Below are positions 1 through 64,000 of a stretch of 64,000 nt of DNA, one piece after another; position 1 is the first letter of the stretch; the number at the start of each line of letters is the position of its first letter. The DNA lies in IMG/VR virus record IMGVR_UViG_3300037067_013349; one strand, written 5' to 3'. The notes under the pieces were generated by a model. It had not been told where the DNA came from and did no database searches. It saw nothing but the letters and a program-made list of their open reading frames with translations. Position numbers and translations under genes: made by a program. This DNA comes from an uncultured virus (IMG/VR IMGVR_UViG_3300037067_013349). Lineage: Duplodnaviria > Heunggongvirae > Uroviricota > Caudoviricetes.

Positions 1-636
1 TTTAATTGGCTGCAAGAAGGCGAAAGGGTTGTTGGAGAGTGGCTTGCCTTGGCACATGGCACAAGATATAAGCTATGGCATGAACCCTTTGTGCCGTTTG
101 ATATAATGAAGTGGAGAAAGAAAGTAGATCAAAGGGCTACTTTTGATGAATTTTGTGACCGCATAGCCGAGACTCGTTTGGTTACTCCATTTGTTGTTTC
201 AATTGGAGCACCGATATCAACAGAATTCGCTATAAAGTCTGCACAAGAAAGAAATTATCATGATGCCATAGATCCAGTTGAAGGTGTTGTATATCGAGTT
301 GAGCACTTGGGGCGTGTTGAATTCCTTGCAAAATTTGTCATATCTGAGAAAATAGATGGCAAATACTTTGTCGAAAATTATGGTGAGAGTGTTTGGAATT
401 GGACACCAGATCACAAGGATTCAATCATGTTTCAGGGAACAATTGCAGAATTGCTAAATCATATCGGCAAAACAAGAAACATATCTGAAGGCCGACGTGT
501 TGTCGTTCAAGGTGCAATCAAAATCAACAATGAGACCGTCGATGATTTGACTCAGATGTTTGATTTTAAACTGTCAGATCGAATACAGATAGGCAATCAA
601 CCACCTTTCTTCCTCAGAGATTTAGGAGATTGTTGA
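1..636 (+). CDS. RNA ligase family protein (5' partial) with C-terminal S4-like domain
   Basis: Frame open from base 1; VGEWL, FVPFDI, EGVVYR and LAKFV nucleotidyltransferase motifs; C-terminus SEGRRVVVQGAIKINNE resembles S4. Confidence 0.75.
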   Translation, partial: FNWLQEGERVVGEWLALAHGTRYKLWHEPFVPFDIMKWRKKVDQRATFDEFCDRIAETRLVTPFVVSIGAPISTEFAIKSAQERNYHDAIDPVEGVVYRVEHLGRVEFLAKFVISEKIDGKYFVENYGESVWNWTPDHKDSIMFQGTIAELLNHIGKTRNISEGRRVVVQGAIKINNETVDDLTQMFDFKLSDRIQIGNQPPFFLRDLGDC

Positions 637-1043
637 TGCGATTTTTATTATTAGTAGCTGTCTTACTGGCAACCCCAACATCGGATGAGACATATGAAGC
701 AGTTCGCCAAAAGGCTATCGAAACTGAAAAGCCGATTGTTGTTATGGTAAGCACAGAATGGTGTCCGCCATGTAAAGTAATGAAGAAAACTATCTTACCT
801 AAAGTTGCTGAACATGGTTATTTTGAAAAAGTCATGTTCGCTACGGTCAATCCTGACAAGCAAAAAGAATTAGCACAGTTGATAACAGGTGGCGGGGCAA
901 TTCCACAGCTTATTATGTTTCGTAAATCATCTAAAGGCGGTTGGTTACGAAAGAAAATTATCGGACAGCAAACGGTAGAAACTGTTGAAGAATTCATAAA
1001 TCAAGGTCTTTGGGAAGACGCTAAAGAAAAGAATGACAGTTAG
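630..1043 (+). CDS. Secreted thioredoxin-family protein
   Basis: Signal peptide, WCPPC motif, cis-Pro IPQL. Confidence 0.85.
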   Translation: MLMRFLLLVAVLLATPTSDETYEAVRQKAIETEKPIVVMVSTEWCPPCKVMKKTILPKVAEHGYFEKVMFATVNPDKQKELAQLITGGGAIPQLIMFRKSSKGGWLRKKIIGQQTVETVEEFINQGLWEDAKEKNDS

Positions 1044-1209
1044 ACATATTTGTACTGCAGAAAATCCGTGGGATGAAGACAGAGGCCCCGCCATTCATCC
1101 TGACGCTCAGCCGTGCGGTGAGCAAAAAGACGGCTGGCCGAGTGGTGATATTCAAGGTTATAAATGCCCTCATTGTGGCAAATACTTTGAAGTCGAGCTA
1201 CCGCAATGA
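1033..1209 (+). CDS. Small Zn-ribbon protein (58 aa, not in ORF track)
   Basis: MTVRHICTAENPW...YKCPHCGKYFEVELPQ; fills gap with overlaps at both ends. Confidence 0.7.
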   Translation: MTVRHICTAENPWDEDRGPAIHPDAQPCGEQKDGWPSGDIQGYKCPHCGKYFEVELPQ

Positions 1210-2078
1210 ACTACTGGGATATAGTGCGTCCGACTTACATTGAAAACTGGGATCGGTCTCTTCATTCTTTAAGCATCCCGTCTATAGGCATTCTATTAGA
1301 AAAGGATGCTGCCCGTAGATTAGGGTCTAACATTATCGAATATGGTGAAGAATTTTGTCAGACAAAAGCAGAGCAAGAGCATAACGCTCGTGCTTTAGAT
1401 TGGGCCGCACAATCGGCTACTGCTGGGATGCTAGACATGTCAGAGCCGCCTAACAAAATAGAACTTATAAAACCATCTCTTGCTTGCGCTGACATATCAG
1501 ACATACGAGCTAAAGTTTCAGACGCTGTAGATCGTATGCCTGATGGGGCTTTTGTTCGTTTGGGCAGTAGGTCTCCCAAGGATTCGTGGGCACTTCAAAG
1601 AGAGGGCGGTAAGATACTGCCAGGAGAAGATCCGCTACGTTTCATGTTGGACTGCTCAGAACGAATCTACGAAGATTTAATGTTAGCAATCCAACACAAT
1701 TATTATCCATGTATATGGGTTAGGCAATGGATAAATATCCCAAGATGGTCGGAATTTCGATGCTTCATGAAGCATCGAAAGCTTGTTGGTATCTCACAAT
1801 ACAACTATCTAGATAATGAAATCTTTTCTGAAATAGACGCTGGAATGTGTGAGTGGGCGATCCATGAATTCTTTAAAAGCTTTCTTAAAGCAACCGCCAT
1901 TCAAGATGTAGTTTTTGATGTATTCGTGAAGTCAAGAAAAATCGGTCCACATTCGAGAGATGTCGAAGTTAAATTGCTAGAAATTAACCCGTATTTTGAG
2001 CTCACGGACCCATGCTTGTTTTCTTGGCATGTAGAGTTTGACGGCAGCTTCCGATACAACAAACCTACTTCGCCATAG
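1206..2078 (+). CDS. Cdc123/R2K-like ATP-grasp protein
   Basis: FVRLGSRSPKD, EFRCF..RKLVGISQY, VFDV, LLEINPY, DPCLFSW. Confidence 0.8.
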   Translation: MNYWDIVRPTYIENWDRSLHSLSIPSIGILLEKDAARRLGSNIIEYGEEFCQTKAEQEHNARALDWAAQSATAGMLDMSEPPNKIELIKPSLACADISDIRAKVSDAVDRMPDGAFVRLGSRSPKDSWALQREGGKILPGEDPLRFMLDCSERIYEDLMLAIQHNYYPCIWVRQWINIPRWSEFRCFMKHRKLVGISQYNYLDNEIFSEIDAGMCEWAIHEFFKSFLKATAIQDVVFDVFVKSRKIGPHSRDVEVKLLEINPYFELTDPCLFSWHVEFDGSFRYNKPTSP

Positions 2079-2430
2079 CCTTCTTGCGACTGCGTGTTTT
2101 TGTCATCGCTTCTTCACGCCGCATTTGTTCTTCTAGAGCATCGTGCATCTTTCCAGTTTGCCTATTAAACATTCTGCGGCCTCTAGAAGCAGCATACATA
2201 AAGGCGATATCATCGTCACCATAGAAAATCTTACCCGTTTCGACAACCGCATTGTTAACGTAAACGACGGGCATAAAAGCAGGCCCTTGAATAGTGAGGA
2301 CATGATTCACAGCTAGACGGCAATAGCCCTCTATCCTAAGATCCACTTCGGCACACAGAACTATTTTGTTTAGTGTCGGCTTCTCATCTGACTTGAAATC
2401 GTTACGCCACACAGATTTAATAGGTCTCAT
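2065..2430 (-). CDS. Hypothetical protein
   Basis: GGAGG RBS and upstream promoter. Confidence 0.7.
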   Translation of the reverse strand: MRPIKSVWRNDFKSDEKPTLNKIVLCAEVDLRIEGYCRLAVNHVLTIQGPAFMPVVYVNNAVVETGKIFYGDDDIAFMYAASRGRRMFNRQTGKMHDALEEQMRREEAMTKTRSRKKAMAK

Positions 2431-2507
2431 AGCACCTCCATTAATGTGAATCTAGATAACTACCGCCCTTTAATAACCTGCACAATATGACGTAAGGGGG
2501 TATCTAC

Positions 2508-2536
2508 ATTATAGCACGAAAACAAAGATCAGTCAA
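2508..2536 (-). promoter_or_regulatory. Conserved promoter
   Basis: TTGACT-N17-TATAAT with TCGTGC extension. Confidence 0.8.
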
Positions 2537-2548
2537 CCACTGCCTTCG

Positions 2549-2588
2549 CTACCCCCTCCGATGTTGATTAGTCGGAGGGGGTAGTTTT
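2549..2588 (+). terminator. Hairpin/terminator between divergent promoters
   Basis: 13-bp stem CTACCCCCTCCGA/TCGGAGGGGGTAG followed by TTTT. Confidence 0.7.
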
Positions 2589-2602
2589 ATTGTGTATTTT
2601 AG

Positions 2603-2631
2603 TTAAATAAATATTGCAGTCGTGCTATAAA
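2603..2631 (+). promoter_or_regulatory. Conserved promoter
   Basis: TTAAAT-N17-TATAAA, GTCGTGC extension. Confidence 0.75.
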
Positions 2632-2673
2632 ACAGTAACGCGATACGCAACACCTAAGGATTGTGAGGGCATA

Positions 2674-3357
2674 ATGTGCGAACCTTGTCATAGTATTGTT
2701 CAGTATCCGAATAACGACGATGACGACCGCTCGTCTGGTACTCCCGTCGAGCAGCATGTATCCAGGATTGGTGAATGGTTTCGGAAAATCGGAAGATGGT
2801 TACATTTATCCAAAATGGGTAATGGCCATAGCGAAGCCATCAAAATCGCTAAATTTGAAACCGAATTGTGGTTGCCAACACCGACATACTATGAGGTCGA
2901 TTGGTGGCGTCGATATGTGCATCTTGATGGTGGCTTCCGAAGCTATTTCGGACGCATCGGCAGAAACGCATTAGATATGTATAGTGCAGAAAATCTGGCC
3001 GCAAACCGTAATCTCCGAGCAGTTTTACAAGAAGAGGCTCTGGATGCTGCGAAGCAATATGCCAATGCCTGCTCCATTGGTAACATGACAACGTTCCGCC
3101 GATTCTTAACGGCCTCGTTGCAGAAGACGCAAACGCCACTAAAATATGTCCAACGCTTCGAGTTGATGTTGACACGTGCAGGGCGAGATTTGCTTGCCAA
3201 GAAAATGAAGCACTTTCAACTGACCCGGTGTGTAAGCACAGAAGCTGTTGGACGTCTGACTAAAGGTTTACTGTGGTTCACGCGTAAGCGTGAGTTACTG
3301 ATTCCAGAATGGGCTGATGACAAAGGTTTGTGGGTGCCAGAGAAGCCTTATTGGTAG
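2674..3357 (+). CDS. Hypothetical protein
   Basis: Long ORF after promoter, GAGG before ATG 2674. Confidence 0.7.
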   Translation: MCEPCHSIVQYPNNDDDDRSSGTPVEQHVSRIGEWFRKIGRWLHLSKMGNGHSEAIKIAKFETELWLPTPTYYEVDWWRRYVHLDGGFRSYFGRIGRNALDMYSAENLAANRNLRAVLQEEALDAAKQYANACSIGNMTTFRRFLTASLQKTQTPLKYVQRFELMLTRAGRDLLAKKMKHFQLTRCVSTEAVGRLTKGLLWFTRKRELLIPEWADDKGLWVPEKPYW

Positions 3358-3360
3358 GGC

Positions 3361-3555
3361 GTCGGCATAGTCTATCCTACGGGATAGCCGATTAGCACTC
3401 GTCCTTTGCGAGGTCCATTCTACCCAATTGTTGTATCAGAAAGGAGGGACGCACAACACGGTTATATCTAATAGATGTAGTCGTGACCGGCCAGAAAAGG
3501 TCTGTGGGTTGCCCGCATAGATCAATCGTGTAGTGTAGGCTCTATTAGTGAGTCG
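3361..3555 (+). ncRNA. Putative structured RNA
   Basis: At least five adjacent hairpins with G-U pairs and a cUACGg tetraloop; no ORF. Confidence 0.4.
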
Positions 3556-3665
3556 CGAATCATTAATAAACAAACCTATGGTATTCGACATCTATAATCT
3601 GGTCCAAAAGAAAAAGTAATATATTAAAGAATGAAAAATTAAGACTAGTGCGACGATGCTTTTGA

Positions 3666-3700
3666 AACGGGGACGCGGCAAATTTAACCGCGTCCCCGTT
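3666..3700. terminator. GC-rich hairpin
   Basis: 13-bp stem AACGGGGACGCGG/CCGCGTCCCCGTT. Confidence 0.6.
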
Positions 3701-3727
3701 CACGTATTTGAAGACTAAGGAGCAACC

Positions 3728-3955
3728 ATGCCAGAACGCCGCCAAGCTGTATCGTGCGTAGGCAATAACATTATTATCCAAGCCATCAATTTGGCTACAG
3801 GGACGGCAGAGCGTAGCGGAACCGCCTTTCGTATCATGTGGATGGATAGTAGCCATCGGAGGAATACGGCTTTCTGTGACGGCATTGATAAATGCCTGGA
3901 AAGCATCAGAACGATTATCGAAGATAGGCAAAAAGAAACATGTCAGAAGTCATAG
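3728..3955 (+). CDS. Hypothetical protein
   Basis: AAGGAG RBS. Confidence 0.65.
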   Translation: MPERRQAVSCVGNNIIIQAINLATGTAERSGTAFRIMWMDSSHRRNTAFCDGIDKCLESIRTIIEDRQKETCQKS

Positions 3956-4224
3956 CGAAGCGCGTTGCCGATTTTGAACATGCCAAGGAGCCGGGTGATT
4001 TTTTCATTACCGGCAAGGAGGAGGTTCGTAGAATACAATTCTTGTGCCCATGCGGCTGCGGTTCTTTAGGTGGCATCAACATTAGTCGAACAGACCCCAA
4101 CGCTTGGACGTGGGACGGCAATGAAGACAAGCCAACGATTAGCCCCAGCGTTGCATTCCTTGATGGCTGTCGATGGCACGGATGGTTAATCAACGGTATT
4201 TTCACTACCACAGCGCCGTCTTAA
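3940..4224 (+). CDS. DUF6527-like Cys/His protein
   Basis: FLCPCGCG...WTWDG...PTISPSV...CRWHGW. Confidence 0.6.
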   Translation: MSEVIAKRVADFEHAKEPGDFFITGKEEVRRIQFLCPCGCGSLGGINISRTDPNAWTWDGNEDKPTISPSVAFLDGCRWHGWLINGIFTTTAPS

Positions 4225-4371
4225 TGGTCATACAAGTTCAGCCTTGTTCTCACGGACCGCATATTTGGTGGCCAGCAGTTATGTGGTGCCAAGACGGGCA
4301 TTATATCGATTTCTTAAGACTAGAAAAAACGCACGTCTTGGCAAAATCGAACATCTATTACTTTGAGAAGA

Positions 4372-4716
4372 TTAGATGATACGCTCAATAAACTGAATAC
4401 AATTGCCTAATGCACTTGGTATTGGTATGCTATTTGGTACGAATGTATTAACTACCTTTTCAACCACTGACACTGGAATAATGTTTGGCTCACCGGCTGT
4501 ATTGCCGATCGACACTTGGTAGTAGTGCGTTGTACAGACAACTGTTCTAGTTAATGTGACGAATATTTCATAGCCATCAACTACAATCTTACGTTGAAAC
4601 TGTAAGATGAATTCTCGTAGTTGATGCGGTGTCATAGTCTTCATAACACGATCTGGATAGAACAACACTGCGTCTGCTTTTATGCGCATTTCTTGGGCTA
4701 TATCATTAATATCCAC
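4372..4716 (-). CDS. Hypothetical protein
   Basis: ORF coupled to upstream gene. Confidence 0.6.
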   Translation of the reverse strand: MDINDIAQEMRIKADAVLFYPDRVMKTMTPHQLREFILQFQRKIVVDGYEIFVTLTRTVVCTTHYYQVSIGNTAGEPNIIPVSVVEKVVNTFVPNSIPIPSALGNCIQFIERII

Positions 4717-5110
4717 GATAATTCTCTAGCAGTTGATCAATTAGAAAAGAAAGGCTGTTGCCATCACCAACATCATCACGGATATCTGATAGGATTCTCT
4801 CAATATCTATATCTTCCATCAGTTCCAATGTTTCATCGGGGCTGAGGAATTCTCCGCTATCTCCGCCCGGCTCATTGTCCTCAGGAGAGCCAAATAGACG
4901 TCTAGCTCTAAATATTACCGGAGCCACCCAAAGTTCCGAAATAAATGGAATTCCGAACGATCTGGCATCTATTTTAGTAGCGAATCTGGAAACAATTGGA
5001 GGAAAATTGTCGGAATTATTAGTACCGACAAATGATAAGATAATTTCTATATAGCCCCCATCATCGCATACTAGGATTGGTATCATAGATTGCGCTAACG
5101 AATCGAACAT
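4706..5110 (-). CDS. Hypothetical protein, paralog of 6535-6927
   Basis: Shared IPIL..LSFVG..D.FPP and YRG[YF] end. Confidence 0.75.
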   Translation of the reverse strand: MFDSLAQSMIPILVCDDGGYIEIILSFVGTNNSDNFPPIVSRFATKIDARSFGIPFISELWVAPVIFRARRLFGSPEDNEPGGDSGEFLSPDETLELMEDIDIERILSDIRDDVGDGNSLSFLIDQLLENYRGY

Positions 5111-5130
5111 GCTCTCCCCTAACTATATTG

Positions 5131-5550
5131 TTAATGTATGTGCAACTCAGATCTGATTCGCATAATTAACTGACCTAACTTATTTTCACCTACTCCGTTG
5201 CAAACTCCCCAATACGTATCACCCCACGTATTTCCCTCTATAATTTCAGAATTTCCGGTTGCGAGCAATAGTGCTTTTAGATCTCTCTGTCCAAACTTCT
5301 CCCTAAGCAAATCCTCCATTATTCTAAGTTTTATGTCGCTCCATCCTACTCTCAATTGCAATTTACTTCCTCTCCTCTTCGCCTTGCCAGCCGACAGCTT
5401 AGATATTTCTATCCTTTCTTGCAAATTGAGCGATTTCGCAGCCTGATATGCGTTTTCAACAGACGGATATACTATGGCTTCATATTTTATCCTGCACGGA
5501 TAAAAATTGGATAGAAATCGAAATTCATCAGAGAAACTAGAAATAATCAT
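5131..5550 (-). CDS. NADAR (YbiA-like) ADP-ribosyl hydrolase
   Basis: FLSNFY, YPSVENAYQAAK, LLATG, WGDTYWG, GENKLG. Confidence 0.92.
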   Translation of the reverse strand: MIISSFSDEFRFLSNFYPCRIKYEAIVYPSVENAYQAAKSLNLQERIEISKLSAGKAKRRGSKLQLRVGWSDIKLRIMEDLLREKFGQRDLKALLLATGNSEIIEGNTWGDTYWGVCNGVGENKLGQLIMRIRSELHIH

Positions 5551-5596
5551 GTTTTTATTGTAACGTCCCAAGTATTATAATACTAGGAGGACTATT

Positions 5597-5833
5597 ATGA
5601 GAAGGACATTCAAAGCAGGTGATAAAGTAGAATATATTGCTGGCCATGATAAATCATATATAGCTATCGTCACTGGAATACCAGATAACCCATGGCATCG
5701 CGGTTGCCCATTGCCTATTCTTTCTCTTACTTTCCAAAAAGAAAGCGGAGAGATCGTATTTGAAGAAAGAGTGCTGCCCATTTCAGTATCAGAATTTAAT
5801 TATCATGTCTACAGAGAGATAGGTAAGCGATGA
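5597..5833 (+). CDS. Hypothetical SH3/KOW-like protein
   Basis: AGGAGG RBS; FKAGDKVEY. Confidence 0.6.
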   Translation: MRRTFKAGDKVEYIAGHDKSYIAIVTGIPDNPWHRGCPLPILSLTFQKESGEIVFEERVLPISVSEFNYHVYREIGKR

Positions 5834-6285
5834 AAGAGCATGTGAGGCAACCGCCAGAAATAAAAACCTCTCAGCTGAAGTATATGGAAGGCGAAGATTC
5901 TACCAATTCTGTCGCAGTGGTTAATGGAGAGACAATAAGGATGTTGGTTACTGGTGGTAGAGATTATAATAATCGAGAAGAACTTTATCAGGTGCTAGAT
6001 AGTATTCATATTGAAAAACATATTGATGTGATCATTCACGGTGCAGCACGTGGAGCAGACATTCTGGCAGGCGATTGGGCGAGAGAACGTGGCGTAGAGG
6101 TCATTGCATGCCCTGCTGATTGGACGCACCATGGCAAAAATGCTGGACCGATTCGCAACAGACAAATGATTAAGCATGAGCCACATTTTGTTGTAGCATT
6201 CCCCGGCGGCCGTGGGACTGCAGACATGTTAAATGTGGCTAGAAAAGCTGGAATAGAAGTAATCATAAAAGTAGAACCAAGTTAA
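5830..6285 (+). CDS. YspA-like SLOG (DUF2493) protein
   Basis: LVTGGRDY, IIHGAARGAD, AGPIRNRQM, AFPGGRGT. Confidence 0.9.
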   Translation: MKEHVRQPPEIKTSQLKYMEGEDSTNSVAVVNGETIRMLVTGGRDYNNREELYQVLDSIHIEKHIDVIIHGAARGADILAGDWARERGVEVIACPADWTHHGKNAGPIRNRQMIKHEPHFVVAFPGGRGTADMLNVARKAGIEVIIKVEPS

Positions 6286-6313
6286 CGATCTGCTCTGTCT
6301 GCACTATACAGAT

Positions 6314-6538
6314 ATGGAGGCTGATATGGAGATTCCAGGCGTATTAGAAATAGATCACAATCGCGGTGTCATTTACTTTCATACTGATAACGCTGCCGCC
6401 ATTGAGAAATATAGAACAACTCTTGTCCTTCGCATTTGCGGACTTGGTACATTGCCAGATAGCGGTATCGATATCACGTTGCGACCGAGCGATCAGCTTA
6501 ATTCTGGTATAAGCGCTCTTGTATCTGCAATGAGCTAA
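6314..6538 (+). CDS. Hypothetical protein
   Basis: ORF with GGAGG RBS. Confidence 0.6.
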   Translation: MEADMEIPGVLEIDHNRGVIYFHTDNAAAIEKYRTTLVLRICGLGTLPDSGIDITLRPSDQLNSGISALVSAMS

Positions 6539-6927
6539 AATCCGCGATATTTCTTCAAAAATGCATCTATGGCTCTTGCTGTTTGGCAATCGTCATCGAT
6601 ACGATTTCTAAATTCAGCTAAAAACTCCGGAATATCAACTGCACTAGCAAGTTCTTGAGCAAATGAAAGAGAAATTGGAATACCGCCCTCTCCAGCCGGA
6701 ATGTTATCTTGTAATGGCCCCAATATTTCGCGTGCGCCAACTATTGCCGGGACAACCCAGGAACCATCCAGCTCTGCTACAAAATCATGCATATTGGGAG
6801 GGAAATCGTCAATATTCTTCGCCCCTACAAACGACAACAATAGCTCGTAGTTGCCTTTGCTCGTCCCAATAAGAATGGGTATCGAGTTACTGCTGTTAAT
6901 ACCAGGGACTCGTGAATTCATCTTCAA
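6535..6927 (-). CDS. Hypothetical protein, paralog of 4706-5110
   Basis: Sequence similarity to 4706-5110. Confidence 0.75.
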   Translation of the reverse strand: MKMNSRVPGINSSNSIPILIGTSKGNYELLLSFVGAKNIDDFPPNMHDFVAELDGSWVVPAIVGAREILGPLQDNIPAGEGGIPISLSFAQELASAVDIPEFLAEFRNRIDDDCQTARAIDAFLKKYRGF

Positions 6928-7001
6928 TCCTTATAGTATTTTAACCACGTAGTTATATTAGCAGCGTACCCATTATTGATTAACCCAAAATTGAAATACA
7001 A

Positions 7002-7241
7002 ATGTTCCAATTAACCGACAACCAACGAGAAAAAGTGTGTACTTGGTCTGCTGAGCAGGATAAAAAAGTCATTGAGCAGCAAAAAGGAACGGGTCTTGAG
7101 CACCCAGGGATGCCCTACTACGGAGCAAGCGGCGGTGCTTTGACTTATAGTTTTACCCCCACCAGTCTGGGGATGATCCTAAAAGTTGAACACAATCTCA
7201 CTCACGAAACTATCGATTTAACCGAATACTCTTATTGGTAG
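7002..7241 (+). CDS. Hypothetical phage protein
   Basis: YYGASGGALTYSFTPTSLG motif, common in large phages. Confidence 0.7.
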   Translation: MFQLTDNQREKVCTWSAEQDKKVIEQQKGTGLEHPGMPYYGASGGALTYSFTPTSLGMILKVEHNLTHETIDLTEYSYW

Positions 7242-7324
7242 CTCTTTCAGCACGATTAATAGCCATATATTTTCATGCTAAAAAGATAATGCCCTATTAC
7301 TCTTGAACAATCGTATGATTATAT

Positions 7325-7690
7325 ATGGTAGAAATCACTTGCATAATTAGCGACAGCTTACAGAATTTGGATGAAAAATGGACGCCAGTCATCGACGAAC
7401 TAGTCCAGAGGTCCATGAGAGTCGTTGATATGTCTGGTCGGCTTGTTGGTGACAATCTGACTATGCCAGACTGTACCGACTTGTTCGCTTTTGCTAGCCG
7501 AATCGTATGCAATGGCGAGCTTCGCAGGCTCTATTGTATCCTTTCGCAGCCTCCTGACCAGCCCATAACTGCATATGTATGCACAGAAGAAGAGGCAGAC
7601 GCTCTTGGTATCAATTTACCGCAATCTGGAGTGACCAACGAAACTATCAATAACGTGCTGGGCCAGATCAAGAACGCAGGTAATAATTAG
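7325..7690 (+). CDS. Hypothetical protein
   Basis: ORF. Confidence 0.6.
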   Translation: MVEITCIISDSLQNLDEKWTPVIDELVQRSMRVVDMSGRLVGDNLTMPDCTDLFAFASRIVCNGELRRLYCILSQPPDQPITAYVCTEEEADALGINLPQSGVTNETINNVLGQIKNAGNN

Positions 7691-7705
7691 CGCCGATATA
7701 ATGTC

Positions 7706-8197
7706 GTGCTACAAAAGAGTATGCACGACATTATAACAGAAATCGATTGTCATATCTCACGAATTGGCGACAGACCCGGCCTATGCCTACACTACGCTAA
7801 AGAGGCTATAGCTATTCTAACTCGCCATGGTTATAGGGCAGTTATTCAAGCTGGCTCGTTACAATGGCCATGTTTATGCCCTGAAGATGACGACGGCATC
7901 GTAGCTACCCATTTTGCCTATATGTGGGACCCTACAAGTCCCATCAACACCTTTTCCTTGGCCCTTGGAAACCTTCCGGAAATGCACTGTTGGGTTGGGC
8001 TATTAGACCAGCAGGAAATCGTCGATTTCAGCGTACGCCATTTGAAAGAGGCGGCAGCTATACGCGGAGTCAGATGGACAGCCGAAGATCCTCCAAGCCA
8101 CCTTTGGTGCCCCGTAGACAAGATACCCGATGACGTCCGATATATCCCAGATATGAAGGCGTCAATATTCGCCCACATGCTATTGGAGTCATTATGA
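7706..8197 (+). CDS. Hypothetical protein, possible transglutaminase-like triad
   Basis: GLC...HCWV...IVDF spacing. Confidence 0.5.
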   Translation: MLQKSMHDIITEIDCHISRIGDRPGLCLHYAKEAIAILTRHGYRAVIQAGSLQWPCLCPEDDDGIVATHFAYMWDPTSPINTFSLALGNLPEMHCWVGLLDQQEIVDFSVRHLKEAAAIRGVRWTAEDPPSHLWCPVDKIPDDVRYIPDMKASIFAHMLLESL

Positions 8198-8343
8198 AAA
8201 GAAGCGAAGCAATTAGCCAAATCGTCGCAATCGTCGAGAAGGCCGTCCAAGATGCCTTTTGTGACAACGATGTGAACATGCGGCCAGCCGCTGAGAAGAT
8301 CCTTTCCATTCTGCCGGTCAAATTCGACGACGAATAGATTTAA

Positions 8344-9072
8344 CTAGAAGTGTTCTTTCAGCGTCCTATATAAGGTCTGCATATATCTTCTATACTGCTT
8401 CCTGTTGCGGAACAAAGTGTATTCAAGGTCATATTTTGGCATTAGCGACTTTATAGCCTCTTGCATCTCTTCCCGCGATAACCCCTCCTGCTTCATCTCC
8501 GACAATCTTCTCAATGCCATGCTACCAAGTATTGCATCAGTCTCAGTCGGCAATTCGGAATATCCCATCGACTGATTTTCTATTGCCTGTTTATAGCGAT
8601 TCTTATATGCCTCTTTAGCCTTACTAGATGCTCGATGTGTCGTTCTAAAGCGCACATCGAAGAGATGTACTAATTCGTGAGTTATGACTTCACGCAGATG
8701 ACTTTTATCATTTATCTGTTCTCGATCCAGATAGATGATTCCAAATGGCTCAAAATCGTCGCCCCAATCACTGTCAGAATCAGGCCAGTATAGCTGCGAA
8801 GAGGAGCCTATCGTCGATTCGCCGATTTGAACGGCCAGCTTCAGCCCATCATTCCCTGTGACTAATGCTGAATCGCCCCATTCGCCCTTTATAATCGGAA
8901 TATTCGGACGCCATGGTGGCAACGGGTAGAATGGTGACAACTCCTTGCCCGTCAATAGCCAATTGTCGTAAAGTTGATCCGTGGCATCGTTAACAAACGC
9001 TACCATACTCTTGGTGAGCTTTATGCCGGATTCTGACAACAAGGAAGCTTCTGATAGGATTGATAATCTCAT
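8344..9072 (-). CDS. Putative zincin metallopeptidase-like protein
   Basis: HELVH motif and downstream ExxA (ETDA); MRLSILSE start. Confidence 0.6.
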   Translation of the reverse strand: MRLSILSEASLLSESGIKLTKSMVAFVNDATDQLYDNWLLTGKELSPFYPLPPWRPNIPIIKGEWGDSALVTGNDGLKLAVQIGESTIGSSSQLYWPDSDSDWGDDFEPFGIIYLDREQINDKSHLREVITHELVHLFDVRFRTTHRASSKAKEAYKNRYKQAIENQSMGYSELPTETDAILGSMALRRLSEMKQEGLSREEMQEAIKSLMPKYDLEYTLFRNRKQYRRYMQTLYRTLKEHF

Positions 9073-9097
9073 AGCATATATTCGACTGAATTGGCAG

Positions 9098-9126
9098 TTA
9101 ATAATCTTCTACCGTCGTGCTATAAA
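9098..9126 (+). promoter_or_regulatory. Conserved promoter
   Basis: TTAATA-N17-TATAAA, GTCGTGC. Confidence 0.8.
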
Positions 9127-9132
9127 AGCTAT

Positions 9133-9411
9133 ATGCTAATCAATGATTTAGCAGAAGAACTATGGAAGCGGACGAAGCAAAGCCCGGTGGACCAGTGGAT
9201 TAAGATCGAGGGCGAAAAGATCAAGATCCATCTTGAACGCCGCTTTTGCCATTTTGGGTGCCATATCCAATTCGTATTCTGGGCAATAGGACCCTGGCCA
9301 CTCGTTCGTCGGCTCCGTAAAGTCTTCCTACCAAACGGCATCATGTATCCTGGTGAGAATGGCGAACTTATTCAGTTCGTCCAGGAGTTTTATACTGGAA
9401 AGAAAGCTTAA
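9133..9411 (+). CDS. Hypothetical protein (possibly leaderless)
   Basis: ATG 6 nt after -10. Confidence 0.6.
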   Translation: MLINDLAEELWKRTKQSPVDQWIKIEGEKIKIHLERRFCHFGCHIQFVFWAIGPWPLVRRLRKVFLPNGIMYPGENGELIQFVQEFYTGKKA

Positions 9412-9412
9412 T

Positions 9413-9664
9413 ATGTTCAAAATCACCAAGAACTCTGAGTTGAAGGTCCCGCCACTTACCCCCGAAGAGCGTCTGTGGGTTTATCGGCTGAAACGATGTC
9501 TAGAGGCGTGCCCCAAGCGTCTCGAACTTCTGACTATGGGAGATCAGCTAGACGTTGTGGATCGCACTGGCGCATCCAATAGCGAACTACATAGCGGTGC
9601 GGCAGCGCGAGACGGCATTGTTTTGGCGAACATGCCTGGACCTAAATGTCGTGGCGTCTGCTAG
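9413..9664 (+). CDS. Hypothetical protein
   Basis: ORF. Confidence 0.6.
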   Translation: MFKITKNSELKVPPLTPEERLWVYRLKRCLEACPKRLELLTMGDQLDVVDRTGASNSELHSGAAARDGIVLANMPGPKCRGVC

Positions 9665-9677
9665 CTAGGGGCTTCCA

Positions 9678-9720
9678 TCATCCTTCAAATCCTGTTGGGA
9701 TCTTCTCAATTATCTCACGA
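9678..9720 (-). repeat. Orphan copy of a gene 3' end (REIIEKIPTGFEG*)
   Basis: 9694-9720 = 10410-10436; 9678-9707 = 12546-12575. Confidence 0.9.
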
Positions 9721-9737
9721 AGAAATAGTCGTCATAT

Positions 9738-10373
9738 CTAGCAACGAGTTGAATTAACCAACTTCTTTGCTGCAGCTATTAACACTCGAACAAAGGAAGC
9801 CTGTGCGGTCACAGATCTCGCTTCATCCGGTATTCTGGAATTTAGTTCTACAACCTTTGCCACGATGGCGTTGTTGAGCGCGTGGGATACCGACGCCCTC
9901 ATTGGCTTTCTGGTCGGAGTCGGTATATCTGCGATTGTGAGCCCATCTACGATCGGTATCAGCTTCTCCAATGCTTCATAAAACGTCTTGCTTCCTGTCT
10001 TGGCCGCTAACGTTTTCATGAGTTCGAAGTCGTCGTCATACAGCCGTAAGGTCGTGGATCGCCTATTCTCTATTTTGGCGTTCCTACCATTCTCCCCTTT
10101 GCCACAGATGGGGCACCTTGGTGTTGTGATGATCTGTCCGCTGCAGCAAATAAACGGGGTAGAGGCGGTGCTGACCTCTTCTCTCATCTTCAGCTTCGTT
10201 TTCCGTGGACGGCGGCTGGGCTTCCTTTTGTCACCCACTTTCTTCCATACCGCACTGCGGATCTCCGGCGTTGCCAGATTCATTTGTCGTGTGAAGACGC
10301 AACTGACGCGACCGCTAGGTGTTAAGTAATTCGACGCCAAATAGTCGATAAATGCTAATTCTTGATCTGTCAT
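9738..10373 (-). CDS. Putative DNA-binding protein with Zn-ribbon/RHH-like segments
   Basis: CC..CPIC, basic, TTLRLYDDDFELMK. Confidence 0.55.
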   Translation of the reverse strand: MTDQELAFIDYLASNYLTPSGRVSCVFTRQMNLATPEIRSAVWKKVGDKRKPSRRPRKTKLKMREEVSTASTPFICCSGQIITTPRCPICGKGENGRNAKIENRRSTTLRLYDDDFELMKTLAAKTGSKTFYEALEKLIPIVDGLTIADIPTPTRKPMRASVSHALNNAIVAKVVELNSRIPDEARSVTAQASFVRVLIAAAKKLVNSTRC

Positions 10374-10393
10374 ATCCCCATATGGCTTGAAAG

Positions 10394-11278
10394 TTATTCT
10401 TCGTATCCAGTTGGGATCTTCTCAATTATCTCACGATGGACGATACAACTCTTTCGGTGTCGAATAATCGGAATCGTCCGCCCTTTTCCTGTCCAATACA
10501 GAGCGAAAGGCGATGCTGCTCGAATATGTGGCGAGACTTCGACATTCTTGCCAATGACCCATCCGAACTTTCCACGTTGTTTCGCCTTTTCGATGTATTT
10601 CGGATCTAAAGCGATTTTCCATTTCTCGTAATCGCCAGCAAGCACATCGGGCTGGATGACGTCTGGGTCGTCTTCAAGCAGCGAGCAAACGGCTATTATC
10701 CGCAAAACATTGTTACGCATCGCTATCGACGATCCCACATCGCCCACACACCTTTGTCTATTACCTAAATAAGCTCCCAGCATTTTCCCTGCTACGAATG
10801 GTAGCGTAAAGTATGCCCCATATGGTTCATTGCTGCCCTCTTTCGAGTATTCATACGTTACTAACATCCCGTCGACTGCCTCTGTCGATTCTCGATGCTC
10901 TTTTGTTCTGATCGATCTTATCAGTATGTTGCGGAGTACGATACCGTCAGTCACAATGCTGCCGACCGGTATCTGTATCATCAGCGTTGAACCCGTTGGA
11001 ACCTTCAAGGAACTCAGGTCGACCTTGTCGACATCTAAGCGTAAGAATGGCGTAATAACGCCTGGATACAGCTTGTAATATGGTCTCTTGTCATGCAACC
11101 ATTGATACTCATGCTGTGCTTTTAGTGGATAATACTTAGCATCGTGACCTATTTTGTTTGTTGAGCAATTATGATAAAGATTGGCATAGTATTGTTCCAT
11201 GGTCATTGTGGCAAGCTGGCGGCTAAACTTCCTACGGGCAGCTTGCCACAGTGTTTCATATTCATACCATTTAGCCAT
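10394..11278 (-). CDS. Hypothetical protein, paralog of 12546-13415
   Basis: MAKWYE start, RPYY.LYPG, PH.RAASP.ALYWTGKGRT. Confidence 0.85.
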   Translation of the reverse strand: MAKWYEYETLWQAARRKFSRQLATMTMEQYYANLYHNCSTNKIGHDAKYYPLKAQHEYQWLHDKRPYYKLYPGVITPFLRLDVDKVDLSSLKVPTGSTLMIQIPVGSIVTDGIVLRNILIRSIRTKEHRESTEAVDGMLVTYEYSKEGSNEPYGAYFTLPFVAGKMLGAYLGNRQRCVGDVGSSIAMRNNVLRIIAVCSLLEDDPDVIQPDVLAGDYEKWKIALDPKYIEKAKQRGKFGWVIGKNVEVSPHIRAASPFALYWTGKGRTIPIIRHRKSCIVHREIIEKIPTGYEE

Positions 11279-11296
11279 GATGTCCCTCCTTACCTT

Positions 11297-11325
11297 TTTA
11301 TAGCACGACAAGTATGAGTCTTTAA
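11297..11325 (-). promoter_or_regulatory. Conserved promoter
   Basis: TTAAAG-N17-TATAAA, GTCGTGC. Confidence 0.75.
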
Positions 11326-11341
11326 TTTAAGCGGGCGGGAA

Positions 11342-11370
11342 TTAATGACCGGCTTGCGTCGTGCTATAAT
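11342..11370 (+). promoter_or_regulatory. Conserved promoter
   Basis: TTAATG-N17-TATAAT, GTCGTGC. Confidence 0.8.
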
Positions 11371-11388
11371 ATGTAGGGAGGGACTTGT

Positions 11389-12540
11389 ATGGCTAAACGA
11401 TACAACTGGTTTGCTGGTATGACTCGTGAAGAGATTGAGGCTGCAATCGCCGCCAAGAAGGCTCTCTTGCTACAGATGATCCGTTCTGGCCAGCCACGGC
11501 CACGTAGGTATCAGGGCGACAAGGAAGAGAGGCATCTTGCTAGGTCAATGGAAGGCTATATAACCAAGGGTAGTTCTTCCTATGACTTCTCATTTGATAC
11601 TGCCATTCGTTCTGTTCCATCTGATTGGTTCGATGCCGACAGGTATGAAAGAGGGAACAAAGCACGAGAAGCCGTGTTTAAACTGGCGAGAAGCGGAGGG
11701 CCACGGCCAAAAGAGAAGACTGGCGATCCTTTTACGACAGCAATGTGCAGTCAGGTTCATTGGCACAGAGATGAACTCTCTAAGATACGCCCAGATTGGT
11801 ATGATCCGGACGCGGCTGATAGAGTCACCAAGATAAAGGAGGAGATACTGGCATTAGCACAATCTGGGGCCAAGCGACCAGTTAGACGACGTGCTGGTAG
11901 CCCAGAAATGGAGCGACTTGCTGAGGCTATAGATCGATTCACTGCTCCTTCTCAGCATGCTTATGATGCTGAACTTACCGCTAAATTGAGAGAAATCCGT
12001 CCCGATTGGTTTCGCGACACCAAGCTTGAGCTTGCACAACAACGAGACGATGACGCGAAGAAAATGTTCTTGGAGATGGCCAAGAACGGGAAGGCAAGGC
12101 CACATTATAAGAGACAACGTAAGCTTGCTCGGCTGCTGTCCAGGCTCATTAACGCCGATAAGGAATTCCATCGCCAGATAACCGAAGCTAATCCGGCCTG
12201 GACCGGAAACAGCAGAAATATGAAGAAAGTCTGGGAAAACCGTCCCAAATGGCCTAATAAAGAATATACCTACGCAGGCGAAACGCTGTCTATAAGAGAA
12301 TGGGCAATCAGGCTAGGCTGTAAAGAGAATACGTTATATCAATATCTGCTAAATCATTCCATTGAAGAAGCCGTGAAGCTGTACACACGCAAGAAGCTCA
12401 CTTGCGACGGTGAAACGATGACACGCACTCAATGGGCTGAAAAACTCGGAATTACAGTTTCTAGTCTGACCGGCAGACTTAAGTCTTATTCACCAGAAAT
12501 AGCACTATCGCCAGAGAATTGGGAGAATCGTAATAAGTGA
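11389..12540 (+). CDS. Repeat protein: four SG.RP..PDW repeats plus two HTH-like modules
   Basis: Internal repeats visible; YTYAGETLSIREWA and LTCDGETMTRTQWA. Confidence 0.8.
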   Translation: MAKRYNWFAGMTREEIEAAIAAKKALLLQMIRSGQPRPRRYQGDKEERHLARSMEGYITKGSSSYDFSFDTAIRSVPSDWFDADRYERGNKAREAVFKLARSGGPRPKEKTGDPFTTAMCSQVHWHRDELSKIRPDWYDPDAADRVTKIKEEILALAQSGAKRPVRRRAGSPEMERLAEAIDRFTAPSQHAYDAELTAKLREIRPDWFRDTKLELAQQRDDDAKKMFLEMAKNGKARPHYKRQRKLARLLSRLINADKEFHRQITEANPAWTGNSRNMKKVWENRPKWPNKEYTYAGETLSIREWAIRLGCKENTLYQYLLNHSIEEAVKLYTRKKLTCDGETMTRTQWAEKLGITVSSLTGRLKSYSPEIALSPENWENRNK

Positions 12541-12545
12541 AAAAA

Positions 12546-13415
12546 TCATCCTTCAAATCCTGTTGGGATCTTCTCTACCAATTCCCGATGGACGATGCAG
12601 CCCTTACGGTATCTGATAATTGGTACCGTTCTTCCTTTTCCGGTCCAATATAAGGCGAGCGGCGATGCTGCCCGCATGTGTGGTGCAACCTCGATATCCT
12701 TGCCGATAACCCACCCAAACTTACCACGACGCTTCGCTTTCTCCACATACTTCGGATCTAACTCTATTTTCCATTTTTCGTAGTCCTTACTTAGGACGTC
12801 CGGTTGAATGATCTGTGGATCGTCGCCCAAGAGCATGCAAACGGCAGCAATTTTCAAAGCTGCGTCTTGCAATTCGACTGGAATGGCCATTCCTCCATTA
12901 ACTGTCTTCGAGCCGCCTAGCATGGTACCTAACATCCTGCCAGATTTAAATGGCAACGCGAAACTTGCGGTAAAGATGTTTTGATGATCGTCGTCGCTTA
13001 CACCCACCTTCGAATATTCCAGCATCGCATAGAAGCCGGTTTGGTCGTTTTCCGCTATTCTCCACAGAAGGATGTTTCGTAATGCCGTATCATTCGACAC
13101 GATACTATTGACAGGCAGTTGCACCATTAGCGTCGATACCGGCATCTTCAAAACGCCAGTATCGACTTTATTCAGGTCCAGCTTTAAGAATGGAATTATT
13201 ATTCCTGGATATAGCCGATAATAGGGTCTTCCAGCTTTCATCCACAAAAACTCACAGCGGATCTCCGTCTTGGTATCGTAATCGCCTTTCTTTTGCATCT
13301 TTGCCATTGCGTTGTATAGGCCCAGATAACACGAATCAATGTCTTTGAAAGGCTTCGCACCTTGTCGAGACTTATATGTCGACCACAGACTTCGAAACTC
13401 ATACCATTTAGCCAT
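12546..13415 (-). CDS. Hypothetical protein, paralog of 10394-11278
   Basis: Near-identical C-terminal ~80 aa. Confidence 0.85.
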   Translation of the reverse strand: MAKWYEFRSLWSTYKSRQGAKPFKDIDSCYLGLYNAMAKMQKKGDYDTKTEIRCEFLWMKAGRPYYRLYPGIIIPFLKLDLNKVDTGVLKMPVSTLMVQLPVNSIVSNDTALRNILLWRIAENDQTGFYAMLEYSKVGVSDDDHQNIFTASFALPFKSGRMLGTMLGGSKTVNGGMAIPVELQDAALKIAAVCMLLGDDPQIIQPDVLSKDYEKWKIELDPKYVEKAKRRGKFGWVIGKDIEVAPHMRAASPLALYWTGKGRTVPIIRYRKGCIVHRELVEKIPTGFEG

Positions 13416-13433
13416 AATTTCCTCCTATACCTA

Positions 13434-13462
13434 TTTATAGCACGACGGTAGGAAATTATTAA
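13434..13462 (-). promoter_or_regulatory. Conserved promoter
   Basis: TTAATA-N17-TATAAA, GTCGTGC. Confidence 0.8.
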
Positions 13463-13474
13463 CCTAGACCATAT

Positions 13475-13526
13475 CACGATTTTTTCGTGATATATTGAAA
13501 AGAAGCATATTATTTCTCGTGCTATA
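13475..13526 (+). repeat. 52-bp direct repeat, copy 1
   Basis: Identical to 15149-15200. Confidence 0.95.
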
Positions 13527-13549
13527 AAACAAGAAGCACGATATGACTA

Positions 13550-15031
13550 TTATGGACGGCTTGTCTGGATAGCCTCATTCATTTTCTCGCGTTTTAACAC
13601 GCGTTTTAACATCTGCTCACCTTCTGGCCACGGCTCCTTTATACCATCTAAGTAGTCTTGTAGAGCCCAGCGATGTTCTCTGGCATGCTGTAATAGTATC
13701 GGTTCAGCTTCGGGCCATCTCCCCTTGATTACTTGCGTAGCATACGATTTGACGCTTCTAGGATCGCCCTCTTTAATTATCGCCGTTTCTGCTGGTCGCC
13801 ACCGCTTCTTTAGGGCATCTCTTGCATAGAAAAAAGCACTAGTAGGATCTTTAGCTATTATTTTCTCTGCCTCTGGCCATGGTCCCTTTATCACCTCAAC
13901 CGCATAATCTTTCGCCCATCTATCTCGTTCTTTGTCGTCCAATTTTAATATCGCGGCTTCACCTTCTGGCCACCGTCCTTTGATGATGTTTTTTGCATAA
14001 TTTGTGATTACCCACGGTTTTCCACTTTGCAAAATGATTTCTTCACCTTCTGGCCACCGTCCTTTTACTGTTAGTAGGGCATAATTATATGCGTTTTCAG
14101 GTGACTCAAATTGAACTTGTTCGCCTTTTTGTGCTCTACGCCTGACAGAGGCATCGACATGAAACATCATATCTTCAATCGTGTCTTCTCCCTCGTCTTC
14201 ATTTTGCTTCTGTGCAAACAACTTCTTTTTGTTAACCTTCTTAGGCAGTATTATATCGAGCCCTAGCTCTTTTCTTCTTATTTTGTTTATGGTTCTCCTA
14301 ATATAATCATCGACGTATATCCAATATTCTGATGGATCAGAAGCGTTGAACTTGGCATTAACAGCATCTACGGACTTTTTGAAATCGCTTGCCGTATATT
14401 TCAGCATTAAAGAGCAATGGTGCATCATTTGCACCATTTTATCAATGGCGTGAGCAAATTCAGGTGGCGTTCGTGGCTTGCTTTCTCTTATATCGTCCAA
14501 TAAATGGAGATTATTATACCATATCCCTCTTGGGCTTGTTGTGCCGCCTAAATTATCAAAGTCGAATAAATTTTCTATATGGTCAACCGACAACAGCGGT
14601 AATGCGTTATCCAGTTGATCCGCGAATTTATTCATGTTGCGTTCTTTAATAATGAACTTTCCATCTATTTCCTTCACTACTGGTAAGCTTTTTGCTACCT
14701 CAAATATTATTTTCCACGTTTTCGGCGACCCACCTTGTTCTACCCATTTATCTAGATCGACTAACGTCCATAGATTGTTTGGATTCGTCCATGGTTGGAG
14801 GGGTGCTTCTATTATCACATTGCCTACTACACGCCCCTGGACGGCTCTCCATGATTGTTCCATTAATTTATAATATAGCTCCTTGAACAACCATGTAAAT
14901 TGCCACCATTCTTTTCGTGGAAGACTGCCTATAACGGCATAAAAGTCGTAGATGTCTGAAGAGTTGATCTTTCCCTCAACGATCAGCCTCTGAAACCTAA
15001 TTATACCATCACAGAGCAGTGACAATCTCAT
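13550..15031 (-). CDS. Hypothetical protein with C-terminal YA..VIKGRWPE.E helical repeats
   Basis: About six repeats; MRLSLLCD start. Confidence 0.8.
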   Translation of the reverse strand: MRLSLLCDGIIRFQRLIVEGKINSSDIYDFYAVIGSLPRKEWWQFTWLFKELYYKLMEQSWRAVQGRVVGNVIIEAPLQPWTNPNNLWTLVDLDKWVEQGGSPKTWKIIFEVAKSLPVVKEIDGKFIIKERNMNKFADQLDNALPLLSVDHIENLFDFDNLGGTTSPRGIWYNNLHLLDDIRESKPRTPPEFAHAIDKMVQMMHHCSLMLKYTASDFKKSVDAVNAKFNASDPSEYWIYVDDYIRRTINKIRRKELGLDIILPKKVNKKKLFAQKQNEDEGEDTIEDMMFHVDASVRRRAQKGEQVQFESPENAYNYALLTVKGRWPEGEEIILQSGKPWVITNYAKNIIKGRWPEGEAAILKLDDKERDRWAKDYAVEVIKGPWPEAEKIIAKDPTSAFFYARDALKKRWRPAETAIIKEGDPRSVKSYATQVIKGRWPEAEPILLQHAREHRWALQDYLDGIKEPWPEGEQMLKRVLKREKMNEAIQTSRP

Positions 15032-15148
15032 ACCTTACCTCTGTAAATCTTCCTCTACCATCAAAATGTGAAGCCTAACATTAACTTTGGTAAAAGCTCC
15101 TGCCATTTTATTCTATTACGGAGATACCCCTGGTCTCTAGGGCCATAC

Positions 15149-15200
15149 CACGATTTTTTCGTGATATATTGAAAAGAAGCATATTATTTCTCGTGCTATA
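15149..15200 (+). repeat. 52-bp direct repeat, copy 2
   Basis: Identical to 13475-13526. Confidence 0.95.
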
Positions 15201-15261
15201 TGTCATATCCCCAGAACTAAAAACGGCGTATTTTAATATGGTCTCCAACCCAAGGTTAGTT

Positions 15262-15654
15262 ATGAAACTCAGTAAAAAAGAAATTCAGTTTCTCAATGGC
15301 AAAGTCGGCTCTAAGTCAATGCCGGATACAACACGGCAATGTGCTCTCATCAATAAGATGACTACAACTCCACGCCCAACGAAGCCGTCAATGTCCATTT
15401 ATGACATGGCATTGCTTGGCAAGAAGCTCCACGATAGAGAACCAGCCGCATTAATTAAGGCTGTGGAGAATACTTGGCCATGCTTCTTTGATTATCTTGA
15501 GGATGGGCTCAATGAGGTAGGAGCCGCCAAAAAGAAGGCTGCATTTATTAGCCGATTCATCACTTATCATTTTCACCACGGCGTTTCCAGGTATGAAAAG
15601 CCCAAATTGCGTAAGAAACGCAAGACACAATGCGAATTAGCCACAATTGACTAG
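15262..15654 (+). CDS. Hypothetical protein
   Basis: ORF; start uncertain. Confidence 0.55.
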   Translation: MKLSKKEIQFLNGKVGSKSMPDTTRQCALINKMTTTPRPTKPSMSIYDMALLGKKLHDREPAALIKAVENTWPCFFDYLEDGLNEVGAAKKKAAFISRFITYHFHHGVSRYEKPKLRKKRKTQCELATID

Positions 15655-15659
15655 ATAAT

Positions 15660-16157
15660 CTAATCTATTCTCCATCCGTCCATTGCCATCTCGAAAGCGG
15701 TCTGATATGTCCGTGTTTCTATTGGGGATGCTTCGTTCGTTCTCGATCGAATAATATAGCATCCCCCCTCCTCTTTGAACATGATCATCCCGTAGCCTTT
15801 TTCGCCTTTGACGAAGGAATAGTCGTCTGTTGGTAGTGACCTATTACCGCTCAGATAAGCAACAACCTCTATGAAATCGTTCAATTGTACAGCGATGCCG
15901 TAAAATCCCTCGCATTCGTCTATGTATTGATCCACCATCGGCTGTAGTTGCGGGTACTGTCGCAAGACGGCATTACCGATTTGCCGATCGATTTCTTTGC
16001 CATCATAGCAGCCTTTACAAGGTCCTTCCTTGATGCGAATTTTCTCTACTTCTTGCGAGCAGATCATCTTCGCAGCTTGATGACATCCTGCTATATCCAA
16101 TGTGCAGTTGAGCAGCCGCAATAACTCGCCGATGACTTGTGGGTATGAGATGTTCAT
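15660..16157 (-). CDS. Hypothetical protein
   Basis: ORF downstream of promoter. Confidence 0.7.
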   Translation of the reverse strand: MNISYPQVIGELLRLLNCTLDIAGCHQAAKMICSQEVEKIRIKEGPCKGCYDGKEIDRQIGNAVLRQYPQLQPMVDQYIDECEGFYGIAVQLNDFIEVVAYLSGNRSLPTDDYSFVKGEKGYGMIMFKEEGGCYIIRSRTNEASPIETRTYQTAFEMAMDGWRID

Positions 16158-16167
16158 ATGTCAATTC

Positions 16168-16196
16168 CTTATAGCATGAAGCTCGATCAATATTAA
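16168..16196 (-). promoter_or_regulatory. Conserved promoter
   Basis: TTAATA-N17-TATAAG, TCATGC. Confidence 0.7.
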
Positions 16197-16208
16197 TTTA
16201 GATAAGGA

Positions 16209-17522
16209 TTATTTGCGACTGGTCTCTTTTATTCGGGCATAGACTCTGCCAATGGAGCATTTCCACTTCGCGGCCCATTCCTTTACTGTGTGCGTTTCGC
16301 CATCGAACGTATATTTCTTCTTAGTATGTTCCTTGAACCTGTCTTCGTTCAATGCTATTTCCACTGGGTATGATCGCAACCGCATATATAAACACGCAGT
16401 AGATTTCCCAAGCTTCCTAGCCCATTCGAACACCGTCATGGTCTCGCCGTCACACGTATAAACAGCATATTGTTTGCTCTTACGGCTTAATGCTGTTTCC
16501 GGTGATTCCGTTTCCAGACGCTTTCTTAGTGCTCTTACGCAAATTTTCAACAGCTTTGCCCACTCTTTGATTGTATGCGTCTCACCAGCACATGTATAGG
16601 TCTCCGTATCGGGCCTAACCACAGTGGTTTTAGATTTTGGAGTGGTTTTAGACTTGGGTTTTTGGCTGCGGCTCATCCATCCCACGTTTCCGCCGACCAA
16701 CAATATCTCGCTCGGATCGGTTATTCCGTTTTTGATTCTCCTTGCTATCGTCTGGTATGGCAATCCTAGTTCTACGCTCCATTTGAGCAGCGATTGTGTT
16801 TTGCCATTATGGGTGATCTTTTTAGGTGGATTCGGCTTTTTAAATAATTCCACCGGGTTTGTGATTCCATTCTTCAGCCTTAAACGCACTGTTCCTTCTA
16901 CCAAGCCAAATTCCACACACCATTCTGTAATCGACTGTTTCTTGCCGTTGTATTCAATCAGATGAGCACCGAAACGTGGCTGATATGATTTGGGGTTTAG
17001 AATTTCGCATGGCCGTAACCCACGGCAATAACGCCAATATATCGCCGTGGCTGGCATATTAATCTTACAGGCCCATTCCGATATCGTGTGCGTTTCCCCA
17101 TTGTGTGTTATTGTGATTGGCTCTTCTCTGCCCGGTGCCAATAGTTTACTGGCATCTGTGATACCTGCTTCTAGTCGTGTCCTTATTGTGATTGGCGTTA
17201 TTTTAAGTTCTTTGGCCCACTTCCAGATTGATTGGGTTCTTCCTTGGTATGTAATCTTCAAAGCATTTGCGGTAGAAGAATTTTGCGACCGTTTTGCTCG
17301 CCAAATGACTCTTGTTCGTATAGCAGATTCCGTTGCACCAACGCTTTTTGCCCGTTCCTTTACTGTTTTGGCCTCTCCATCGCATGTGCGTTTTTCTGGA
17401 GCGATGGGCAATCCGTTTTTAATCCGCAGGTAGATTAGTGCGGTACTGATGTTCAACTCATCAGACCATTGCCTGACGGTCTGAGTTTTTCCGTTATGCG
17501 TCACCAATATTTGAGATTTCAT
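16209..17522 (-). CDS. Tandem array of nine HTH-like DNA-binding modules
   Basis: [IY]T.[ND]G[KE]T.[TS]..[EK]WA..L repeats of the type seen after HNH homing-endonuclease domains; no nuclease motif. Confidence 0.75.
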   Translation of the reverse strand: MKSQILVTHNGKTQTVRQWSDELNISTALIYLRIKNGLPIAPEKRTCDGEAKTVKERAKSVGATESAIRTRVIWRAKRSQNSSTANALKITYQGRTQSIWKWAKELKITPITIRTRLEAGITDASKLLAPGREEPITITHNGETHTISEWACKINMPATAIYWRYCRGLRPCEILNPKSYQPRFGAHLIEYNGKKQSITEWCVEFGLVEGTVRLRLKNGITNPVELFKKPNPPKKITHNGKTQSLLKWSVELGLPYQTIARRIKNGITDPSEILLVGGNVGWMSRSQKPKSKTTPKSKTTVVRPDTETYTCAGETHTIKEWAKLLKICVRALRKRLETESPETALSRKSKQYAVYTCDGETMTVFEWARKLGKSTACLYMRLRSYPVEIALNEDRFKEHTKKKYTFDGETHTVKEWAAKWKCSIGRVYARIKETSRK

Positions 17523-17527
17523 ACCTA

Positions 17528-17556
17528 TTTATAGCATGATGAGCGATTAATATTAA
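17528..17556 (-). promoter_or_regulatory. Conserved promoter
   Basis: TTAATA-N17-TATAAA, TCATGC. Confidence 0.75.
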
Positions 17557-17560
17557 CCAA

Positions 17561-17642
17561 CGGGTCCTCCTAACGTTGATCAATCATGTCTTGTGAAAAG
17601 AATAGTCCTCCTGATACGGGTCCTCCTGATACGGGTCCTCCT
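17561..17642. repeat. GTCCTCCT repeats (15-bp tandem unit)
   Basis: GTCCTCCTGATACGG x2.5 at 17605-17642 plus CGGGTCCTCCT at 17561. Confidence 0.85.
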
Positions 17643-17913
17643 CTTCATATATAGCCTCGTACATATGCGGAAAATATATTCTTGCCAGAGAGCGACCCGA
17701 CCCCCATTGACAGCATAATGGTACTTTTGGGGCATAGTTACCTATACTCCCCCTATAGAGTGGTAGGGGATTCGGTATATAGAAATACTAGGGATGGGGC
17801 AGGGAGAAACAGCGGGAGAATATGCCCCGGTCAAGAGCGACCGGGGCAAGATACGAAACGAACGCAATCGGCAGAGAAGCCGAGAGAACTAGTCAGCGAC
17901 GGATCACCCCAAA

Positions 17914-18270
17914 TCACGCATGCAGCAGATAATCCTCCAGGGCGGACTCCAATTCGGCCCGCATATCAAAACCCCAATCCGCCAAAATCCGGGCAGACGC
18001 CACCTCAAACCGGGGATCGGCAAGGATCAGACGCAACCGGTCGACGCTCTCATCCCCCCAATTCAGGCCGGGGTAGAAATCGTACAACCATTCCTCAATC
18101 CCATCATAACAATCCGCAAGACCATTCGCCGCGACGTCCTCCAGGTGCAGCAAATTAAACTCGACCGAATTCGCAACCGAATCATGCGGCCCACGGGTCG
18201 CCGCGATCTCCAACCAGGAGGCATGAAGAGCACGGGAAGCAGCAACGTCACGAGCATGAAAACGAGACAT
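17914..18270 (-). CDS. Hypothetical acidic protein
   Basis: GGAGG RBS, own promoter. Confidence 0.7.
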   Translation of the reverse strand: MSRFHARDVAASRALHASWLEIAATRGPHDSVANSVEFNLLHLEDVAANGLADCYDGIEEWLYDFYPGLNWGDESVDRLRLILADPRFEVASARILADWGFDMRAELESALEDYLLHA

Positions 18271-18319
18271 AGTAAACCTCCGAAAAACCAGGTACCGGAC
18301 GACCCCCGCCCGGTACCCA

Positions 18320-18348
18320 ATTATAGCACGAAGTCCGGTGAATATTAA
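18320..18348 (-). promoter_or_regulatory. Conserved promoter
   Basis: TTAATA-N17-TATAAT, TTCGTGC. Confidence 0.85.
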
Positions 18349-18353
18349 CTCGG

Positions 18354-18533
18354 CTAGCAAGTGCACTTCGGCAATCGAGTAATCCGAATCGGCCCAATAT
18401 CCACCACACTGCCTCGAATCTGGACAGGTCGGAATCGCCACCCGATGGGCTTAGACGGATGGCATTGGCCGTCCTTATAGACCCATCTACCAAACGTCGT
18501 CCGCCATCCCGTCCACAGCCACTCAAGTCTCAT
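18354..18533 (-). CDS. Hypothetical protein (59 aa, not in track)
   Basis: AGGAG RBS, MRLEWLWTGW... Confidence 0.55.
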   Translation of the reverse strand: MRLEWLWTGWRTTFGRWVYKDGQCHPSKPIGWRFRPVQIRGSVVDIGPIRITRLPKCTC

Positions 18534-18645
18534 CGGTATGCTCCTATTAAAAGCGGACGCCCTATTCGCCGAAAACGTCTTCGGGCACGGATTCTACTGA
18601 TGCTATCGCAATCGGATTCCCCGGATTCGCTTTGTCCGCCGTATG

Positions 18646-18674
18646 GTTATAGCACGACGCTCCCGCAATATTAA
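18646..18674 (-). promoter_or_regulatory. Conserved promoter
   Basis: TTAATA-N17-TATAAC, GTCGTGC. Confidence 0.8.
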
Positions 18675-18684
18675 CCCGCTCGTT

Positions 18685-18948
18685 TTACCGCACTTGATCG
18701 GCTGGTATCCAACCGCCGCAAACCACGTCGGGTTCACCGTCTCCGATGAACGTAATACGCACACGCATATAGTAATCGCCTAAGCGGCGTCTTAACACTC
18801 TGCCGACTAGCTCGACGTTGCAGGCTAATCGAGTGATGATCGGATTGTTGGTTTTGAGATAAAACGGACAGAACCCCGGTAGTCCAGCTTCCAAGACGTT
18901 CCCGATTTTCCATCCATCCGGTTGGATGTGGCTGCCTACCTGGATCAT
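18685..18948 (-). CDS. Hypothetical protein
   Basis: GAGGAGG RBS. Confidence 0.7.
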   Translation of the reverse strand: MIQVGSHIQPDGWKIGNVLEAGLPGFCPFYLKTNNPIITRLACNVELVGRVLRRRLGDYYMRVRITFIGDGEPDVVCGGWIPADQVR

Positions 18949-19088
18949 TCGTCGTCCTCCTCAATAATCATCTCGGCATCCTCAATCTGCATAGCATCGG
19001 CTAGGGCGATCACGTCGGTTTCTGTGTAATCGCCCTTCTGCTCTAGCTCCATTTCAGCTTGTTCTAAGTAGTACTCGCGGTCTGTCAC
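18945..19088 (-). CDS. Very acidic 47-aa protein (not in track)
   Basis: GTG start after CACACAGGGAG leader; 18 D/E. Confidence 0.7.
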   Translation of the reverse strand: MTDREYYLEQAEMELEQKGDYTETDVIALADAMQIEDAEMIIEEDDE

Positions 19089-19122
19089 TTTCACTCTCCC
19101 TGTGTGCTTTCCCTCTACCCCA

Positions 19123-19151
19123 TTTATAGCACGACGGGGCCGATGCGTTAA
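19123..19151 (-). promoter_or_regulatory. Conserved promoter
   Basis: TTAACG-N17-TATAAA, GTCGTGC. Confidence 0.8.
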
Positions 19152-19166
19152 TCAGCGGCAAGCCGG

Positions 19167-19195
19167 TTAATAGTCACCGCCCGTCGTGCTATAAA
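19167..19195 (+). promoter_or_regulatory. Conserved promoter
   Basis: TTAATAGTCACCGCCCGTCGTGCTATAAA. Confidence 0.85.
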
Positions 19196-19240
19196 TGGGT
19201 ACCGGGCGGGGGTCGCCCGGCTTTCACACAGGAGCTTGAC

Positions 19241-19366
19241 ATGCCACAACTTTCTGAGAGCCAGATCAACGAATTGGATCAGTACATCGGCGAGGTCTAT
19301 GCCGCTGGCGATGATTTCTGGACCCTTGAAGCCCTTGACGATCTGATCGAAGCCTATCTCTGGTAG
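19241..19366 (+). CDS. Acidic 41-aa protein (not in track)
   Basis: CACACAGGAG leader; MPQLSESQINELDQY...; 10 D/E, no K/R. Confidence 0.7.
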   Translation: MPQLSESQINELDQYIGEVYAAGDDFWTLEALDDLIEAYLW

Positions 19367-19385
19367 GTTGTTCACGGCAGGCCGA

Positions 19386-19414
19386 CTAATAGTCACCGCC
19401 CGTCGTGCTATAAA
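19386..19414 (+). promoter_or_regulatory. Conserved promoter
   Basis: CTAATAGTCACCGCCCGTCGTGCTATAAA. Confidence 0.8.
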
Positions 19415-19428
19415 TAGATCGTGCTTGT

Positions 19429-19474
19429 GGCCACCCCCGCCTATAGGTGTCGGGTGGGGGTGGCCTTTTCTTTC
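19429..19474 (+). terminator. Terminator-like hairpin immediately after promoter
   Basis: GGCCACCCCCGCC/GGTGGGGGTGGCC then TTTTCTTT. Confidence 0.65.
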
Positions 19475-19490
19475 CCCTTGGAGACGACAG

Positions 19491-19751
19491 ATGAACGATG
19501 ACAAAGAACTTACCGAAAAGGTGGCCCTACTCAACAAAGCCATCAAGAAGGACGGAATCGATGCCGTCCGTGAAGCCGTTTTGTGTTTCTGGATGGGCAG
19601 TTATGAGGACATGGGGCGTGGCGATATACTCGACGAAGTTGAGAAAATGCTCAAGGAAGGCTACAAAGGGACTGCGAACATGACGCCAGAGGAGTTGGCC
19701 GGTGAGATAAGCTTGGACGAAGCCCGCATAATATTGGAGGACAAGGAATGA
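19491..19751 (+). CDS. Hypothetical protein
   Basis: GGAG RBS, MNDDKELTEK. Confidence 0.7.
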   Translation: MNDDKELTEKVALLNKAIKKDGIDAVREAVLCFWMGSYEDMGRGDILDEVEKMLKEGYKGTANMTPEELAGEISLDEARIILEDKE

Positions 19752-19993
19752 ACGGGTACGCTGCCGAAATCAGCCTAGCCAAATCGCTTGGCTACACAGT
19801 CGACCGACAGAGAATGATTGGAGATCCACCGATATTCAGGCGATCGCGTGTCCCGCTTCCTGTCATTGCTATTTGGGAGTGTGTTCATGACTGTAAGGTC
19901 CAATGGGCGTGTGCCAACTTGGATAACGGGCATTGGACAAAACACCGCTACTATGGAGACCTGACGACGGCATTGAGAACGGAGGCGAAATAG
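19748..19993 (+). CDS. Hypothetical protein
   Basis: ATGA overlap. Confidence 0.65.
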   Translation: MNGYAAEISLAKSLGYTVDRQRMIGDPPIFRRSRVPLPVIAIWECVHDCKVQWACANLDNGHWTKHRYYGDLTTALRTEAK

Positions 19994-20003
19994 CCTCTTG
20001 TGC

Positions 20004-20018
20004 TTTCCATCCTGGAAA
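20004..20018. promoter_or_regulatory. TTTCCA-N3-TGGAAA palindrome
   Basis: Perfect copy 4 bp upstream of a -35. Confidence 0.7.
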
Positions 20019-20022
20019 GAAG

Positions 20023-20051
20023 TTAATAGTCACCGCCCGTCGTGCTACTAT
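20023..20051 (+). promoter_or_regulatory. Conserved promoter
   Basis: TTAATAGTCACCGCCCGTCGTGCTACTAT. Confidence 0.8.
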
Positions 20052-20086
20052 CGATCATCAACCTCGCTTCATTTGAAAGGACAAAC

Positions 20087-20440
20087 ATGACTCGCAACCG
20101 CATTTGCATCGTCCGTGAGACGCTTCTTGGCACGTGGCAGGAACGTCTTTTGCAGAAATTGGGAAAGGACTTCAAAGTTCAGCAGACCAACACCACCTTC
20201 TCGGTCATGAAGAGGTGCAAGGTCTTCCTTTGGACCAGGACACCGAAGACGGGATGGGTGGAAGTTGCCTACGTGGCAATCAAGGACGTCGAGAGCCTTC
20301 ACAAGGCATTGAATCCGGTGCTGACCGCTCACACGAAGGAAGATTTGGAGCGGCTGCAAACGAAGCTGGACAAAGAGCCGGTCGCCGACCAATGGCGAAT
20401 GGAAGTCCAACCCGATCCGACCGTTCCACCGAAGAAATAA
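20087..20440 (+). CDS. Hypothetical protein, paralog of 20896-21258
   Basis: WQERLLQKLGKDF vs WQDRLLSKLGRSF. Confidence 0.75.
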   Translation: MTRNRICIVRETLLGTWQERLLQKLGKDFKVQQTNTTFSVMKRCKVFLWTRTPKTGWVEVAYVAIKDVESLHKALNPVLTAHTKEDLERLQTKLDKEPVADQWRMEVQPDPTVPPKK

Positions 20441-20468
20441 CGCACACACAACACACAGGGAGAACATC

Positions 20469-20894
20469 ATGGCGTTAGTTCGAGGCAAGCCTTGGAAGGA
20501 ATACCAGTACAAACACGAAGATCCGAATCCGGTCATTTCGGATTGGAACGGCCAAGCCCTTATTGATTGCACCAAGAAAGGACTCGTCTTGCATATCAAG
20601 GAAAAGGGCGGGGCCGTCAAAAGAGTCCGAGTAAACGCAAGAACGCTTGATGGCTTGCGTAGCGTCATCTGCAGATACTACGGATGGTCACGATGGCACG
20701 ATGAAGCTGTTGAAAAAATTGCACGTGCCGAAGCGGAAAAGCAAGTCCGTGAAGAAATGGGCGACGAGATCAAGCGTCGAACGAGGGAATTGAAGAATCT
20801 CATCGAGTCCGGCATCGACGCGAAGTTGGCGGGCGTCAAGCTGCCCCGGCGAACGAACCGCAAAGCCGAAGGTCAACGGGAATTGGTTTTATAG
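20469..20894 (+). CDS. Hypothetical protein ending GQRELVL
   Basis: ACACACAGGGAG leader. Confidence 0.75.
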   Translation: MALVRGKPWKEYQYKHEDPNPVISDWNGQALIDCTKKGLVLHIKEKGGAVKRVRVNARTLDGLRSVICRYYGWSRWHDEAVEKIARAEAEKQVREEMGDEIKRRTRELKNLIESGIDAKLAGVKLPRRTNRKAEGQRELVL

Positions 20895-20895
20895 C

Positions 20896-21258
20896 ATGCT
20901 ACGAACCATTATTATCGATGATTCAGAGCCGAACTTGGTGAGTACCTCATGGCAAGATCGGCTATTGTCGAAGCTTGGTCGCAGTTTTGCCATCATAGAG
21001 GACGACAGGAAATACTACCTGATCAGAGGCAACAAAGTACTGGCGGAGTTTGAGAAGTACATCATCAAGAAACTCAATCCGATGACAAACCCGCTAGTTG
21101 TGGTTGAATCTATCAAAGTCCGAGACGAATTACACCGGCTCCTGAAACCAGACAACTTAACCCATTGGACGCCACGACGGAAGCTTTGGTCAATCCAAGT
21201 AGGGCTAACAAAAGATTGCGGATTCAGTTCGAGAGTGCGGTGGTATGCTAAACCATAG
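20896..21258 (+). CDS. Hypothetical protein, paralog of 20087-20440
   Basis: Shared motif. Confidence 0.7.
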   Translation: MLRTIIIDDSEPNLVSTSWQDRLLSKLGRSFAIIEDDRKYYLIRGNKVLAEFEKYIIKKLNPMTNPLVVVESIKVRDELHRLLKPDNLTHWTPRRKLWSIQVGLTKDCGFSSRVRWYAKP

Positions 21259-21583
21259 GAGTGCCACGATGTCCGATGGCCCGGAAGTTTTAGAACCGCT
21301 TGGACTCAACAAGTCAGAGATATATGCCAAATGCATGGAGGTCGATGGTGATGTAGTTTTCTCCATCAAGCAGACAAGCGGTACTGTTGAGATAGTCTTG
21401 AATCAGGCCCAATTAAGCGATCTCTACAGCGCGACGGCACGTGCCATGCATTGGTCGAGGATACGACGCGAAAGGCGTCAGAAAGCCGAATGGAAGAAAA
21501 GACAGGAGAAGCAGCAGAAATTGATCGTTCAGACTGGAGAGCGGCAGTTAATACTTCTCTCTCGCCGTGCTATAATGGAGTAA
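21245..21583 (+). CDS. Hypothetical protein
   Basis: ORF; likely start at MSDGPE. Confidence 0.65.
   Translation: MLNHRSATMSDGPEVLEPLGLNKSEIYAKCMEVDGDVVFSIKQTSGTVEIVLNQAQLSDLYSATARAMHWSRIRRERRQKAEWKKRQEKQQKLIVQTGERQLILLSRRAIME
21548..21576 (+). promoter_or_regulatory. Conserved promoter
   Basis: TTAATA-N17-TATAAT, CCGTGC. Confidence 0.85.
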
Positions 21584-21606
21584 ATCCAACACACAGGAGA
21601 GATGAC

Positions 21607-21816
21607 ATGATCGAACGCATCGAGCAGAAGCTTGACGTAATGGCCCTCGAAAGCAACGATGAGATTATCCGCGTCGTGGTCGAGGACGACAAGGGACGAC
21701 GCGCCATTGCTTTTCTTTCCGCGAAGCTTGTAAGCGGGCGTGTCAAATTCACGCTCGTCACGAAGAAAAACAAAGGCGAAGGGAAGGCATGCTCTACCGC
21801 CGACTGGATGTTGTAG
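21607..21816 (+). CDS. Hypothetical protein
   Basis: ACACACAGGAG leader. Confidence 0.7.
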   Translation: MIERIEQKLDVMALESNDEIIRVVVEDDKGRRAIAFLSAKLVSGRVKFTLVTKKNKGEGKACSTADWML

Positions 21817-22006
21817 TCGGCTGCGTGTGCTGAATCGGGCAAGCAGAGCAGATAATAAGCTGGCCTTGCTCGTACTTTATCGTTCCGATAGTGTTGCCTA
21901 CGCTGTCCTTCATCTTGGACAGCGTAGAGCCGATGATGACTACTTTTTCTTTCATCCCAGTTAAGATACCAGATTCGCTGCTTTGTGTCAAGTAGTCAAG
22001 CGGCGG

Positions 22007-22035
22007 TTAATATAGCCCGCTCCTCGTGCTATAAT
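22007..22035 (+). promoter_or_regulatory. Conserved promoter
   Basis: TTAATA-N17-TATAAT, TCGTGC. Confidence 0.85.
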
Positions 22036-22067
22036 GGGGTAGATTTCAAACACACAGGAGAGACGAC

Positions 22068-22364
22068 ATGGCCACGAAGTTTTCCCTTACCGTCGAAGCG
22101 TTGCCAGAGGAAGAAACCCCCGAACAGTCCGAGAAACGCACAAAGTCCGCTCCCGGCTACGCGAAAGCCGTCCGAGAGGTCAAGAAGACGGCAGAGGGCC
22201 GCTGGGGTTGGTGTGTGGTGAAGATTACCGCCAACGTGAAGGGAAAGGAAGGGACGGCATTCCTTAGCAACTGCTCTTACAAGAATGCCGAGGATTTCGT
22301 GAAGACGAGCGGCTATTTCCAACAGATGGTCGAGGAAGCAGTCGACGAAGCTGTCGGCGGTTGA
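22068..22364 (+). CDS. Hypothetical phage protein
   Basis: ACACACAGGAG leader; WGWCVVKITA...LSNCSY...GYF.QMV.EA. Confidence 0.75.
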   Translation: MATKFSLTVEALPEEETPEQSEKRTKSAPGYAKAVREVKKTAEGRWGWCVVKITANVKGKEGTAFLSNCSYKNAEDFVKTSGYFQQMVEEAVDEAVGG

Positions 22365-22373
22365 GTATTTATA

Positions 22374-22402
22374 TTAACAGAGGCCGCCTTCCGTGCTATT
22401 AT
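22374..22402 (+). promoter_or_regulatory. Conserved promoter
   Basis: TTAACA-N17-TATTAT, CCGTGC. Confidence 0.75.
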
Positions 22403-22435
22403 TGGGTAGGCGAAACAACACACAGGAGATCCATC

Positions 22436-22879
22436 ATGTCACATGTTGTGGTGATCGAATTGCAGGTCAAGGATCTGCAAGCCCTAGGCGAAGCCGCCAA
22501 GCAATTGGGTGGGGAACTCGTTATCGGTCAGATGACCTTCAAATGGTATGGTCGTTGGATGAACGACTACCACGGCCAAGACGCAGCCTATCGCAAGATG
22601 AACCCGGAAAAGTTCGGGAAATGCGATCATGCCGTGAAGCACCCGAAATGCAAGTATGAGATCGGCGTGGTCCGGCAAGAAGACGGCTCTTTCACCGTCT
22701 TGGCCGACGAATGGGGAGAAGGTGGCCTGCCCGCTGTCTTCGGTAAGGGCATGCACAAACTCAAGCAGCGTTATGGTGCTTGTGTCGCTGCCAAGACCAT
22801 GCGGCGTCAAGGCTTCTCTGTCAAAGAGGTCGACGACGAGGAGACCGGCTATCTCCGTCTCGTCTGTTCCCGCAATTAA
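22436..22879 (+). CDS. DUF1257 (Ycf35-like) protein
   Basis: MSHVVVIELQVKDLQAL..A, YEIGVV..DGSF...D.WG, LKQRY, GFSV.E. Confidence 0.8.
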   Translation: MSHVVVIELQVKDLQALGEAAKQLGGELVIGQMTFKWYGRWMNDYHGQDAAYRKMNPEKFGKCDHAVKHPKCKYEIGVVRQEDGSFTVLADEWGEGGLPAVFGKGMHKLKQRYGACVAAKTMRRQGFSVKEVDDEETGYLRLVCSRN

Positions 22880-22901
22880 CACACAGGAGGCGACCACAGT
22901 C

Positions 22902-23096
22902 ATGAGCGAACGAATCATTATCAGAATCGATCCCAGCGGCAATCCGACCATCAAAGTCGAAGGGCACCCCGGCCCCGGCTGCAAGAACATCACCAGAGCC
23001 GTCGAGAAGGCACTCGGAAGCGTCACGAGCGACAAGACAACGAACGAATACTCGTTGCCAGCACAAGCGGAGGCGTCACGCCATGTCAGCCATTGA
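22902..23096 (+). CDS. DUF2997 protein
   Basis: IRIDPSG...KVEG..GPGC..ITR.VEKALG.V..D..T.EY. Confidence 0.85.
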   Translation: MSERIIIRIDPSGNPTIKVEGHPGPGCKNITRAVEKALGSVTSDKTTNEYSLPAQAEASRHVSH

Positions 23097-23331
23097 CATT
23101 ATCTGTGCCCCCGATGGCACCTTGACCGCGATTTGGGACGACGGGCTTGCTCCACTTGCTTCCGAAGGTCAGGCTACGATTACACGTGTAAGCCACGTGG
23201 AGCCGACCGAGGAGGGCGAGTGGACCGCCGACATGAGTCCCATCAACGGCCCGGTTCTCGGCCCGTTTCCATTGCGTCGTGAAGCCCTCGACGCCGAGTT
23301 GGTTTGGCTACGTGAAACGATGGGGTTCTAA
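23083..23331 (+). CDS. Conserved hypothetical of the DUF1257/DUF2997 module
   Basis: ITRVSHVEP...W.ADMSP..GPVLGPF..R.EALDAE..WL. Confidence 0.75.
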   Translation: MSAIDIICAPDGTLTAIWDDGLAPLASEGQATITRVSHVEPTEEGEWTADMSPINGPVLGPFPLRREALDAELVWLRETMGF

Positions 23332-23333
23332 TC

Positions 23334-23639
23334 ATGATGGAAGCAGAAATCAAACGGGTGCTTGAGTGTCTTGATCGCCTTTTCGAAGAGAACGAATCTG
23401 GCGAAACGCTCCTAGGGCGAATTGAAGCCATCCTGCAGGAAGCGATAGGCAAGGATGAAAAGGTCATCAGAGAGATAGTGCAAAATTTGCCGTCGTCTGA
23501 ATCGGAGCTACTCCGATTCCACATTCTTGATAGCTCTCGTGACAACTTTCGCGCTTTGATGGGCTATCTCGATATCTTCCGAGACCAGCTTGAAACTGCC
23601 CGGACCACACTATCGACTTGTGTTGGTGACGACGATTAA
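23334..23639 (+). CDS. Hypothetical helical protein
   Basis: ORF. Confidence 0.65.
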   Translation: MMEAEIKRVLECLDRLFEENESGETLLGRIEAILQEAIGKDEKVIREIVQNLPSSESELLRFHILDSSRDNFRALMGYLDIFRDQLETARTTLSTCVGDDD

Positions 23640-23664
23640 TGTGGGTCGGCTGCCGTGCTATTAT
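23636..23664 (+). promoter_or_regulatory. Conserved promoter
   Basis: TTAATG-N17-TATTAT, CCGTGC. Confidence 0.75.
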
Positions 23665-23710
23665 TTAGCTGAGGGCGGGAGGTCCGCCCCAAACACACAG
23701 GAGCACGATA

Positions 23711-25282
23711 ATGTTATCATTTACCGAGCAGTTTATTGCTGCGCGTCGAGTTGGCGTCCCTCTTATCGGCATCGAGTCCAGCGATCCCGCTGCGACGATG
23801 AAGACCCTCGCAAATGAATGCTGCGATATTCCTCAAGCTGCCCCTCTCCTGCTCTGGAACTCGGCTAGCGGTATCGTCGGCCTAAATCCGGCTGGTGAAA
23901 GGGCTGCAGCCGTCCTCAATACCGACGCAGAAATCAATCTGCCCTTTGTTTTCCTGACGGCCATCGCCGACATCAAAGGTGCTCCCAAGCATTCCATCAT
24001 CGGCATGCAAGCCGCCGACGATTGGTTCGACAAGCCGACTATTCGACAGGCGATTTGGAATCTTCGCGACAACTTCAAAAAGACGGGCCGTACCCTCGTC
24101 ATGCTGGCCGAGGTCATCCAACTGCCGTCAAGCCTCAAGAACGACGTCATTATCATTGAGGAGCCGTTGCCTGACGAGGAGCAATTGGCGGGTTGCGTCA
24201 AGAAACTCGATACGCAAGCCAGTCAGTGCGACTGTGCCGGACACAATACCGCTTGCAAAAAATGTGGTGGTACCGGCATCAAGACCAAACGGCCCCTATG
24301 TTCCGAGGAAACGGTTGGGCGCGTCGTTGAGGCAGTCAAAGGCTTGCCATACTTCGGAGCCGAACAGGTCGTAGCCATGGCCCTCCGTGGCACTCCCATT
24401 GCAGGACAAAAGCCGGAAAGTTGCATCGACCTTGAACATTGCTGGACTGCCAAGCGCAAACAGGTCGAGCAGACGAGGGGGCTTTCGATACATCGCGGCG
24501 GTGAAACCTTCGCCGATCTGGGTGGGTTAAAGCAAGTCAAGGAATACCTGACCCGAATCATGACGGGCCGGAAAGCCCCAAAGCTTATCGTCTGGTTGGA
24601 TGAAATTGAAAAAACCGGACTCGCGAATCGGGGAGACACTAGCGGCGTCAATCAGGACCAAGAGGGGACTCTATTGTCGTGGATGGAAGACTACGACGTT
24701 TTCGGCGTTATGCTTCTTGGTGTCCCTGGTTGCGGCAAGTCGGCCATCTGCAAAGCTGTGGGTGCTCAATTCGATCGCGTCGTCATCCGGATCGACCTTG
24801 GTTCGATGCAAGGATCTTTAGTCGGTCAAAGCCAGAACAACATCCGGGCCGCGTTGAAGGTCGTACAGGCTATCGGTGGCTCTGATACGCTCTGGTTGGC
24901 GACCAGCAATAGCATCAGCGGACTATCGTCAGCGATGAAGTCACGATTTACTGACACGTTCTTCTTTGACCTGCCACCGATCGAAGAGCGTCAGCCGATT
25001 TGGAAAGTATGGCTTGACAAATATGGGCTGAAGGAAAAGACGACACCCAACGATGAAGGGTGGGTCGCCCGCAACATCAAGAAATGCTGCGATAAAGCCT
25101 TCCGCATGGATGTCCCACTCGAAGAGGCTGCCGCCTACATCACACCGGTCGGCTTGACAGACCGGGAAGATATTCAATCATTGCGAAAATCGGCGGACGG
25201 TCGTTATCTGTCCGCCAGCCATACGGGCGTTTACAAGATTCCGAAGGATATCGAGCCGGAACGAGCATTGAACATCGATTAG
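23711..25282 (+). CDS. Ycf46-like AAA+ ATPase with permuted Walker B/Walker A order
   Basis: FADLGGL, IVWLDEIEK, GVPGCGKS, LVGQSQ, LATSN, SRF..FFFDLP. Confidence 0.9.
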   Translation: MLSFTEQFIAARRVGVPLIGIESSDPAATMKTLANECCDIPQAAPLLLWNSASGIVGLNPAGERAAAVLNTDAEINLPFVFLTAIADIKGAPKHSIIGMQAADDWFDKPTIRQAIWNLRDNFKKTGRTLVMLAEVIQLPSSLKNDVIIIEEPLPDEEQLAGCVKKLDTQASQCDCAGHNTACKKCGGTGIKTKRPLCSEETVGRVVEAVKGLPYFGAEQVVAMALRGTPIAGQKPESCIDLEHCWTAKRKQVEQTRGLSIHRGGETFADLGGLKQVKEYLTRIMTGRKAPKLIVWLDEIEKTGLANRGDTSGVNQDQEGTLLSWMEDYDVFGVMLLGVPGCGKSAICKAVGAQFDRVVIRIDLGSMQGSLVGQSQNNIRAALKVVQAIGGSDTLWLATSNSISGLSSAMKSRFTDTFFFDLPPIEERQPIWKVWLDKYGLKEKTTPNDEGWVARNIKKCCDKAFRMDVPLEEAAAYITPVGLTDREDIQSLRKSADGRYLSASHTGVYKIPKDIEPERALNID

Positions 25283-25302
25283 TCCTCCGATACCTGTGTG
25301 TT

Positions 25303-25342
25303 CTCCCGGCAGGAGGTTGCTCGTCGTGACCCCTGCCGGGAG
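25303..25342 (+). terminator. Hairpin after ATPase
   Basis: CTCCCGGCAGG/CCTGCCGGGAG stem. Confidence 0.55.
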
Positions 25343-25353
25343 TCTCTATATCA

Positions 25354-25617
25354 ATGATAGTTGATCACGATACCGTTGAGCAATTCAAGGCGCTAGGGGC
25401 CGTTTCCATTGGCCGTATCATGCTGCCAAAGCGGTCTTATCAATATGGCGTCATACTCGAACCGTCTAACGATATCGTCCACTTCTTCGCTGCCGATGGT
25501 CTAGAAATCGGCTATTGGACGGTTATCTCGCACCGATTTGGTCCGGTCATTTTCGAGCAGCGTCGAAACTGGCATCCATCTATCAAGGCCGGATTGCTCT
25601 TAGAGCCTGTCAGTTAA
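25354..25617 (+). CDS. Hypothetical protein
   Basis: ORF. Confidence 0.6.
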   Translation: MIVDHDTVEQFKALGAVSIGRIMLPKRSYQYGVILEPSNDIVHFFAADGLEIGYWTVISHRFGPVIFEQRRNWHPSIKAGLLLEPVS

Positions 25618-25642
25618 TAGTCACCGCTTGTTGTGCTACTAT
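25614..25642 (+). promoter_or_regulatory. Conserved promoter
   Basis: TTAATAGTCACCGCTTGTTGTGCTACTAT. Confidence 0.75.
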
Positions 25643-25689
25643 CGGGCATGGTGGTTACTATTTCTCGGCTTTGTTTGGGAGCTTGTGCT

Positions 25690-25914
25690 ATGCTGTACGC
25701 TGATATGCTGGCCGCGTGTCGTGAGCGTGGATTGATCGACGATGCCACTGCCTTGGTGTTCCAACATCGCGTGGACGTCTGGGTCGTGTTCGACAGGCTG
25801 ATTGACGATTATCGGCTGTTCGTCGGCCCTCACGGCAACTATGTCGTCGGAGAGGGGAAGCGGTATCAAATCGTCAAGGTGGTTAGACATAAGCCCCGCA
25901 AGAGGGATAAGTAA
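25690..25914 (+). CDS. Hypothetical protein
   Basis: GGGAG RBS. Confidence 0.6.
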   Translation: MLYADMLAACRERGLIDDATALVFQHRVDVWVVFDRLIDDYRLFVGPHGNYVVGEGKRYQIVKVVRHKPRKRDK

Positions 25915-25946
25915 ATCGATCAATATAGGTGCTACATTGATCGAGA

Positions 25947-25975
25947 TTAATAATTCCCATGATTCGTGCTACTAT
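25947..25975 (+). promoter_or_regulatory. Conserved promoter
   Basis: TTAATA-N17-TACTAT, TTCGTGC. Confidence 0.8.
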
Positions 25976-26014
25976 TTTCCAGACGGCAACAATAGTACAC
26001 ACAGGAGCAATGAA

Positions 26015-26974
26015 ATGACCGCTACCGAACAAATCCAGCAAGCCCAAGAAGAGGACAAGATCGATATCCTTAGCAAGACGACGTGCCTCTTGTTACGGTT
26101 CCACAAGACTGGCCTGATTCGCAAGGGCAATATCTCCAAAATCCAGACGGAAGCCAACAAAAAGCGTCTTGGATTGCACAAGAAAATCCTCACCAGTGAG
26201 AACTACGACAGCATGATGCTTTGTGCCCGTGACTGCCGCCGATACGCAGTCAAGAGACAGGTCCCCGGTTCCCCCTTTGCAGAAGGGACTCATCTTGTGC
26301 CGTGCCCGCTCGTCGATGACCTGAATGAAAAAATTGCCAACGCAACAGCGGCCTACAACAGATGGGCCGACCTGTTCGTTGCCGAGTACGAGTCACTGGT
26401 CAAAGAGGCCAAAATCGAACTCAAAGACCAGTTCGACCCCAGCAATTATTACGACGTGAGCACGGAAGCTGGTCGACTTGCCCTTCGCTCCAAGTTTTGG
26501 GTTGAGCGTCGTTGGTTCGACTGGTCGCCAACGAACGAGTCAAAGGTCAGCAGTGTGATTGCTGAACAGGAACGGAAGCAGCAAGCAGACGAAATCAAGA
26601 ATATGGCCATGGAGGTCAAAGCCGCTTTGCGACTGGGGCTTAAGAGGCTGGTTGACCATCTGGTTGAGCGGTTGACACCCGGCCCCGGTGGGAGCCGCAA
26701 GGTCTTCATGGCTTCCACCATTACGAAAATCGTCGAATTTCTGGAGTTGTTCTCTGCCCGCAATGTCTGTGGTGACCGAGAATTGGCCTTGCTGGCCGAC
26801 CAAGCCAAAGAAGTACTTGATGGTCAAACCCCTGAATCGATCAGAGGGAACGACGAAGTACAAACAGCCGTCGCTGCACGTATGTCAGAGGTAAAGGAGA
26901 ATCTTGATAAGCTTCTCCGAGATATGCCCGAACGGGTTATCGACCTGGATGACGACGACGATGACGACGAGTGA
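26015..26974 (+). CDS. DUF3150-like helical protein
   Basis: ACACACAGGAG leader; GTHLVP, F..EY..L..EAK.EL...FDP.NY, LV.HL.ERL, RKVF..S.I. Confidence 0.65.
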   Translation: MTATEQIQQAQEEDKIDILSKTTCLLLRFHKTGLIRKGNISKIQTEANKKRLGLHKKILTSENYDSMMLCARDCRRYAVKRQVPGSPFAEGTHLVPCPLVDDLNEKIANATAAYNRWADLFVAEYESLVKEAKIELKDQFDPSNYYDVSTEAGRLALRSKFWVERRWFDWSPTNESKVSSVIAEQERKQQADEIKNMAMEVKAALRLGLKRLVDHLVERLTPGPGGSRKVFMASTITKIVEFLELFSARNVCGDRELALLADQAKEVLDGQTPESIRGNDEVQTAVAARMSEVKENLDKLLRDMPERVIDLDDDDDDDE

Positions 26975-27329
26975 TTTTTTGTGGGTGCTTTTTCGGACAC
27001 TCTTTTGGCCCTGCATAATAGCTAAGAGAGTGTCCGAACGGCTTTTTCGGCCTAAGATTTTCCTTAATCCGACAACCGATAATTATCCGTCTTATTTCGA
27101 TGTTCCGATAGATTTAGATTCATCGACAGATTCAACGACTAAATGGACCCATCCTGTTTTTGGCGATCTGATCCAAAAAGCAAACGGAGCCAGCGGATAC
27201 ACTCACGGATTTCAGGTTCCGTCACCTACAATGGCTCCTGGTCCGCCAATACGGCCAACGCTAGTAAGACAGCAAAAGCCAAAAATCGACATTAACTTGG
27301 AAGGCGACCGAATGATAAATCTGGATTAG
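26961..27329 (+). CDS. Hypothetical protein ending GDRMINLD
   Basis: ORF overlapping upstream stop; N-terminal hydrophobic segment. Confidence 0.6.
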   Translation: MTTSDFLWVLFRTLFWPCIIAKRVSERLFRPKIFLNPTTDNYPSYFDVPIDLDSSTDSTTKWTHPVFGDLIQKANGASGYTHGFQVPSPTMAPGPPIRPTLVRQQKPKIDINLEGDRMINLD

Positions 27330-27354
27330 TCGAGTGTGCTTGTCGTGCTATAAA
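27326..27354 (+). promoter_or_regulatory. Conserved promoter
   Basis: TTAGTC-N17-TATAAA, GTCGTGC. Confidence 0.75.
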
Positions 27355-27383
27355 TGGGGTAGACTTCAAGCACACAGGGAGAT

Positions 27384-27797
27384 ATGACAATGCCAAGTTT
27401 TACACCAACTACGACGATTTCCGAGATCAAGCTATTCGATATCGTCCAGCTTTACGGCGATCGACAGCAGATGGTCGTCGTCGACATCAAGCCGAATCGA
27501 CCAGCCAACCCGTTTGTTGGCGTACTGGTCAAAGGGCAAGGTGCCCAATACAAGTTCGGTTACAAGCATCGCCCGACCGTCGTCGGCCATGCCAATCCTG
27601 ACCATCCGGCTTTAATCGCCATGCGACGTAAAGCCGAACAGCGGAGTGGTATAACGATGCCACAGATGGAGCCTATCAACCAGGAAGCAAGGGCGGTATT
27701 CTTCCACCTTCTCGATGCCGTCGAAGCTGGTGATATGTCGAAGGCCAAGATTCTTGCTGCTGCCATCCGGACAATGCCGGGATACAGCAAGAATTGA
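27384..27797 (+). CDS. Hypothetical protein
   Basis: CACACAGGGAG leader. Confidence 0.75.
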   Translation: MTMPSFTPTTTISEIKLFDIVQLYGDRQQMVVVDIKPNRPANPFVGVLVKGQGAQYKFGYKHRPTVVGHANPDHPALIAMRRKAEQRSGITMPQMEPINQEARAVFFHLLDAVEAGDMSKAKILAAAIRTMPGYSKN

Positions 27798-27822
27798 GTG
27801 GCGTGTTGAATCGTGCTATAAC
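27794..27822 (+). promoter_or_regulatory. Conserved promoter
   Basis: TTGAGT-N17-TATAAC, TCGTGC. Confidence 0.7.
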
Positions 27823-27931
27823 AAAGTAACCGGTACCAGTGCCGCCGTCGCATCGCGACAACTTCCTGGTTTTAGGGCATCGCGAAGTGAGAGGCGACAG
27901 CGAAGTCCACTTCCAAACTGGAAACAAAATC

Positions 27932-28354
27932 ATGGCAATGACCGAAAACGACAAAATCGCGAAATACGGCGTGGTTGTGTGCCACGTTCAGAGCCGCACT
28001 GATCCGGGCGAAGAGCCTTATAAGATTCGGCTCAAGGACGGAATCCACCATTGCAACTGCAAGGGGTGGATTTTCTCCAAGGAAGTTCCGAAGTCGTGCA
28101 AGCACATCAAGGCTTATCTGGCCGAAAAAGGCAAGACTCAGCAGGTTGCTGAGCTTACCGAAATCCAGATTACCGAGAAGTGCCTACGAACAGCGGGCTG
28201 CTATGAGCCTATCAGAAATTCGTGTGCCGACAGCAAAGCATTCCAACACAAGTTGACTCGTCTGGCACAAGCACTCTTGCCATATCTCGGCGGCGGCGGT
28301 CCGGTCGAAGAGGTCGGAGGCGACGAAATCGTCCGCACCATCTATCTGGATTGA
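27932..28354 (+). CDS. SWIM zinc-finger protein ending VRTIYLD
   Basis: Y.I....HCNCKGW...CKH. Confidence 0.75.
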   Translation: MAMTENDKIAKYGVVVCHVQSRTDPGEEPYKIRLKDGIHHCNCKGWIFSKEVPKSCKHIKAYLAEKGKTQQVAELTEIQITEKCLRTAGCYEPIRNSCADSKAFQHKLTRLAQALLPYLGGGGPVEEVGGDEIVRTIYLD

Positions 28355-28372
28355 GATTTCCGGCTTGGAAAC

Positions 28373-28678
28373 CTAAATGACCAGCTTGGGCGTTGGCGGC
28401 GTTACGATACCAGTACTGTCGCCGAACTTGCCCCTATATTCTTTTGATAACGGTTCGACTGCAGGGGCAGACGTTACAATTTGTCGCAAATTGATTTCAA
28501 CATTCTGCTCAAGGTCACATGGGCACCACATCTGCAGTACTATACCATCCTTGCCTATGAGCATTCTTAGTGGCCTTTTTACCACCAGGAATGGAACACC
28601 TTCCTTGGTGACAATCTCGTCATCAGTGTCACAAATTAGAAGGTCGCCGCAAGATAACTTAATCAGCTTCGTGGTCAT
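28373..28678 (-). CDS. Small beta-barrel (Sm-like) phage protein
   Basis: KLIKLSCGD.LI, VKRP, W.P, Y...FG..GIV.P pattern seen in T4-like phages. Confidence 0.55.
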   Translation of the reverse strand: MTTKLIKLSCGDLLICDTDDEIVTKEGVPFLVVKRPLRMLIGKDGIVLQMWCPCDLEQNVEINLRQIVTSAPAVEPLSKEYRGKFGDSTGIVTPPTPKLVI

Positions 28679-28721
28679 GATAGGTCCTTTCTTGGACTAT
28701 ATACCATGACCAGCTTTAAGA

Positions 28722-28803
28722 AAAGATTAGGGCGGGTAGCACGCTGAGCCGCCGTTATCGCGGTGCGGCATTGGCAATTAACGTCTTCCCCGCCCTAATC
28801 TTT
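28722..28803. other. 15-bp inverted repeat enclosing an inner hairpin
   Basis: AAAGATTAGGGCGGG / CCCGCCCTAATCTTT. Confidence 0.7.
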
Positions 28804-28808
28804 ACCGA

Positions 28809-29255
28809 TTAGACGATCTCGTACTCGAAGTGCGGCGCACAACTCGCGGCATCGAGGCGGTCATCCCAGTGCTTATCAAGCATCGCCTTTTCAAGGGCCG
28901 TGGCATTCTCTGCCTGCTCCTCGAAAGTGACGAGAACGTGCTTGACCCTCTCGTCGTCGACGTAATAAAGGGTGCCCTTGAAGGTCGTCAGCCGACAGTT
29001 GATATGGGCACCCGAAAGGTCGATGGTATGGGTCGGCTCTTCGGAATTGATATCGGCCCAAATCCGTAGGACTGGTTTGCCGTCCTGGATTTCGAGGTAG
29101 AGGACGGCATCAGGGTCATCATCGGCGGCTGTATGGGTCGAGTATCCGTCGATCCAGACACCCAAACCGATTTGGGCATCATTGCAGACCCGAAGATTGG
29201 TAAGCTTGGCCGCATCGTTCACGTCGCGGACGTCGCAATTCATCGTGCTGGACAT
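28809..29255 (-). CDS. Hypothetical protein
   Basis: ACACACAGGAGG leader; LYLEIQDGKP.L.IWADIN.EEPTH.IDL. Confidence 0.8.
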   Translation of the reverse strand: MSSTMNCDVRDVNDAAKLTNLRVCNDAQIGLGVWIDGYSTHTAADDDPDAVLYLEIQDGKPVLRIWADINSEEPTHTIDLSGAHINCRLTTFKGTLYYVDDERVKHVLVTFEEQAENATALEKAMLDKHWDDRLDAASCAPHFEYEIV

Positions 29256-29286
29256 TGTGGTCCTCCTGTGTGTTTGAGTCTACCTT

Positions 29287-29315
29287 TTTATAGCACGATG
29301 GTAGAGAGTTTTTAA
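29287..29315 (-). promoter_or_regulatory. Conserved promoter
   Basis: TTAAAA-N17-TATAAA, TCGTGC. Confidence 0.75.
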
Positions 29316-29326
29316 CTCCCGTTCGC

Positions 29327-31354
29327 TTAGGGAAGTTCGCGCTCACCGTCTAAAATGGCCCGAAGAGTACCAACGGCGATGATTTTGACGCCGAGTTCTT
29401 CGGCCTTCTTCGTCTTATTCGATGATGATGTTGGGTCCTTCTGGACGAGATAATTAAGCCCTTTGCTGACGCCACTCTTGATGATGCCGCCTCGTGCAAC
29501 CACTTCATCGAGAAAATCGCGGGTGCCAGTGAAGCAGAACGTTGATCCGGCGATAGCCTTTGGCCCATCATCTACATCCGCCACAATAGTCGGTTGCTGC
29601 ACTTGCGTGTGCGGCTGGACGGTGACGCCGACGTCGAGCAGGTCTTCGATGATAGGCCACGCCTTGTTGAGTCCATCCGTAATCGTCGTCCGCATCGTGT
29701 CGCCAGGAATTAGCGTCAGCTTTTCTGTGTCGAGCCAGTCATCAAGCGTGGTCAGCCCCATCTCATTGGCGACGATTTCGGCCCGACGCTTACCAAGAAG
29801 AGGAACACCGAGAGCACCGAGGAAGCTACACAGTGGAAGCGATTTGGATTTCTCGATTTCCTGCAGCAGTGCAGTCGTCCGACTGTTGCCAAGTCTGCTC
29901 TTGCTTTCGCCGATAGGCAGATCAATAAGCTGCTCTGCCGTCAATCGATAAAGGTCAGCAGGAGTCTTGACGAGTTCGTCAGTAAGAGCCTTGAGAACGC
30001 CGTCGCCAACGCCCATAATGCCAGCATCACGAATGTAATGCTTGACCTTGCCGATGCTCTGGGCTGGACAATCGTTGCCACTACAAAGCGTGACAGCACC
30101 TTCCTTGTCTCTCACTGTCCTGGTTGTTGGAGCACCACAGACCGGACACGTAGTCGGCTCTGCAATCGGTTGCCGGTCTGCTGGCATCCCGACAACGCGG
30201 ACGATTTTCGGGATGACGTCGCCCTGACGAGCAATCTCGACTATATCGCCGATGGCGACATGGGCTGCTGATGGATTCTCACTTGCTTCATTCCAGTTGT
30301 TGAGCAAGACATTCGTCACCGTCACGCCGCCGACAAACACCGGTTCAAGAACAACAGTAGGAATGATGGCACCGGTGTGACCAACAGTAATAGTCACATC
30401 GGTGACGCGAGTCATCGCCTTTTGCGTGGCAAATTTAACCGCACGGCCATACTTCGGTCTTAATGCGTCTTTGCGGTCCTTGGTGATACGCTTCTGCATC
30501 TCGACGTTATCAATCATGACGACGAGTCCGTCAATTTCAAACAGCAGAGAATCTCGCTGGCCTTCCACATCGGCGAAGTAGGCATTCATTTTCTCTACCA
30601 CTTCATCGCGCGTGCCGGTGAGCGTAACAGACTGCACCGGTGAAAATCCCAGCTTCTCTAACGTCTTGAACTTCGCAGTAAGCGATGGAAATTCGACACG
30701 TTGATCAATGCAGTTGAATGCGACGAAGCGGATTAGTTCGTTTTGTGTGCCGTCGATTCGACCGATGATGCCGCTGCCGACGTTGCGTGGATTGGTGAGC
30801 GTTGGATCTTGTTCCTTCAGTTGGCCGAATTCGGCCTTGTATAGGATTGCCTCACCACGGATAGTACCGGTGAATGGAACCGGTAAAATAGTCGGTGCAC
30901 CTGCCCATTTTACAGCGTTTGCTGTTAGTGATTCACCGATTTCACCGTCGCCTCGACTAATCGCTTCCATTAAAATTCCCTTATCATAGATAAGGGCAAT
31001 GCTGTTGCCGTCCATCTTCAAAGAAACATTGATGGCGGCATTCTCGACACCCAACAAAGCAAGAGTTTTGTCATACCAATCAGCAAAGCCGTTGATGCCG
31101 TCGTCCGTATTGTTGAGCGAACCCATCGGGATCGTATGGGTTCGCTTGTCTCTCATATCAGCCGGAGAGTACGGGGTGCCGACACGGGTAAGACGAGGGT
31201 CAGCAGGACAGATTACCCGCAACTCACTCATCATTCCTTCATATTCATCGTCATTGACGGGCGACTCGCACCCCGGCGTATAGTAAAGTTGCGCTGCACG
31301 ATCGATAGCTGACCGCAATTGTGCGAGCCTAGCTTTTTCGCTTAATTCTGCCAT
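29327..31354 (-). CDS. ligA: NAD-dependent DNA ligase
   Basis: YY..D.EY domain Ia, KMDG, SRGDG.IGE, NPRN, IDGLV, CPVC..C Zn finger, HhH, BRCT (FCFTG...SGVSK). Confidence 0.97.
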   Translation of the reverse strand: MAELSEKARLAQLRSAIDRAAQLYYTPGCESPVNDDEYEGMMSELRVICPADPRLTRVGTPYSPADMRDKRTHTIPMGSLNNTDDGINGFADWYDKTLALLGVENAAINVSLKMDGNSIALIYDKGILMEAISRGDGEIGESLTANAVKWAGAPTILPVPFTGTIRGEAILYKAEFGQLKEQDPTLTNPRNVGSGIIGRIDGTQNELIRFVAFNCIDQRVEFPSLTAKFKTLEKLGFSPVQSVTLTGTRDEVVEKMNAYFADVEGQRDSLLFEIDGLVVMIDNVEMQKRITKDRKDALRPKYGRAVKFATQKAMTRVTDVTITVGHTGAIIPTVVLEPVFVGGVTVTNVLLNNWNEASENPSAAHVAIGDIVEIARQGDVIPKIVRVVGMPADRQPIAEPTTCPVCGAPTTRTVRDKEGAVTLCSGNDCPAQSIGKVKHYIRDAGIMGVGDGVLKALTDELVKTPADLYRLTAEQLIDLPIGESKSRLGNSRTTALLQEIEKSKSLPLCSFLGALGVPLLGKRRAEIVANEMGLTTLDDWLDTEKLTLIPGDTMRTTITDGLNKAWPIIEDLLDVGVTVQPHTQVQQPTIVADVDDGPKAIAGSTFCFTGTRDFLDEVVARGGIIKSGVSKGLNYLVQKDPTSSSNKTKKAEELGVKIIAVGTLRAILDGERELP

Positions 31355-31379
31355 TTGTATCTCCCTGTGTGTCTGGTAC

Positions 31380-31408
31380 TTTATAGCACGACAAGCCCTA
31401 TTTATTTA
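31380..31408 (-). promoter_or_regulatory. Conserved promoter (ligA)
   Basis: TAAATA-N17-TATAAA, GTCGTGC. Confidence 0.7.
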
Positions 31409-31420
31409 TCCTGTCGAGGG

Positions 31421-31612
31421 CTACCGTGAGCCGTTCAGCCCTTTAATAATGGCTGGAATAACGATGTTGTCCAATACGACAGCTTTGCCGCACCGGCTTC
31501 GCTCATCATCGACATAGCAGATTGTGATAAGGAGTTCAGGGAAATCCTTGTCGGGGATATCCGTAATGCGGATAGTGCGGTTGTGGTCGGTCGTTGTATT
31601 TTCAGCTTTCAT
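31421..31612 (-). CDS. Hypothetical protein
   Basis: ORF coupled to upstream. Confidence 0.5.
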   Translation of the reverse strand: MKAENTTTDHNRTIRITDIPDKDFPELLITICYVDDERSRCGKAVVLDNIVIPAIIKGLNGSR

Positions 31613-31754
31613 CGTACTTCTCCCATTCTTCTCCGAATTCTTCGGAACATTTCTCGTGCAGCCCATTGATGGCGATGCCGTCTAATGGCTTTTCGCACCA
31701 AGGGCAAAGCGGGGCCAAGATTTCGACGTGTCGGTGTTCATCTACTTGCAGCAT
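31602..31754 (-). CDS. Small CPWC..H..C protein (not in track)
   Basis: AGGAGG RBS, MLQVDEHRH... Confidence 0.6.
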   Translation of the reverse strand: MLQVDEHRHVEILAPLCPWCEKPLDGIAINGLHEKCSEEFGEEWEKYDES

Positions 31755-31772
31755 TTGAAGCCTCCTGCTCTA

Positions 31773-31801
31773 CTTATAGCACGAGAGACCACTGTACTTA
31801 A
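31773..31801 (-). promoter_or_regulatory. Conserved promoter
   Basis: TTAAGT-N17-TATAAG, TCGTGC. Confidence 0.7.
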
Positions 31802-31846
31802 TTCCCCGAAGTCCCTCTCTCGGCGTATTTGAGCAACTGGAGCCGG

Positions 31847-31875
31847 TTAATCGCCGACCGGTTTTGTGCTATCAT
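31847..31875 (+). promoter_or_regulatory. Conserved promoter
   Basis: TTAATC-N17-TATCAT, TGTGC. Confidence 0.7.
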
Positions 31876-31901
31876 TTGGCATCACCAAACAAGGAACACA
31901 G

Positions 31902-32288
31902 ATGACATCCACCAAAACACGAAAAACGGCTAAAGAACAGAAGCCAGAAAAGCCCGCTCTCCCCACCAAGAAAACCGAGGAGGAGGTGCTCCAACGGCTG
32001 GGGAAGCCTGCCGATCTTCGTAGTATTGACGTCCATCGATACGACGCATCACGATGCCGCGTTAATGTCCGTCGTGAGATGGATAGAGAAGCAGCAGAAG
32101 AGTACTACAAAAGAGAGGGTGTCAAAGCAGCAGAGTGTAAGAAATTGCTCGACAATATAGAGCATTCTTTCGCCAAAACCGTCACACTCATCACCGACAG
32201 TTTCTATCTTAGGACCAACTATGATGGGTCAATCCGAAGCGACAGCGATTTCATAGAAAGGCGATATAATGAAACAGCAGAAAGTTGA
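31902..32288 (+). CDS. Hypothetical protein
   Basis: LGKPADL..IDV......RVNV...SFYL resembles a Planctomycetota hypothetical family (from recall). Confidence 0.7.
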   Translation: MTSTKTRKTAKEQKPEKPALPTKKTEEEVLQRLGKPADLRSIDVHRYDASRCRVNVRREMDREAAEEYYKREGVKAAECKKLLDNIEHSFAKTVTLITDSFYLRTNYDGSIRSDSDFIERRYNETAES

Positions 32289-32535
32289 AATCCTCTATGA
32301 GTACGGCCTGGTTGGTGAACGTATCAAAGAGGACGATTTCACCTGTGACGTCGAGACGGTTTTCCAGGTTACCAAGAAATATCCTGATGCCGTAATGCGA
32401 ACCGTCGAAGTTGACAATCTCGACTTCGTTGAATACCCCATCACGTATCTCGTCATCTACCGCAAACTTGATGGTGTGAAGAGAGTCACGACGAAAATGA
32501 TCGTCGAGGCCGTCAGAGAGCTTCTCTGTGAATAA
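32269..32535 (+). CDS. Hypothetical protein
   Basis: ORF. Confidence 0.65.
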   Translation: MKQQKVEILYEYGLVGERIKEDDFTCDVETVFQVTKKYPDAVMRTVEVDNLDFVEYPITYLVIYRKLDGVKRVTTKMIVEAVRELLCE

Positions 32536-32557
32536 ACACCACTCGTCGTGCTACAAT
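32529..32557 (+). promoter_or_regulatory. Conserved promoter
   Basis: TGAATA-N17-TACAAT, GTCGTGC. Confidence 0.65.
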
Positions 32558-32573
32558 TTGCTGGAGGTAGACA

Positions 32574-32747
32574 ATGAAAACTACAGTCATCGTGAGAGTT
32601 GCCAGGGGGTGCATCACCGAAGTTGTGAGTAACACACCCGGCATCGTAGTTGAAGTGCATGATTACGACGTTGAGGGCGTCGAAGCAGATCATCTCGAAA
32701 GCGATGAAGAGGACGAATACTACACCAAATCGGTATTCGAAACATAA
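32574..32747 (+). CDS. Small acidic protein (not in track)
   Basis: GGAGG RBS; MKTTVIVRVARG...VEVHDYD. Confidence 0.7.
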   Translation: MKTTVIVRVARGCITEVVSNTPGIVVEVHDYDVEGVEADHLESDEEDEYYTKSVFET

Positions 32748-33013
32748 TGGCATCCAAACTCGACCGCCGTTCGCTAGTTGCAGGACTTGATGGATTATTC
32801 AAGTCTGTCGAGCTACAGTTGCCCTGCGTTATTGCTGTTCGCAACTTTGACGTATATCGTGTCATTAAGCAATTGGCGATATCGCTAGGCGTCAGCTATA
32901 AGTTCTGGATGAAGCGTCACGAGGAAGATAAAAGTTACTACGCCATTCTGCACAGTATGCCAATTAGTGGGATTGAGATTGAAAGGCTGGTTGATGGATT
33001 CGAACGAGAATAA
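32747..33013 (+). CDS. Hypothetical protein
   Basis: TAATG coupling. Confidence 0.6.
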   Translation: MASKLDRRSLVAGLDGLFKSVELQLPCVIAVRNFDVYRVIKQLAISLGVSYKFWMKRHEEDKSYYAILHSMPISGIEIERLVDGFERE

Positions 33014-33176
33014 ATGCACATGTGGTAACCCTGAAATGGGTTTCAACTGCGTATGCGATTGGGTTCGAACTCACCCCGGTGATATTGAGTATTGTTGTGA
33101 GTTCTGCGGTCTTTACACCGCATCTGCCCCACGATGTAACAAATGCGAAATTTCCAACTTGGAAAGCACGAATTAA
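32994..33176 (+). CDS. Cys-rich small protein
   Basis: CTC, CVC, CEFC, CNKC. Confidence 0.55.
   Translation: MDSNENKCTCGNPEMGFNCVCDWVRTHPGDIEYCCEFCGLYTASAPRCNKCEISNLESTN
33151..33165. promoter_or_regulatory. TTTCCA-N3-TGGAAA palindrome
   Basis: Perfect copy 7 bp upstream of a -35. Confidence 0.7.
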
Positions 33177-33201
33177 TCACTAGCACTCGCTGTGCTATAA
33201 T
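33173..33201 (+). promoter_or_regulatory. Conserved promoter
   Basis: TTAATC-N17-TATAAT, TGTGC. Confidence 0.8.
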
Positions 33202-33208
33202 GATCATA

Positions 33209-33350
33209 CAGGCAGCGTCGGCCTGGTTCAACGACGACAGGTAACGCCATGACCTGAACCAACGGCGGTCCCTAGAAAGGACAACAGGTAACGCCCTGAC
33301 CTGAACCAACGGCGGTCCCTAGAAAGGACAACAGGCACACCGGCCTGAAC
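33209..33350 (+). repeat. Multi-hairpin leader with 47-bp tandem repeat
   Basis: Units at 33237 and 33284 (one mismatch), partial at 33331. Confidence 0.9.
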
Positions 33351-33373
33351 AATCGGTGAGGAGATTTTTAGCA

Positions 33374-34123
33374 ATGGCTAAGAAAACCACAAAGTCTGCG
33401 AAACCGAAACCCACCACAGCCGCCCCGAACCTCTTCGCGAATGCCGCAAAGGCCGCTGCCTCGGCCCCCAAGAAGACTAGCGGGACAGTCATCGCGCTCC
33501 CTAAGGAGCTAGATACCGAGGGCAAACTCATCGGCGACTCGAAGCTGCTGAATGAGGCAGTCTCGAACGCCATCGAAGCGGCGGCGGAGGAGAAGACGGC
33601 GAAGACCAAGGGAACTCTGGCGAAGACCAAACTGATGGGCTTCGCTCAACAAGAAGTCGTCAAGCTGTATGCCAAGCTTGGTGTCCCTCCGACAACGCCG
33701 GTCAGTGTTGTCAATCACAACGGCGAATCGGTCACGTATGTGATGGCCGACAAATCGCAGCAGAACCCCATCAGCCCCGAACAAATCGCCATGCTACGAG
33801 AGCTTCTGGGTGACGAGGGGGCAGCACAAGTCGTCGATGAACGGACGACGTTCTTTTTCGACAACGCAACGATGGGCGAAAAAGCCGCAAACGACGAGAA
33901 GACGGTGTTCGACATCGTTTGTGAGCACGTGAACGCAACGATTGCGACTGATCCACGGTTGAGCGACGAGCAGAAGGCCAATCTGCTCAAGAGCACGGTC
34001 AAATCGTTCCTCAAGCCCAACACGTTGAATCGCATCGCGGAGTTGTGCGGTTCCAACGCCGCGAAGATTGGACAATTCTATGAAGCGGCGGGCACTGCCT
34101 GCGTCCGCTCCATCAAGGTATAG
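33374..34123 (+). CDS. Hypothetical protein with K/A/P-rich N-terminal tail
   Basis: GAGGAG RBS. Confidence 0.85.
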   Translation: MAKKTTKSAKPKPTTAAPNLFANAAKAAASAPKKTSGTVIALPKELDTEGKLIGDSKLLNEAVSNAIEAAAEEKTAKTKGTLAKTKLMGFAQQEVVKLYAKLGVPPTTPVSVVNHNGESVTYVMADKSQQNPISPEQIAMLRELLGDEGAAQVVDERTTFFFDNATMGEKAANDEKTVFDIVCEHVNATIATDPRLSDEQKANLLKSTVKSFLKPNTLNRIAELCGSNAAKIGQFYEAAGTACVRSIKV

Positions 34124-34138
34124 CTTCGATCGCAGCGT

Positions 34139-34168
34139 CCCCCGACGAGTTGGCATTCTCGTCGGGGG
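34139..34168 (+). terminator. Hairpin
   Basis: CCCCCGACGAG/CTCGTCGGGGG. Confidence 0.6.
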
Positions 34169-34209
34169 CGTCTGTATATATAAGCAAATCTGTATAGGAG
34201 GATACGGAA

Positions 34210-34479
34210 ATGAGACTACGTGAAATGGCCGATGATTCACTAAACCCCATCTTGGCCGGTCGTACTATCACAGACCCAGAAGAATTCTATCAAAACGCTC
34301 TTCTGCAGTCCGATCTGTTCGATAGAGCCTGTAAGCTCTACCCGGATTATAACGGCAGCCAATCTCTGGACGCCGCTGACTGGATTGTCGACCAGATTGA
34401 GAGCGTTCTTGGAGGAAATGCGAACTGGGAAAACATGCGTGATGAAGTCTACGACAAGATAGTTGCCGGTCTGACTTAA
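34210..34479 (+). CDS. Hypothetical protein
   Basis: AGGAGG RBS. Confidence 0.7.
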   Translation: MRLREMADDSLNPILAGRTITDPEEFYQNALLQSDLFDRACKLYPDYNGSQSLDAADWIVDQIESVLGGNANWENMRDEVYDKIVAGLT

Positions 34480-34538
34480 TTGGTGCCGCTCCTCGAACTA
34501 CAAATTAATAGATTACCACTAGTTCAAGGAGCAACAAG

Positions 34539-34697
34539 ATGGCACAACCCGAATTTATTGTCAAGATGATCGTTGAAGGCCGCAATACGCAGCAGCGTAT
34601 ATCGGCTAATGATTCGGCAGCCGCTGCACGGCTAGCCCGCGAGATGTATAACGGCTCAAGTGTGCGTGTGATAGAGACGAGCAAGGTTAAGAATTAG
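34539..34697 (+). CDS. Small hypothetical (not in track)
   Basis: AAGGAG RBS; MAQPEFIVKM. Confidence 0.6.
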   Translation: MAQPEFIVKMIVEGRNTQQRISANDSAAAARLAREMYNGSSVRVIETSKVKN

Positions 34698-34911
34698 CAG
34701 TAGCTAATTCGTCTCTCCACACCCGGCTGCACCCATTGCAAACTGCTTTAGTGCAACCAACACATTTCTCGAAGCCGCTTATACCTTGTTCGGCAGCACG
34801 CTTTACTAGAACATTTTGGACTTTGCCTTCCATATCTGTTCTAGGTTCAGTAAGCTGACCGGCCCGCGCAGCTAAAACAAAATCATCAAAGAGTTTGTCG
34901 AAGCACTTCAT
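34687..34911 (-). CDS. Hypothetical protein with CxxC..C..C
   Basis: ORF. Confidence 0.6.
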   Translation of the reverse strand: MKCFDKLFDDFVLAARAGQLTEPRTDMEGKVQNVLVKRAAEQGISGFEKCVGCTKAVCNGCSRVWRDELATANS

Positions 34912-34986
34912 AGACCATCCTGTGGTGGTGTATTTGAAAATATAGCGGTAGTCAGATGTCTGCGCCTATCTTTGGCTGCGGAGCGG

Positions 34987-35015
34987 TTAAGCCAGATATG
35001 CATTCGTGCTATAAT
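34987..35015 (+). promoter_or_regulatory. Conserved promoter
   Basis: TTAAGC-N17-TATAAT, TTCGTGC. Confidence 0.8.
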
Positions 35016-35064
35016 GAAGTATCATCGGGCCACCCCGCTAATCCATCAAACACACAGGTATACA

Positions 35065-36276
35065 ATGGTCGCCGAAGTCCGTGATTATCAGGTTCGCTTA
35101 GTTGATAAGACGGTCAAGCTGTACCACAACGGCTTCAAGTCAGTGCTTATCAACTCTCCCACCGGTTCTGGCAAGTCCTACATGGGCTTGCAAATCGTCA
35201 AGCTACTCCAAGACGAATTCAACATCGGTGCGGCATGGGTAGCCATGCGTCGAAACCTGCTCAAACAGATTCAGGGAGAGAACGACAAGCTTGACGTCGG
35301 TGCAGAAATAGTGCCGCTATCGATGTTCAACCACAACCCACCTACAGTCGACCAATATGGACGTCCCATCAAAATCGTCGTCCTAGACGAGAGCCAACAT
35401 GACCCGGCTGGCTCGATGGCCAACATCTATAATATTCTTCGCCCCCGCTGGATTCTTGGCATGACGGCCACTCCGTTTCGGACCGACCGCATGCGACTGT
35501 CGTTTGACAAGATTATCCGTGATATCGGAATCCATCAACTAATCGAGTCAGGCTACCTGTCGCAGTACCACCAATTCACCATTCCTTCTTGGAACGTTGA
35601 TGAAGTGGTTAATTGCTACCTGCGTGAGCCGGAACGATGGGGCAAGTCGGTCTTCTATTGGTTCACATATGCTGATGCTCTCGAATGCACGGAGAGGTTA
35701 CGTGCGAGTGGCGTACGTGCCGAGTTAGTGACTGCCCAAACGGATCGCGATTCCCAACTGGAACGATTTGAGAGTGGTGAAACGACCTGCCTCGTCAACA
35801 TGCAGATTCTCACCGAGGGCTTCGATTCGCCGTCGCTCAAGACCGTTTTCGTCCGCGATTCACAACGTGGCCCGACCATCCAAATGTGTGGTCGTGTCTT
35901 CCGAAGATACCCCGGCATCGAGTTCAAGCAGATCGTGCAGAGCAAGATGACCCATTGGCCGATCCAACGAACTGCCAAGCCCGCATACTCCGCCGTTTGG
36001 CTGCCAGAGGAGAACGATTGGCGTAGCTATGCACAGAGCAAAGCCATCGAACAAGTATCATTCCGTGTCTGCATGACACTCGCCCATACAAAAACTTCGA
36101 TGCCCGACTTCATCACAAAGAAGATGGAGAAGAAGCACCGAACTCGCCGCCAAAACAATGAGCAGCACACCGACCGTACTACAGAGTCTGGGTTGGCACG
36201 TCGGAATGATGGAGGTATGATCGATGACCGCCCCGGCTGGGTGGGTGGTTTCGGTGGCGGTGCTATCATTCATTAG
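35065..36276 (+). CDS. SF2 (DEAD/DEAH-like) helicase
   Basis: RDYQ, SPTGSGKS, DESQH, GMTATP.R.D, LTEGFD, QMCGRVFR. Confidence 0.93.
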   Translation: MVAEVRDYQVRLVDKTVKLYHNGFKSVLINSPTGSGKSYMGLQIVKLLQDEFNIGAAWVAMRRNLLKQIQGENDKLDVGAEIVPLSMFNHNPPTVDQYGRPIKIVVLDESQHDPAGSMANIYNILRPRWILGMTATPFRTDRMRLSFDKIIRDIGIHQLIESGYLSQYHQFTIPSWNVDEVVNCYLREPERWGKSVFYWFTYADALECTERLRASGVRAELVTAQTDRDSQLERFESGETTCLVNMQILTEGFDSPSLKTVFVRDSQRGPTIQMCGRVFRRYPGIEFKQIVQSKMTHWPIQRTAKPAYSAVWLPEENDWRSYAQSKAIEQVSFRVCMTLAHTKTSMPDFITKKMEKKHRTRRQNNEQHTDRTTESGLARRNDGGMIDDRPGWVGGFGGGAIIH

Positions 36277-36284
36277 AGGAAGCT

Positions 36285-36458
36285 ATGAACGAGACGATAA
36301 GAGCACTAGTCACCAAAATGCTGTCCTCCGAGAATATCGGAGCGAAAGCATTTTGGCATGCATGTCAATGGGACTCATACGATGGAACTGAACAAGAATT
36401 GAAGCAGTTTATCGAATGGCATGGAGAGCCGGGAGAAATACAGATCTATGAAAAGTGA
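36285..36458 (+). CDS. Small hypothetical (not in track)
   Basis: GAGGA RBS. Confidence 0.55.
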   Translation: MNETIRALVTKMLSSENIGAKAFWHACQWDSYDGTEQELKQFIEWHGEPGEIQIYEK

Positions 36459-36501
36459 GTATTTGAAATCCGGATGGAGGGAAATCTAGTGGATTTCCTG
36501 G

Positions 36502-36530
36502 TTAACAGCCAGCCCTCGCTGTGCTATAAT
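36502..36530 (+). promoter_or_regulatory. Conserved promoter
   Basis: TTAACA-N17-TATAAT, TGTGC. Confidence 0.8.
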
Positions 36531-36568
36531 GAGGCAGATTGAAACCTATCCCATTTCGGAGGACACAC

Positions 36569-37777
36569 ATGAGTATTGCTCCAACTATTGAGTACGCGAC
36601 GACCCCGATCAGAGCGATCAAAATCGAGGAAGCCGGTAGCAAAGGCAAGGTACACCGCGTCAGTATCGACGGTCGGCAGTTTATTCCGACCCCTCGATTC
36701 TGGACTTCGCTTTGTTCCACCTACAGCACCCACGGACTCTCCACCAAGGTCTTCAAGCTGTTCTCGCATCACGAGGTATTACAGCGATTGACGGACGTCC
36801 TGGGTGGTGACGACAAGGCCAGGGTGCGATATGCCTTTGAAAACAAAGACCCGACGCCCGGCAACCTGTTGGCGGTGACGCTTCCAGCTAAGCCAGTCAT
36901 CTCATTCGAACGTATCAGCGACACGCTCCAACGGTACAATGCCATCTCCACCGAGTATGGTGGCGGCATCGTTCGCTCGACGCACACCCCCAACCACATG
37001 GAGGACTTCAAAATCGCCGGTGACGGCTTCGCCCATCAATATGTGATGGAGACGCCAATCGACGGTTTTGGCAATCCGCTGATTTATCTGTCGCTCCTGC
37101 GGCAGGTCTGCAGCAACGGCATGATCGGCTACAGCCGAGCGTTCCGTACCGAAATCTCCATGGGACGTGGCGACACGAAGAACGCCGATTTGACGTTCTC
37201 GCTGGAACGTGCTCTCGATTCGTTCAGCAACGAGGAGGGCTTCGCGGCTCTCCGGACTCGCTTCGAATCGGCGACGACTTCATGGGCGTCGATTGCGGAA
37301 TGCAACCGCGTCTACAAGGTCACGCAAGCGATGGCACAGCACAACATGTTCCTGCCGAAGCCGACCGAGGGAGCCAAACTGGTCGAACGCATGTCTTCAC
37401 GGCGCGAAGCCGTCATCCGTGCCAGTCATGGTGGAGATATCGGCAGTGACCCGTCACCAGTCGCGGTGAAAATCATGAGGGCCTATTCGGCTCTGACCGG
37501 CGACCTGTGTGCAGTCTACGGCATCACCCATCTGGACGCATTGAGCCGTAAGAAGATGGCTCAACTCCCGGCCCGATGTTCGATGTACGACCTGCTCAAC
37601 TTCACCACCGAGGTTGCGACACATTACTGCAGCCAGAAACATGGCCGATTATTGCAGGCCGAGGTCGGTAACTTCGTGAGCAATGAATTCGACCTCGAAG
37701 GCAGCAAGGCCGAGGGAGCCAAGGAACAATTCGCCGATTGGTTCACCGACACCAGTGATATCCCTGCGACAGAATGA
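36569..37777 (+). CDS. DUF932-like protein
   Basis: LLRQVCSNGMI; SMYDLLNFTTEVATH. Confidence 0.6.
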   Translation: MSIAPTIEYATTPIRAIKIEEAGSKGKVHRVSIDGRQFIPTPRFWTSLCSTYSTHGLSTKVFKLFSHHEVLQRLTDVLGGDDKARVRYAFENKDPTPGNLLAVTLPAKPVISFERISDTLQRYNAISTEYGGGIVRSTHTPNHMEDFKIAGDGFAHQYVMETPIDGFGNPLIYLSLLRQVCSNGMIGYSRAFRTEISMGRGDTKNADLTFSLERALDSFSNEEGFAALRTRFESATTSWASIAECNRVYKVTQAMAQHNMFLPKPTEGAKLVERMSSRREAVIRASHGGDIGSDPSPVAVKIMRAYSALTGDLCAVYGITHLDALSRKKMAQLPARCSMYDLLNFTTEVATHYCSQKHGRLLQAEVGNFVSNEFDLEGSKAEGAKEQFADWFTDTSDIPATE

Positions 37778-37902
37778 GCGGGCGGACCCGCGCTGGCATC
37801 GTCGGGATGGGACGGAGTTACGGCTCCGTCCTCCTTGGAGAGGTGAAGCGAACGAGCCTGTAATGTAACCCTCCCCGGATGCCCTTGTCGGGCGTCCGGT
37901 CT

Positions 37903-37987
37903 GGCCGTGTGGTGGAATGGCAGACACTAGGGATTTAAAATCCCTTGCTCATAACAGAGCGTGCCGGTTCGAATCCGGCCACGGCTA
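37903..37987 (+). tRNA. trnL: tRNA-Leu (UAA)
   Basis: GGCCGTG/CACGGCT acceptor, AGGGA-TTTAAAA-TCCCT anticodon arm, long variable arm, GGTTCGAATCC; CCA not encoded. Confidence 0.93.
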
Positions 37988-37989
37988 CT

Positions 37990-38178
37990 ATGAACGAAGA
38001 GCAGATTAAAAAATTGGCCGAGAAACTTCGCGATCACGTCACGAGCGATGGCTCGATATACGGATTCGAGGAAGTCATCTATCATTTTCTACGGCAGGAG
38101 CGATTGTCGCATCCCAACAAAGTTGTATCGTTTTTTGAGTCGCAACCTACTCGCAAACATCGCACTATCATGGGCTAA
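37990..38178 (+). CDS. Hypothetical protein
   Basis: ORF directly after tRNA. Confidence 0.5.
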   Translation: MNEEQIKKLAEKLRDHVTSDGSIYGFEEVIYHFLRQERLSHPNKVVSFFESQPTRKHRTIMG

Positions 38179-38190
38179 GAGGAGACACAC

Positions 38191-38898
38191 ATGTATGATG
38201 AATCGACGAATCCGAGCAATGGCTGGCAAGTTCCAGAAACGCTGGATGAATCTGAGCGCCTAGAGCCGGGTGATATTTCTGATGTTCTGTCGGATCTGGA
38301 GCCAAACGACGGCAACCCTCTCGAAAGACCGCCACTCCAGTACAACCCGCTCAACCACGCTTATCCCATGATGGCCGAAACGAGCATCGGTGTTCTCGAA
38401 CTGATGGTGCAATTTACCATCGTCCGAGGGCAGACGGGAATTCCTACCAATCTACTGGGGCATGCAGTCGAACTGCAGGTTCCCGTCTCCATCGAAGATA
38501 TGCCCGTCAACGGGCCGAAGGAATTCGATGAGTCCATCCGCGATCAGATAGCTCGCGATATCGTATCCGAGGGTGCTCTGGTCGACGAGCTATCCTATGA
38601 CACTTGTTATTATCTCGTGCCGATGATTGTTCGAGCACGTCGATTCGTCGGCAACGCTCCTGATGCCGTTCCCAGTAAAGAGGGCGGCACATGGGAGTCG
38701 CTTACCAGGGAAGAAGTGGCCGAGACAGTTACTGGTGACGCTCTCTTGGATCTCGTTCGCGGCTATGCTGACAAGGTTGCGAGTGATCCGAATGCACCAA
38801 CCGGATTGCTTGATATGTTGGATCACTTCCGACTCGGCCCGAATCGTGCTGACGCCATGCGCCGGACCGATGACGAGTTCAACGAGGAGTGGAACTGA
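38191..38898 (+). CDS. Acidic hypothetical protein
   Basis: GAGGAG RBS. Confidence 0.8.
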   Translation: MYDESTNPSNGWQVPETLDESERLEPGDISDVLSDLEPNDGNPLERPPLQYNPLNHAYPMMAETSIGVLELMVQFTIVRGQTGIPTNLLGHAVELQVPVSIEDMPVNGPKEFDESIRDQIARDIVSEGALVDELSYDTCYYLVPMIVRARRFVGNAPDAVPSKEGGTWESLTREEVAETVTGDALLDLVRGYADKVASDPNAPTGLLDMLDHFRLGPNRADAMRRTDDEFNEEWN

Positions 38899-39041
38899 TG
38901 CCATTTCAAGCGACCCAAAATACATTTCGCAATCTGAAGCAACAGTGGCGAAATGGGAGAGATGGGTCAATTTGATCTCTGCCGAGCTTGATCAAATTGA
39001 TCAGTAGTCTGCTTCAGACTACAAAGAGGTAGAGGAATGCT

Positions 39042-39350
39042 ATGGACACCGTGACTGAAGAAAAATGGCAATGGATCAATGATCTGACGAAGCAAAGAAC
39101 TCCATCTACTGAGTTCGATGCCGACGATGACGATCGCCAGAATCAAGTTCGCGGAGCCATTGCTGACGGCTGGCAATGGATGAGGGCCGAGGAGAGGATT
39201 GGCCGATGGCTTGGATTAGCGTTGGCTATCCTTGTCTGGGGCACCTTCACCGTCTGCTACTTTCAGGCACACCCCATTAACAACACTACGTCCGTACCTG
39301 CGGGTGAATGTCAAGAATATCAGGATTATTTGGACAGGGTAACAGAATGA
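39042..39350 (+). CDS. Single-pass membrane protein
   Basis: WLGLALAILVWGTFTVCYF. Confidence 0.65.
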   Translation: MDTVTEEKWQWINDLTKQRTPSTEFDADDDDRQNQVRGAIADGWQWMRAEERIGRWLGLALAILVWGTFTVCYFQAHPINNTTSVPAGECQEYQDYLDRVTE

Positions 39351-39526
39351 GTAGCCTCAGTAAAGGAGCTATTGCCTTCTACACCGGCAAATGGTTTCTT
39401 ATTTGGACCCTGAAGATATTCGCCATAGGCTTAATGGCAGCCGTTGCTATGCTTGCCTTCTTCAAGTCTACCTGCGACCAAGACAACACTTGAGGAGTAT
39501 TTGGATGCTATCCAATATCTCTAAAG

Positions 39527-39745
39527 ATGGCTGACCAATACTTCAACCAATACCTAAGGATTTCCAAGTTGGAAACTATTTGCAAGTACTGTGGGGAAGA
39601 ACCACACAGCCCTAACTGCCCTCAGAAAGCCATAGATTTATGGCAGCAGGGATACGATGATGGCAAAGCTGGAAAACCACCGGCATTTACGATCGGTGCT
39701 CCTGCTTATTCACTCGGATACGTCAGAGGACTGAGTAATGCCTGA
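39527..39745 (+). CDS. Hypothetical protein
   Basis: CKYC..H..C; GY.DG motif. Confidence 0.6.
   Translation: MADQYFNQYLRISKLETICKYCGEEPHSPNCPQKAIDLWQQGYDDGKAGKPPAFTIGAPAYSLGYVRGLSNA
39561..39575. promoter_or_regulatory. TTTCCA-N3-TGGAAA palindrome
   Basis: Perfect copy. Confidence 0.6.
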
Positions 39746-39865
39746 CCGAGTTGCATGGTACTGGTGGCTCTTCTTCCCGCTCTGGCTCGCCTATTCTCTT
39801 CTATGTGATGTCTTCAAAGACCAAGAAGAATAGAGTGCTCAGTATGTAACTGTAAAAGCACTCTA

Positions 39866-39880
39866 TTTCCATCTTGGAAA
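39866..39880. promoter_or_regulatory. TTTCCA-N3-TGGAAA palindrome
   Basis: Perfect copy before ATG 39885. Confidence 0.65.
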
Positions 39881-39884
39881 CCTG

Positions 39885-40076
39885 ATGACCACACACAGCC
39901 AAGTACGCATAACTAAACCATCTCCTGGAATGACTTGCCATAGGGAGATCCGGCTAGACCCGGCAGGCAAGCCCGTCTATTGCCCGTCCAAAGCGGTCAT
40001 GGTCATCAATGGGACACCGCTCTGCCAGAAGCATGCAGACGAAATGATGGTGGCTATCGTAGCTAAGACCAAATAG
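39885..40076 (+). CDS. Small Cys/His protein
   Basis: C...C...LCQKHA. Confidence 0.6.
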   Translation: MTTHSQVRITKPSPGMTCHREIRLDPAGKPVYCPSKAVMVINGTPLCQKHADEMMVAIVAKTK

Positions 40077-40086
40077 CCACCATCAA

Positions 40087-40101
40087 TTTCCAAATTGGAA
40101 A
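40087..40101. promoter_or_regulatory. TTTCCA-N3-TGGAAA palindrome
   Basis: Perfect copy between convergent genes. Confidence 0.65.
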
Positions 40102-40107
40102 GCTGCC

Positions 40108-40422
40108 CTACTTGGGTAGCTGCTTCCGCGTCGTCAAGTCCGACCGAAGCTGAGCGATGTCGGTCCTTTTCAGCTTCTTGGCGAACTTATGCGCGACGTC
40201 CCACGTGATAGGTCCATCGACGTAGGGAAGATCGGAGCAGGCGGCGGGCTTCTTCTTGATAATCACGAACGTCGGCTTTCGCCTTTTCGTCGCCCGCTTG
40301 CCGTTCCCGGCCAAGACCGTCTCGGATATGACATACTTCGGCATTCGACCTTCACAAACTGCGACTAGCTCTTCGGGAGTGTCGCACGAGCACTCAACTC
40401 CTTGCAATTTAAAGCGATACAT
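40108..40422 (-). CDS. Hypothetical basic protein
   Basis: GAGGA RBS, own promoter. Confidence 0.75.
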   Translation of the reverse strand: MYRFKLQGVECSCDTPEELVAVCEGRMPKYVISETVLAGNGKRATKRRKPTFVIIKKKPAACSDLPYVDGPITWDVAHKFAKKLKRTDIAQLRSDLTTRKQLPK

Positions 40423-40463
40423 AAAAATGTCCTCAAAGAAGGATAAAAAACGTTACCGCAGGA

Positions 40464-40492
40464 ATTATAGCACAAACAATAATTCCTGTTAA
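40464..40492 (-). promoter_or_regulatory. Conserved promoter
   Basis: TTAACA-N17-TATAAT, TGTGC. Confidence 0.75.
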
Positions 40493-40929
40493 TTTGATTC
40501 GACGCCGCCTCTAGGAATATGACGAACTTCTGTTCTGTCCGTTATTAATCCTTTCTCTTTGAATTGCCTGAATAAGTCGTCTTGATTGGTACAGAAAACC
40601 ATAATAGACTCGACACCAGGCAACTCATCAGAAACATCCGCTACGAAGAAGCCTTCATTTTGAGATAAGGCTTCTAGCTCTACTGCTTTGATTCCAGCAC
40701 CAAAATATGGAAACTTGCTGGAATGACTATCAATCAGACTGAGAACCTCTTTGAATTTAGGCGAAGGCTTATTGTCTTCTGACGGATAGAGAAAGAAGAG
40801 GCCCTTTCCGCCAACATGCGTCATCTGGGCCATAAGCGGATTGTCGGCCCTGATCTCATCGATGTTCTCTTTAGTAACGCCTAGAAAAACACGCAGTCCG
40901 TTTTTGCCATTAGCAGCGGCGTAAAACAT
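40489..40929 (-). CDS. Hypothetical protein
   Basis: ORF. Confidence 0.7.
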   Translation of the reverse strand: MFYAAANGKNGLRVFLGVTKENIDEIRADNPLMAQMTHVGGKGLFFLYPSEDNKPSPKFKEVLSLIDSHSSKFPYFGAGIKAVELEALSQNEGFFVADVSDELPGVESIMVFCTNQDDLFRQFKEKGLITDRTEVRHIPRGGVESN

Positions 40930-41595
40930 TTATTTAATAGTCTTAGCTTCTTCATTATTATGAAATAACTAAGATTTGCTCCAAGGTTAATCTCTTCAAG
41001 AATCAATTATTCAAAATCATCCGTAAGTTGTTGTCTTAGGCTCGGTTAGGTTTGGGAGTCGTAAGTGGTGTGGCACATAAAATGTGTCCCCAATTTTGCA
41101 AAATTCCCTCAGCCAACCGAGCCTATAGCGGTATCGTATGGCGGCGTGATGGCGATGCCTACCACGCCTAGGTTGCCGTCTTCGACGGCCCCGCTAAAAA
41201 TTTTTTAGCATCAATAATATGATTGATTAATAAAAAATTTCAAATACATTTAATCTCTTATACTCCTAACGGCGTGTGTTTAATATCGGAGAAATAATAA
41301 CGGACATATCTGAGGAATATTAAGAGGGTCGCTTCTTCTCCGATATATCTAGAAGGCTTTCCTTTAGCTTCCCTTGCACTCTGAATGCCTTCTGAATAGT
41401 CGAAGGTGTCTTGGCCTCACACGCACGGAAGATACTCTTTTGTTAGCGGGAGAGCAGGCTTTCTTATTATTTTCCAATATAATTATTCATTTTAATTGCC
41501 CTCTTCTTCCGGTCTAATACGGAATAGAATTCCTCGCTATGTATTTCAACTTATATTGCTAGGCTACTTATTCAACCTAAAAAGGACTACGAAAC
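40930..41595. other. Long non-coding region with inverted repeats and AT-rich core
   Basis: No ORF; IRs 41038-47/41115-24 and 41283-93/41336-46. Confidence 0.6.
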
Positions 41596-41865
41596 ATGGG
41601 AAAGACTGAAGACATTACTCTTGAAACCAAAACTGAAACCAAGGAAGAGAACAAAAAGTCCATGGATGCTGAAGGTGTCGCTCTGTTGGACCGCATTCGT
41701 CGTCACAACGATGTCAATATTGTCCAACACTATGACCGCAAACTTCTACGTGACCTTGCCCATGCTGCTACTTGCTTCGCATCCTTGTGCCGATGTGTGG
41801 GTGATTGGAGAATCGAGCAAGCCTTAGGTGGTCACATCGGTGGGACGAAGGAAAAGACCGAGTAG
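41596..41865 (+). CDS. Hypothetical protein
   Basis: AAGGA RBS. Confidence 0.6.
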   Translation: MGKTEDITLETKTETKEENKKSMDAEGVALLDRIRRHNDVNIVQHYDRKLLRDLAHAATCFASLCRCVGDWRIEQALGGHIGGTKEKTE

Positions 41866-41940
41866 AAAAAGCTGCTTTTCATACGAGCGTTCTGCTTTTC
41901 TTCGAGGGGAAGGGTAGGACGCTCGTTCTCTTTTTATTCT

Positions 41941-41976
41941 TGCTTTTATTGGTGCTTTTATTGGTGCTTTTATTGG
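41941..41976. repeat. 12-bp tandem repeat x3
   Basis: TGCTTTTATTGG. Confidence 0.9.
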
Positions 41977-42049
41977 AGTCTAATGACATCGTAAAGCTAA
42001 AGACCTCTTCGAAAAAAGTAGAGTCAAAGCTTAAGTCATCCGTACGTCA

Positions 42050-42271
42050 CTACTTTTCTACGGCTCCTAGTCGTACCGCTAACTTCCTTCTGCCCTCGGT
42101 GATGTCATAATGTGGATGCCTAGGATGGTCTTGAAAATAAGTCCTTCTTAGCCCTAATCGTAATGCGAATTCATGTAGCTCTTCGAGGGTGTCTGCTGTT
42201 AAATGACATGCGGAAGGATATCGCCATTTTGAAGAACGTTCCGTTTGAAAGAGCTTATCGACGTAGACCAT
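42050..42271 (-). CDS. DUF4031 protein
   Basis: VYVD, CHLTADTLEELHEFA..LGL.R.YFQ..PHYDIT. Confidence 0.85.
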   Translation of the reverse strand: MVYVDKLFQTERSSKWRYPSACHLTADTLEELHEFALRLGLRRTYFQDHPRHPHYDITEGRRKLAVRLGAVEK

Positions 42272-42406
42272 ATGGTCCTCTTCTTCGGAAAATATTAACC
42301 GGAATCTTACGTTATAATGCTCTCTGAAATACGTATTTGAGGAGTATTAAGATGGATTATAAAGAACTTCTGAAGAACTAATCCGACTATCAAACGAAAT
42401 AGAAAT

Positions 42407-42757
42407 ATGATAACCTTAAAAGAATTAGCAGATCTACTGCCTAACTGGGAATGTGATGTAAAAGACGCTTGCCTTTATCACAGGGCAGATAGGCACCGTC
42501 TATATCAGGTAATGACGAATTGGGTCTCAGCGATGGGTCTTCTCGAATCGTTATGCAGGCCAGTAAATGAGTGCGGGATGGGGTGGGTTTATATGATAAA
42601 GAGAAGACCAACCCATTACGTGGTAGAGATAAAAGCGGCGAGTAAGACGAGACAGATAAGGAGATCTGGGGAGTCTAATCGTTTCGAAGAAGCTATAATG
42701 CTAGCTATTGCAAAGACCGCTGCCGCCGAGATGGATAAGGAAATCTGGGGATTCTAG
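42407..42757 (+). CDS. Hypothetical protein
   Basis: ORF. Confidence 0.6.
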   Translation: MITLKELADLLPNWECDVKDACLYHRADRHRLYQVMTNWVSAMGLLESLCRPVNECGMGWVYMIKRRPTHYVVEIKAASKTRQIRRSGESNRFEEAIMLAIAKTAAAEMDKEIWGF

Positions 42758-42822
42758 CCCTTCCTTCGCCTGTAATCCTGTAATAGTAAAATGCCCGTCC
42801 TTAAAAGATGTTCACAGAATTC

Positions 42823-43092
42823 CTATTTAAGAGAAGCTTCGACTATTCCATCTATGTCCTGCCTATAACCGACTAAGTTGCCGGAAAGGGCCTTAAGCAT
42901 TTTGCCGACCTTCATATCGTTGTCACTGTCCCAGTGGTCGAACATCTCCTGGGCTATCTTGGTAATCTTCTGAGCCATGTCGGCGGCACCTAGACGATAA
43001 GCACAGGCTAAGGAGTCGCTGGCGTCATCAAGCTCTAGAATTCCTCGGACACGTTGTATAGTTTGTGGATTAATCTCGTTTAATGTCTTCAT
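42823..43092 (-). CDS. Hypothetical protein
   Basis: ATGA coupling. Confidence 0.65.
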   Translation of the reverse strand: MKTLNEINPQTIQRVRGILELDDASDSLACAYRLGAADMAQKITKIAQEMFDHWDSDNDMKVGKMLKALSGNLVGYRQDIDGIVEASLK

Positions 43093-43328
43093 CCTACTAC
43101 CCTTGGATTCCAGTGACCTATATGTTCAAACCTGGGCATCGTCTTGCCGTCACGTGTAACTGTTTCGAGGAATTCAGAGACAGGCCGTGCCCATACCCTA
43201 TAATTTCCGTATTCCTGCTGATAGATGACTAATTCCTCATTAGAGCTAGCATGAATAGCAGTGCCGAGGACAGTATATTCTTGACCTTTAAAATGCCTAT
43301 ACTTTCCGTGAATCACGATTCTTGTCAT
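43089..43328 (-). CDS. DUF1653 protein
   Basis: GKYRHFKG..Y.V...A.H....LVIYQ..YG..VWARP...F...PRF. Confidence 0.9.
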   Translation of the reverse strand: MTRIVIHGKYRHFKGQEYTVLGTAIHASSNEELVIYQQEYGNYRVWARPVSEFLETVTRDGKTMPRFEHIGHWNPRVVG

Positions 43329-43705
43329 TTGCTCAATCGTGGTAAGAATCCACCATCTCCAAATCTGACCATCTCCGCAAGCCATGGCATTTCCCTATCA
43401 TGCATGACGGCATCCGCAATGGTCGCAAGGTGATTATCGGGGTGTTCAACGGCTGTAAATTCTTCGACAGGAAAATAAAACTCACCTCCATTGGCCTCTA
43501 AATCGAAGCAAAAGAAGCACGCTTTATTATTATCGGTCTCTTTGAAGAATCCTATATAAGAGATGCCGTGGTATAAGACGTCATAAAGATGGCCTGAGAC
43601 AAGAAGGGAATAGTCGGGAGTGACTTTTATGGTCCAGTCGAACACTATAGAACCCTCTCTATACGGACAACACGAAGACCACGTTTGCCGAAGTTGTTGA
43701 TGCAT
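43325..43705 (-). CDS. Hypothetical protein
   Basis: ORF; start uncertain. Confidence 0.55.
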   Translation of the reverse strand: MHQQLRQTWSSCCPYREGSIVFDWTIKVTPDYSLLVSGHLYDVLYHGISYIGFFKETDNNKACFFCFDLEANGGEFYFPVEEFTAVEHPDNHLATIADAVMHDREMPWLAEMVRFGDGGFLPRLSK

Positions 43706-43860
43706 CTCCTTCTGACATCAACTTCAAGACTGTCGAAAGCGGCTCTCTTCTCATCCTCAGTCATTCGCTCAACGCCAACGCCAGATAGGTATTCCTCCAA
43801 TTCCAGAGTCGCTGAGAACTCCCTATTGGTTCCAGTGGCCAGTATGACGTTGAATCTCAT
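43645..43860 (-). CDS. Hypothetical protein
   Basis: ORF. Confidence 0.55.
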   Translation of the reverse strand: MRFNVILATGTNREFSATLELEEYLSGVGVERMTEDEKRAAFDSLEVDVRRRCINNFGKRGLRVVRIERVL

Positions 43861-44016
43861 TAAAGACTTGCTTTATTGGATTTCCTGTAGCCCTGTTAAG
43901 TTCCTCTCTTCTGAAGCTGTCTCTTGACGTTCTTGCGAACTCGCTTATTGACCATTCGTCGCCCACCCTTACCTCCGGCGTTGCGAGTGTGCTTGCACCA
44001 TTCGCTCACTCCACTT

Positions 44017-44517
44017 TCATCCTTGCGCATCAGCATTCTCCTGTTCTATATGATTCTTATATCCCTTCTCGAAGCAAGAGTCGATGTACTCTCTATGTTC
44101 TTCGAGGACTTCGGTGATTGAGCTTCTCATTTCTGCCAACCTACCATTGGCGATGCTGGTAGAAATGCATTTATCGCACAATCCTATAATAAATTTTCTA
44201 GTATCAAACGAACTGCCATAGTTGCAGACGACCTCCCAAGTATCGCCGTCACAAATGTTGCTCATCCATGGCCGATCGGCATTATAATGCTCATATAATA
44301 GGAGTTCCCCACATAAGAGACATCTATACTGGGGTAATGCTCCATGTTTGTGAAGCTCATCTATGGTCCAATACTCACCATCGTGAAAATAGACCATGAT
44401 ATCATCAGGGAGGTCTATACGGCGTTTACCGAACCACATTCTATTCTTTTGAGATGGGGGGAGTCCTGAGGGAATGCGTGATAAGATTCTATTCTCACTC
44501 ATCGTTATCTTCCTCAT
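44017..44517 (-). CDS. Cys-rich hypothetical protein
   Basis: CLLC...YGS.FD...LCDKC. Confidence 0.65.
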   Translation of the reverse strand: MRKITMSENRILSRIPSGLPPSQKNRMWFGKRRIDLPDDIMVYFHDGEYWTIDELHKHGALPQYRCLLCGELLLYEHYNADRPWMSNICDGDTWEVVCNYGSSFDTRKFIIGLCDKCISTSIANGRLAEMRSSITEVLEEHREYIDSCFEKGYKNHIEQENADAQG

Positions 44518-44661
44518 TGAATTTTACGTCGCTGCTCTTCCCACTCTTGCCGAATCTTGTTGACCCTATCATGCTGCTTCTTATCATCATACCAGACATA
44601 GTAGCCAGCAGCGACAGCAATCAACACTCCGAGTAGCGGCCAAAAGCAGGTATCGAAGAAG

Positions 44662-45114
44662 CTAGAAATCATATACAGTCACCTCTATACCCTCTAACTC
44701 TCTTCGAACTAATTCACCTATATGCTCCCAATCTCCGCCTGCAAGCCCGCATCCTATACGGGGCATATGAACGGAAGCATTATGTTCAATTGCAAACTTC
44801 CTGACCTTTTGCAAACCCTCCTTCACTGCCCAGTATCTAATAGGAGGTTCCCCCTCTGGACCAGGCTTGATGTCATGTTGCCCTATAAGGTTGGCAACAT
44901 AAATGTCGGACTCGACTTTGACGAACTGGACGGCACCGAGCACCATACCAAGCCTGTGGTCAAGATAGCGGCATCTGACTGAGGGCCATCTATTCGAGAC
45001 AGCTAGTACGAATCCCCTGCCCCATTTACAGACATCGTTGCAGATATGAACTATTACCTTGCAGCCGTCTCCGATAGGTCGAGTTGCATCACCTTGGACA
45101 TACTTAATTCCCAT
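44662..45114 (-). CDS. Macrodomain (Appr-1-p processing / DarG-TARG1-like) protein
   Basis: IKYVQGDAT, HICND..WGRGF, MPRIGCGLAGG.W, VTVY. Confidence 0.9.
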   Translation of the reverse strand: MGIKYVQGDATRPIGDGCKVIVHICNDVCKWGRGFVLAVSNRWPSVRCRYLDHRLGMVLGAVQFVKVESDIYVANLIGQHDIKPGPEGEPPIRYWAVKEGLQKVRKFAIEHNASVHMPRIGCGLAGGDWEHIGELVRRELEGIEVTVYDF

Positions 45115-45301
45115 ACCCCAGTTCTCCTGGTCGATTCTTACGGCCATACCACTCCTCGCGCGACATCGTAGCCCTATTAAAGGCTTGCAGGCATTCGAGA
45201 ATGTAGGTAGCCAGGATGTGGTCAGGTGTATTGCTCTGATTTTCAACAGAGTGCTTATTGATAAGCTGCTCTAATTCGACTTCGAATGATGTATCGGCCA
45301 T
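45104..45301 (-). CDS. Hypothetical phage protein
   Basis: LINKHS.EN.SNTPD.ILA.Y. Confidence 0.7.
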   Translation of the reverse strand: MADTSFEVELEQLINKHSVENQSNTPDHILATYILECLQAFNRATMSREEWYGRKNRPGELGYGN

Positions 45302-45691
45302 CTATGTCTCCTTATGAGTACATGTGATTAATGGTACGCTCTTTTCACAATGGAGAGGGTCATTATGCCAGATACTGTGTGCGCCATGACCCTCTGCCCT
45401 TGCTACAACCTGTCTCACTACACATTGCATATCCCATGCGATCTTACACTGAGATGGAACCTTATCGCCGTAAATGCCCATAGATCCATTGACAGGAATT
45501 CCTAGAACTTTCTTCATTTCTACACAAAGTTCCCTGACACGCTCTATCTGGTCAGTGTCGGCACTGTATATGCCATTATAGCCAATGATGTTAGCAATCT
45601 CCTCCAGCTGCCCTATACCTATTCTTGCGAACAGATCCATAGCGTTGATAAATGCTCTAACATGGGCGTCATCAAGTTCGATGGTATACAT
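45302..45691 (-). CDS. Hypothetical protein
   Basis: D.F.RIG.GQ motif. Confidence 0.7.
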   Translation of the reverse strand: MYTIELDDAHVRAFINAMDLFARIGIGQLEEIANIIGYNGIYSADTDQIERVRELCVEMKKVLGIPVNGSMGIYGDKVPSQCKIAWDMQCVVRQVVARAEGHGAHSIWHNDPLHCEKSVPLITCTHKET

Positions 45692-45726
45692 GGTGTGATC
45701 CTCATTGCGGATTCGTTGTGGGTCTA

Positions 45727-46056
45727 TTACGGGTCAGAGTCAGGGAATCTACCCTCATCATCACCATCTGCACTGAACGTCCGAGACCACCCCTCTGGTG
45801 AAAAGCCGGAGAACAGGAATTCCCTGTCCCCTGGTGATAGGCTCTTAAAGGCTTCCTGTATTTTAGCACCGCGACGATATGCGAATAATTCGGAGCCCAA
45901 TACAGTGACGCTATATTGTTTGCCGGTTACTACGCACGGGCCAGTGAAGGTATAAGTGTGGATGTCGTTATCGAACCTCTCCTCATAATCGCAATGTTTA
46001 TCTGCATATCTCATAGTTCCTACTCTTCTCCCTGCACTTTTCTGGTCTCTTCCCAA
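45727..46056 (-). CDS. Hypothetical phage protein
   Basis: IQEAF..LS..DREFL.SG.SPE.W. Confidence 0.7.
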   Translation of the reverse strand: MGRDQKSAGRRVGTMRYADKHCDYEERFDNDIHTYTFTGPCVVTGKQYSVTVLGSELFAYRRGAKIQEAFKSLSPGDREFLFSGFSPEGWSRTFSADGDDEGRFPDSDP

Positions 46057-46268
46057 TAAGCAATAGCTGCCTCGGCTATGCTATTTCCGAGACGAAATAT
46101 GCTCCGATCATGTGCGGTCTCATGTTCAGGATTGACCTGCACGCCACATTCGCCACTCATAATCGTCTTCCCAGGCGTATGGACAACCATCAGAGGATAT
46201 TCTATTATAACATTGTTGCCGTCAGAGGCATAGAATCTACGTTCTACCCCTATTGCTTCGAAACCCAT
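46020..46268 (-). CDS. Hypothetical protein
   Basis: GGAGG RBS. Confidence 0.55.
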   Translation of the reverse strand: MGFEAIGVERRFYASDGNNVIIEYPLMVVHTPGKTIMSGECGVQVNPEHETAHDRSIFRLGNSIAEAAIAYWEETRKVQGEE

Positions 46269-46272
46269 CGTA

Positions 46273-46470
46273 TTACCTCCATTTAGTGATATTGATGAAG
46301 AACATGCCGATAAATAATAGGCACATTCCTATTATTCCGCTGATTAACAAAATTCGGCATTGCCACCACTGCAATATCTCATTATGGTAACGCCACCACA
46401 ACTCCAATGCAAGGGTGGCAAACGTCGCTATAACGCCAGCTCCGAAAACAGCGATAGATAGTACTTTCAT
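46273..46470 (-). CDS. Small two-TM membrane protein
   Basis: Two hydrophobic segments. Confidence 0.55.
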   Translation of the reverse strand: MKVLSIAVFGAGVIATFATLALELWWRYHNEILQWWQCRILLISGIIGMCLLFIGMFFINITKWR

Positions 46471-46638
46471 TTCTTCCTCAGACTAAACCATAGACTAATC
46501 AATAAGCCGATGGGATAACAGAAGAAGTCTATCCACTTGTTAGGTCGTGTAGTAGACAAGCAATACCAGATACAAACACACAAGGAAGTCATCAAATAGA
46601 ATATTATGACAGCAAGTGCTACAAGTATCCAGCCCACA

Positions 46639-46881
46639 TTACTTCCTCGCTAATTGTTTTATATCCACCTCGTCAACTAAAATTCGGTCGAAATGAATCA
46701 GGTCTAAACCAATGAAGTGTCTGCGTGCTTCTCCAAATAGTTTAGCTATGTCTGGTTCTGTCTTCAGTTCTTTGTACAGGTTCCTAAGAGCCTGTACTCT
46801 ATGATCGTCCCTGCCTTCCCTCCCCTTTATCTCTATGCCGAGTAAGATTATTCGATATAGAGTGTATTCTCGTGGTGTCAC
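46639..46881 (-). CDS. Hypothetical protein
   Basis: GGAG RBS. Confidence 0.55.
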   Translation of the reverse strand: MTPREYTLYRIILLGIEIKGREGRDDHRVQALRNLYKELKTEPDIAKLFGEARRHFIGLDLIHFDRILVDEVDIKQLARK

Positions 46882-47065
46882 TGTTAATCTCCCGGTAGTC
46901 TTACATCATTAAAATACGTGGAATTATAGCAAGCTTGACTATGCTTTTCTTGAGCTTTTTCTTGCTTTTTCTTTTTATTCTGTCCGAAGGGCGTAGAACT
47001 ACGTATAAATAAAAAGAGGCTTAAGAAAGCTAAAGAAAAAACTCGGAGATACCAAGAAGAGCCTG

Positions 47066-50000
47066 TTATTCCGGAATAGCCCAAACAGCTACTCCTCCGC
47101 TGACTCTTAAAATATAATCACCATCTGTAGTGGGTGCCCCTGGTATCCCTGAAGACACACCTGTTGCACCAGCCGCCCCTGAGGCACCAGCAACGCCTGA
47201 GGCACCGGCAGCTCCAGATGCCCCGTCTAATCCAGCCGGGCCGGTTGCGCCAGGATCGCCACCACCAGGTCCAGTAGCACCAGATGCTCCAGGAGGGCCA
47301 GAAGCTCCACCAGTCTCTCCTTGAGGACCGGTAGCACCAGTGTATCCTATTTCTCCTGTAGCACCTGGATCACCTATGCCAGAAGCTCCATCGATGCCAG
47401 TGGCACCTGTAAGGCCAATCGCCCCCGTTGCACCTGAAGCTCCCGAAGGACCAGTAGCACCAGTAAATCCTACAGCTCCGGTAGCACCCTGTAACCCTGT
47501 GGCTCCAGAAGCCCCATCTACACCTGATGCTCCTTGCACGCCAGCCCCAGTAGCACCAACATATCCAGTAGCACCGGTAGCTCCTGTCTCGCCCTGAGGG
47601 CCAGAAGCTCCACCAGTTGGACCCTGAGGACCGGTAGCCCCTGTCGCTCCATCTAACCCGGTAGCGCCAGGCTCACCTGCACCGGTAGCACCTATTTCTC
47701 CTTGCGGACCAGTAGATCCTGTGGCACCAGTTAAACCAGTAGCTCCGGCAGATCCATACAAACCGGTAGCCCCAGTGGCTCCAGCGACACCCGTGGCTCC
47801 TGGAGGGCCGGAGGCTCCGCCAGTAGGACCTTGAGGACCAGTGGCTCCTGTCTCTCCCTGCGGACCTGAAGCTCCGCCAGTATCTCCCTGCGGTCCGGTT
47901 GCGCCTGAAGCACCATCTTGGCCTGCTGATCCAGTTGCTCCGCTAGCACCTCTGGGGCCTGTAGAACCTGTTGCACCAGTAGCTCCGGTATAGCCAGTAG
48001 CTCCTATCGGGCCGCCGCTTGGACCTGTGGCACCGGTAAGCCCCGTTGCACCATCTACACCAGTGGCACCAGAGGCACCTCGGATACCTGATGCTCCATC
48101 CACACCTTGGGTACCTGTAGCTCCTGTTGCTCCCGGATCTCCTGGAGGTCCAGAAGCTCCACCAGGATCGCCTTGAGGGCCGGTAGCACCAGTAGCACCA
48201 TCGAGGCCGGTAGCACCAGTAGCACCATCTGATCCTACGTAGCCAGAAGCCCCAACAGGTCCAGTAGAGCCAGTCGCACCTGTTTCACCTTGTGGCCCGG
48301 AAGCCCCACCAGGATCGCCTTGAGGGCCGGTTGCTCCAGTAGCACCATCCTCACCTTGAGGACCGGTAGCTCCTGGAGGACCAGAAGCTCCACCAGTCTC
48401 TCCTTGAGGACCGGTAGCACCAGTGTATCCCGTTGCACCAGTAGCACCATCAGATCCTACGTAGCCAGATGCACCTGGTAATCCTGTGGCTCCATCGATA
48501 CCAGTTGCACCGGTAGCACCATCTGAGCCTATATAGCCTGAAGCACCTGGTAATCCTGTGGCTCCAGATACACCATCAATACCAGTTGCACCAGTAGCAC
48601 CATCTGAGCCTATATAGCCTGAAGCACCAGGAGCACCAGTGGCTCCACTGGCTCCAGATGCTCCAGGAGGGCCAGAAGCTCCACCAGTCTCTCCTTGAGG
48701 ACCGGTAGCACCTGTGTACCCCGTTGCACCAGTGGCACCATCAGCTCCCGTCTCTCCTTGTAATCCGGTTGCACCTGAAGCCCCATTTATACCTGTAGCT
48801 CCGGGATCTCCTATACCGCTTGCTCCCTGGATACCTGTAGCGCCAGTAGCTCCGCTAGCTCCATCAGGCCCTTGAGGGCCGGTAGCACCAGTAGCACCTA
48901 TACCGCTTGCTCCCTGGATACCTGTAGCGCCAGTAGCTCCGCTAGCCCCGTCTATACCTGTAGCTCCGGGATCTCCTATACCGCTTGCTCCCTGAATGCC
49001 GGTAGCTCCTGAAGCACCTGAAGCACCATCTACACCGGTAGCACCAGTAGGACCTATTTCTCCTTGTGTGCCAGTGGCCCCTTCAGAACCTGTGGCTCCT
49101 GAAGCTCCGCTAGCACCATCTATACCTGTAGCTCCGGGATCTCCTACGCCCGAAGCACCCTGAATGCCGGTAGCACCAGTAGCTCCGCTTGCTCCATCAA
49201 TGCCAGTAGCACCAGTAGGACCTATTTCTCCTTGAACTCCTGTTGCTCCAGAAGCACCACTAGCTCCGTCGATGCCTGTAGCGCCCGTGTCTCCGACACC
49301 AGAAGCACCTTGCACGCCAGTTGCTCCTGAAGCACCTGAGGCTCCATCAACACCTGTTGCTCCGGTATCTCCTACACCGCTTGCCCCTTGGACTCCTGTA
49401 GCACCAGAAGCTCCACTAGCTCCATCGGGACCTTGCAGACCTGTTGCTCCGGTATCTCCTACACCGCTTGCTCCTTGGACGCCTGTAGCACCAGAAGCTC
49501 CACTAGCACCGAGATTACCCTGTGACCCTGTAGCCCCTATTTCTCCTTGCGGACCGGTAGATCCTTGGACACCAGTAGCACCAGAGGCACCGCTAGCTTC
49601 TCTGACGCCTGTAGCACCAGCAAGACCGGTAGCTCCAGTATAACCCGTAGCACCAGTGGTTCCGGTAGAAGACCCGCTTGCTCCTTGTGGTCCAGTTGCA
49701 CCTATATCCCCTTGGATGCCGGTAGCTCCTGTAGCTCCCGAAGCTCCGCTAGCACCTATTTCTCCCTGTGGGCCTGTAGCACCAGAAGCACCTGGAGGGC
49801 CAGAAGCTCCGCCAGTCTCTCCTTGAGGACCGGTAGCACCAGTGTATCCCGTTGCACCAGTTGATCCAGTAAAACCGGTAGCACCAGAAGCACCACTAGC
49901 TCCATATGGGCCAATCAAACCAGTAGCACCAGTAAAGCCTGTGGCACCCGAAGCTCCGCTGGCCCCGTCTACGCCGGTTGCACCCATCTCCCCGGTGTCG

Positions 50001-53000
50001 CCTTTTAGACCGGTTGCGCCAGTTTCACCAGTAGCACCTGGAATCCCTGTGGCTCCGCTGGCACCTGAAGCACCTGGTGGTCCTGAAGCTCCACCAGTCT
50101 CTCCTTGAGGACCGGTAGCACCTTCAATACCAGTTGCGCCTGTCTCACCTGTTGCGCCTGTTTCTCCCTGTGGGCCTGTAGCACCAGAAGCACCACTAGC
50201 TCCGTCAATACCAGTAGCACCAGGATCTCCTATACCACTAGCTCCCTGAACACCCGTTGCGCCTGAAGCACCAGAGGCCCCGTCAATGCCGGTAGCACCA
50301 GTATCACCTATACCAGAAGCACCTTGTACGCCTGTGGCTCCTGAAGCTCCGCTAGCACCAGGGATACCTTGTAATCCAGTTGCACCGGTGAGGCCGACAC
50401 CAGAAGCACCTTGTACGCCTGTGGCTCCTGAAGCACCAGATGCTCCATCGGCACCGGTAGCCCCTATACCACTAGCTCCTTGTACGCCTGTGGCTCCTGA
50501 AGCTCCGCTAGCACCATCAATACCAGTTGCGCCGGTGAGACCTGTCTCGCCTTGAATACCTGAAGCTCCGTCTATGCCTGTAGCACCAGTCTCTCCTTGC
50601 GGTCCGGAAGCTCCACCAGTCTCACCCTGCGGACCTGTTGCACCTGAAGCCCCATCAATACCTGTAGCACCGGTTGATCCTTGCGGACCAGTTGAACCTG
50701 TAGCACCAACTAAACCTGTGACGCCTGTGGACCCGGTAAGACCAATGGCACCCGTAGCACCTCTGGTTCCAGACGCTCCTTGGACACCGGTAGCTCCGGA
50801 AGCACCTGATGCGCCAGGCGCTCCGGAAGCTCCTCCAGTTTCTCCCTGAGGGCCGGTAGCCCCTTGCACGCCTGTGGCACCAGAAGCTCCGCTAGCACCA
50901 GATATACCTGAAGCTCCACTGGCTCCAGATGCTCCAGGAGGGCCAGAAGCTCCACCAGTTGGACCCTGAGGACCAGTGGAACCAGTTGCACCTGTCTCAC
51001 CTTGCGGACCAGATGCACCAATTCCGCTAGCTCCCCTTATACCTGTTGCCCCGGTAGCTCCTTTAGCTCCAGTTGCACCTGTCAGACCGGAAGCACCAAT
51101 ATAACCAGATGCACCGAATATACCGGTGGAACCAGTAGCACCAGCAAGACCTGTAGCACCAACTGGCCCGCCACTTGGACCTGTGGCACCTGTAAGTCCG
51201 ATTGGGCCTGTTGAACCGGTAGAGCCAATCGGGCCTGTTGAACCAGTGGCACCTGTAGCACCAGTGAGGCCAGAAGCGCCCTGAGGGCCGGAAGCTCCAC
51301 CAGTTGGGCCAGTAGCACCTGTATATCCAGAAGCACCTGTAGCACCTCCGATACCGGTGGCACCTGTCAATCCCTGTGCACCTGTAGAACCAGTTGCGCC
51401 TGTTGGACCTCCAGCAGGGCCAGTAGCACCGCTGGCACCTAGCGGACCTGTAGAACCAGTTGCTCCAACAGGGCCACCACTGGGACCGGTTGCTCCCGTT
51501 TCACCCGTTGCGCCTGTTGAGCCATTTATGCCGTTAGTACCTGATGCACCAGTTACTCCAGATGCACCATGGATGCCAGTTGCACCACGTATGCCAGTTG
51601 CACCTGTCGCACCAGACGGACCTGAGGCTCCACCAGGATCTCCTTGTGGACCTGTTGCACCCGAAGCTCCATCATCTCCCGCTGCTCCTGTAGCACCTCT
51701 GGGTCCAGTAGCACCAGGAGAGCCTATACCCGTTGCTCCTGTGGCTCCGGTTGGGCCACCGGCAGGACCAGTTGCACCAGCCGGACCAGTTGAACCTGTC
51801 GCTCCTGTGGCCCCAGATATAGCTTGTGGTGTCCAGCCAAGATGGCCAGCACCATCAGTTTTCAGAATATAGCCAGTAGCTCCGTCAGCACTAGGCCATC
51901 GAAGATTGTCTATGTAAACATATGTGCCTGTACCACTAACGCCCAATCTCAGATTAGATGATATAGCATTGATTTGAAGATCTGATCCGCCAACCGAATG
52001 GATAATATTAACTTGTAACCCATCAACTTCATCATATTGAAAGACATTATCATCTATGAGACGGCCATGTGTACCAACAAATGGAATCCGTCCAGTAACT
52101 AATATCGTCCCATCATTTAAAACGAATCCTTTGCGAGCGTTATTTGTTGTAATGGTGAAATATAGATCATCATAAGTAAATTCGATCACTCCAGCTTCTG
52201 GTGTGGCTAGAACGCTACCGCTTGTCAATTTGATGGGGGCGGTACCAGGAGCTGCTTCACCTGCTGCTAGGTGTATCCTCGCGGTAGGATCGTAAATGCC
52301 TACCCCTAATTGGCGGCAGCTAGCAGTCGCACTATCGTTGGTTCGCGACCCTTCTAATATATTATAATAATTAGTAAGGAGATGCTGCTCATATTCTGGA
52401 GTTCCACTATTGTCTACTAATCTAACGGTGCCAAGCCATCGGTGTCCCTTATAATCACCAGATGTAACATATACCGGTGTCCCATTTAACGTTGCAATGC
52501 CGTCATCATCTACTTGTATCCAATATCCGGCTGCTAAATCATCAGCAAAAATGTTTGATGTATGGCTGACAACGCAAGCATAAACCGACGAAGCGTTTTT
52601 AGCTCTTGCACCAACGCCATATGAATGACTAGTTACCCAATCCTCATATCGAATTGACGACAGCGGATCATATGCAATGAACTTGATTTCGCCAATAGTG
52701 CAGAACCAATAGAAAGTACTGACATATTGGTGGAAGTACGGATAAGTGCATGCTGTGGCCTCAATCTTATAGTATCTATATTTTACATTATTGGAGAATG
52801 TAAAATATTCTGACCACGCATTCCATGGACTAGGAGGATCTATTTCTTCTCGCGTATCAAGTAAATCCCAATTTACATTATCATTAGAAGCCAGGATAGT
52901 CCAATCTCGTGGCAGAGAATTTGCTGTATGATCGCTATTCTCAAGCTTAGCTTTCCAAGCATATTTATTAATGGCTTTTTCATTTCCGGCCCCAAAATCA

Positions 53001-53740
53001 TAAATAATCCACATAGGGACCTGAAAAGGATCGCCAGGTGTATAATAATGATCACCAATCCGAACACCCCATCCAGAATTAGCAGCTTGACTGAATGCGT
53101 CCCATCCATATAATGGAGTATTGTATAAATCTCTGTATATTATCCCATGCGAACTTTCTATGACAATATTAGGGATGGGCGTATCAAAACCCGTCATAGC
53201 AGTGGTACAGGTATTGGTTCCTGGATTCGATTTACCATCAGCAGGCGTGAATTTCCAAGGTGCGAATTCTAACTCGAATGATGTGGGAGTCCGAAGAAAG
53301 GCGAAAACATCATATGTCCTATCATCTATAAGCACTGCACCATTCATATCTGTGGCGGTGTTTAGTGCAGATGGAGGAGTATCTACAAATATTAGATCCC
53401 ATAAGTCCGAAGATTGATTATATAATCGTATCTGATTCGATTGGACAAAATGCCAACTTAGAGTCGTAGCATTGAGAACCTTCAAATTGCCATCTACAAC
53501 ATTGCCGCCTGGCCCTGTAGCACCGGTAGCACCTGTTGCTCCTGTATAACCGGTAGCACCTGTTGCTCCTGTATAACCGGTAGCACCTGTTGCACCAGAA
53601 AGGCCAGTTATTCCAGATGCTCCCGTTAAGCCAGTAGCACCTGCAACACCAGTAGCGCCTGTTAAGCCGGTAGCACCAGGAGCACCGGAGGCACCGCCGC
53701 CGCTTGCACCGAATATAGGAAGAACACTAGTTGTAAACAT
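47066..53740 (-). CDS. Giant collagen-like fibre protein with discoidin/F5-8C-like and CBM5/12-like domains
   Basis: ~1550 aa of GAT/GAS G-X-Y repeats; WIIYDFG...[22 protein letters not shown]...Y.C...HTS. Confidence 0.9.
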
Positions 53741-53814
53741 CTATACGCCTTTTGTGCTTATCTTTTACTGTCCTCACCAAAAATATATTCGGACGACAAT
53801 ATTTGGAGATCCAA

Positions 53815-54087
53815 ATGCGTTACTTCAGTCAACAGTTAAATTATTTATTATCTGAAGACAACTCTAAGACGCCCAAAGCTGAGCGATCGCCTTTGTGGAG
53901 GCTAGAGCAGGAATTAAAGAGACTTAACGCAAAATGTTGTATGAATAGCGGCATGGGCGAGCGATATGAATTCTGGCGACGTAAGAGAGATCTCATATTA
54001 AAAGAAATCTTGAAACATAGACCACTCAATGATTGGGAGAAAAGGTGCTGCCAGATACATGCACCAGTGAGAGATAGCGGCCTGTAG
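53815..54087 (+). CDS. Hypothetical protein
   Basis: GGAG RBS. Confidence 0.6.
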   Translation: MRYFSQQLNYLLSEDNSKTPKAERSPLWRLEQELKRLNAKCCMNSGMGERYEFWRRKRDLILKEILKHRPLNDWEKRCCQIHAPVRDSGL

Positions 54088-54155
54088 GCATTGATGAAAG
54101 TATCGGAAGATATACAAAACAGATAGAATTATAGCTGAAGTATTTTATATTTCTG

Positions 54156-54184
54156 TTAATTAGATGCGGTCCTTATGCTATAAT
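54156..54184 (+). promoter_or_regulatory. Conserved promoter
   Basis: TTAATT-N17-TATAAT, TATGC. Confidence 0.7.
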
Positions 54185-54189
54185 TGCAT

Positions 54190-54678
54190 ATGGGTAGATA
54201 TACGCTTCGAGAGCGATTATGGCATAAGGATAGGCGCTGCCATTGGTGTGGAAGATTAACGAGGTTAATAGTTCCCGGAAATCACGAAAAATTGCCTGAT
54301 GACATGGCAACAGTGGACCATCTATACAGCAGGCTCGATGAAAACCGACATAACCTAAAACGAGGCATCATTAGGAAGGACAAGAGTGGCAATATTGTCC
54401 TTGTCCGCCGCGTGTTGGCATGCTATTCTTGCAACCAACGTCGTGGTAGGGTAGAATGTAAACTGACGAAGGCACTAGAACATAGAATCTCGACAGCTAA
54501 TGGATTGCCACGTTACTCTGCCAGACACAAACAACTTCACGAGTGTGATTGTAAAGAACGCCGATATCGGCTTCGCAGGCTAAAAGAAATGGCAGAAAGA
54601 AACATCGCCGGATTGATCCGCGTCATGGGTCTGCCCCTACACGAATCTACTATTGAGGAAAATAATGCATTATCATGA
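54190..54678 (+). CDS. HNH endonuclease-like protein
   Basis: CHWCG, ATVDHL, LACYSCNQRRG. Confidence 0.8.
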   Translation: MGRYTLRERLWHKDRRCHWCGRLTRLIVPGNHEKLPDDMATVDHLYSRLDENRHNLKRGIIRKDKSGNIVLVRRVLACYSCNQRRGRVECKLTKALEHRISTANGLPRYSARHKQLHECDCKERRYRLRRLKEMAERNIAGLIRVMGLPLHESTIEENNALS

Positions 54679-55720
54679 GGCTTTAGAACATTGTATCTTC
54701 CGTTATACCTCCGGATCACATCAGTACGGAACAAATAGGCCCGACAGCGACATTGATATGCGTGGTGTATTCATCGCGCCATTGCGTTGTGCCTTCGACA
54801 TCTTTCAAACGAGTTTTGTAGGCGCTGGTACTCTCAGACAGACTCTAACTGCCGCTATCAGTGCAATTGAAGGTGCTGATATGTCTTCGGCCAAGAATCT
54901 GGTTCAGAATGCGCTTATGACAGACAGGGGAGATTTGTCTCTGTCTGTTGAAACTGTTTGTGATCCAAAAGCAGATTCAGAATTGCAAGAGCTACGAAAG
55001 TTCTTCAAACTGGCTGCCGATTGTAACCCCAACATCATTGAATTTCTGTATGTTGATGATTTGATTGACATTTGCACCGATGAGTGGGAACTCATACGAA
55101 GGCATCGTGATCTATTCTTGTCTAAGAGAGCCAGATGGACTTTTGCTGGTTATGCTATACAGCAGCTAAAGCGTATCAGAGTCCATCGCGGCTACTTGCT
55201 CAATCCACCAGAACACAAGCCAACACGACAAGAGTTTGGATTGCCGGAAAACAGCAAGATTTCGCGAGAACACCAAAATGCCATCTTGTCACTGCCTGAG
55301 GATTACGTCTCAGACAATCTAAAAGACCAAGTAGCAGATGAGCGTCGATATGCAGAAGCGCTCATGCAATGGAATTCCTATCAATCATGGGACAAAAAAC
55401 GTAATCCTGCTCGAAAAGAACTGGAAAGAAAATATGGCTATGACGTTAAGCATAGCATGCATCTGATCAGATTATCTCGGATGGCAGAAGAGATATTAAG
55501 AGATCAAAAGGTCTTAGTTAAACGGCCTGATGCTGACGAGCTTAAGGGCATTCTTCGTGGTGAATGGAAATATGAGGATATTGAAGCCGTTGCCGATGGT
55601 CTTGACGAGAGGCTCGATGCTCTGTATAAATCATCGAGCCTTAGAGATGCTCCGGATCGGAAGAAGATATCTGAATTGTATAGAGTGATCTGTGCCGCAA
55701 GGTATGGCATTCCAGTATAA
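54665..55720 (+). CDS. Pol-beta superfamily nucleotidyltransferase (RlaP/YcgL-like)
   Basis: SGSHQYGT..PDSDID.RGVF, NPNIIEFL, GYA..Q, YD.K..MHLIRL. Confidence 0.88.
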   Translation: MHYHEALEHCIFRYTSGSHQYGTNRPDSDIDMRGVFIAPLRCAFDIFQTSFVGAGTLRQTLTAAISAIEGADMSSAKNLVQNALMTDRGDLSLSVETVCDPKADSELQELRKFFKLAADCNPNIIEFLYVDDLIDICTDEWELIRRHRDLFLSKRARWTFAGYAIQQLKRIRVHRGYLLNPPEHKPTRQEFGLPENSKISREHQNAILSLPEDYVSDNLKDQVADERRYAEALMQWNSYQSWDKKRNPARKELERKYGYDVKHSMHLIRLSRMAEEILRDQKVLVKRPDADELKGILRGEWKYEDIEAVADGLDERLDALYKSSSLRDAPDRKKISELYRVICAARYGIPV

Positions 55721-55747
55721 ACCTTTTTATTACCCCAGGAGGAGCAC

Positions 55748-56119
55748 GTGGCAAAAGCCAAAAGTGTGAATCGGACGCCCACAGCTGGGCAAACTCGTGT
55801 CGTGTTTGTTGTCGACAGTGAATTCTGTGCGACACTCGGTGAATTTTTGGTCAAGCGTGGTGGCCAAAATAAAGAACTTACCGACTTCGGCCACGAGTTA
55901 GTCGATTTGGTAATCATAGATCGATTCCAAATCGACCCTGTGGAGATCGAAGTTGCAATCCAGAAGAAAACAAAAAAAGAGGCGAAAGAAGAAAAAGCTA
56001 CTCGCGGCCGACTGGTCAAAGAGGCCAAACGGTTACATAAGAAAGGGCAGTCTTATCGCGCGATTGGAAAACAGCTTGGTGTTTCGGCCATTACTGTTTC
56101 GCGTTACTGCAACAAATAA
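55748..56119 (+). CDS. Protein with C-terminal HTH
   Basis: GQSYRAIGKQLGVSAITVSRY. Confidence 0.75.
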   Translation: MAKAKSVNRTPTAGQTRVVFVVDSEFCATLGEFLVKRGGQNKELTDFGHELVDLVIIDRFQIDPVEIEVAIQKKTKKEAKEEKATRGRLVKEAKRLHKKGQSYRAIGKQLGVSAITVSRYCNK

Positions 56120-56376
56120 TGAAGCAGCAGCTGCGCGTTTGGTGGAGTCATCCGCCGCATACGGAGATATTTTATATCTCCGCACCAGGGGTGATCGAAG
56201 CCAAAATGATGCTTGGGATACTTGCTGACTATGACAACCATCTAGTCAGCAGCGGTATTATACATGACATTAATAACGTGGGCGGTCTAGAAGAATTCGA
56301 TGGAAGTTCCTGGATTGAATGGGAGTCGGACAATGGCGACGACATTTGGAACCATAATATTCAGGAATCATTGTGA
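56119..56376 (+). CDS. P22 gp17-like (superinfection-exclusion escape) protein
   Basis: LRVWW..P, LADYD, N.GGLE, W.EW. Confidence 0.65.
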   Translation: MKQQLRVWWSHPPHTEIFYISAPGVIEAKMMLGILADYDNHLVSSGIIHDINNVGGLEEFDGSSWIEWESDNGDDIWNHNIQESL

Positions 56377-56579
56377 CTCTTCTGCGACAAATTCGACCGA
56401 TAGCACGATTTCTACGATTTTGGCACACATTAATTCATATGCACTGTGCTATCGACATATATCACATAGACGGATCTATTACGATTACCTGTCAATGTGG
56501 TAAAGTGTGGGGCGAAATGTCTAAAGAGAATCAGCAAATATTAGATGTTTTGAATGACAAAATGAAGCATAAAAAATGA
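56373..56579 (+). CDS. Hypothetical protein
   Basis: GTGA coupling; CQCGK. Confidence 0.5.
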   Translation: MTLLRQIRPIARFLRFWHTLIHMHCAIDIYHIDGSITITCQCGKVWGEMSKENQQILDVLNDKMKHKK

Positions 56580-57196
56580 TGGACAAACCACAGCCTAAAC
56601 GAATTCGATTATCAGGCCGAAGCTGCGGCAAGTCACATAGTGTTACTGTCGACGAGCTTCTGCAAGAAGAGATTGATATAATGGAGGCGTGGACTCTTGG
56701 GACTTGTTGGCTTCGCATTTCAGATGAAGGAAGATTGGAACAAAAAGCGCGATTTGAAGAGCTACCGTCTCCGATTCAAGATCCGAAAATTCCGCCGACA
56801 TGGGTTCATAAAACCGATTGGACTAAAGAAGCGCCTTTCTTACGCAATTCAGACCCACCTCTCCCGGAAGACGATCCAAATGTAAAGCACTGTGATCCCG
56901 GCGTCATTATTCGCAGCTTGTGTGGTTATAGCGATACGCCATATGAGCGTGAAGCACAGAAATTGCAATCATATGGTTTTGAATGTCTTCGGTCTCGTCG
57001 TGGCACTGACGGCAGATTCTGGGAATTGTGGTATCTCCCAGGACAGTGGTTTGCAAAAGGTGAATTAAAAGAAGCCATCGATAAAGTAGAAGGGTCGCCA
57101 GAGAAAGTAAAGGCGATGGTTAATTTTCTGTGTAGATACGTCTCCTTTGGTGCACTCGATGTCTGCTACCAACGAGCTTGCATGGTTTTGGACTAA
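56576..57196 (+). CDS. Hypothetical protein
   Basis: ORF. Confidence 0.75.
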   Translation: MMDKPQPKRIRLSGRSCGKSHSVTVDELLQEEIDIMEAWTLGTCWLRISDEGRLEQKARFEELPSPIQDPKIPPTWVHKTDWTKEAPFLRNSDPPLPEDDPNVKHCDPGVIIRSLCGYSDTPYEREAQKLQSYGFECLRSRRGTDGRFWELWYLPGQWFAKGELKEAIDKVEGSPEKVKAMVNFLCRYVSFGALDVCYQRACMVLD

Positions 57197-57371
57197 TGGA
57201 CAGTTTTGCGCCTAGTATTCGACTTCCTGATGGTAGAACCGTTCAACCTACTGGGTTCGAGTGGCTTCTTGCATATGCTATCGCTGGTTGCAAATGGGCT
57301 GAAGATCTATTACCAGAGGCAATAGAAAATCACAATAAAGCTGAAATCGAGAAACATCTTGGAGAGAACAT

Positions 57372-57914
57372 ATGACATTCGAAGAACTTTGGAAGAAGTA
57401 TGTGGAAGCGGTAGAGGCACGCGACGAATTATGCGAAAGGCAAAGCCCCTCTCTCAATGATGGCCTGATGACAGCTAAAGCCAAAGCCGAGCTTGATGAA
57501 GAGCGACAACGAAGAGAAAATCGTCGTAAAAGCACTAAAGAGATAGTGTTGGGGCACCCCGATTCGTTCGATTGCGTACGCTGCTGGATGGTCGATGCAA
57601 AGGGATCTTCATCAGAATGCTGCGCAATATCGCCGCAGTTGATCGAAGAGATGACAGAAGACGCGATGCAAGGGCTGGGGCATCAATACACCAAACAATT
57701 TGGTGCTCTAACTTCCGAAGTTAGAGATGTCATGGCGCAATGGAACTTGACTGATTCAGGAGGCGGTTGTAATAGTTGGCATCTGGGCTGCCATTGTACA
57801 GAAGCAGAAGCAAGAGAATTATGTGAGGCACTTTACAACAAGTTTTCGACTGCTATCAAAAGTGGATTATTGAAAATAGAGCGAAAAGCTTGGTCATTAC
57901 GCCTCAAAGATTAA
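57372..57914 (+). CDS. Hypothetical protein
   Basis: GGAG RBS. Confidence 0.7.
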   Translation: MTFEELWKKYVEAVEARDELCERQSPSLNDGLMTAKAKAELDEERQRRENRRKSTKEIVLGHPDSFDCVRCWMVDAKGSSSECCAISPQLIEEMTEDAMQGLGHQYTKQFGALTSEVRDVMAQWNLTDSGGGCNSWHLGCHCTEAEARELCEALYNKFSTAIKSGLLKIERKAWSLRLKD

Positions 57915-58116
57915 TTGCTTCTTCTATCTCTCTTGCTTTAGAGTTCATCAATCGTAGGGCTTCCGACAGTCTCATGGAATATGTCGGATCACAATCAGTT
58001 GGCTCTGCGAGTCTAGCGTCCGACTTATCTTTCGCCATCCGTGATTTTCGGACCTGCAGATATCTGCTGAAGTCTGCCGACTCCAAATCTAGAGGAATTA
58101 GCACATCTGACATCAT
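57904..58116 (-). CDS. Hypothetical protein
   Basis: ORF. Confidence 0.5.
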   Translation of the reverse strand: MMSDVLIPLDLESADFSRYLQVRKSRMAKDKSDARLAEPTDCDPTYSMRLSEALRLMNSKAREIEEAINL

Positions 58117-58142
58117 TATTCTACATCCTTGTATGCGTGTTG

Positions 58143-58826
58143 CTACACTAATCCGCTGTCTTTTCTGGCCTCCTCATACCAAGGCACTATCTTGTCAAGC
58201 CATTCAGCTTCCGTGGGATAATGCTTATCGCCTGGAACCCATTCCTCATTTACATACTCCATGGCGTTGTTTTCTTCATCGAGCCACCAGTGCTCGCCAA
58301 CGGCATATCCACCAACTGCCAGATAATTACTGCTGTCCGGATATCTTATCCAATTGAATGACACATATGGGTCGGTGAGCATACTAATAGCCCATTTAAC
58401 TTCCATTGGGCTATCATAGGGCACTGCCACACCACCGTGATATGATGGTCCATCGTCAGTGTCGTTCCAACCGCATTCTTTCATCACTTCACCGTTAATA
58501 GTGATGAAAACCCGCCCTTTGTGATTGATTAGAGCAATGCCTTCCATATTACCGATGACGACATGGTGAGCATGGGCAGTAATCCACTTATCATGCTCTG
58601 GCTCATCATCCAGCTTGATAGCCCGTTCCACGTCTTCGGGCATCTTACAGTAATTTGGATCTGCTTTCAGCAGGGCGTCAAATTTAAGGCCAGTCGCTTT
58701 TTCTATGGGCCTGTTGTCGCCAGGGCCTTCTGAATGTAGGCTTGCATCTTCCGCCGCTTTGTAACGTTCGGGTTTTTCTCCGTCCTGGAACTTCCAGCAC
58801 AGACCGCCATAATCTGAATATGACAT
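58143..58826 (-). CDS. Hypothetical protein
   Basis: MSYSDYGG start. Confidence 0.75.
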   Translation of the reverse strand: MSYSDYGGLCWKFQDGEKPERYKAAEDASLHSEGPGDNRPIEKATGLKFDALLKADPNYCKMPEDVERAIKLDDEPEHDKWITAHAHHVVIGNMEGIALINHKGRVFITINGEVMKECGWNDTDDGPSYHGGVAVPYDSPMEVKWAISMLTDPYVSFNWIRYPDSSNYLAVGGYAVGEHWWLDEENNAMEYVNEEWVPGDKHYPTEAEWLDKIVPWYEEARKDSGLV

Positions 58827-58834
58827 TTTATTTC

Positions 58835-59059
58835 CTAGTCCACGACGCGCGAATCGCTCCTACCTATCATCCGTTCGCCGTCAGGAGTGTAGCAGGACAA
58901 ACATTCTTCTGGAGTCCAATGGTAAGGAGGAGTCTGCCATACGCCGACTCTCATTCTCACAACGACCGTGGCGCTATCGAAATTCCAGCATCCGCCTTCT
59001 GCTCTATGGTTGTAAAAATCATTATGACATCCGCGACACATCGACTTATTTTTCGTCAT
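58835..59059 (-). CDS. Cys-rich small protein
   Basis: CRGCHNDFYN...CW. Confidence 0.65.
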   Translation of the reverse strand: MTKNKSMCRGCHNDFYNHRAEGGCWNFDSATVVVRMRVGVWQTPPYHWTPEECLSCYTPDGERMIGRSDSRVVD

Positions 59060-59225
59060 ACGATACCGTCCTTATGTAATCGAATGATGATGGCCGCCGT
59101 AAACCCGCCGAAAAATGCACCTTGTGTTAGCGACAGGTTGTACGCCTGACTAATGAGACCTGCACCATAGCAACAAATGAAAAACACAAGCGGAAATCTA
59201 ATAATTCGAAAAACATTCATAATCG

Positions 59226-59254
59226 TTTATAGCACGGAAAATGTTAGCAATTAA
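59226..59254 (-). promoter_or_regulatory. Conserved promoter
   Basis: TTAATT-N17-TATAAA, CCGTGC. Confidence 0.75.
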
Positions 59255-59894
59255 CCTTCGCGTGCGTATCAATCAGATGTTTGACATGGTTGTAGCAGTC
59301 TATACAGAGCATACAGCTGCGTTTGCTCAATGGGACGTATTTCGCCCACTCTTCATTTGGGATGTTAAACATTTCCGGCCAAAGCCTACCACATCGAGCA
59401 CACATGTTTGGATAGACGACATATGGCACACGTCCCATCTTCTCCAATCGCCGTTTCCATTCATCCTCTTGCTCCTTCGTGAGGCCGTTCTCGTATGCCC
59501 ACGTACCGGGCGAAGTATCGATGCCCAAAATTTTATAGCAACATCCACATGATAGAAGCTGACCGCCACAAAATGGGCACCGCTCCATATCACAATCAAA
59601 GTGGTGAAGCTCACCCTCTAACACGCCACAATCGTGACATTTATATCTTTCTGGTCTACTATCGATACAAAATGGCTGAAAAGGCAATCGCCCTTTTTTA
59701 TTTAGCATTATTCGCCATTTATCCGTCTCATCAGCAGTTAAACCACATGTGCCTTCACTTGTGTTGAGTTGTTTGTAACAACATCCACATGAAACAAGTT
59801 GCTTGCCGCAGAATGGGCATATCTCTAATTTACAGTTATCGGCGTGAAGCATACCAGAGCTGATACCACATCCAGGGCAATGGTCGATAAGCAT
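59244..59894 (-). CDS. Zn-binding protein with duplicated C..CG...H..C..E.CP.CG.QL.SCGC domain
   Basis: Internal duplication. Confidence 0.8.
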   Translation of the reverse strand: MLIDHCPGCGISSGMLHADNCKLEICPFCGKQLVSCGCCYKQLNTSEGTCGLTADETDKWRIMLNKKGRLPFQPFCIDSRPERYKCHDCGVLEGELHHFDCDMERCPFCGGQLLSCGCCYKILGIDTSPGTWAYENGLTKEQEDEWKRRLEKMGRVPYVVYPNMCARCGRLWPEMFNIPNEEWAKYVPLSKRSCMLCIDCYNHVKHLIDTHAKVNC

Positions 59895-59895
59895 A

Positions 59896-60366
59896 TTAGA
59901 CTTTCTGTAATTTCCAACTATTGCTACTGGTATCCCACCGGTATATCACTTCTTCAGTTCCATCAAGATTAAACCTGATAATACATGGATTAACTCCACA
60001 TGGGACGGATTCTAATATTTCATGAAGAGATGGGGTAGGCCCATCGTACATACCAAACGATCCTGGTTTTTCTTCATAACCGGCTGCGTATATGACTTCG
60101 TTGCGCTTCTCCACAGTAGGCGGACCATAGCTGGAAGGCGTATAACTTTCCGGTAGCTCATTAACTTCGTCTGTAACTACATCCACTGGAACAATATGGA
60201 CTATGGGATCGAATATGCGATCGGAGACTGCAGCCCTAAACCTCTCAATTCGTTTAGTCGCAATATCGTGTGTTGCGAATACGACAGTGTTATAGATTCT
60301 GCGTATTCGCCCCAAAGCGAACGTGTCTCTACCCTCAGCTTGAAGTTGAAAGACCTGCATTGTCAC
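59896..60366 (-). CDS. Hypothetical protein
   Basis: ORF. Confidence 0.65.
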   Translation of the reverse strand: MTMQVFQLQAEGRDTFALGRIRRIYNTVVFATHDIATKRIERFRAAVSDRIFDPIVHIVPVDVVTDEVNELPESYTPSSYGPPTVEKRNEVIYAAGYEEKPGSFGMYDGPTPSLHEILESVPCGVNPCIIRFNLDGTEEVIYRWDTSSNSWKLQKV

Positions 60367-60577
60367 GTAGCAGACTTCGCTCTGCTGGCGTCACCTTTCT
60401 ATACGCACCTTCAAATACTTCTTTTGGTGACCACGATTTGTAGCCATCCGGGTAAACAACAAAATAACCAGGCCGTGTCTCACGATTGTCAACATTTTCC
60501 CCTTTGTGCACTTTAAGAAAGGTGCACTCGTCCATCGGTTCAGCAGAAATAATTTTACAACCGATATACTGATTCAT
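60335..60577 (-). CDS. Conserved phage domain protein (GY.V.YPDGY.SWSPK.VFE.AY)
   Basis: Motif recognised from phage proteins often fused to DUF2829. Confidence 0.75.
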   Translation of the reverse strand: MNQYIGCKIISAEPMDECTFLKVHKGENVDNRETRPGYFVVYPDGYKSWSPKEVFEGAYRKVTPAERSLLRDNAGLSTSS

Positions 60578-60768
60578 GATTTCTCCTTCAGTCGTTTTTC
60601 AGCCCTGCGAATCATTGCCTTAGCAGCATTGATTCTTTTAGTGAAAGCGTTATAAACAGCAGCGTGCTGCCGTTGTCTTCCTCTTGTATCCACTAGCCGC
60701 TCTATAAGTTTTCTATTCGCTTCTATTTCGGCACGGATTTCTTCGTCAGTCTTACCCATTCTGCACAC
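60574..60768 (-). CDS. Basic coiled-coil protein
   Basis: ORF. Confidence 0.55.
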   Translation of the reverse strand: MCRMGKTDEEIRAEIEANRKLIERLVDTRGRQRQHAAVYNAFTKRINAAKAMIRRAEKRLKEKS

Positions 60769-61546
60769 AAGCGGTTAGAAAATCTGCAATTAAGCGTTTT
60801 TGATGCGGATGAAACCGCCATCTCACCCCAATATTTTTATATGCCCATTCAACTAAGCCCGTCCCTAGCTCTTTTGACATCGCAGCCCAATCAGCACACA
60901 TTTCAGCCAAGCTCAGATTATCCATTGCAGTTGCATTAACAATCTCGACAGCCGCCTTTCTGCCAGCATTCATTTTCATGTCTGGTGCATGAGATTCTGG
61001 ATGATGCTTATTAGTCGTAATATGATGAAAAGTGGCACAGTTAATGGCTTTGCGAATGTCTTCTGGTGTAGAAAACCCATGAACTTTGCAAGCAGGCATC
61101 GTTTTACACAACTCAGCGAAATCGTTGTTGGGATTGTCCTTTTCCCATGTTAGATAAACATACGGTATGAATTCGGGATCTCGATATTTACTGGCATCGT
61201 GGTTATAAGCGTTAGTCACCAATTCAGCACAAATTATACCAAAGCGGTAATAGATGATTTGCGCATATTTATTCACTAACGCTACATGTCGATTTGTTCT
61301 TTTATAGAACAAATCGACCATCTTTGACCACTGATCTTCAGGTTTTTGCTCCTGCTGCTCTTCCGCCATCAACTCATCTAACTTAGCATCGATACGACCC
61401 TTCAAATCTCGTAAATCCCGCACACCATAATCAGAGGTAGATGGAATGTCAATTATGTGCTGATCTTCTTCTTCCCATAGCTGATCAACAGGTATGCCAG
61501 CTACCTTAGCAGTTCGAGTAGCAACACAATCAACGGGCTTCCTCAT
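60752..61546 (-). CDS. DUF5662-like HD-fold protein
   Basis: HDASKY, HH..NKHHPE, EMCADW.AMS. Confidence 0.75.
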   Translation of the reverse strand: MRKPVDCVATRTAKVAGIPVDQLWEEEDQHIIDIPSTSDYGVRDLRDLKGRIDAKLDELMAEEQQEQKPEDQWSKMVDLFYKRTNRHVALVNKYAQIIYYRFGIICAELVTNAYNHDASKYRDPEFIPYVYLTWEKDNPNNDFAELCKTMPACKVHGFSTPEDIRKAINCATFHHITTNKHHPESHAPDMKMNAGRKAAVEIVNATAMDNLSLAEMCADWAAMSKELGTGLVEWAYKNIGVRWRFHPHQKRLIADFLTACVQNG

Positions 61547-61904
61547 TTTAATATCCTTATCAAAAGGAAACGACAATGAAGGATTGGGTACCTTCCGGAT
61601 GCAGCCGCTGTTAGCATTATGAACACTGGGACCTGCAACCATCCCTCAGTTCGCATAGCGTTTCCCGCCTGGGTAAGGATTGTCGTAGTCCTTAAAGTTC
61701 AGGTTCTATTGCTCTCGGAAGACCTGCTCTCTCTTTCGATGTCTCTTCATCATAACAATCGATGCATAGCACAGGGTATCCATGAGGATTTCCAAAATAG
61801 ACGCCGCAATGAGCGCAACAAAAACCTGATGCTATGTCGTTTGCAACTGTTTGCTCAGCAGATTCACCCATCTGTGCCCACCGCCTCTTCGTTTAGCTTG
61901 TCTT

Positions 61905-62378
61905 CTATTTTTTCAACACGTCATCGAGGCTTTCTTCTTGACTCGCACAACCCTCCTCATCGCCGCCGTCGTCATCGTCATCATCGAAGACATCAGCTTT
62001 ATCATCGCTAATATCTTCTATTATTTCGATGCAATGGATAAAGCCAACCTTTTTGACGTCCAATCCGATTGTAAGATTGGAAAGTTCTGGGATGACCTCA
62101 AATATCTTCTTCCAGAACAAGTACCTTGGCAGCTCTCTCTTTGTCGAGATGGCCGTACCAAATGGTGTATTAAGTATTTGTCCGCGAGCCATCATATCAT
62201 CGTAGAGGCCCAATACTTCTTCTAAGTGCTCCTTCGGTATACGCCAACTTCGTGGTTCTTTTTTCTTCTTTGTTGGAACTGATGCTACTTGTTTTCTCTT
62301 ATAGACAATAGCTACTAATATGCCAACACAAACGCTGAAGATAATACAAGATATAGCTATGACCATTTTAGTATCCAC
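61905..62378 (-). CDS. Membrane-anchored hypothetical protein
   Basis: N-terminal TM helix, acidic tail. Confidence 0.7.
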   Translation of the reverse strand: MDTKMVIAISCIIFSVCVGILVAIVYKRKQVASVPTKKKKEPRSWRIPKEHLEEVLGLYDDMMARGQILNTPFGTAISTKRELPRYLFWKKIFEVIPELSNLTIGLDVKKVGFIHCIEIIEDISDDKADVFDDDDDDGGDEEGCASQEESLDDVLKK

Positions 62379-63072
62379 TTAGATCGGCTTTTCCTAGGAC
62401 TGGCCCCGTAATTTGCTTCTTTACTTTCGGCGTATGTTGTCTAACGACGGGATTGGCAATGAGGCTACCAACGAGTGCAGTCCCTAAACATCGGCCAGTT
62501 AGAGAAACGATTCTCACTCTCTCTGGATTAGTACCAGCAAGAGCGGCCATTAGTGACTCTTGCGTCAATGTATGGAGATGGTACTCATCAACCGGCGTAT
62601 TGAGCCATTCGAAAATCCGAATTCTTCTGCCAATCTTTTTAGCATTTTGTAAGACTAGCGTCGGATCTTCTACATGTTGTAGACAGTTATAAATCCACAC
62701 TTCATCGGCAATCGGCAAATCACCGATTTCTTCACCGCCCTTGTTAATGAATTCGATGTTGTACATCTCATATCGACGAAAAACGGATGGTGGCCATGGA
62801 ATCGGATCGACAGCTGTTAATTTGCCTGCATTATAGCAACGAAGCAGCAACGACCATGGACCAGAACCGATGTCGATGATTGAGGCACCATCAAGATCAA
62901 TATCTCCGTGCTCATCACCGTATTCATCAAATATACCCATTTCTTGGGCGTAGGTCGTCTGCTTGACAATTTCGCCTAGAGCGTTCATGTCGTAACAGTT
63001 ACCCCAAAATTCAGCTTCTGCTGCTCGACGACGTTGAATATCCGCTTCGTTAGTCATTTTCTCTGCAACCAT
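62368..63072 (-). CDS. Class I SAM-dependent methyltransferase
   Basis: IIDIGSGP, AVDP, YNCLQHVEDP. Confidence 0.85.
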   Translation of the reverse strand: MVAEKMTNEADIQRRRAAEAEFWGNCYDMNALGEIVKQTTYAQEMGIFDEYGDEHGDIDLDGASIIDIGSGPWSLLLRCYNAGKLTAVDPIPWPPSVFRRYEMYNIEFINKGGEEIGDLPIADEVWIYNCLQHVEDPTLVLQNAKKIGRRIRIFEWLNTPVDEYHLHTLTQESLMAALAGTNPERVRIVSLTGRCLGTALVGSLIANPVVRQHTPKVKKQITGPVLGKADLSGY

Positions 63073-63085
63073 GTTGTTATGGCCC

Positions 63086-63319
63086 TTATCTATGGACCTT
63101 CCTTATTTTCGAGCCAATACTAAACGGAGATCGCTCAGCTTTCTCTACCAGATTATTAAAAGCTTGATCTCGTGATTTTTCAGTGGCATACCAATCACAT
63201 CTTCCATACCAGCATCCAAACAACATTCTAAAATACTCTATGCCGAAAGGTTTCTTCTTAGGGGCTTTCTTTTGATGATGTGGAGCATCATCAAATTCTA
63301 GATCAGCATTTCTGCTCAT
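63086..63319 (-). CDS. Hypothetical protein
   Basis: GGAGG RBS. Confidence 0.6.
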   Translation of the reverse strand: MSRNADLEFDDAPHHQKKAPKKKPFGIEYFRMLFGCWYGRCDWYATEKSRDQAFNNLVEKAERSPFSIGSKIRKVHR

Positions 63320-63819
63320 CGTGCCTCCAAGAACGCGGTGGTTCCAACTACACGTGCAATATCATAGTTATGTGATTTACAAAAATCATTTACTGCTCGA
63401 ATAACAGCTCTGGCAGCAGTGCGTCGAAGTGTCGCTTTCGCAAAATCGTGTACTGCGATGGTACTACCTGGTTTCATAACCAGTAAGCTGACTTCTAAAT
63501 CGCGATAGCACGAATGATACGAATGATCGCCATCTACGATTATTATATCAAACGTCGGGGCGACCCGCAATAATAATAAGTCATCGACCGTACCAGTCAA
63601 TAACCGCATATTTGGTAGCCGATTGTCGTACCATTTTAACCCAGCTCGCTTCCAGTGTAAAGGATCTATACTGAAGAAGACAGAATCAGGACGAGCGGCA
63701 GCCCATTGTGCAACAGTAACTCCATGAAATGTACCAATTTCCAATACCACACTGTGGGCGGGTATTATCTCTAAAATAGCTTCGACTTCCTCCGGAAGCA
63801 TTAACGACTTGTTTTCCAC
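63316..63819 (-). CDS. Methyltransf_24-type SAM methyltransferase
   Basis: VLEIGTFHG, FDIIIVDGDHSY, IAVHD. Confidence 0.88.
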   Translation of the reverse strand: MENKSLMLPEEVEAILEIIPAHSVVLEIGTFHGVTVAQWAAARPDSVFFSIDPLHWKRAGLKWYDNRLPNMRLLTGTVDDLLLLRVAPTFDIIIVDGDHSYHSCYRDLEVSLLVMKPGSTIAVHDFAKATLRRTAARAVIRAVNDFCKSHNYDIARVVGTTAFLEAR

Positions 63820-64000
63820 TGAAATTCCCGTTATTGGTAATGGGCTCCGACGACTGGTCTGGTGTCGTGTGGTACTTTTACGGTTTTACAACAATAATGT
63901 TTTGTAGATTTACTTTTACTTCTTTGCATTTTCGCAAGATGCCGTTGTTTAATCTCTTCTGCTTCAGCATTTATTTGTTCTTCGCTTGGTGTGTATGGGT

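Follow-up and report, generated by a model that had tools for sequence, protein, structure and literature searches.

A short C-terminal tail shared by a p97-like phage ATPase and unrelated proteins is a candidate address tag

Four otherwise unrelated plus-strand proteins encoded in a 64-kb stretch of DNA from an uncultured Caudoviricetes virus (the window; 64,000 nucleotides, analysed at its full length) end in the same short peptide, R-x-[ILV]-x-[IL]-D. The bearers are an AAA ATPase, a DUF3150-like protein, a 122-aa protein and a SWIM protein; weaker versions, both without the acidic end, are present on two more proteins (20469-20894 and 21245-21583). As a sequence-only reading of this DNA had proposed, the tail is a short linear motif carried by unrelated proteins including the ATPase itself, and every protein end quoted in that reading is present in the sequence where it was placed. 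The motif is selected, conserved in orthologues and co-varying within each phage. We are moderately confident that the tail works as an address tag, directing its bearers to a single common site of a machine composed of the p97-like tandem-AAA ATPase and the DUF1257, DUF2997 and DUF3150 proteins. The window proteins concerned are listed below.

23711..25282, plus strand: tandem-AAA (p97/Cdc48-like) ATPase, 523 aa, Pfam AAA; ends PERALNID, tail RALNID at 25262-25279
26015..26974, plus strand: DUF3150-like protein, 319 aa; ends PERVIDLDDDDDDDE, tail RVIDL plus acidic run at 26933-26971
26961..27329, plus strand: 122-aa protein of no known family; ends GDRMINLD, tail RMINLD at 27309-27326
27932..28354, plus strand: SWIM-type zinc-finger protein; ends IVRTIYLD, tail RTIYLD at 28334-28351, preceded by a Gly-rich linker
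20469..20894, plus strand: 141-aa protein; ends GQRELVL, weaker tail at 20877-20891 without acidic end
21245..21583, plus strand: 112-aa protein; GERQLILL near its end, RQLIL at 21542-21556, with 8 more residues after GERQLILL
22436..22879, plus strand: DUF1257 (Ycf35-type) protein, core module partner and candidate receptor; PF06868, E 5e-8, above cut-off
22902..23096, plus strand: DUF2997 protein, 64 aa, core module partner and candidate receptor; PF11211, E 3e-10, above cut-off
23083..23331, plus strand: 82-aa protein, module companion in about one-third of related loci (iterated search)
33356..34123, plus strand: 255-aa protein with weak candidate tail, ending VRSIKV; beyond the 20-28.4 kb range
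20896..21258, plus strand: 120-aa protein, starts MLRTIIIDD; possible N-terminal motif copy at 20902-20922

With the strict end pattern defined as R.[ILVMF].[ILVMF][DE]+ and frames read from stop to stop over the whole window, 4 of 425 frames of at least 60 aa carry the tail, and all four are the ATPase, DUF3150-like, 122-aa and SWIM genes. Lowering the limit to 30 aa gives 5 of 1243 frames, adding a 43-aa frame at 25604-25735. The earlier reading had not noticed the tail outside approximately 20-28.4 kb; all four strict instances do lie inside this range, but the weak candidate at 33356-34123, a protein with no Pfam match, lies outside it. Enrichment, for which the scope was the 64-kb window, related loci and the cultured Tunturiibacter phage Tunturi_3, is strong: over 19 sources (the window and 18 related loci), 38 of 589 ORFs of at least 60 aa have the tail, where the internal frequency of this core would predict 3.5 (Poisson 3e-26, a value with two caveats: ORF selection followed a crude longest-ORF rule, and orthologues do not count as independent). 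Searches with phmmer found for each tail-bearing protein its own family only, in agreement with the proposal that these proteins are otherwise non-homologous.

The codons of the motif vary from gene to gene through synonymous differences, and the DNA downstream is unrelated (window, L010 and L014). Because the codons differ, the constraint acts on the peptide, and it is at this level that the tail is selected. An origin by chance, or in a nucleic-acid signal (terminator, promoter or coupling site) whose coding for the peptide would be incidental, is therefore ruled out for the four strong instances by the differing codons, the unrelated flanking DNA and the count of 4 in 425 frames. Enrichment and conservation statistics likewise oppose chance, and we give this explanation a negligible probability overall, even though a promoter-like element at 21566-21576 overlaps, and encodes, the last 8 residues of the weak instance 21245-21583.

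The tail arginine is conserved in both families. In the ATPase this residue, R518, does not vary among 104 aligned sequences with identities as low as 41%, and the last 10 residues contain R-x-h-x-h in 83 of 120 homologues and R-x-h/A in 115. For DUF3150-like proteins the tail arginine is the sole invariant column in 130 sequences, and one of three invariant columns in a set of 26, of which 25 have the full motif. The motif is also present in 112 of the best 150 of 11,974 DUF3150-like library representatives (E<=0.001). The assignment of this family comes from relatives: PF11348 is matched by 15 of the 26 aligned proteins, and a Pfam search with the window protein itself gave no match. In a protein atlas it falls in virus-dominated clusters only, named DUF3150 or unnamed. 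A central representative, run against plasmid and phage collections, found one plasmid and one phage (Tunturi_3) only, and a single-protein query of a genome collection found no relative.

The AF2 monomer models of the two families are confident for the bodies and less so for the tails. The pLDDT is 92.4 for the ATPase, with tail blocks at 63 and 46, and 91.5 for the DUF3150-like protein, with the tail at 75 and 49; in both, low-confidence tails extend, undocked, from well-folded bodies, and docking of the ATPase tail in cis was not found in its own model. This, together with the variable linkers, bears out the suggestion that the tag often follows a flexible linker. Mutual information between tail and body of the ATPase is weak and confounded by relatedness (best corrected pair z 4.2, rank 416 of 110,215), and raw versus corrected analyses indicate different regions. 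For the DUF3150-like fold, Foldseek returned no match to solved structures at E<=0.001, and VIA-align gave generic helical bundles only (Z<=8.9, residues 175-309).

The best Foldseek matches of the ATPase model are the D1D2 domains of p97, Rix7 and Cdc48 (E about 1e-12), with an alignment that spans both D1 and D2, and VAT, Cdc48 and p97 are the best matches of the sequence profile as well. The first AAA domain is degenerate and lacks a P-loop. It begins at residue 4 of the model, and the alignment shows no extra N-terminal residues; no separate N-domain, put forward in the earlier reading as a possible hub, precedes the degenerate domain. The second AAA domain is active, with an unusual order in which the Walker-B block VWLDEIEK (292-301; D297 and E298 invariant) precedes Walker A, GVPGCGKS (337-344); in L035, which is distantly related, the two blocks follow the usual order. 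One homologue bears the source label "SpoVK/Ycf46/Vps4 family", and NCBIfam gave P-loop-level matches only.

A p97-like unfoldase fold raises the question of whether the tail is a degron or threading start, i.e., whether the ATPase pore engages it to unfold the protein, with or without a protease, in which case tagged proteins would be substrates rather than cofactors. The predicted exposure and disorder of the tails and the diversity of tagged proteins would fit. However, the tag is also present on the motor and on its near-constant DUF3150-like neighbour, a protease gene was not seen in the module, and an invariant, sequence-specific arginine is unusual for pore engagement. We regard this explanation as unlikely.

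The other tail-bearing proteins, which we call clients, are diverse. The start of the 122-aa gene overlaps the acidic run of the preceding DUF3150-like gene. Its product has no match in Pfam, NCBIfam or PADLOC, and its counterparts end ERVICLD (L002) and PRVINLD (L003), with diverged linkers and the tail kept. Orthologues of the SWIM protein end IRTIWLDD, IRTIYLD, RKITFDD, RAIRLED and RAILLD, and its relative in locus L028 matches PF04434 (SWIM) at cut-off. The weaker tail of 20469-20894 belongs to the R-x-h-x-h-COOH type, which is frequent in homologues of the ATPase; no relatives of this protein were found in the fetched loci. The 21245-21583 protein is probably its paralogue, as suggested by a weak collinear similarity (E 0.052). 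The neighbouring 20896..21258 protein is paralogous to 20087-20440 (E 5e-7), and the paralogue starts MTRNRICIVRE, without the motif. Pfam searches on 24 tail-bearing client ORFs left 18 without any match; usable matches were SWIM, Toprim/primase-like and radical SAM-SPASM, with WGR, Metal_resist and zinc ribbon under the cut-off. Most clients are without known function, so no common task is visible.

Beside the ATPase lie the DUF1257 and DUF2997 genes. In DUF1257, M1 and S2 are invariant and H3, C63 and H65 reach at least 90% conservation (61 sequences); in DUF2997, G13, G24 and C27 are invariant (20 sequences). The family of the 23083 protein comprises 12 ORFs, including that of the window, in an iterated search of 38 loci. 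Profiles of DUF1257, DUF2997 and the DUF3150-like family gave nothing below E 0.04 against PDB sequences.

In each related phage additional, unrelated proteins carry the tail, in a version particular to that phage. In locus L010, four unrelated ORFs and the DUF3150-like protein end GRKFRDE, RRKFRDE or GRKFRNE and the ATPase ends GRKMRD; in L014, two ORFs end ARLISLE[GR]EE. Over 6 positions, tails of different families have a likeness of 1.72 within loci versus 1.14 between loci (permutation p 2e-4). Likeness within a phage would also be expected if the tails of ATPase and clients paired directly with one another in a ribbon of two antiparallel strands, which a platform might support, with no separate receptor pocket. 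The motif is self-complementary: arginine stands at one end and an acid or the free carboxylate at the opposite end, and its two hydrophobic residues face the same way. The second of these is always followed by a negative charge, supplied by D/E or by the chain terminus, and motor and partners bear the same motif. On the other hand, a six-residue ribbon is weak by itself, and variants such as GRKFRDE lack the second hydrophobic residue, leaving tail-to-tail pairing with a small probability.

Tunturi_3 carries the tail system (gp63, gp96, gp103 and gp131), and its tagged genes are scattered across the genome. This dispersal would suit a sorting signal with its reader outside the module, one that directs proteins into the capsid or to a phage compartment, or that a host hub protein binds. 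By analogy, an end-tag common to unrelated proteins would resemble known cargo-loading systems such as the encapsulin cargo peptides. However, the link of the tail with the ATPase and DUF3150 families themselves holds in very diverse phages, and no structural genes adjoin the module, which makes an outside reader more doubtful still than pairing or a degron.

A selected, conserved tail that co-varies within a phage on unrelated proteins and the ATPase is what a common binding partner predicts, and we therefore favour the address-tag reading. The tail, with consensus [P]-x-R-x-h-x-h-[D/E]n (h = I, L, V, F or M), would be a short linear tag native to the C-termini of two families, the p97/Cdc48-like tandem-AAA ATPase and DUF3150. 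Each phage would append it, after a flexible linker, to unrelated clients; in the window these would be the SWIM zinc-finger protein and the 122-aa protein, and probably also the 141-aa and 112-aa paralogues. A single common site on the conserved machine (ATPase, DUF1257, DUF2997 and DUF3150) would read every tail and bring clients and motor together, and the ATPase may then remodel, extract or assemble the clients. This site might belong to DUF1257, DUF2997, the 23083 protein or some part of the ATPase, and the tail might bind there by beta-strand addition, the mode suggested in the earlier reading. Here we infer the binding of the tail to a receptor, the location of this receptor and the action of the ATPase on clients; likewise, the earlier description as a "remodelling or assembly system" would follow from the modelled p97-like fold. 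Since motor and putative clients have the same tail, a plain "client tag" fits less well than competition, tethering or pairing.

A bolder version, which we consider speculative, is that phages, and possibly cells, have a programmable client list for an unrecognised p97-like machine, in which 6-8 added residues (R-x-h-x-h-acid) would enrol any protein and a single site would serve the tails of both motor and clients, through either competition or pairing. If true, nucleic-acid enzymes and zinc-finger proteins (SWIM, primase-like) could be removed from DNA or passed on when required, and there would be a first mechanistic handle on the orphan genes ycf46, ycf35, DUF2997 and DUF3150.

One short peptide links four families of unknown function, the Ycf46/Cdc48-like ATPase, DUF1257 (Ycf35), DUF2997 and DUF3150, the last of which alone has 11,974 representative clusters. 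Such a peptide lends itself to synthesis, mutation and use as bait, making a conserved gene neighbourhood experimentally addressable with respect to its binder and the fate of tailed proteins. The tail also provides a sequence rule to find clients of the machine in any phage genome, and in Tunturi_3 there is a cultured phage in which the system could be tested.

Our literature search found no paper on the shared tail and no published function for the ATPase, DUF1257, DUF2997 and DUF3150 families. Several known systems were compared. Proteasome-docking HbYX tails have hydrophobic-Tyr-X at the extreme C-terminus, and this class was rejected given that neither the window tails nor the family consensus have a penultimate tyrosine. 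The beta-clamp binding motif, a pentapeptide of the Q-L-[SD]-L-F type, was rejected as well, the invariant residue here being arginine, with no conserved glutamine. A known anti-phage defence system was also rejected: PADLOC profiles had no match over a whole protein, the ATPase giving only a 50-residue P-loop match to IetA or TRIP13 and the other 10 proteins none. SUMO-interacting motifs have a hydrophobic core followed by an acidic run. These resemble the short hydrophobic, putative beta-strand core followed by D/E residues in ...RVIDLDDDDDDDE, but they lack the invariant arginine, and no ubiquitin-like fold turned up in the module.

The tail of SspB ends L-R-V-V-K. According to PMC13251409, SspB is tethered to the AAA+ unfoldase ClpX by a flexible C-terminal tail that follows a linker. 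The phage system shares the flexible C-terminal tail after a linker, but its motor is not ClpX-like, has no ClpP partner and is itself tailed. The module also resembles the Ycf46/Ycf35/DUF2997 set, which is joined by DUF3150 on mobile elements, by family membership, DUF1257 and DUF2997 being assigned by Pfam and DUF3150 via relatives; DUF2997 and ycf35 cluster in cyanobacteria, as reported in PMC4284462.

A further parallel is with the type-II AAA+ ATPases p97, Cdc48 and VAT, with which the phage ATPase shares the tandem fold of two stacked AAA domains, although it has no N-domain, no P-loop in its first AAA domain and Walker B before Walker A. The phage motif differs from the p97 motifs in sequence and in being identical on motor and partners, and the partners DUF1257, DUF2997 and DUF3150, unlike those of p97, have no solved relatives. 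PMC5389986 describes p97 cofactors that dock via short linear motifs (VIM, VBM and SHP), and a C-terminal tail of p97 to which cofactors bind through their PUB and PUL domains. The two systems are alike in that unrelated partners have common short linear motifs and the unstructured tail of the motor is itself a binding motif, a role that the phage tail may share.

The sequence-only reading held that otherwise non-homologous proteins around the AAA ATPase share a C-terminal R-x-[IL]-x-[IL]-D tag, and all the protein ends it quoted were found in the sequence. We searched stop-to-stop frames of at least 60 aa across the whole 64 kb for R-x-[ILVMF]-x-[ILVMF]-[DE]+ at the frame end. This strict pattern is present in 4 of 425 frames, all of them real plus-strand genes at 23.7 to 28.4 kb. 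The tails and their relevant neighbours are as follows:

20087-20440 (+), upstream neighbour of a weak-tail gene
20469-20894 (+), weaker tail without acidic end, GQRELVL
20896-21258 (+), upstream neighbour of a weak-tail gene, with RTIIIDD at the N-terminus
21245-21583 (+), weaker tail without acidic end, GERQLILL plus 8 residues
22436-22879 (+), DUF1257
22902-23096 (+), DUF2997
23711-25282 (+), AAA ATPase, ending PERALNID
26015-26974 (+), DUF3150-like protein, ending PERVIDLDDDDDDDE
26961-27329 (+), 122-aa protein, ending GDRMINLD
27932-28354 (+), SWIM-type protein, ending IVRTIYLD

Confinement of the tag to approximately 20 to 28.4 kb, as originally proposed, holds for the strict form, but a weak candidate (VRSIKV, ending 33356-34123) lies beyond. 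The proteins at 20469-20894 and 21245-21583 have collinear similarity (E 0.052) and look like a tandem duplicate by sequence, and their upstream neighbours are clear paralogues (E 5e-7). A two-gene cassette (20087 + 20469, 20896 + 21245) appears to have been duplicated in tandem, each copy having the weak tail on its second gene. One copy of a promoter-like element, CGTGCTATAAT, which is of the extended -10 type and recurs between the short genes of this plus-strand block (20 to 28.4 kb), encodes the 8 residues that follow GERQLILL in 21245-21583. At up to 1 mismatch, the window has 30 sites versus 3.1 expected (e.g., 21566-21576, 22025-22035, 22392-22402, 23654-23664, 27812-27822, and 35005-35015), and most copies are intergenic and oriented towards the downstream gene.

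The window is phage-like in character. It also encodes a D123-family protein (1206-2078), an NAD-dependent DNA ligase (29327-31354), and a tRNA-Leu(TAA) (37903-37988). Its G+C content is 0.50 to 0.55 at 18 to 40 kb versus 0.41 to 0.48 in the flanks up to 46 kb, and a 2224-aa minus-strand ORF of collagen triple-helix repeats (47066-53740; Pfam E 1e-175) lies in a stretch of 58% G+C. Two contigs of uncultured viruses encode the nearest relatives of the ATPase, one 364 kb long (79% identity) and the other 388 kb (71%). In a search of 50,697 deposited phage records, only Tunturiibacter phage Tunturi_3 matched most of the ATPase (34.5% identity). This complete, cultured phage has four tail proteins: gp63 (RPFTFEV), the DUF3150-like gp96 (RKFHLEGEEF; PP885686.1 67395-68354, deposited as "HNH endonuclease"), gp131 (RKIRLDNE), and the ATPase gp103 (GRIIR).

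Conservation in orthologues is borne out as well: the two closest relatives keep all four tails while the preceding linkers have diverged, as in the SWIM protein (GGGGPVEEVGGDEIVRTIYLD, GGNGPALAMDTTNDIRTIWLDD, and GGTGPALDTTALPEVGVIRTIYLD). An alignment of 104 ATPases, the most distant at 41% identity, has 22 invariant columns, one of which is the tail arginine, R518. Within the last 10 residues, R-x-h-x-h (h, I/L/V/F/M) occurs in 83 of 120 homologues and at least R-x-h/A in 115. For the DUF3150-like family, the full motif is present in 25 of 26 locus-derived members, whose alignment has three invariant columns, the tail arginine among them; when 130 sequences are aligned, no column but this one is invariant. 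When 1.84 billion representatives were searched with a profile, 11,974 proteins were retrieved at E <= 0.001; the motif is present in 112 of the top 150, where its consensus is P-x-R-[AK]-I-[ST]-[FL]-[DE]3. Pfam DUF3150 is matched by 15 of the 26 members, the protein of the window itself giving no match to it.

We compared 38 loci, 37 from viral contigs and one an annotated stretch of Tunturi_3. In the 18 with a full-length ATPase relative, a tail-bearing DUF3150-like gene adjoins the ATPase, usually together with DUF1257-type and DUF2997-type genes. Most phages also have the tail on further unrelated ORFs, each phage in its own dialect:

L005, RVVTFDD and RKITFDD; a third ORF has SSVVTLEG, without Arg
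L014, ARLISLEGEE and ARLISLEREE
L015, RAITLRDE, RSLSLGED, RAITFEDE, and REFGLE
L016, RKFTLED and RKFNLE
L028, RAILLD, in two copies

The tail is enriched, being present on 38 of 589 selected ORFs in the window and the 18 loci versus 3.5 expected, a count based on crude ORF calling that includes non-independent orthologues and loses the 122-aa gene to an overlap rule. Tails of different families share 1.72 of 6 positions within a locus versus 1.14 between loci (permutation p 2e-4; some false positives are included). Within the ATPase, the tail co-varies weakly with the body, and the signal is unstable. Pfam gave no match for 18 of 24 further ORFs that bear the tail; the usable matches were SWIM, Toprim/primase-like, and radical SAM-SPASM. 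That the tail is a sorting signal with a reader outside the module is quite improbable in our estimation.

Chance, or a signal in the DNA, has a negligible likelihood of explaining the tail, given that in the window the motif codons vary by gene (Arg, CGA, CGG, or CGC; hydrophobic positions, TTG/ATC/ATA and ATC/CTG) and the DNA 3' of the stops is unrelated. The same is seen in locus L010, in which the DUF3150-like protein and four unrelated ORFs end in GRKFRDE, RRKFRDE, or GRKFRNE and the ATPase in GRKMRD: the six tails have synonymous differences throughout, and the downstream DNA is unrelated. Selection is on the peptide, not the DNA.

The predicted model of the ATPase monomer (pLDDT 92.4) aligns with p97, Cdc48, and Rix7 over their two AAA domains, and the sequence profile best matches VAT, Cdc48, and p97. 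The ATPase has no separate N-domain, and no P-loop is present in the first of its AAA domains. In the second, the Walker-B strand and helix (LIVWLDEIEK...), with invariant D297 and E298, precede Walker A (GVPGCGKS) by approximately 45 residues (24578-24742, residues 290-344). The order is the usual one in a distant relative in locus L035, and aligning the two proteins gives reciprocal gaps of 41 to 45 residues; judging from this alignment, the block is transposed within the AAA fold. A zinc-ribbon-like insert (C-x-C ... C-x-x-C-G-G-T-G; 24230-24290, residues ~174-194) between the AAA domains is confined to some subfamilies in the alignment. Some homologues of 690 to 860 aa (P0001, P0002, P0067, P0079, and P0088) carry intein or homing-endonuclease domains (PF14890, PF05203, PF14528); their ATPase genes contain inteins.

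Because the last 13 ATPase residues have pLDDT values of 63 and 46, the tail is modelled as an undocked extension, and likewise in the DUF3150-like protein (91.5 overall; tail 75 and 49). Together with the diverging linkers, this agrees with the proposal that the tag follows a flexible linker on unrelated proteins. That such a tail serves as a threading or degron tag we consider unlikely.

Among the partners, the DUF3150-like model consists of a small sheet and long helices, with no informative match among solved structures; no solved relatives of the DUF1257, DUF2997, or DUF3150-like families were found. M1 and S2 of DUF1257 are invariant, and H3, C63, and H65 at least 90% conserved; in DUF2997, G13, G24, and C27 are invariant. 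In many loci the pair takes another form, in which a small DUF2997-like "EILEDGTI...NH" protein accompanies an "MPCY..." DUF1257-like protein (L002 11593-12206; L005 6192-7305; L006, L007, L009, L011, L017, L023, and L035). The small protein has a His-rich end in seven of these nine loci, L023 and L035 being the exceptions, which hints at metal binding. In L010 (11063-11740), the ORF that holds the DUF2997 frame first encodes approximately 160 residues resembling an insert of the homing-endonuclease type.

A short, exposed peptide with an invariant arginine, present on the motor, on its constant neighbour, and on unrelated proteins that vary from phage to phage, and evolving in concert within each phage, argues for one common reader. 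Direct tail-to-tail pairing would fit the motif's self-complementarity in charge and hydrophobicity, yet we regard it as a poor prospect. From the common-reader evidence and the p97-like motor fold, we favour the reading that the tail is an address tag which probably directs its bearers to a single site of the ATPase/DUF1257/DUF2997/DUF3150 machine; that the tail binds, where it does so, and what becomes of the tagged proteins we infer. Searches of full texts outside subscription journals found no description of the tail or of the module's function, and the papers naming Ycf46/Ycf35 were mostly on plastid genomes.

By analogy, the motor fold points to p97 logic. Unrelated cofactors of p97 use common linear motifs to reach a few sites, and the disordered C-terminus of p97 itself acts as a binding motif (PMC5389986); the phage ATPase likewise has a tail of low model confidence, with a motif common to unrelated proteins. 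Tethering of SspB to ClpX via a flexible C-terminal tail (PMC13251409) is similar. We class the tail system with the short linear motifs through which proteins dock around an AAA+ motor.

Follow-up and report, generated by a model that had tools for sequence, protein, structure and literature searches.

A Ycf46-like AAA ATPase of a large phage in which the Walker B block precedes Walker A

Annotation pipelines and motif searches presuppose a single motif order for AAA+ proteins and their P-loop ATPase relatives, namely Walker A, then Walker B, then sensor 1, and this order is regarded as fixed. Among P-loop NTPases, a changed motif order with a retained fold occurs in the circularly permuted GTPases of the YlqF/YjeQ type. 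The rearrangement of those GTPases is circular, whereas the family reported here belongs to the AAA+ class and its permutation is non-circular. A non-circular permutation in a phage protein is described for the HK97 capsid fold of Bordetella phage BPP-1 (PMC3863775); as far as presented in that source, it is a precedent for the topology, but a structural one without a catalytic site. Literature searches for AAA or other P-loop proteins with such a permutation, with most subscription journals outside their scope, found no such ATPase. The swapped-order AAA family is apparently undescribed, although absence from the literature searched is no proof of this.

Two proteins with the swap are already deposited under conventional annotations. 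Gp103 of Tunturiibacter phage Tunturi_3, annotated as 'ATPase' (XOB77284.1), has the same swap and the same motifs at 34.5% identity to the window protein, and genes for DUF1257 and DUF2997 adjoin it. An 'AAA family ATPase' of Lignipirellula cremea (WP_197443293.1; UniRef name 'ycf46') has them at 44% identity. Both proteins lack the cysteine insert found in the window protein, and their annotations are silent on the rearrangement; the paper on the Tunturi phages does not use the word 'ATPase' in the main-text passages searched.

Chain order of the AAA core

The window, a stretch of 64,000 nucleotides from an uncultured virus of the Caudoviricetes (IMG/VR record IMGVR_UViG_3300037067_013349), carries the gene and the associated features listed in Table 1. 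The product is very probably a Ycf46-like two-domain ATPase of a family with one origin, composed of a degenerate N-terminal domain and an active AAA domain with a relocated beta3-alpha3 unit and a conserved site.

Table 1. Coordinates of the ATPase gene, its parts and neighbouring features in the window
Feature	Position	Strand	Remarks
DUF1257 (Ycf35-type) gene	22436..22879	+	PF06868, 32.9 bits, cut-off 22.2
DUF2997 gene	22902..23096	+	PF11211, 38.4 bits, cut-off 24.1
Upstream signals (putative)	23653..23703	+	extended -10-like CCGTGCTATTAT 23653-23664; Shine-Dalgarno-like CACAGGAG 23696-23703
Two-domain Ycf46-like AAA ATPase gene, permuted C-terminal AAA core	23711..25282	+	523 aa
N-terminal domain, residues 1-255, AAA+-like fold, normal chain order, without Walker motifs (degenerate D1)	23711..24475	+	predicted model
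Four-cysteine insert (C173, C175, C182, C185; CKKCGGTG), lid of N-terminal domain	24224..24304	+	
alpha0 / N-linker of AAA core (FADLGGL..KEYL)	24494..24574	+	
Relocated block: beta3 with Walker B (LIVWLDE, D297 E298, 24584-24604), pore-loop-2 region (GDTSG), alpha3 (LLSWMED)	24575..24700	+	
beta1, P-loop (GVPGCGKS, K343, 24719-24742), alpha1, beta2, pore loop 1 (SLVG), alpha2	24701..24886	+	
beta4 with sensor 1 (LWLATSN, N400), alpha4 with R412 (arginine-finger position), beta5 (FFFDLP)	24887..24970	+	
Helical lid and C-terminal tail	24971..25279	+	
DUF3150-like gene	26015..26974	+	custom HMM; L001 relative 23.7 bits versus cut-off 24.9

The C-terminal core runs from alpha0 to the Walker B block, then to the Walker A block, sensor 1 (N400) and R412. 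FADLGGL (residues 267-273) is followed by LIVWLDEIEK (residues 292-301, 24584-24613) and GDTSG..LLSWMED, and only after these by LLGVPGCGKS (residues 334-344, 24710-24742), LVGQSQ, ALKVVQAI, LWLATSN, SRF and FFFDLP. An earlier note on this DNA had given this order, with coordinates, for an open frame; the frame is indeed open, and each motif was located in the 523-aa translation where the note had placed it. Both Walker motifs fit their consensus (GVPGCGKS, residues 337-344, GxxGxGK[ST]; LIVWLDE, residues 292-298, hhhhDE). The usual chain order is not kept: Walker B lies 44-47 residues ahead of Walker A in this family, whereas normal-order relatives have Walker A 54-55 residues before Walker B.

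Pfam PF00004 matched the whole protein with 56 bits (cut-off 21.2) in two stretches. Profile positions 1-53 fell on residues 333-385 (E 1.8e-9), and profile positions 44-95 on residues 274-328 (E 2.5e-4), the latter with 21.9 bits, barely over the cut-off. Since the two pieces stand in reversed profile order, the AAA core is out of order beyond chance. When the Walker B block alone was used as a 47-residue query against the PDB, a length too short for phmmer, no AAA chain was matched and the best hits were unrelated proteins (E 0.5). In the rearrangement that we propose, a 42-residue unit of beta3 (Walker B), pore loop 2 and alpha3, normally located behind alpha2, would have moved to a position before beta1, and only three loop connections would be altered, each by one or two strands.

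The N-terminal domain was modelled with a pLDDT of 95.8. Its best structural match was Vps4 (4d80_A; Z 11.7, rmsd 3.3, 198 aligned), and almost all of the matches listed were AAA+ chains. The cysteine insert in this domain, CDC...CKKCGGTG (residues 173-189), has only the second of its CxxCxGxG motifs complete, and is present in 8 of 18 aligned relatives, several of which carry two such motifs (P0045, P0052 and P0071 both). Its description in the earlier note as 'DnaJ-like' agrees with the motif and with these relatives, but not with Pfam, by which a DnaJ-type zinc finger of two motifs would be recognised and which gave no match on residues 1-261 up to E 10. From its cysteine pattern the insert is probably a zinc knuckle.

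Conservation of the swapped order and homology to normal-order proteins

A total of 645 relatives were found at E <= 1e-3. The swapped order was kept together with D297, E298, G337, G340, K343, N400 and R412 in 18/18 and 108/108 relatives, and all 257 full-length relatives aligned collinearly with the window protein. Among these 257 rows, E298, G340, K343, N400 and R412 are invariant, and D297 is present in 254, with E in the remaining three. Homologs with the same swap, which the earlier note had proposed to look for, therefore exist. All close relatives analysed have the non-circular exchange that it described, in which beta3-alpha3 comes before beta1-alpha1-beta2-alpha2 and the two ends are unmoved, and the catalytic residues E298, K343, N400 and R412 are as intact as it had stated. 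Scoring of the motif order by regular expression in 259 proteins gave 195 permuted, none normal and 64 unparsed. A profile search of 1.84 billion representatives gave 3,544 matches at E <= 1e-30; the best 150 of these all scored at least 545 bits, 144 with a single collinear match and 6 with a match split into two stretches. In 6/6 long relatives examined an intein lies inside the P-loop, after G340/C341; inteins typically occupy essential active sites.

A locus search, with a 6-sequence alignment as query, gave 75 fetched loci, of which 15 have the permuted order. Others encode normal-order Ycf46-like ATPases, such as L004 (5962-7512, Ardenticatenia MAG) and L016 (Desulfosarcina variabilis chromosome, NZ_CP159846.1), which are homologous to the window protein over the full length including the degenerate N-terminal domain, and share with it the neighbouring genes and all of the motifs Walker A, Walker B, GD(S/A)G, sensor 1 and RF. 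They differ in the position of the Walker B block and in a long linker before beta1 (..FSERARRFGLPEPR), which is absent from the window protein. In JGI records the normal-order proteins bear the COG0464 name 'SpoVK/Ycf46/Vps4'.

BLASTP aligned L004 with residues 13-506 of the window protein (E 4e-30), end to end save for the swapped block, the Walker B block of L004 appearing as an insertion. The Walker B segment of the window protein (residues 293-327) matched L004 residues 336-372 (E 7e-6, 42% identity), and its Walker A block aligned upstream of that segment of L004. The out-of-order pieces predicted in the earlier note were therefore obtained with this relative as well as with PF00004. The second region of homology of classical AAA proteins is present as well, with sensor 1 N400 terminating beta4 and R412 terminating alpha4; the two align to ATAN and GRF of L004. 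The homologous N-terminal domain comprises about 250 residues, the alignment beginning at residue 13 with L004 by BLASTP and at residues 2-13 with L001-L009 by tblastn.

Predicted fold and alternative explanations

AlphaFold gave a confident monomer model (pLDDT 92.1, pTM 0.82), as the earlier note had suggested predicting, with a strand and helix order matching the swapped chain: E292-296, H313-327, E331-337, H343-353, E357-361, H371-389, E393-399, H407-412, E415-419. Residues 256-499 of the model superposed on p97 D2 (3cf0_A) with Z 16.8, rmsd 2.2 and 201 aligned, and about 43 residues fell outside this superposition, which is the size of the moved block. The C-terminal fold is like that of classical AAA domains (p97/VCP D2 3cf0_A, Vps4 4d82_B, 6bmf_B, spastin 6p07_B; Z 16.5-17.2, rmsd 2.2-3.6 A, 201-215 aligned), but the chain order of beta3-alpha3 differs and the identity is 14-21%. 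Also different from classical AAA proteins are the N-terminal domain, which lacks nucleotide motifs, and pore loop 1, which is aliphatic (SLVG) and not aromatic. The two-domain layout is like p97/Cdc48 D1-D2, with which the whole model aligned over about 400 residues (Z ~18).

Covariation was calculated by mean-field DCA from thin data (257 rows, Neff 206, 179 columns, 15,051 pairs). The pairs I299-A397, V294-W395, E300-S399 and V294-I361 ranked 11, 12, 17 and 21 of the 15,051. Strand pairs that are adjacent under the sheet order 2-3-4-1-5 accounted for 13 top-1% cells among their 289, compared with 2 of 416 for non-neighbour pairs (beta1-beta2, rank 24, and beta2-beta4, rank 30; Fisher p = 3.3e-4). 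At the level of predicted secondary structure, the strands and helices of a five-stranded parallel sheet 5-1-4-3-2 occur in the expected sequence at high pLDDT and the covariation fits it, the two methods drawing on overlapping alignments and not being mutually independent. These data suggest that the relocated strand most likely sits between beta2 and beta4, its usual spatial position, in a sheet of order 2-3-4-1-5. Walker A and Walker B may thus meet in one ATP site, to judge from the AlphaFold secondary structure and from the way the relocated strand covaries with both beta2 and beta4, and D297/E298, K343/S344, N400 and R412 would still build it.

It is very improbable that the upstream hhhhDE block is instead a relic or a linker kept for some other reason, in a protein that binds ATP without classical hydrolysis. 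The sequence match of the block itself to AAA is weak, as would suit a relic, but relatives down to ~34-40% identity keep E298 without exception and D297 almost always, and the beta3 position is otherwise empty, no second hhhD[DE] being present at the usual place between alpha2 and beta4 in 256/257 rows (only P0210 has such a string). The match to the true Walker B block of L004 and the covariation with beta4 and beta2 also argue for a working strand, and the invariance of sensor 1 and the arginine is hard to explain in a non-hydrolysing protein.

A second arrangement would have the beta3-alpha3 unit enter the sheet of the neighbouring subunit, so that two chains would jointly form the active site in a novel manner. 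Covariation is blind to within-chain versus between-chain contacts, and the relocated block hangs on the inter-domain linker, both of which leave room for such an exchange. We consider it very improbable, since the monomer model pairs strand 292-296 in its own chain (pLDDT ~91-95), and the linkers from alpha3 to beta1 and from alpha2 to beta4 are short (3 residues each) and would fit a closed single-chain domain.

Although the window derives from a metagenome contig, a chimera or mis-join that created the order here alone is refuted for practical purposes, because the order is kept family-wide, in 257/257 aligned relatives of many sources and in the 15 independently fetched loci, including the complete genome of the cultured phage Tunturi_3. 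Of the swap junctions that the earlier note had named as a check, 24700/24701 is bridged by a contig from a separate study (X2 record 13, 24560-24844, 0 differences) and 24886/24887 by X1 record 6 (24769-25302); at 24574/24575, between alpha0 and Walker B, no contig piece among the matches listed extends 31 nt to either side of the junction at once.

The predicted AAA domain may hydrolyse ATP and assemble into a ring. A complex prediction with three copies of residues 256-523, 2 ATP and 2 Mg (score 0.01, mark 0.42) was run without controls and has no bearing on ring formation.

Gene module, origin and significance

DUF1257 and DUF2997 genes lie within a few kb of the ATPase gene in the window. 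Among the 16 permuted loci including the window, DUF1257 was found in 13, DUF2997 in 11 and a DUF3150-like gene in 14; among normal-order loci, DUF1257 was found in 16 of 60. The gene downstream of the ATPase in the window, for whose own copy Pfam gave no match, may tentatively be assigned to the DUF3150-like part of the module. The Shine-Dalgarno-like CACAGGAG ends 7 nt ahead of the ATG of the ATPase gene, and both elements, CCGTGCTATTAT and CACAGGAG, also stand upstream of the DUF1257 gene; the -10-like and Shine-Dalgarno-like elements may act as expression signals.

NCBIfam had no specific family for the module. PADLOC likewise gave no specific family: the ATPase matched IetA (E 1e-10) and TRIP13 in part, in each case over residues 332-383 and at the generic AAA level, and none of the 7 neighbours tested matched. 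PHROGs matches were to families of unknown function only (best phrog_8638, E 1.5e-32), and the literature searched on DUF1257, DUF2997 and Ycf46, partly accessible and with most subscription journals outside its scope, offered no mechanism. As a tentative suggestion, the ATPase could form a ring that uses ATP to remodel or unfold proteins, together with the small DUF1257 and DUF2997 proteins, during establishment or replication of the phage or element.

In an unrooted tree of 32 permuted and 55 normal rows the two classes were separated by one split (SH-aLRT 100) with one change, a split that may be exaggerated because the blocks were cut differently in the two classes. The tree and the universal normal order elsewhere suggest that the permuted proteins form one branch with a single origin. 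In a search for evolutionary intermediates with a Walker B-like block on both sides, hhhD[DE] was present in the 65 residues before Walker A in 0/55 normal-order ORFs and before beta4 in one of the 257 permuted rows (P0210). A single rearrangement would have occurred in a normal-order ancestor that belonged to the AAA / DUF1257 / DUF2997 / DUF3150-like module, which phages share with other mobile elements, and the permuted form would later have spread through a large family.

The rewiring may also be adaptive and not just tolerated, which we regard as unlikely. The N-terminal pseudo-ATPase domain would then pull mechanically on the catalytic glutamate and pore loop 2, as Walker B, pore loop 2 and alpha3 would be set directly on the linker from that domain and alpha3 would end in the inter-subunit signalling position. 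A binder of the N-terminal domain, perhaps the DUF1257 or DUF2997 protein, could exert the same pull.

The swapped order explains why annotation of these proteins goes no further than 'AAA family ATPase' or 'hypothetical'. Members are encoded by a cultured phage, Tunturi_3 (host Tunturiibacter psychrotolerans), and by a cultured planctomycete, Lignipirellula cremea, which makes the question accessible to bench work. With sister proteins of either order found in one gene module, the family also provides a ready-made natural experiment for folding and motor mechanism. The core of a well-studied enzyme appears to have been naturally rewired with its catalytic set intact, and still looks functional. 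That a non-circular swap is carried by so large a family in nature indicates that the fold tolerates re-threading. If the rewiring is adaptive, it would be a new way to gate an AAA motor, and the family would be a natural example of a P-loop ASCE core that can fold with another strand order, which would be useful for the design of split or re-permuted motors.

Order of the motifs in the ATPase

The 523-aa protein is encoded by an open frame, and its motifs run in the order shown in the table; their coordinates, recomputed, agreed with those of the earlier note. The Pfam AAA profile PF00004 scores 56 bits against the whole protein (cut-off 21.2). A fragment scan matched residues 274-328 to profile positions 44-95 (E 2.5e-4, 21.9 bits) and residues 333-385 to positions 1-53 (E 1.8e-9). 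Therefore the two halves of the core stand in reversed order.

A one-genome-per-species scan gave 25 loci. The protein at L004:5962-7512, from an Ardenticatenia MAG, has 516 aa in the usual order (GVQGSGKS...LVGASE...APCVVWLDEVEK...SDAGT...FLTWMQEK...FVVATAN) and is homologous to the window's protein over residues 13-506 (BLASTP E 4e-30). In the same alignment the L004 Walker B block forms an insertion between α2 and β4 of the window's protein, whose own Walker B segment (residues 293-327) aligns to L004 residues 336-372 (42% identity, E 7e-6). These alignments indicate that two adjacent blocks, β1-P-loop-α1-β2-α2 (about 62 residues) and β3-pore loop 2-α3 (about 42 residues), traded places, with α0 in front and β4 onward behind unmoved. 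The non-circular permutation proposed earlier is thus borne out, and the out-of-order pieces sought by HMM and BLAST were seen with both PF00004 and L004.

Residues 1-255, predicted alone (pLDDT 95.8), matched almost exclusively AAA+ domains in a Foldseek-independent structure search of 48,161 chains; Vps4 was best (4d80_A, Z 11.7, rmsd 3.3, 198 aligned), and p97, spastin, FtsH and clamp-loader subunits came next. Walker motifs are absent from this domain, which carries IESSDPAAT at the P-loop position, and its chain order is normal; therefore the protein is a two-tier AAA protein. It has a degenerate D1 and a permuted D2, the latter predicted to be active, and the whole model can be aligned to p97/Cdc48 D1-D2 (Z ~18, ~400 residues). 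An insert with C173, C175, C182 and C185, unrecognised by Pfam, lies at the position of the D1 lid. Inserts occur at this site in 8 of 18 aligned relatives, and those of relatives P0045, P0052 and P0071 hold two full CxxCxGxG motifs.

Features of the window and of locus L001
Feature	Position (nt)	Strand	Residues	Remark
D123-family protein	1206-2078	+		E 2.7e-23
NADAR domain	5131-5571	-
YAcAr/SLOG domain	5830-6285	+
HNH-endonuclease-like ORF	11389-12540	+
HNH-endonuclease-like ORF	16209-17522	-		phrog_3377, 4 stretches, E 3.8e-49
DUF1257	22436-22879			upstream of ATPase gene; above Pfam cut-off
DUF2997	22902-23096			upstream of ATPase gene; above Pfam cut-off
AAA ATPase	23711..25282	+
FADLGGL			267-273	first motif
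LIVWLDEIEK	24584-24613		292-301	second
GDTSG...LLSWMED				third
GVMLLGVPGCGKS, incl. P-loop	24719-24742		337-344	fourth
SLVGQSQ, then ALKVVQAI				fifth and sixth, downstream of P-loop
TLWLATSN (N400)				seventh
KSRF (R412), then FFFDLP				eighth and ninth (last)
DUF3150-like gene	26015-26974			downstream of ATPase gene
NAD-dependent DNA ligase	29327-31354	-		in ~18000-40000 block with AAA module
Helicase (ResIII + Helicase_C)	34972-36276			in ~18000-40000 block
tRNA-Leu(TAA)	37903-37988			in ~18000-40000 block
RlaP-type nucleotidyltransferase	54653-55720	+
L001 neighbour genes	3333-4742; 4902-5612	-; +

Predicted structure and covariation of the core

An AlphaFold2 model from a 108-row alignment (pLDDT 92.1, pTM 0.82) places helix 274-284, strand 292-296, helix 313-327, strand 331-337 and helix 343-353 in the first half, and strand 357-361, helix 371-389, strand 393-399, helix 407-412 and strand 415-419 in the second, so that the strand-helix units run 3, 1, 2, 4, 5 along the chain. 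The monomer model called for earlier is confident and shows the swapped element order; support for the convergence of Walker A and Walker B comes from covariation instead. Superposed on p97 D2 (3cf0_A), residues 256-499 gave Z 16.8 and rmsd 2.2 Å over 201 residues; the ~43 residues left outside equal the moved block in size, and a sequence-order aligner has to omit one of the two swapped blocks.

Mean-field DCA of residues 262-440 (257-row alignment, Neff 206, 15,051 pairs) coupled β3 to β4 (I299-A397 rank 11, V294-W395 rank 12, E300-S399 rank 17) and to β2 (V294-I361 rank 21), and the start of α3 to pore loop 1 (D316-G364 rank 3). The rank 2 pair, L292-G389, links the start of the moved strand with the end of α2, which are directly joined in normal-order proteins. 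Top-1% cells numbered 13 of 289 in strand pairs that neighbour under the order 2-3-4-1-5, versus 2 of 416 in non-neighbours (odds ratio 9.75, Fisher p = 3.3e-4). Such couplings agree with a core whose three-dimensional arrangement is conserved while its loops take new routes, the covariation being thin and not separating within- from between-chain contacts; its support overlaps with that of AlphaFold, since AlphaFold uses the same kind of signal. Judged from secondary structure, the geometric change would be small: α3 would lead into β1 rather than its neighbour β4, and α2 into β4 rather than its neighbour β3, each through a linker of three residues.

Conservation and origin of the swapped order

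A word-indexed search (7,999 scored candidates) found 645 relatives at E <= 1e-3. All 18 relatives aligned and read (42-76% identity) have the swapped order, and D297, E298, G337, G340, K343, N400 and R412 are invariant across 108 relatives. The 108-row profile matched 30,574 of 1.84 billion cluster representatives at E <= 1e-3 and 3,544 at E <= 1e-30; the best 150 of these, as listed, score at least 545 bits, 144 as a single collinear match and six (688-896 aa) as two stretches. In P0126 and P0234 (896 aa), both two-stretch matches, the break falls near profile position 370-375 and not at the P-loop, and may mark a second insertion site. When 257 rows of 440-640 aa were aligned jointly, with a few duplicates between loci and proteins, every row kept E298, G340, K343, N400 and R412; D297 was kept in 254, the other three having E. 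A strict regular expression read 195 of 259 proteins as permuted and none as normal; the 64 unparsed are motif variants or insert carriers.

Among 75 fetched loci (25 genomic, 49 viral and one GenBank phage), automatic calling corrected by eye gave 15 permuted and 60 normal, L034 being called permuted by eye and L018, L051, L015, L024, L025, L058 and L073 normal. Homologs sharing the swap, which had been asked for, are therefore at hand. They include gp103 of Tunturi_3, a Tunturiibacter phage in culture whose genome sequence is complete, and a protein listed as 'AAA family ATPase' / 'ycf46' from Lignipirellula cremea, a planctomycete that is likewise cultured.

An assembly artefact as the source of the order is effectively ruled out by this family-wide conservation. 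The gene is also covered by public contigs from two studies: one piece of 285 nt (24560-24844), which does not come from the best-matching study and shows 0 differences, spans and therefore bridges the Walker B/Walker A junction, and a 534-nt piece (24769-25302) bridges the junction into β4. Of the junctions at which read support was sought these two are covered; 24574/24575 is bridged by none of the pieces among the matches listed.

In six relatives (P0002, P0003, P0068, P0080, P0084 and P0089) the Walker A loop is interrupted by an insert of 165-359 residues, at a site equivalent to 24730/24731 of the window, between G340 and C341. Four of the inserts follow G340 and begin with Cys; for P0068 and P0080 the insertion point came out one residue further on, behind C341. 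Each insert has the intein-like ending HN or HNS, and precomputed Pfam annotation gives intein, Hint or LAGLIDADG domains for every one but P0084. In sequencing run X1 the end of one contig, at 24730, reads on into sequence that, translated by eye, matches the C terminus of the insert in P0002 and P0003; therefore intein-bearing and intein-free alleles seem to coexist in one sample.

For a tree, cores were cut into four blocks, aligned separately and joined in normal order, giving 32 permuted rows (14 loci, the window and 17 proteins) and 55 normal rows; L034, L015, L024, L025, L058 and L073, unparsed by the regular expression, were left out. A single branch (SH-aLRT 100) separates the classes in this unrooted tree, equivalent to one change, though block cutting differs between them and may inflate that branch. 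The permuted state is derived because all other AAA+ proteins are known to have the normal order, and one origin suffices. No forms intermediate between the two orders were found. On the simplest path, the A-B segment would have been duplicated in tandem and the first A and last B subsequently lost.

Gene neighbourhood and putative role

Using HMMs built for this analysis, DUF1257, DUF2997 and DUF3150-like genes were found in 13, 11 and 14 of 16 permuted loci (window included) and in 16, 14 and 10 of 60 normal-order loci, absences being soft as some loci are short. Normal-order tree proteins with module genes fall mostly in clades apart from the larger viral clade, in which only L023 has such genes. 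In L001, a Nitrospira MAG locus, the permuted ATPase adjoins a TraD/TraG-like coupling-protein ATPase and a TSCPD-domain protein; therefore the module also travels on elements not obviously phages.

Viral contigs of 269-388 kb carry the closest relatives (71-79% identity), the window's own contig has 167,790 bp, and the rest of the window holds genes of phage type but no housekeeping genes. Therefore the ATPase gene belongs to a large phage. Ten copies of the motif CACAGGAG are present in the window, where 1.8 are expected and none of 100 shuffles gives as many. Seven lie on the + strand at 19.2-26.0 kb (19227-26007), four of them just before the DUF1257, DUF2997, AAA and DUF3150-like gene starts. 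An extended -10-like motif, CCGTGCTAT(T/A)AT, has three copies (21565, 22391, 23653), each 19 to 32 nt before a CACAGGAG site. Both motifs are likely to be start signals that belong to the phage itself and serve the module gene block.

The ~18000-40000 block has a GC content of 0.50-0.55, against 0.41-0.48 on both sides, and could have been acquired or be a mosaic part of the phage genome. Collagen triple-helix repeats make up most of a giant ORF of 2,224 aa at 47066-53740 (-) (Pfam Collagen in 11 stretches, E 1.1e-175), whose GC is ~0.58 against 0.41-0.46 around it. The D123-family, NADAR, YAcAr/SLOG and RlaP-type genes are, in our impression, unexpected in a phage.

None of the defence-system models fits the ATPase, and a literature search found no function for Ycf46-like proteins or DUF1257/DUF2997. 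Our best guess, made with low confidence, is that the protein could be a ring-shaped, ATP-driven protein remodeller acting with the small DUF1257 and DUF2997 proteins. Literature searches found no paper on a permuted AAA or P-loop core, nor on a Walker B that precedes Walker A, and 'ATPase' does not occur in the main text of the Tunturi phage paper. The rewired order of this classical AAA core is real and conserved, and the core is probably functional; two culturable sources of permuted members exist, Tunturi_3 and Lignipirellula cremea.
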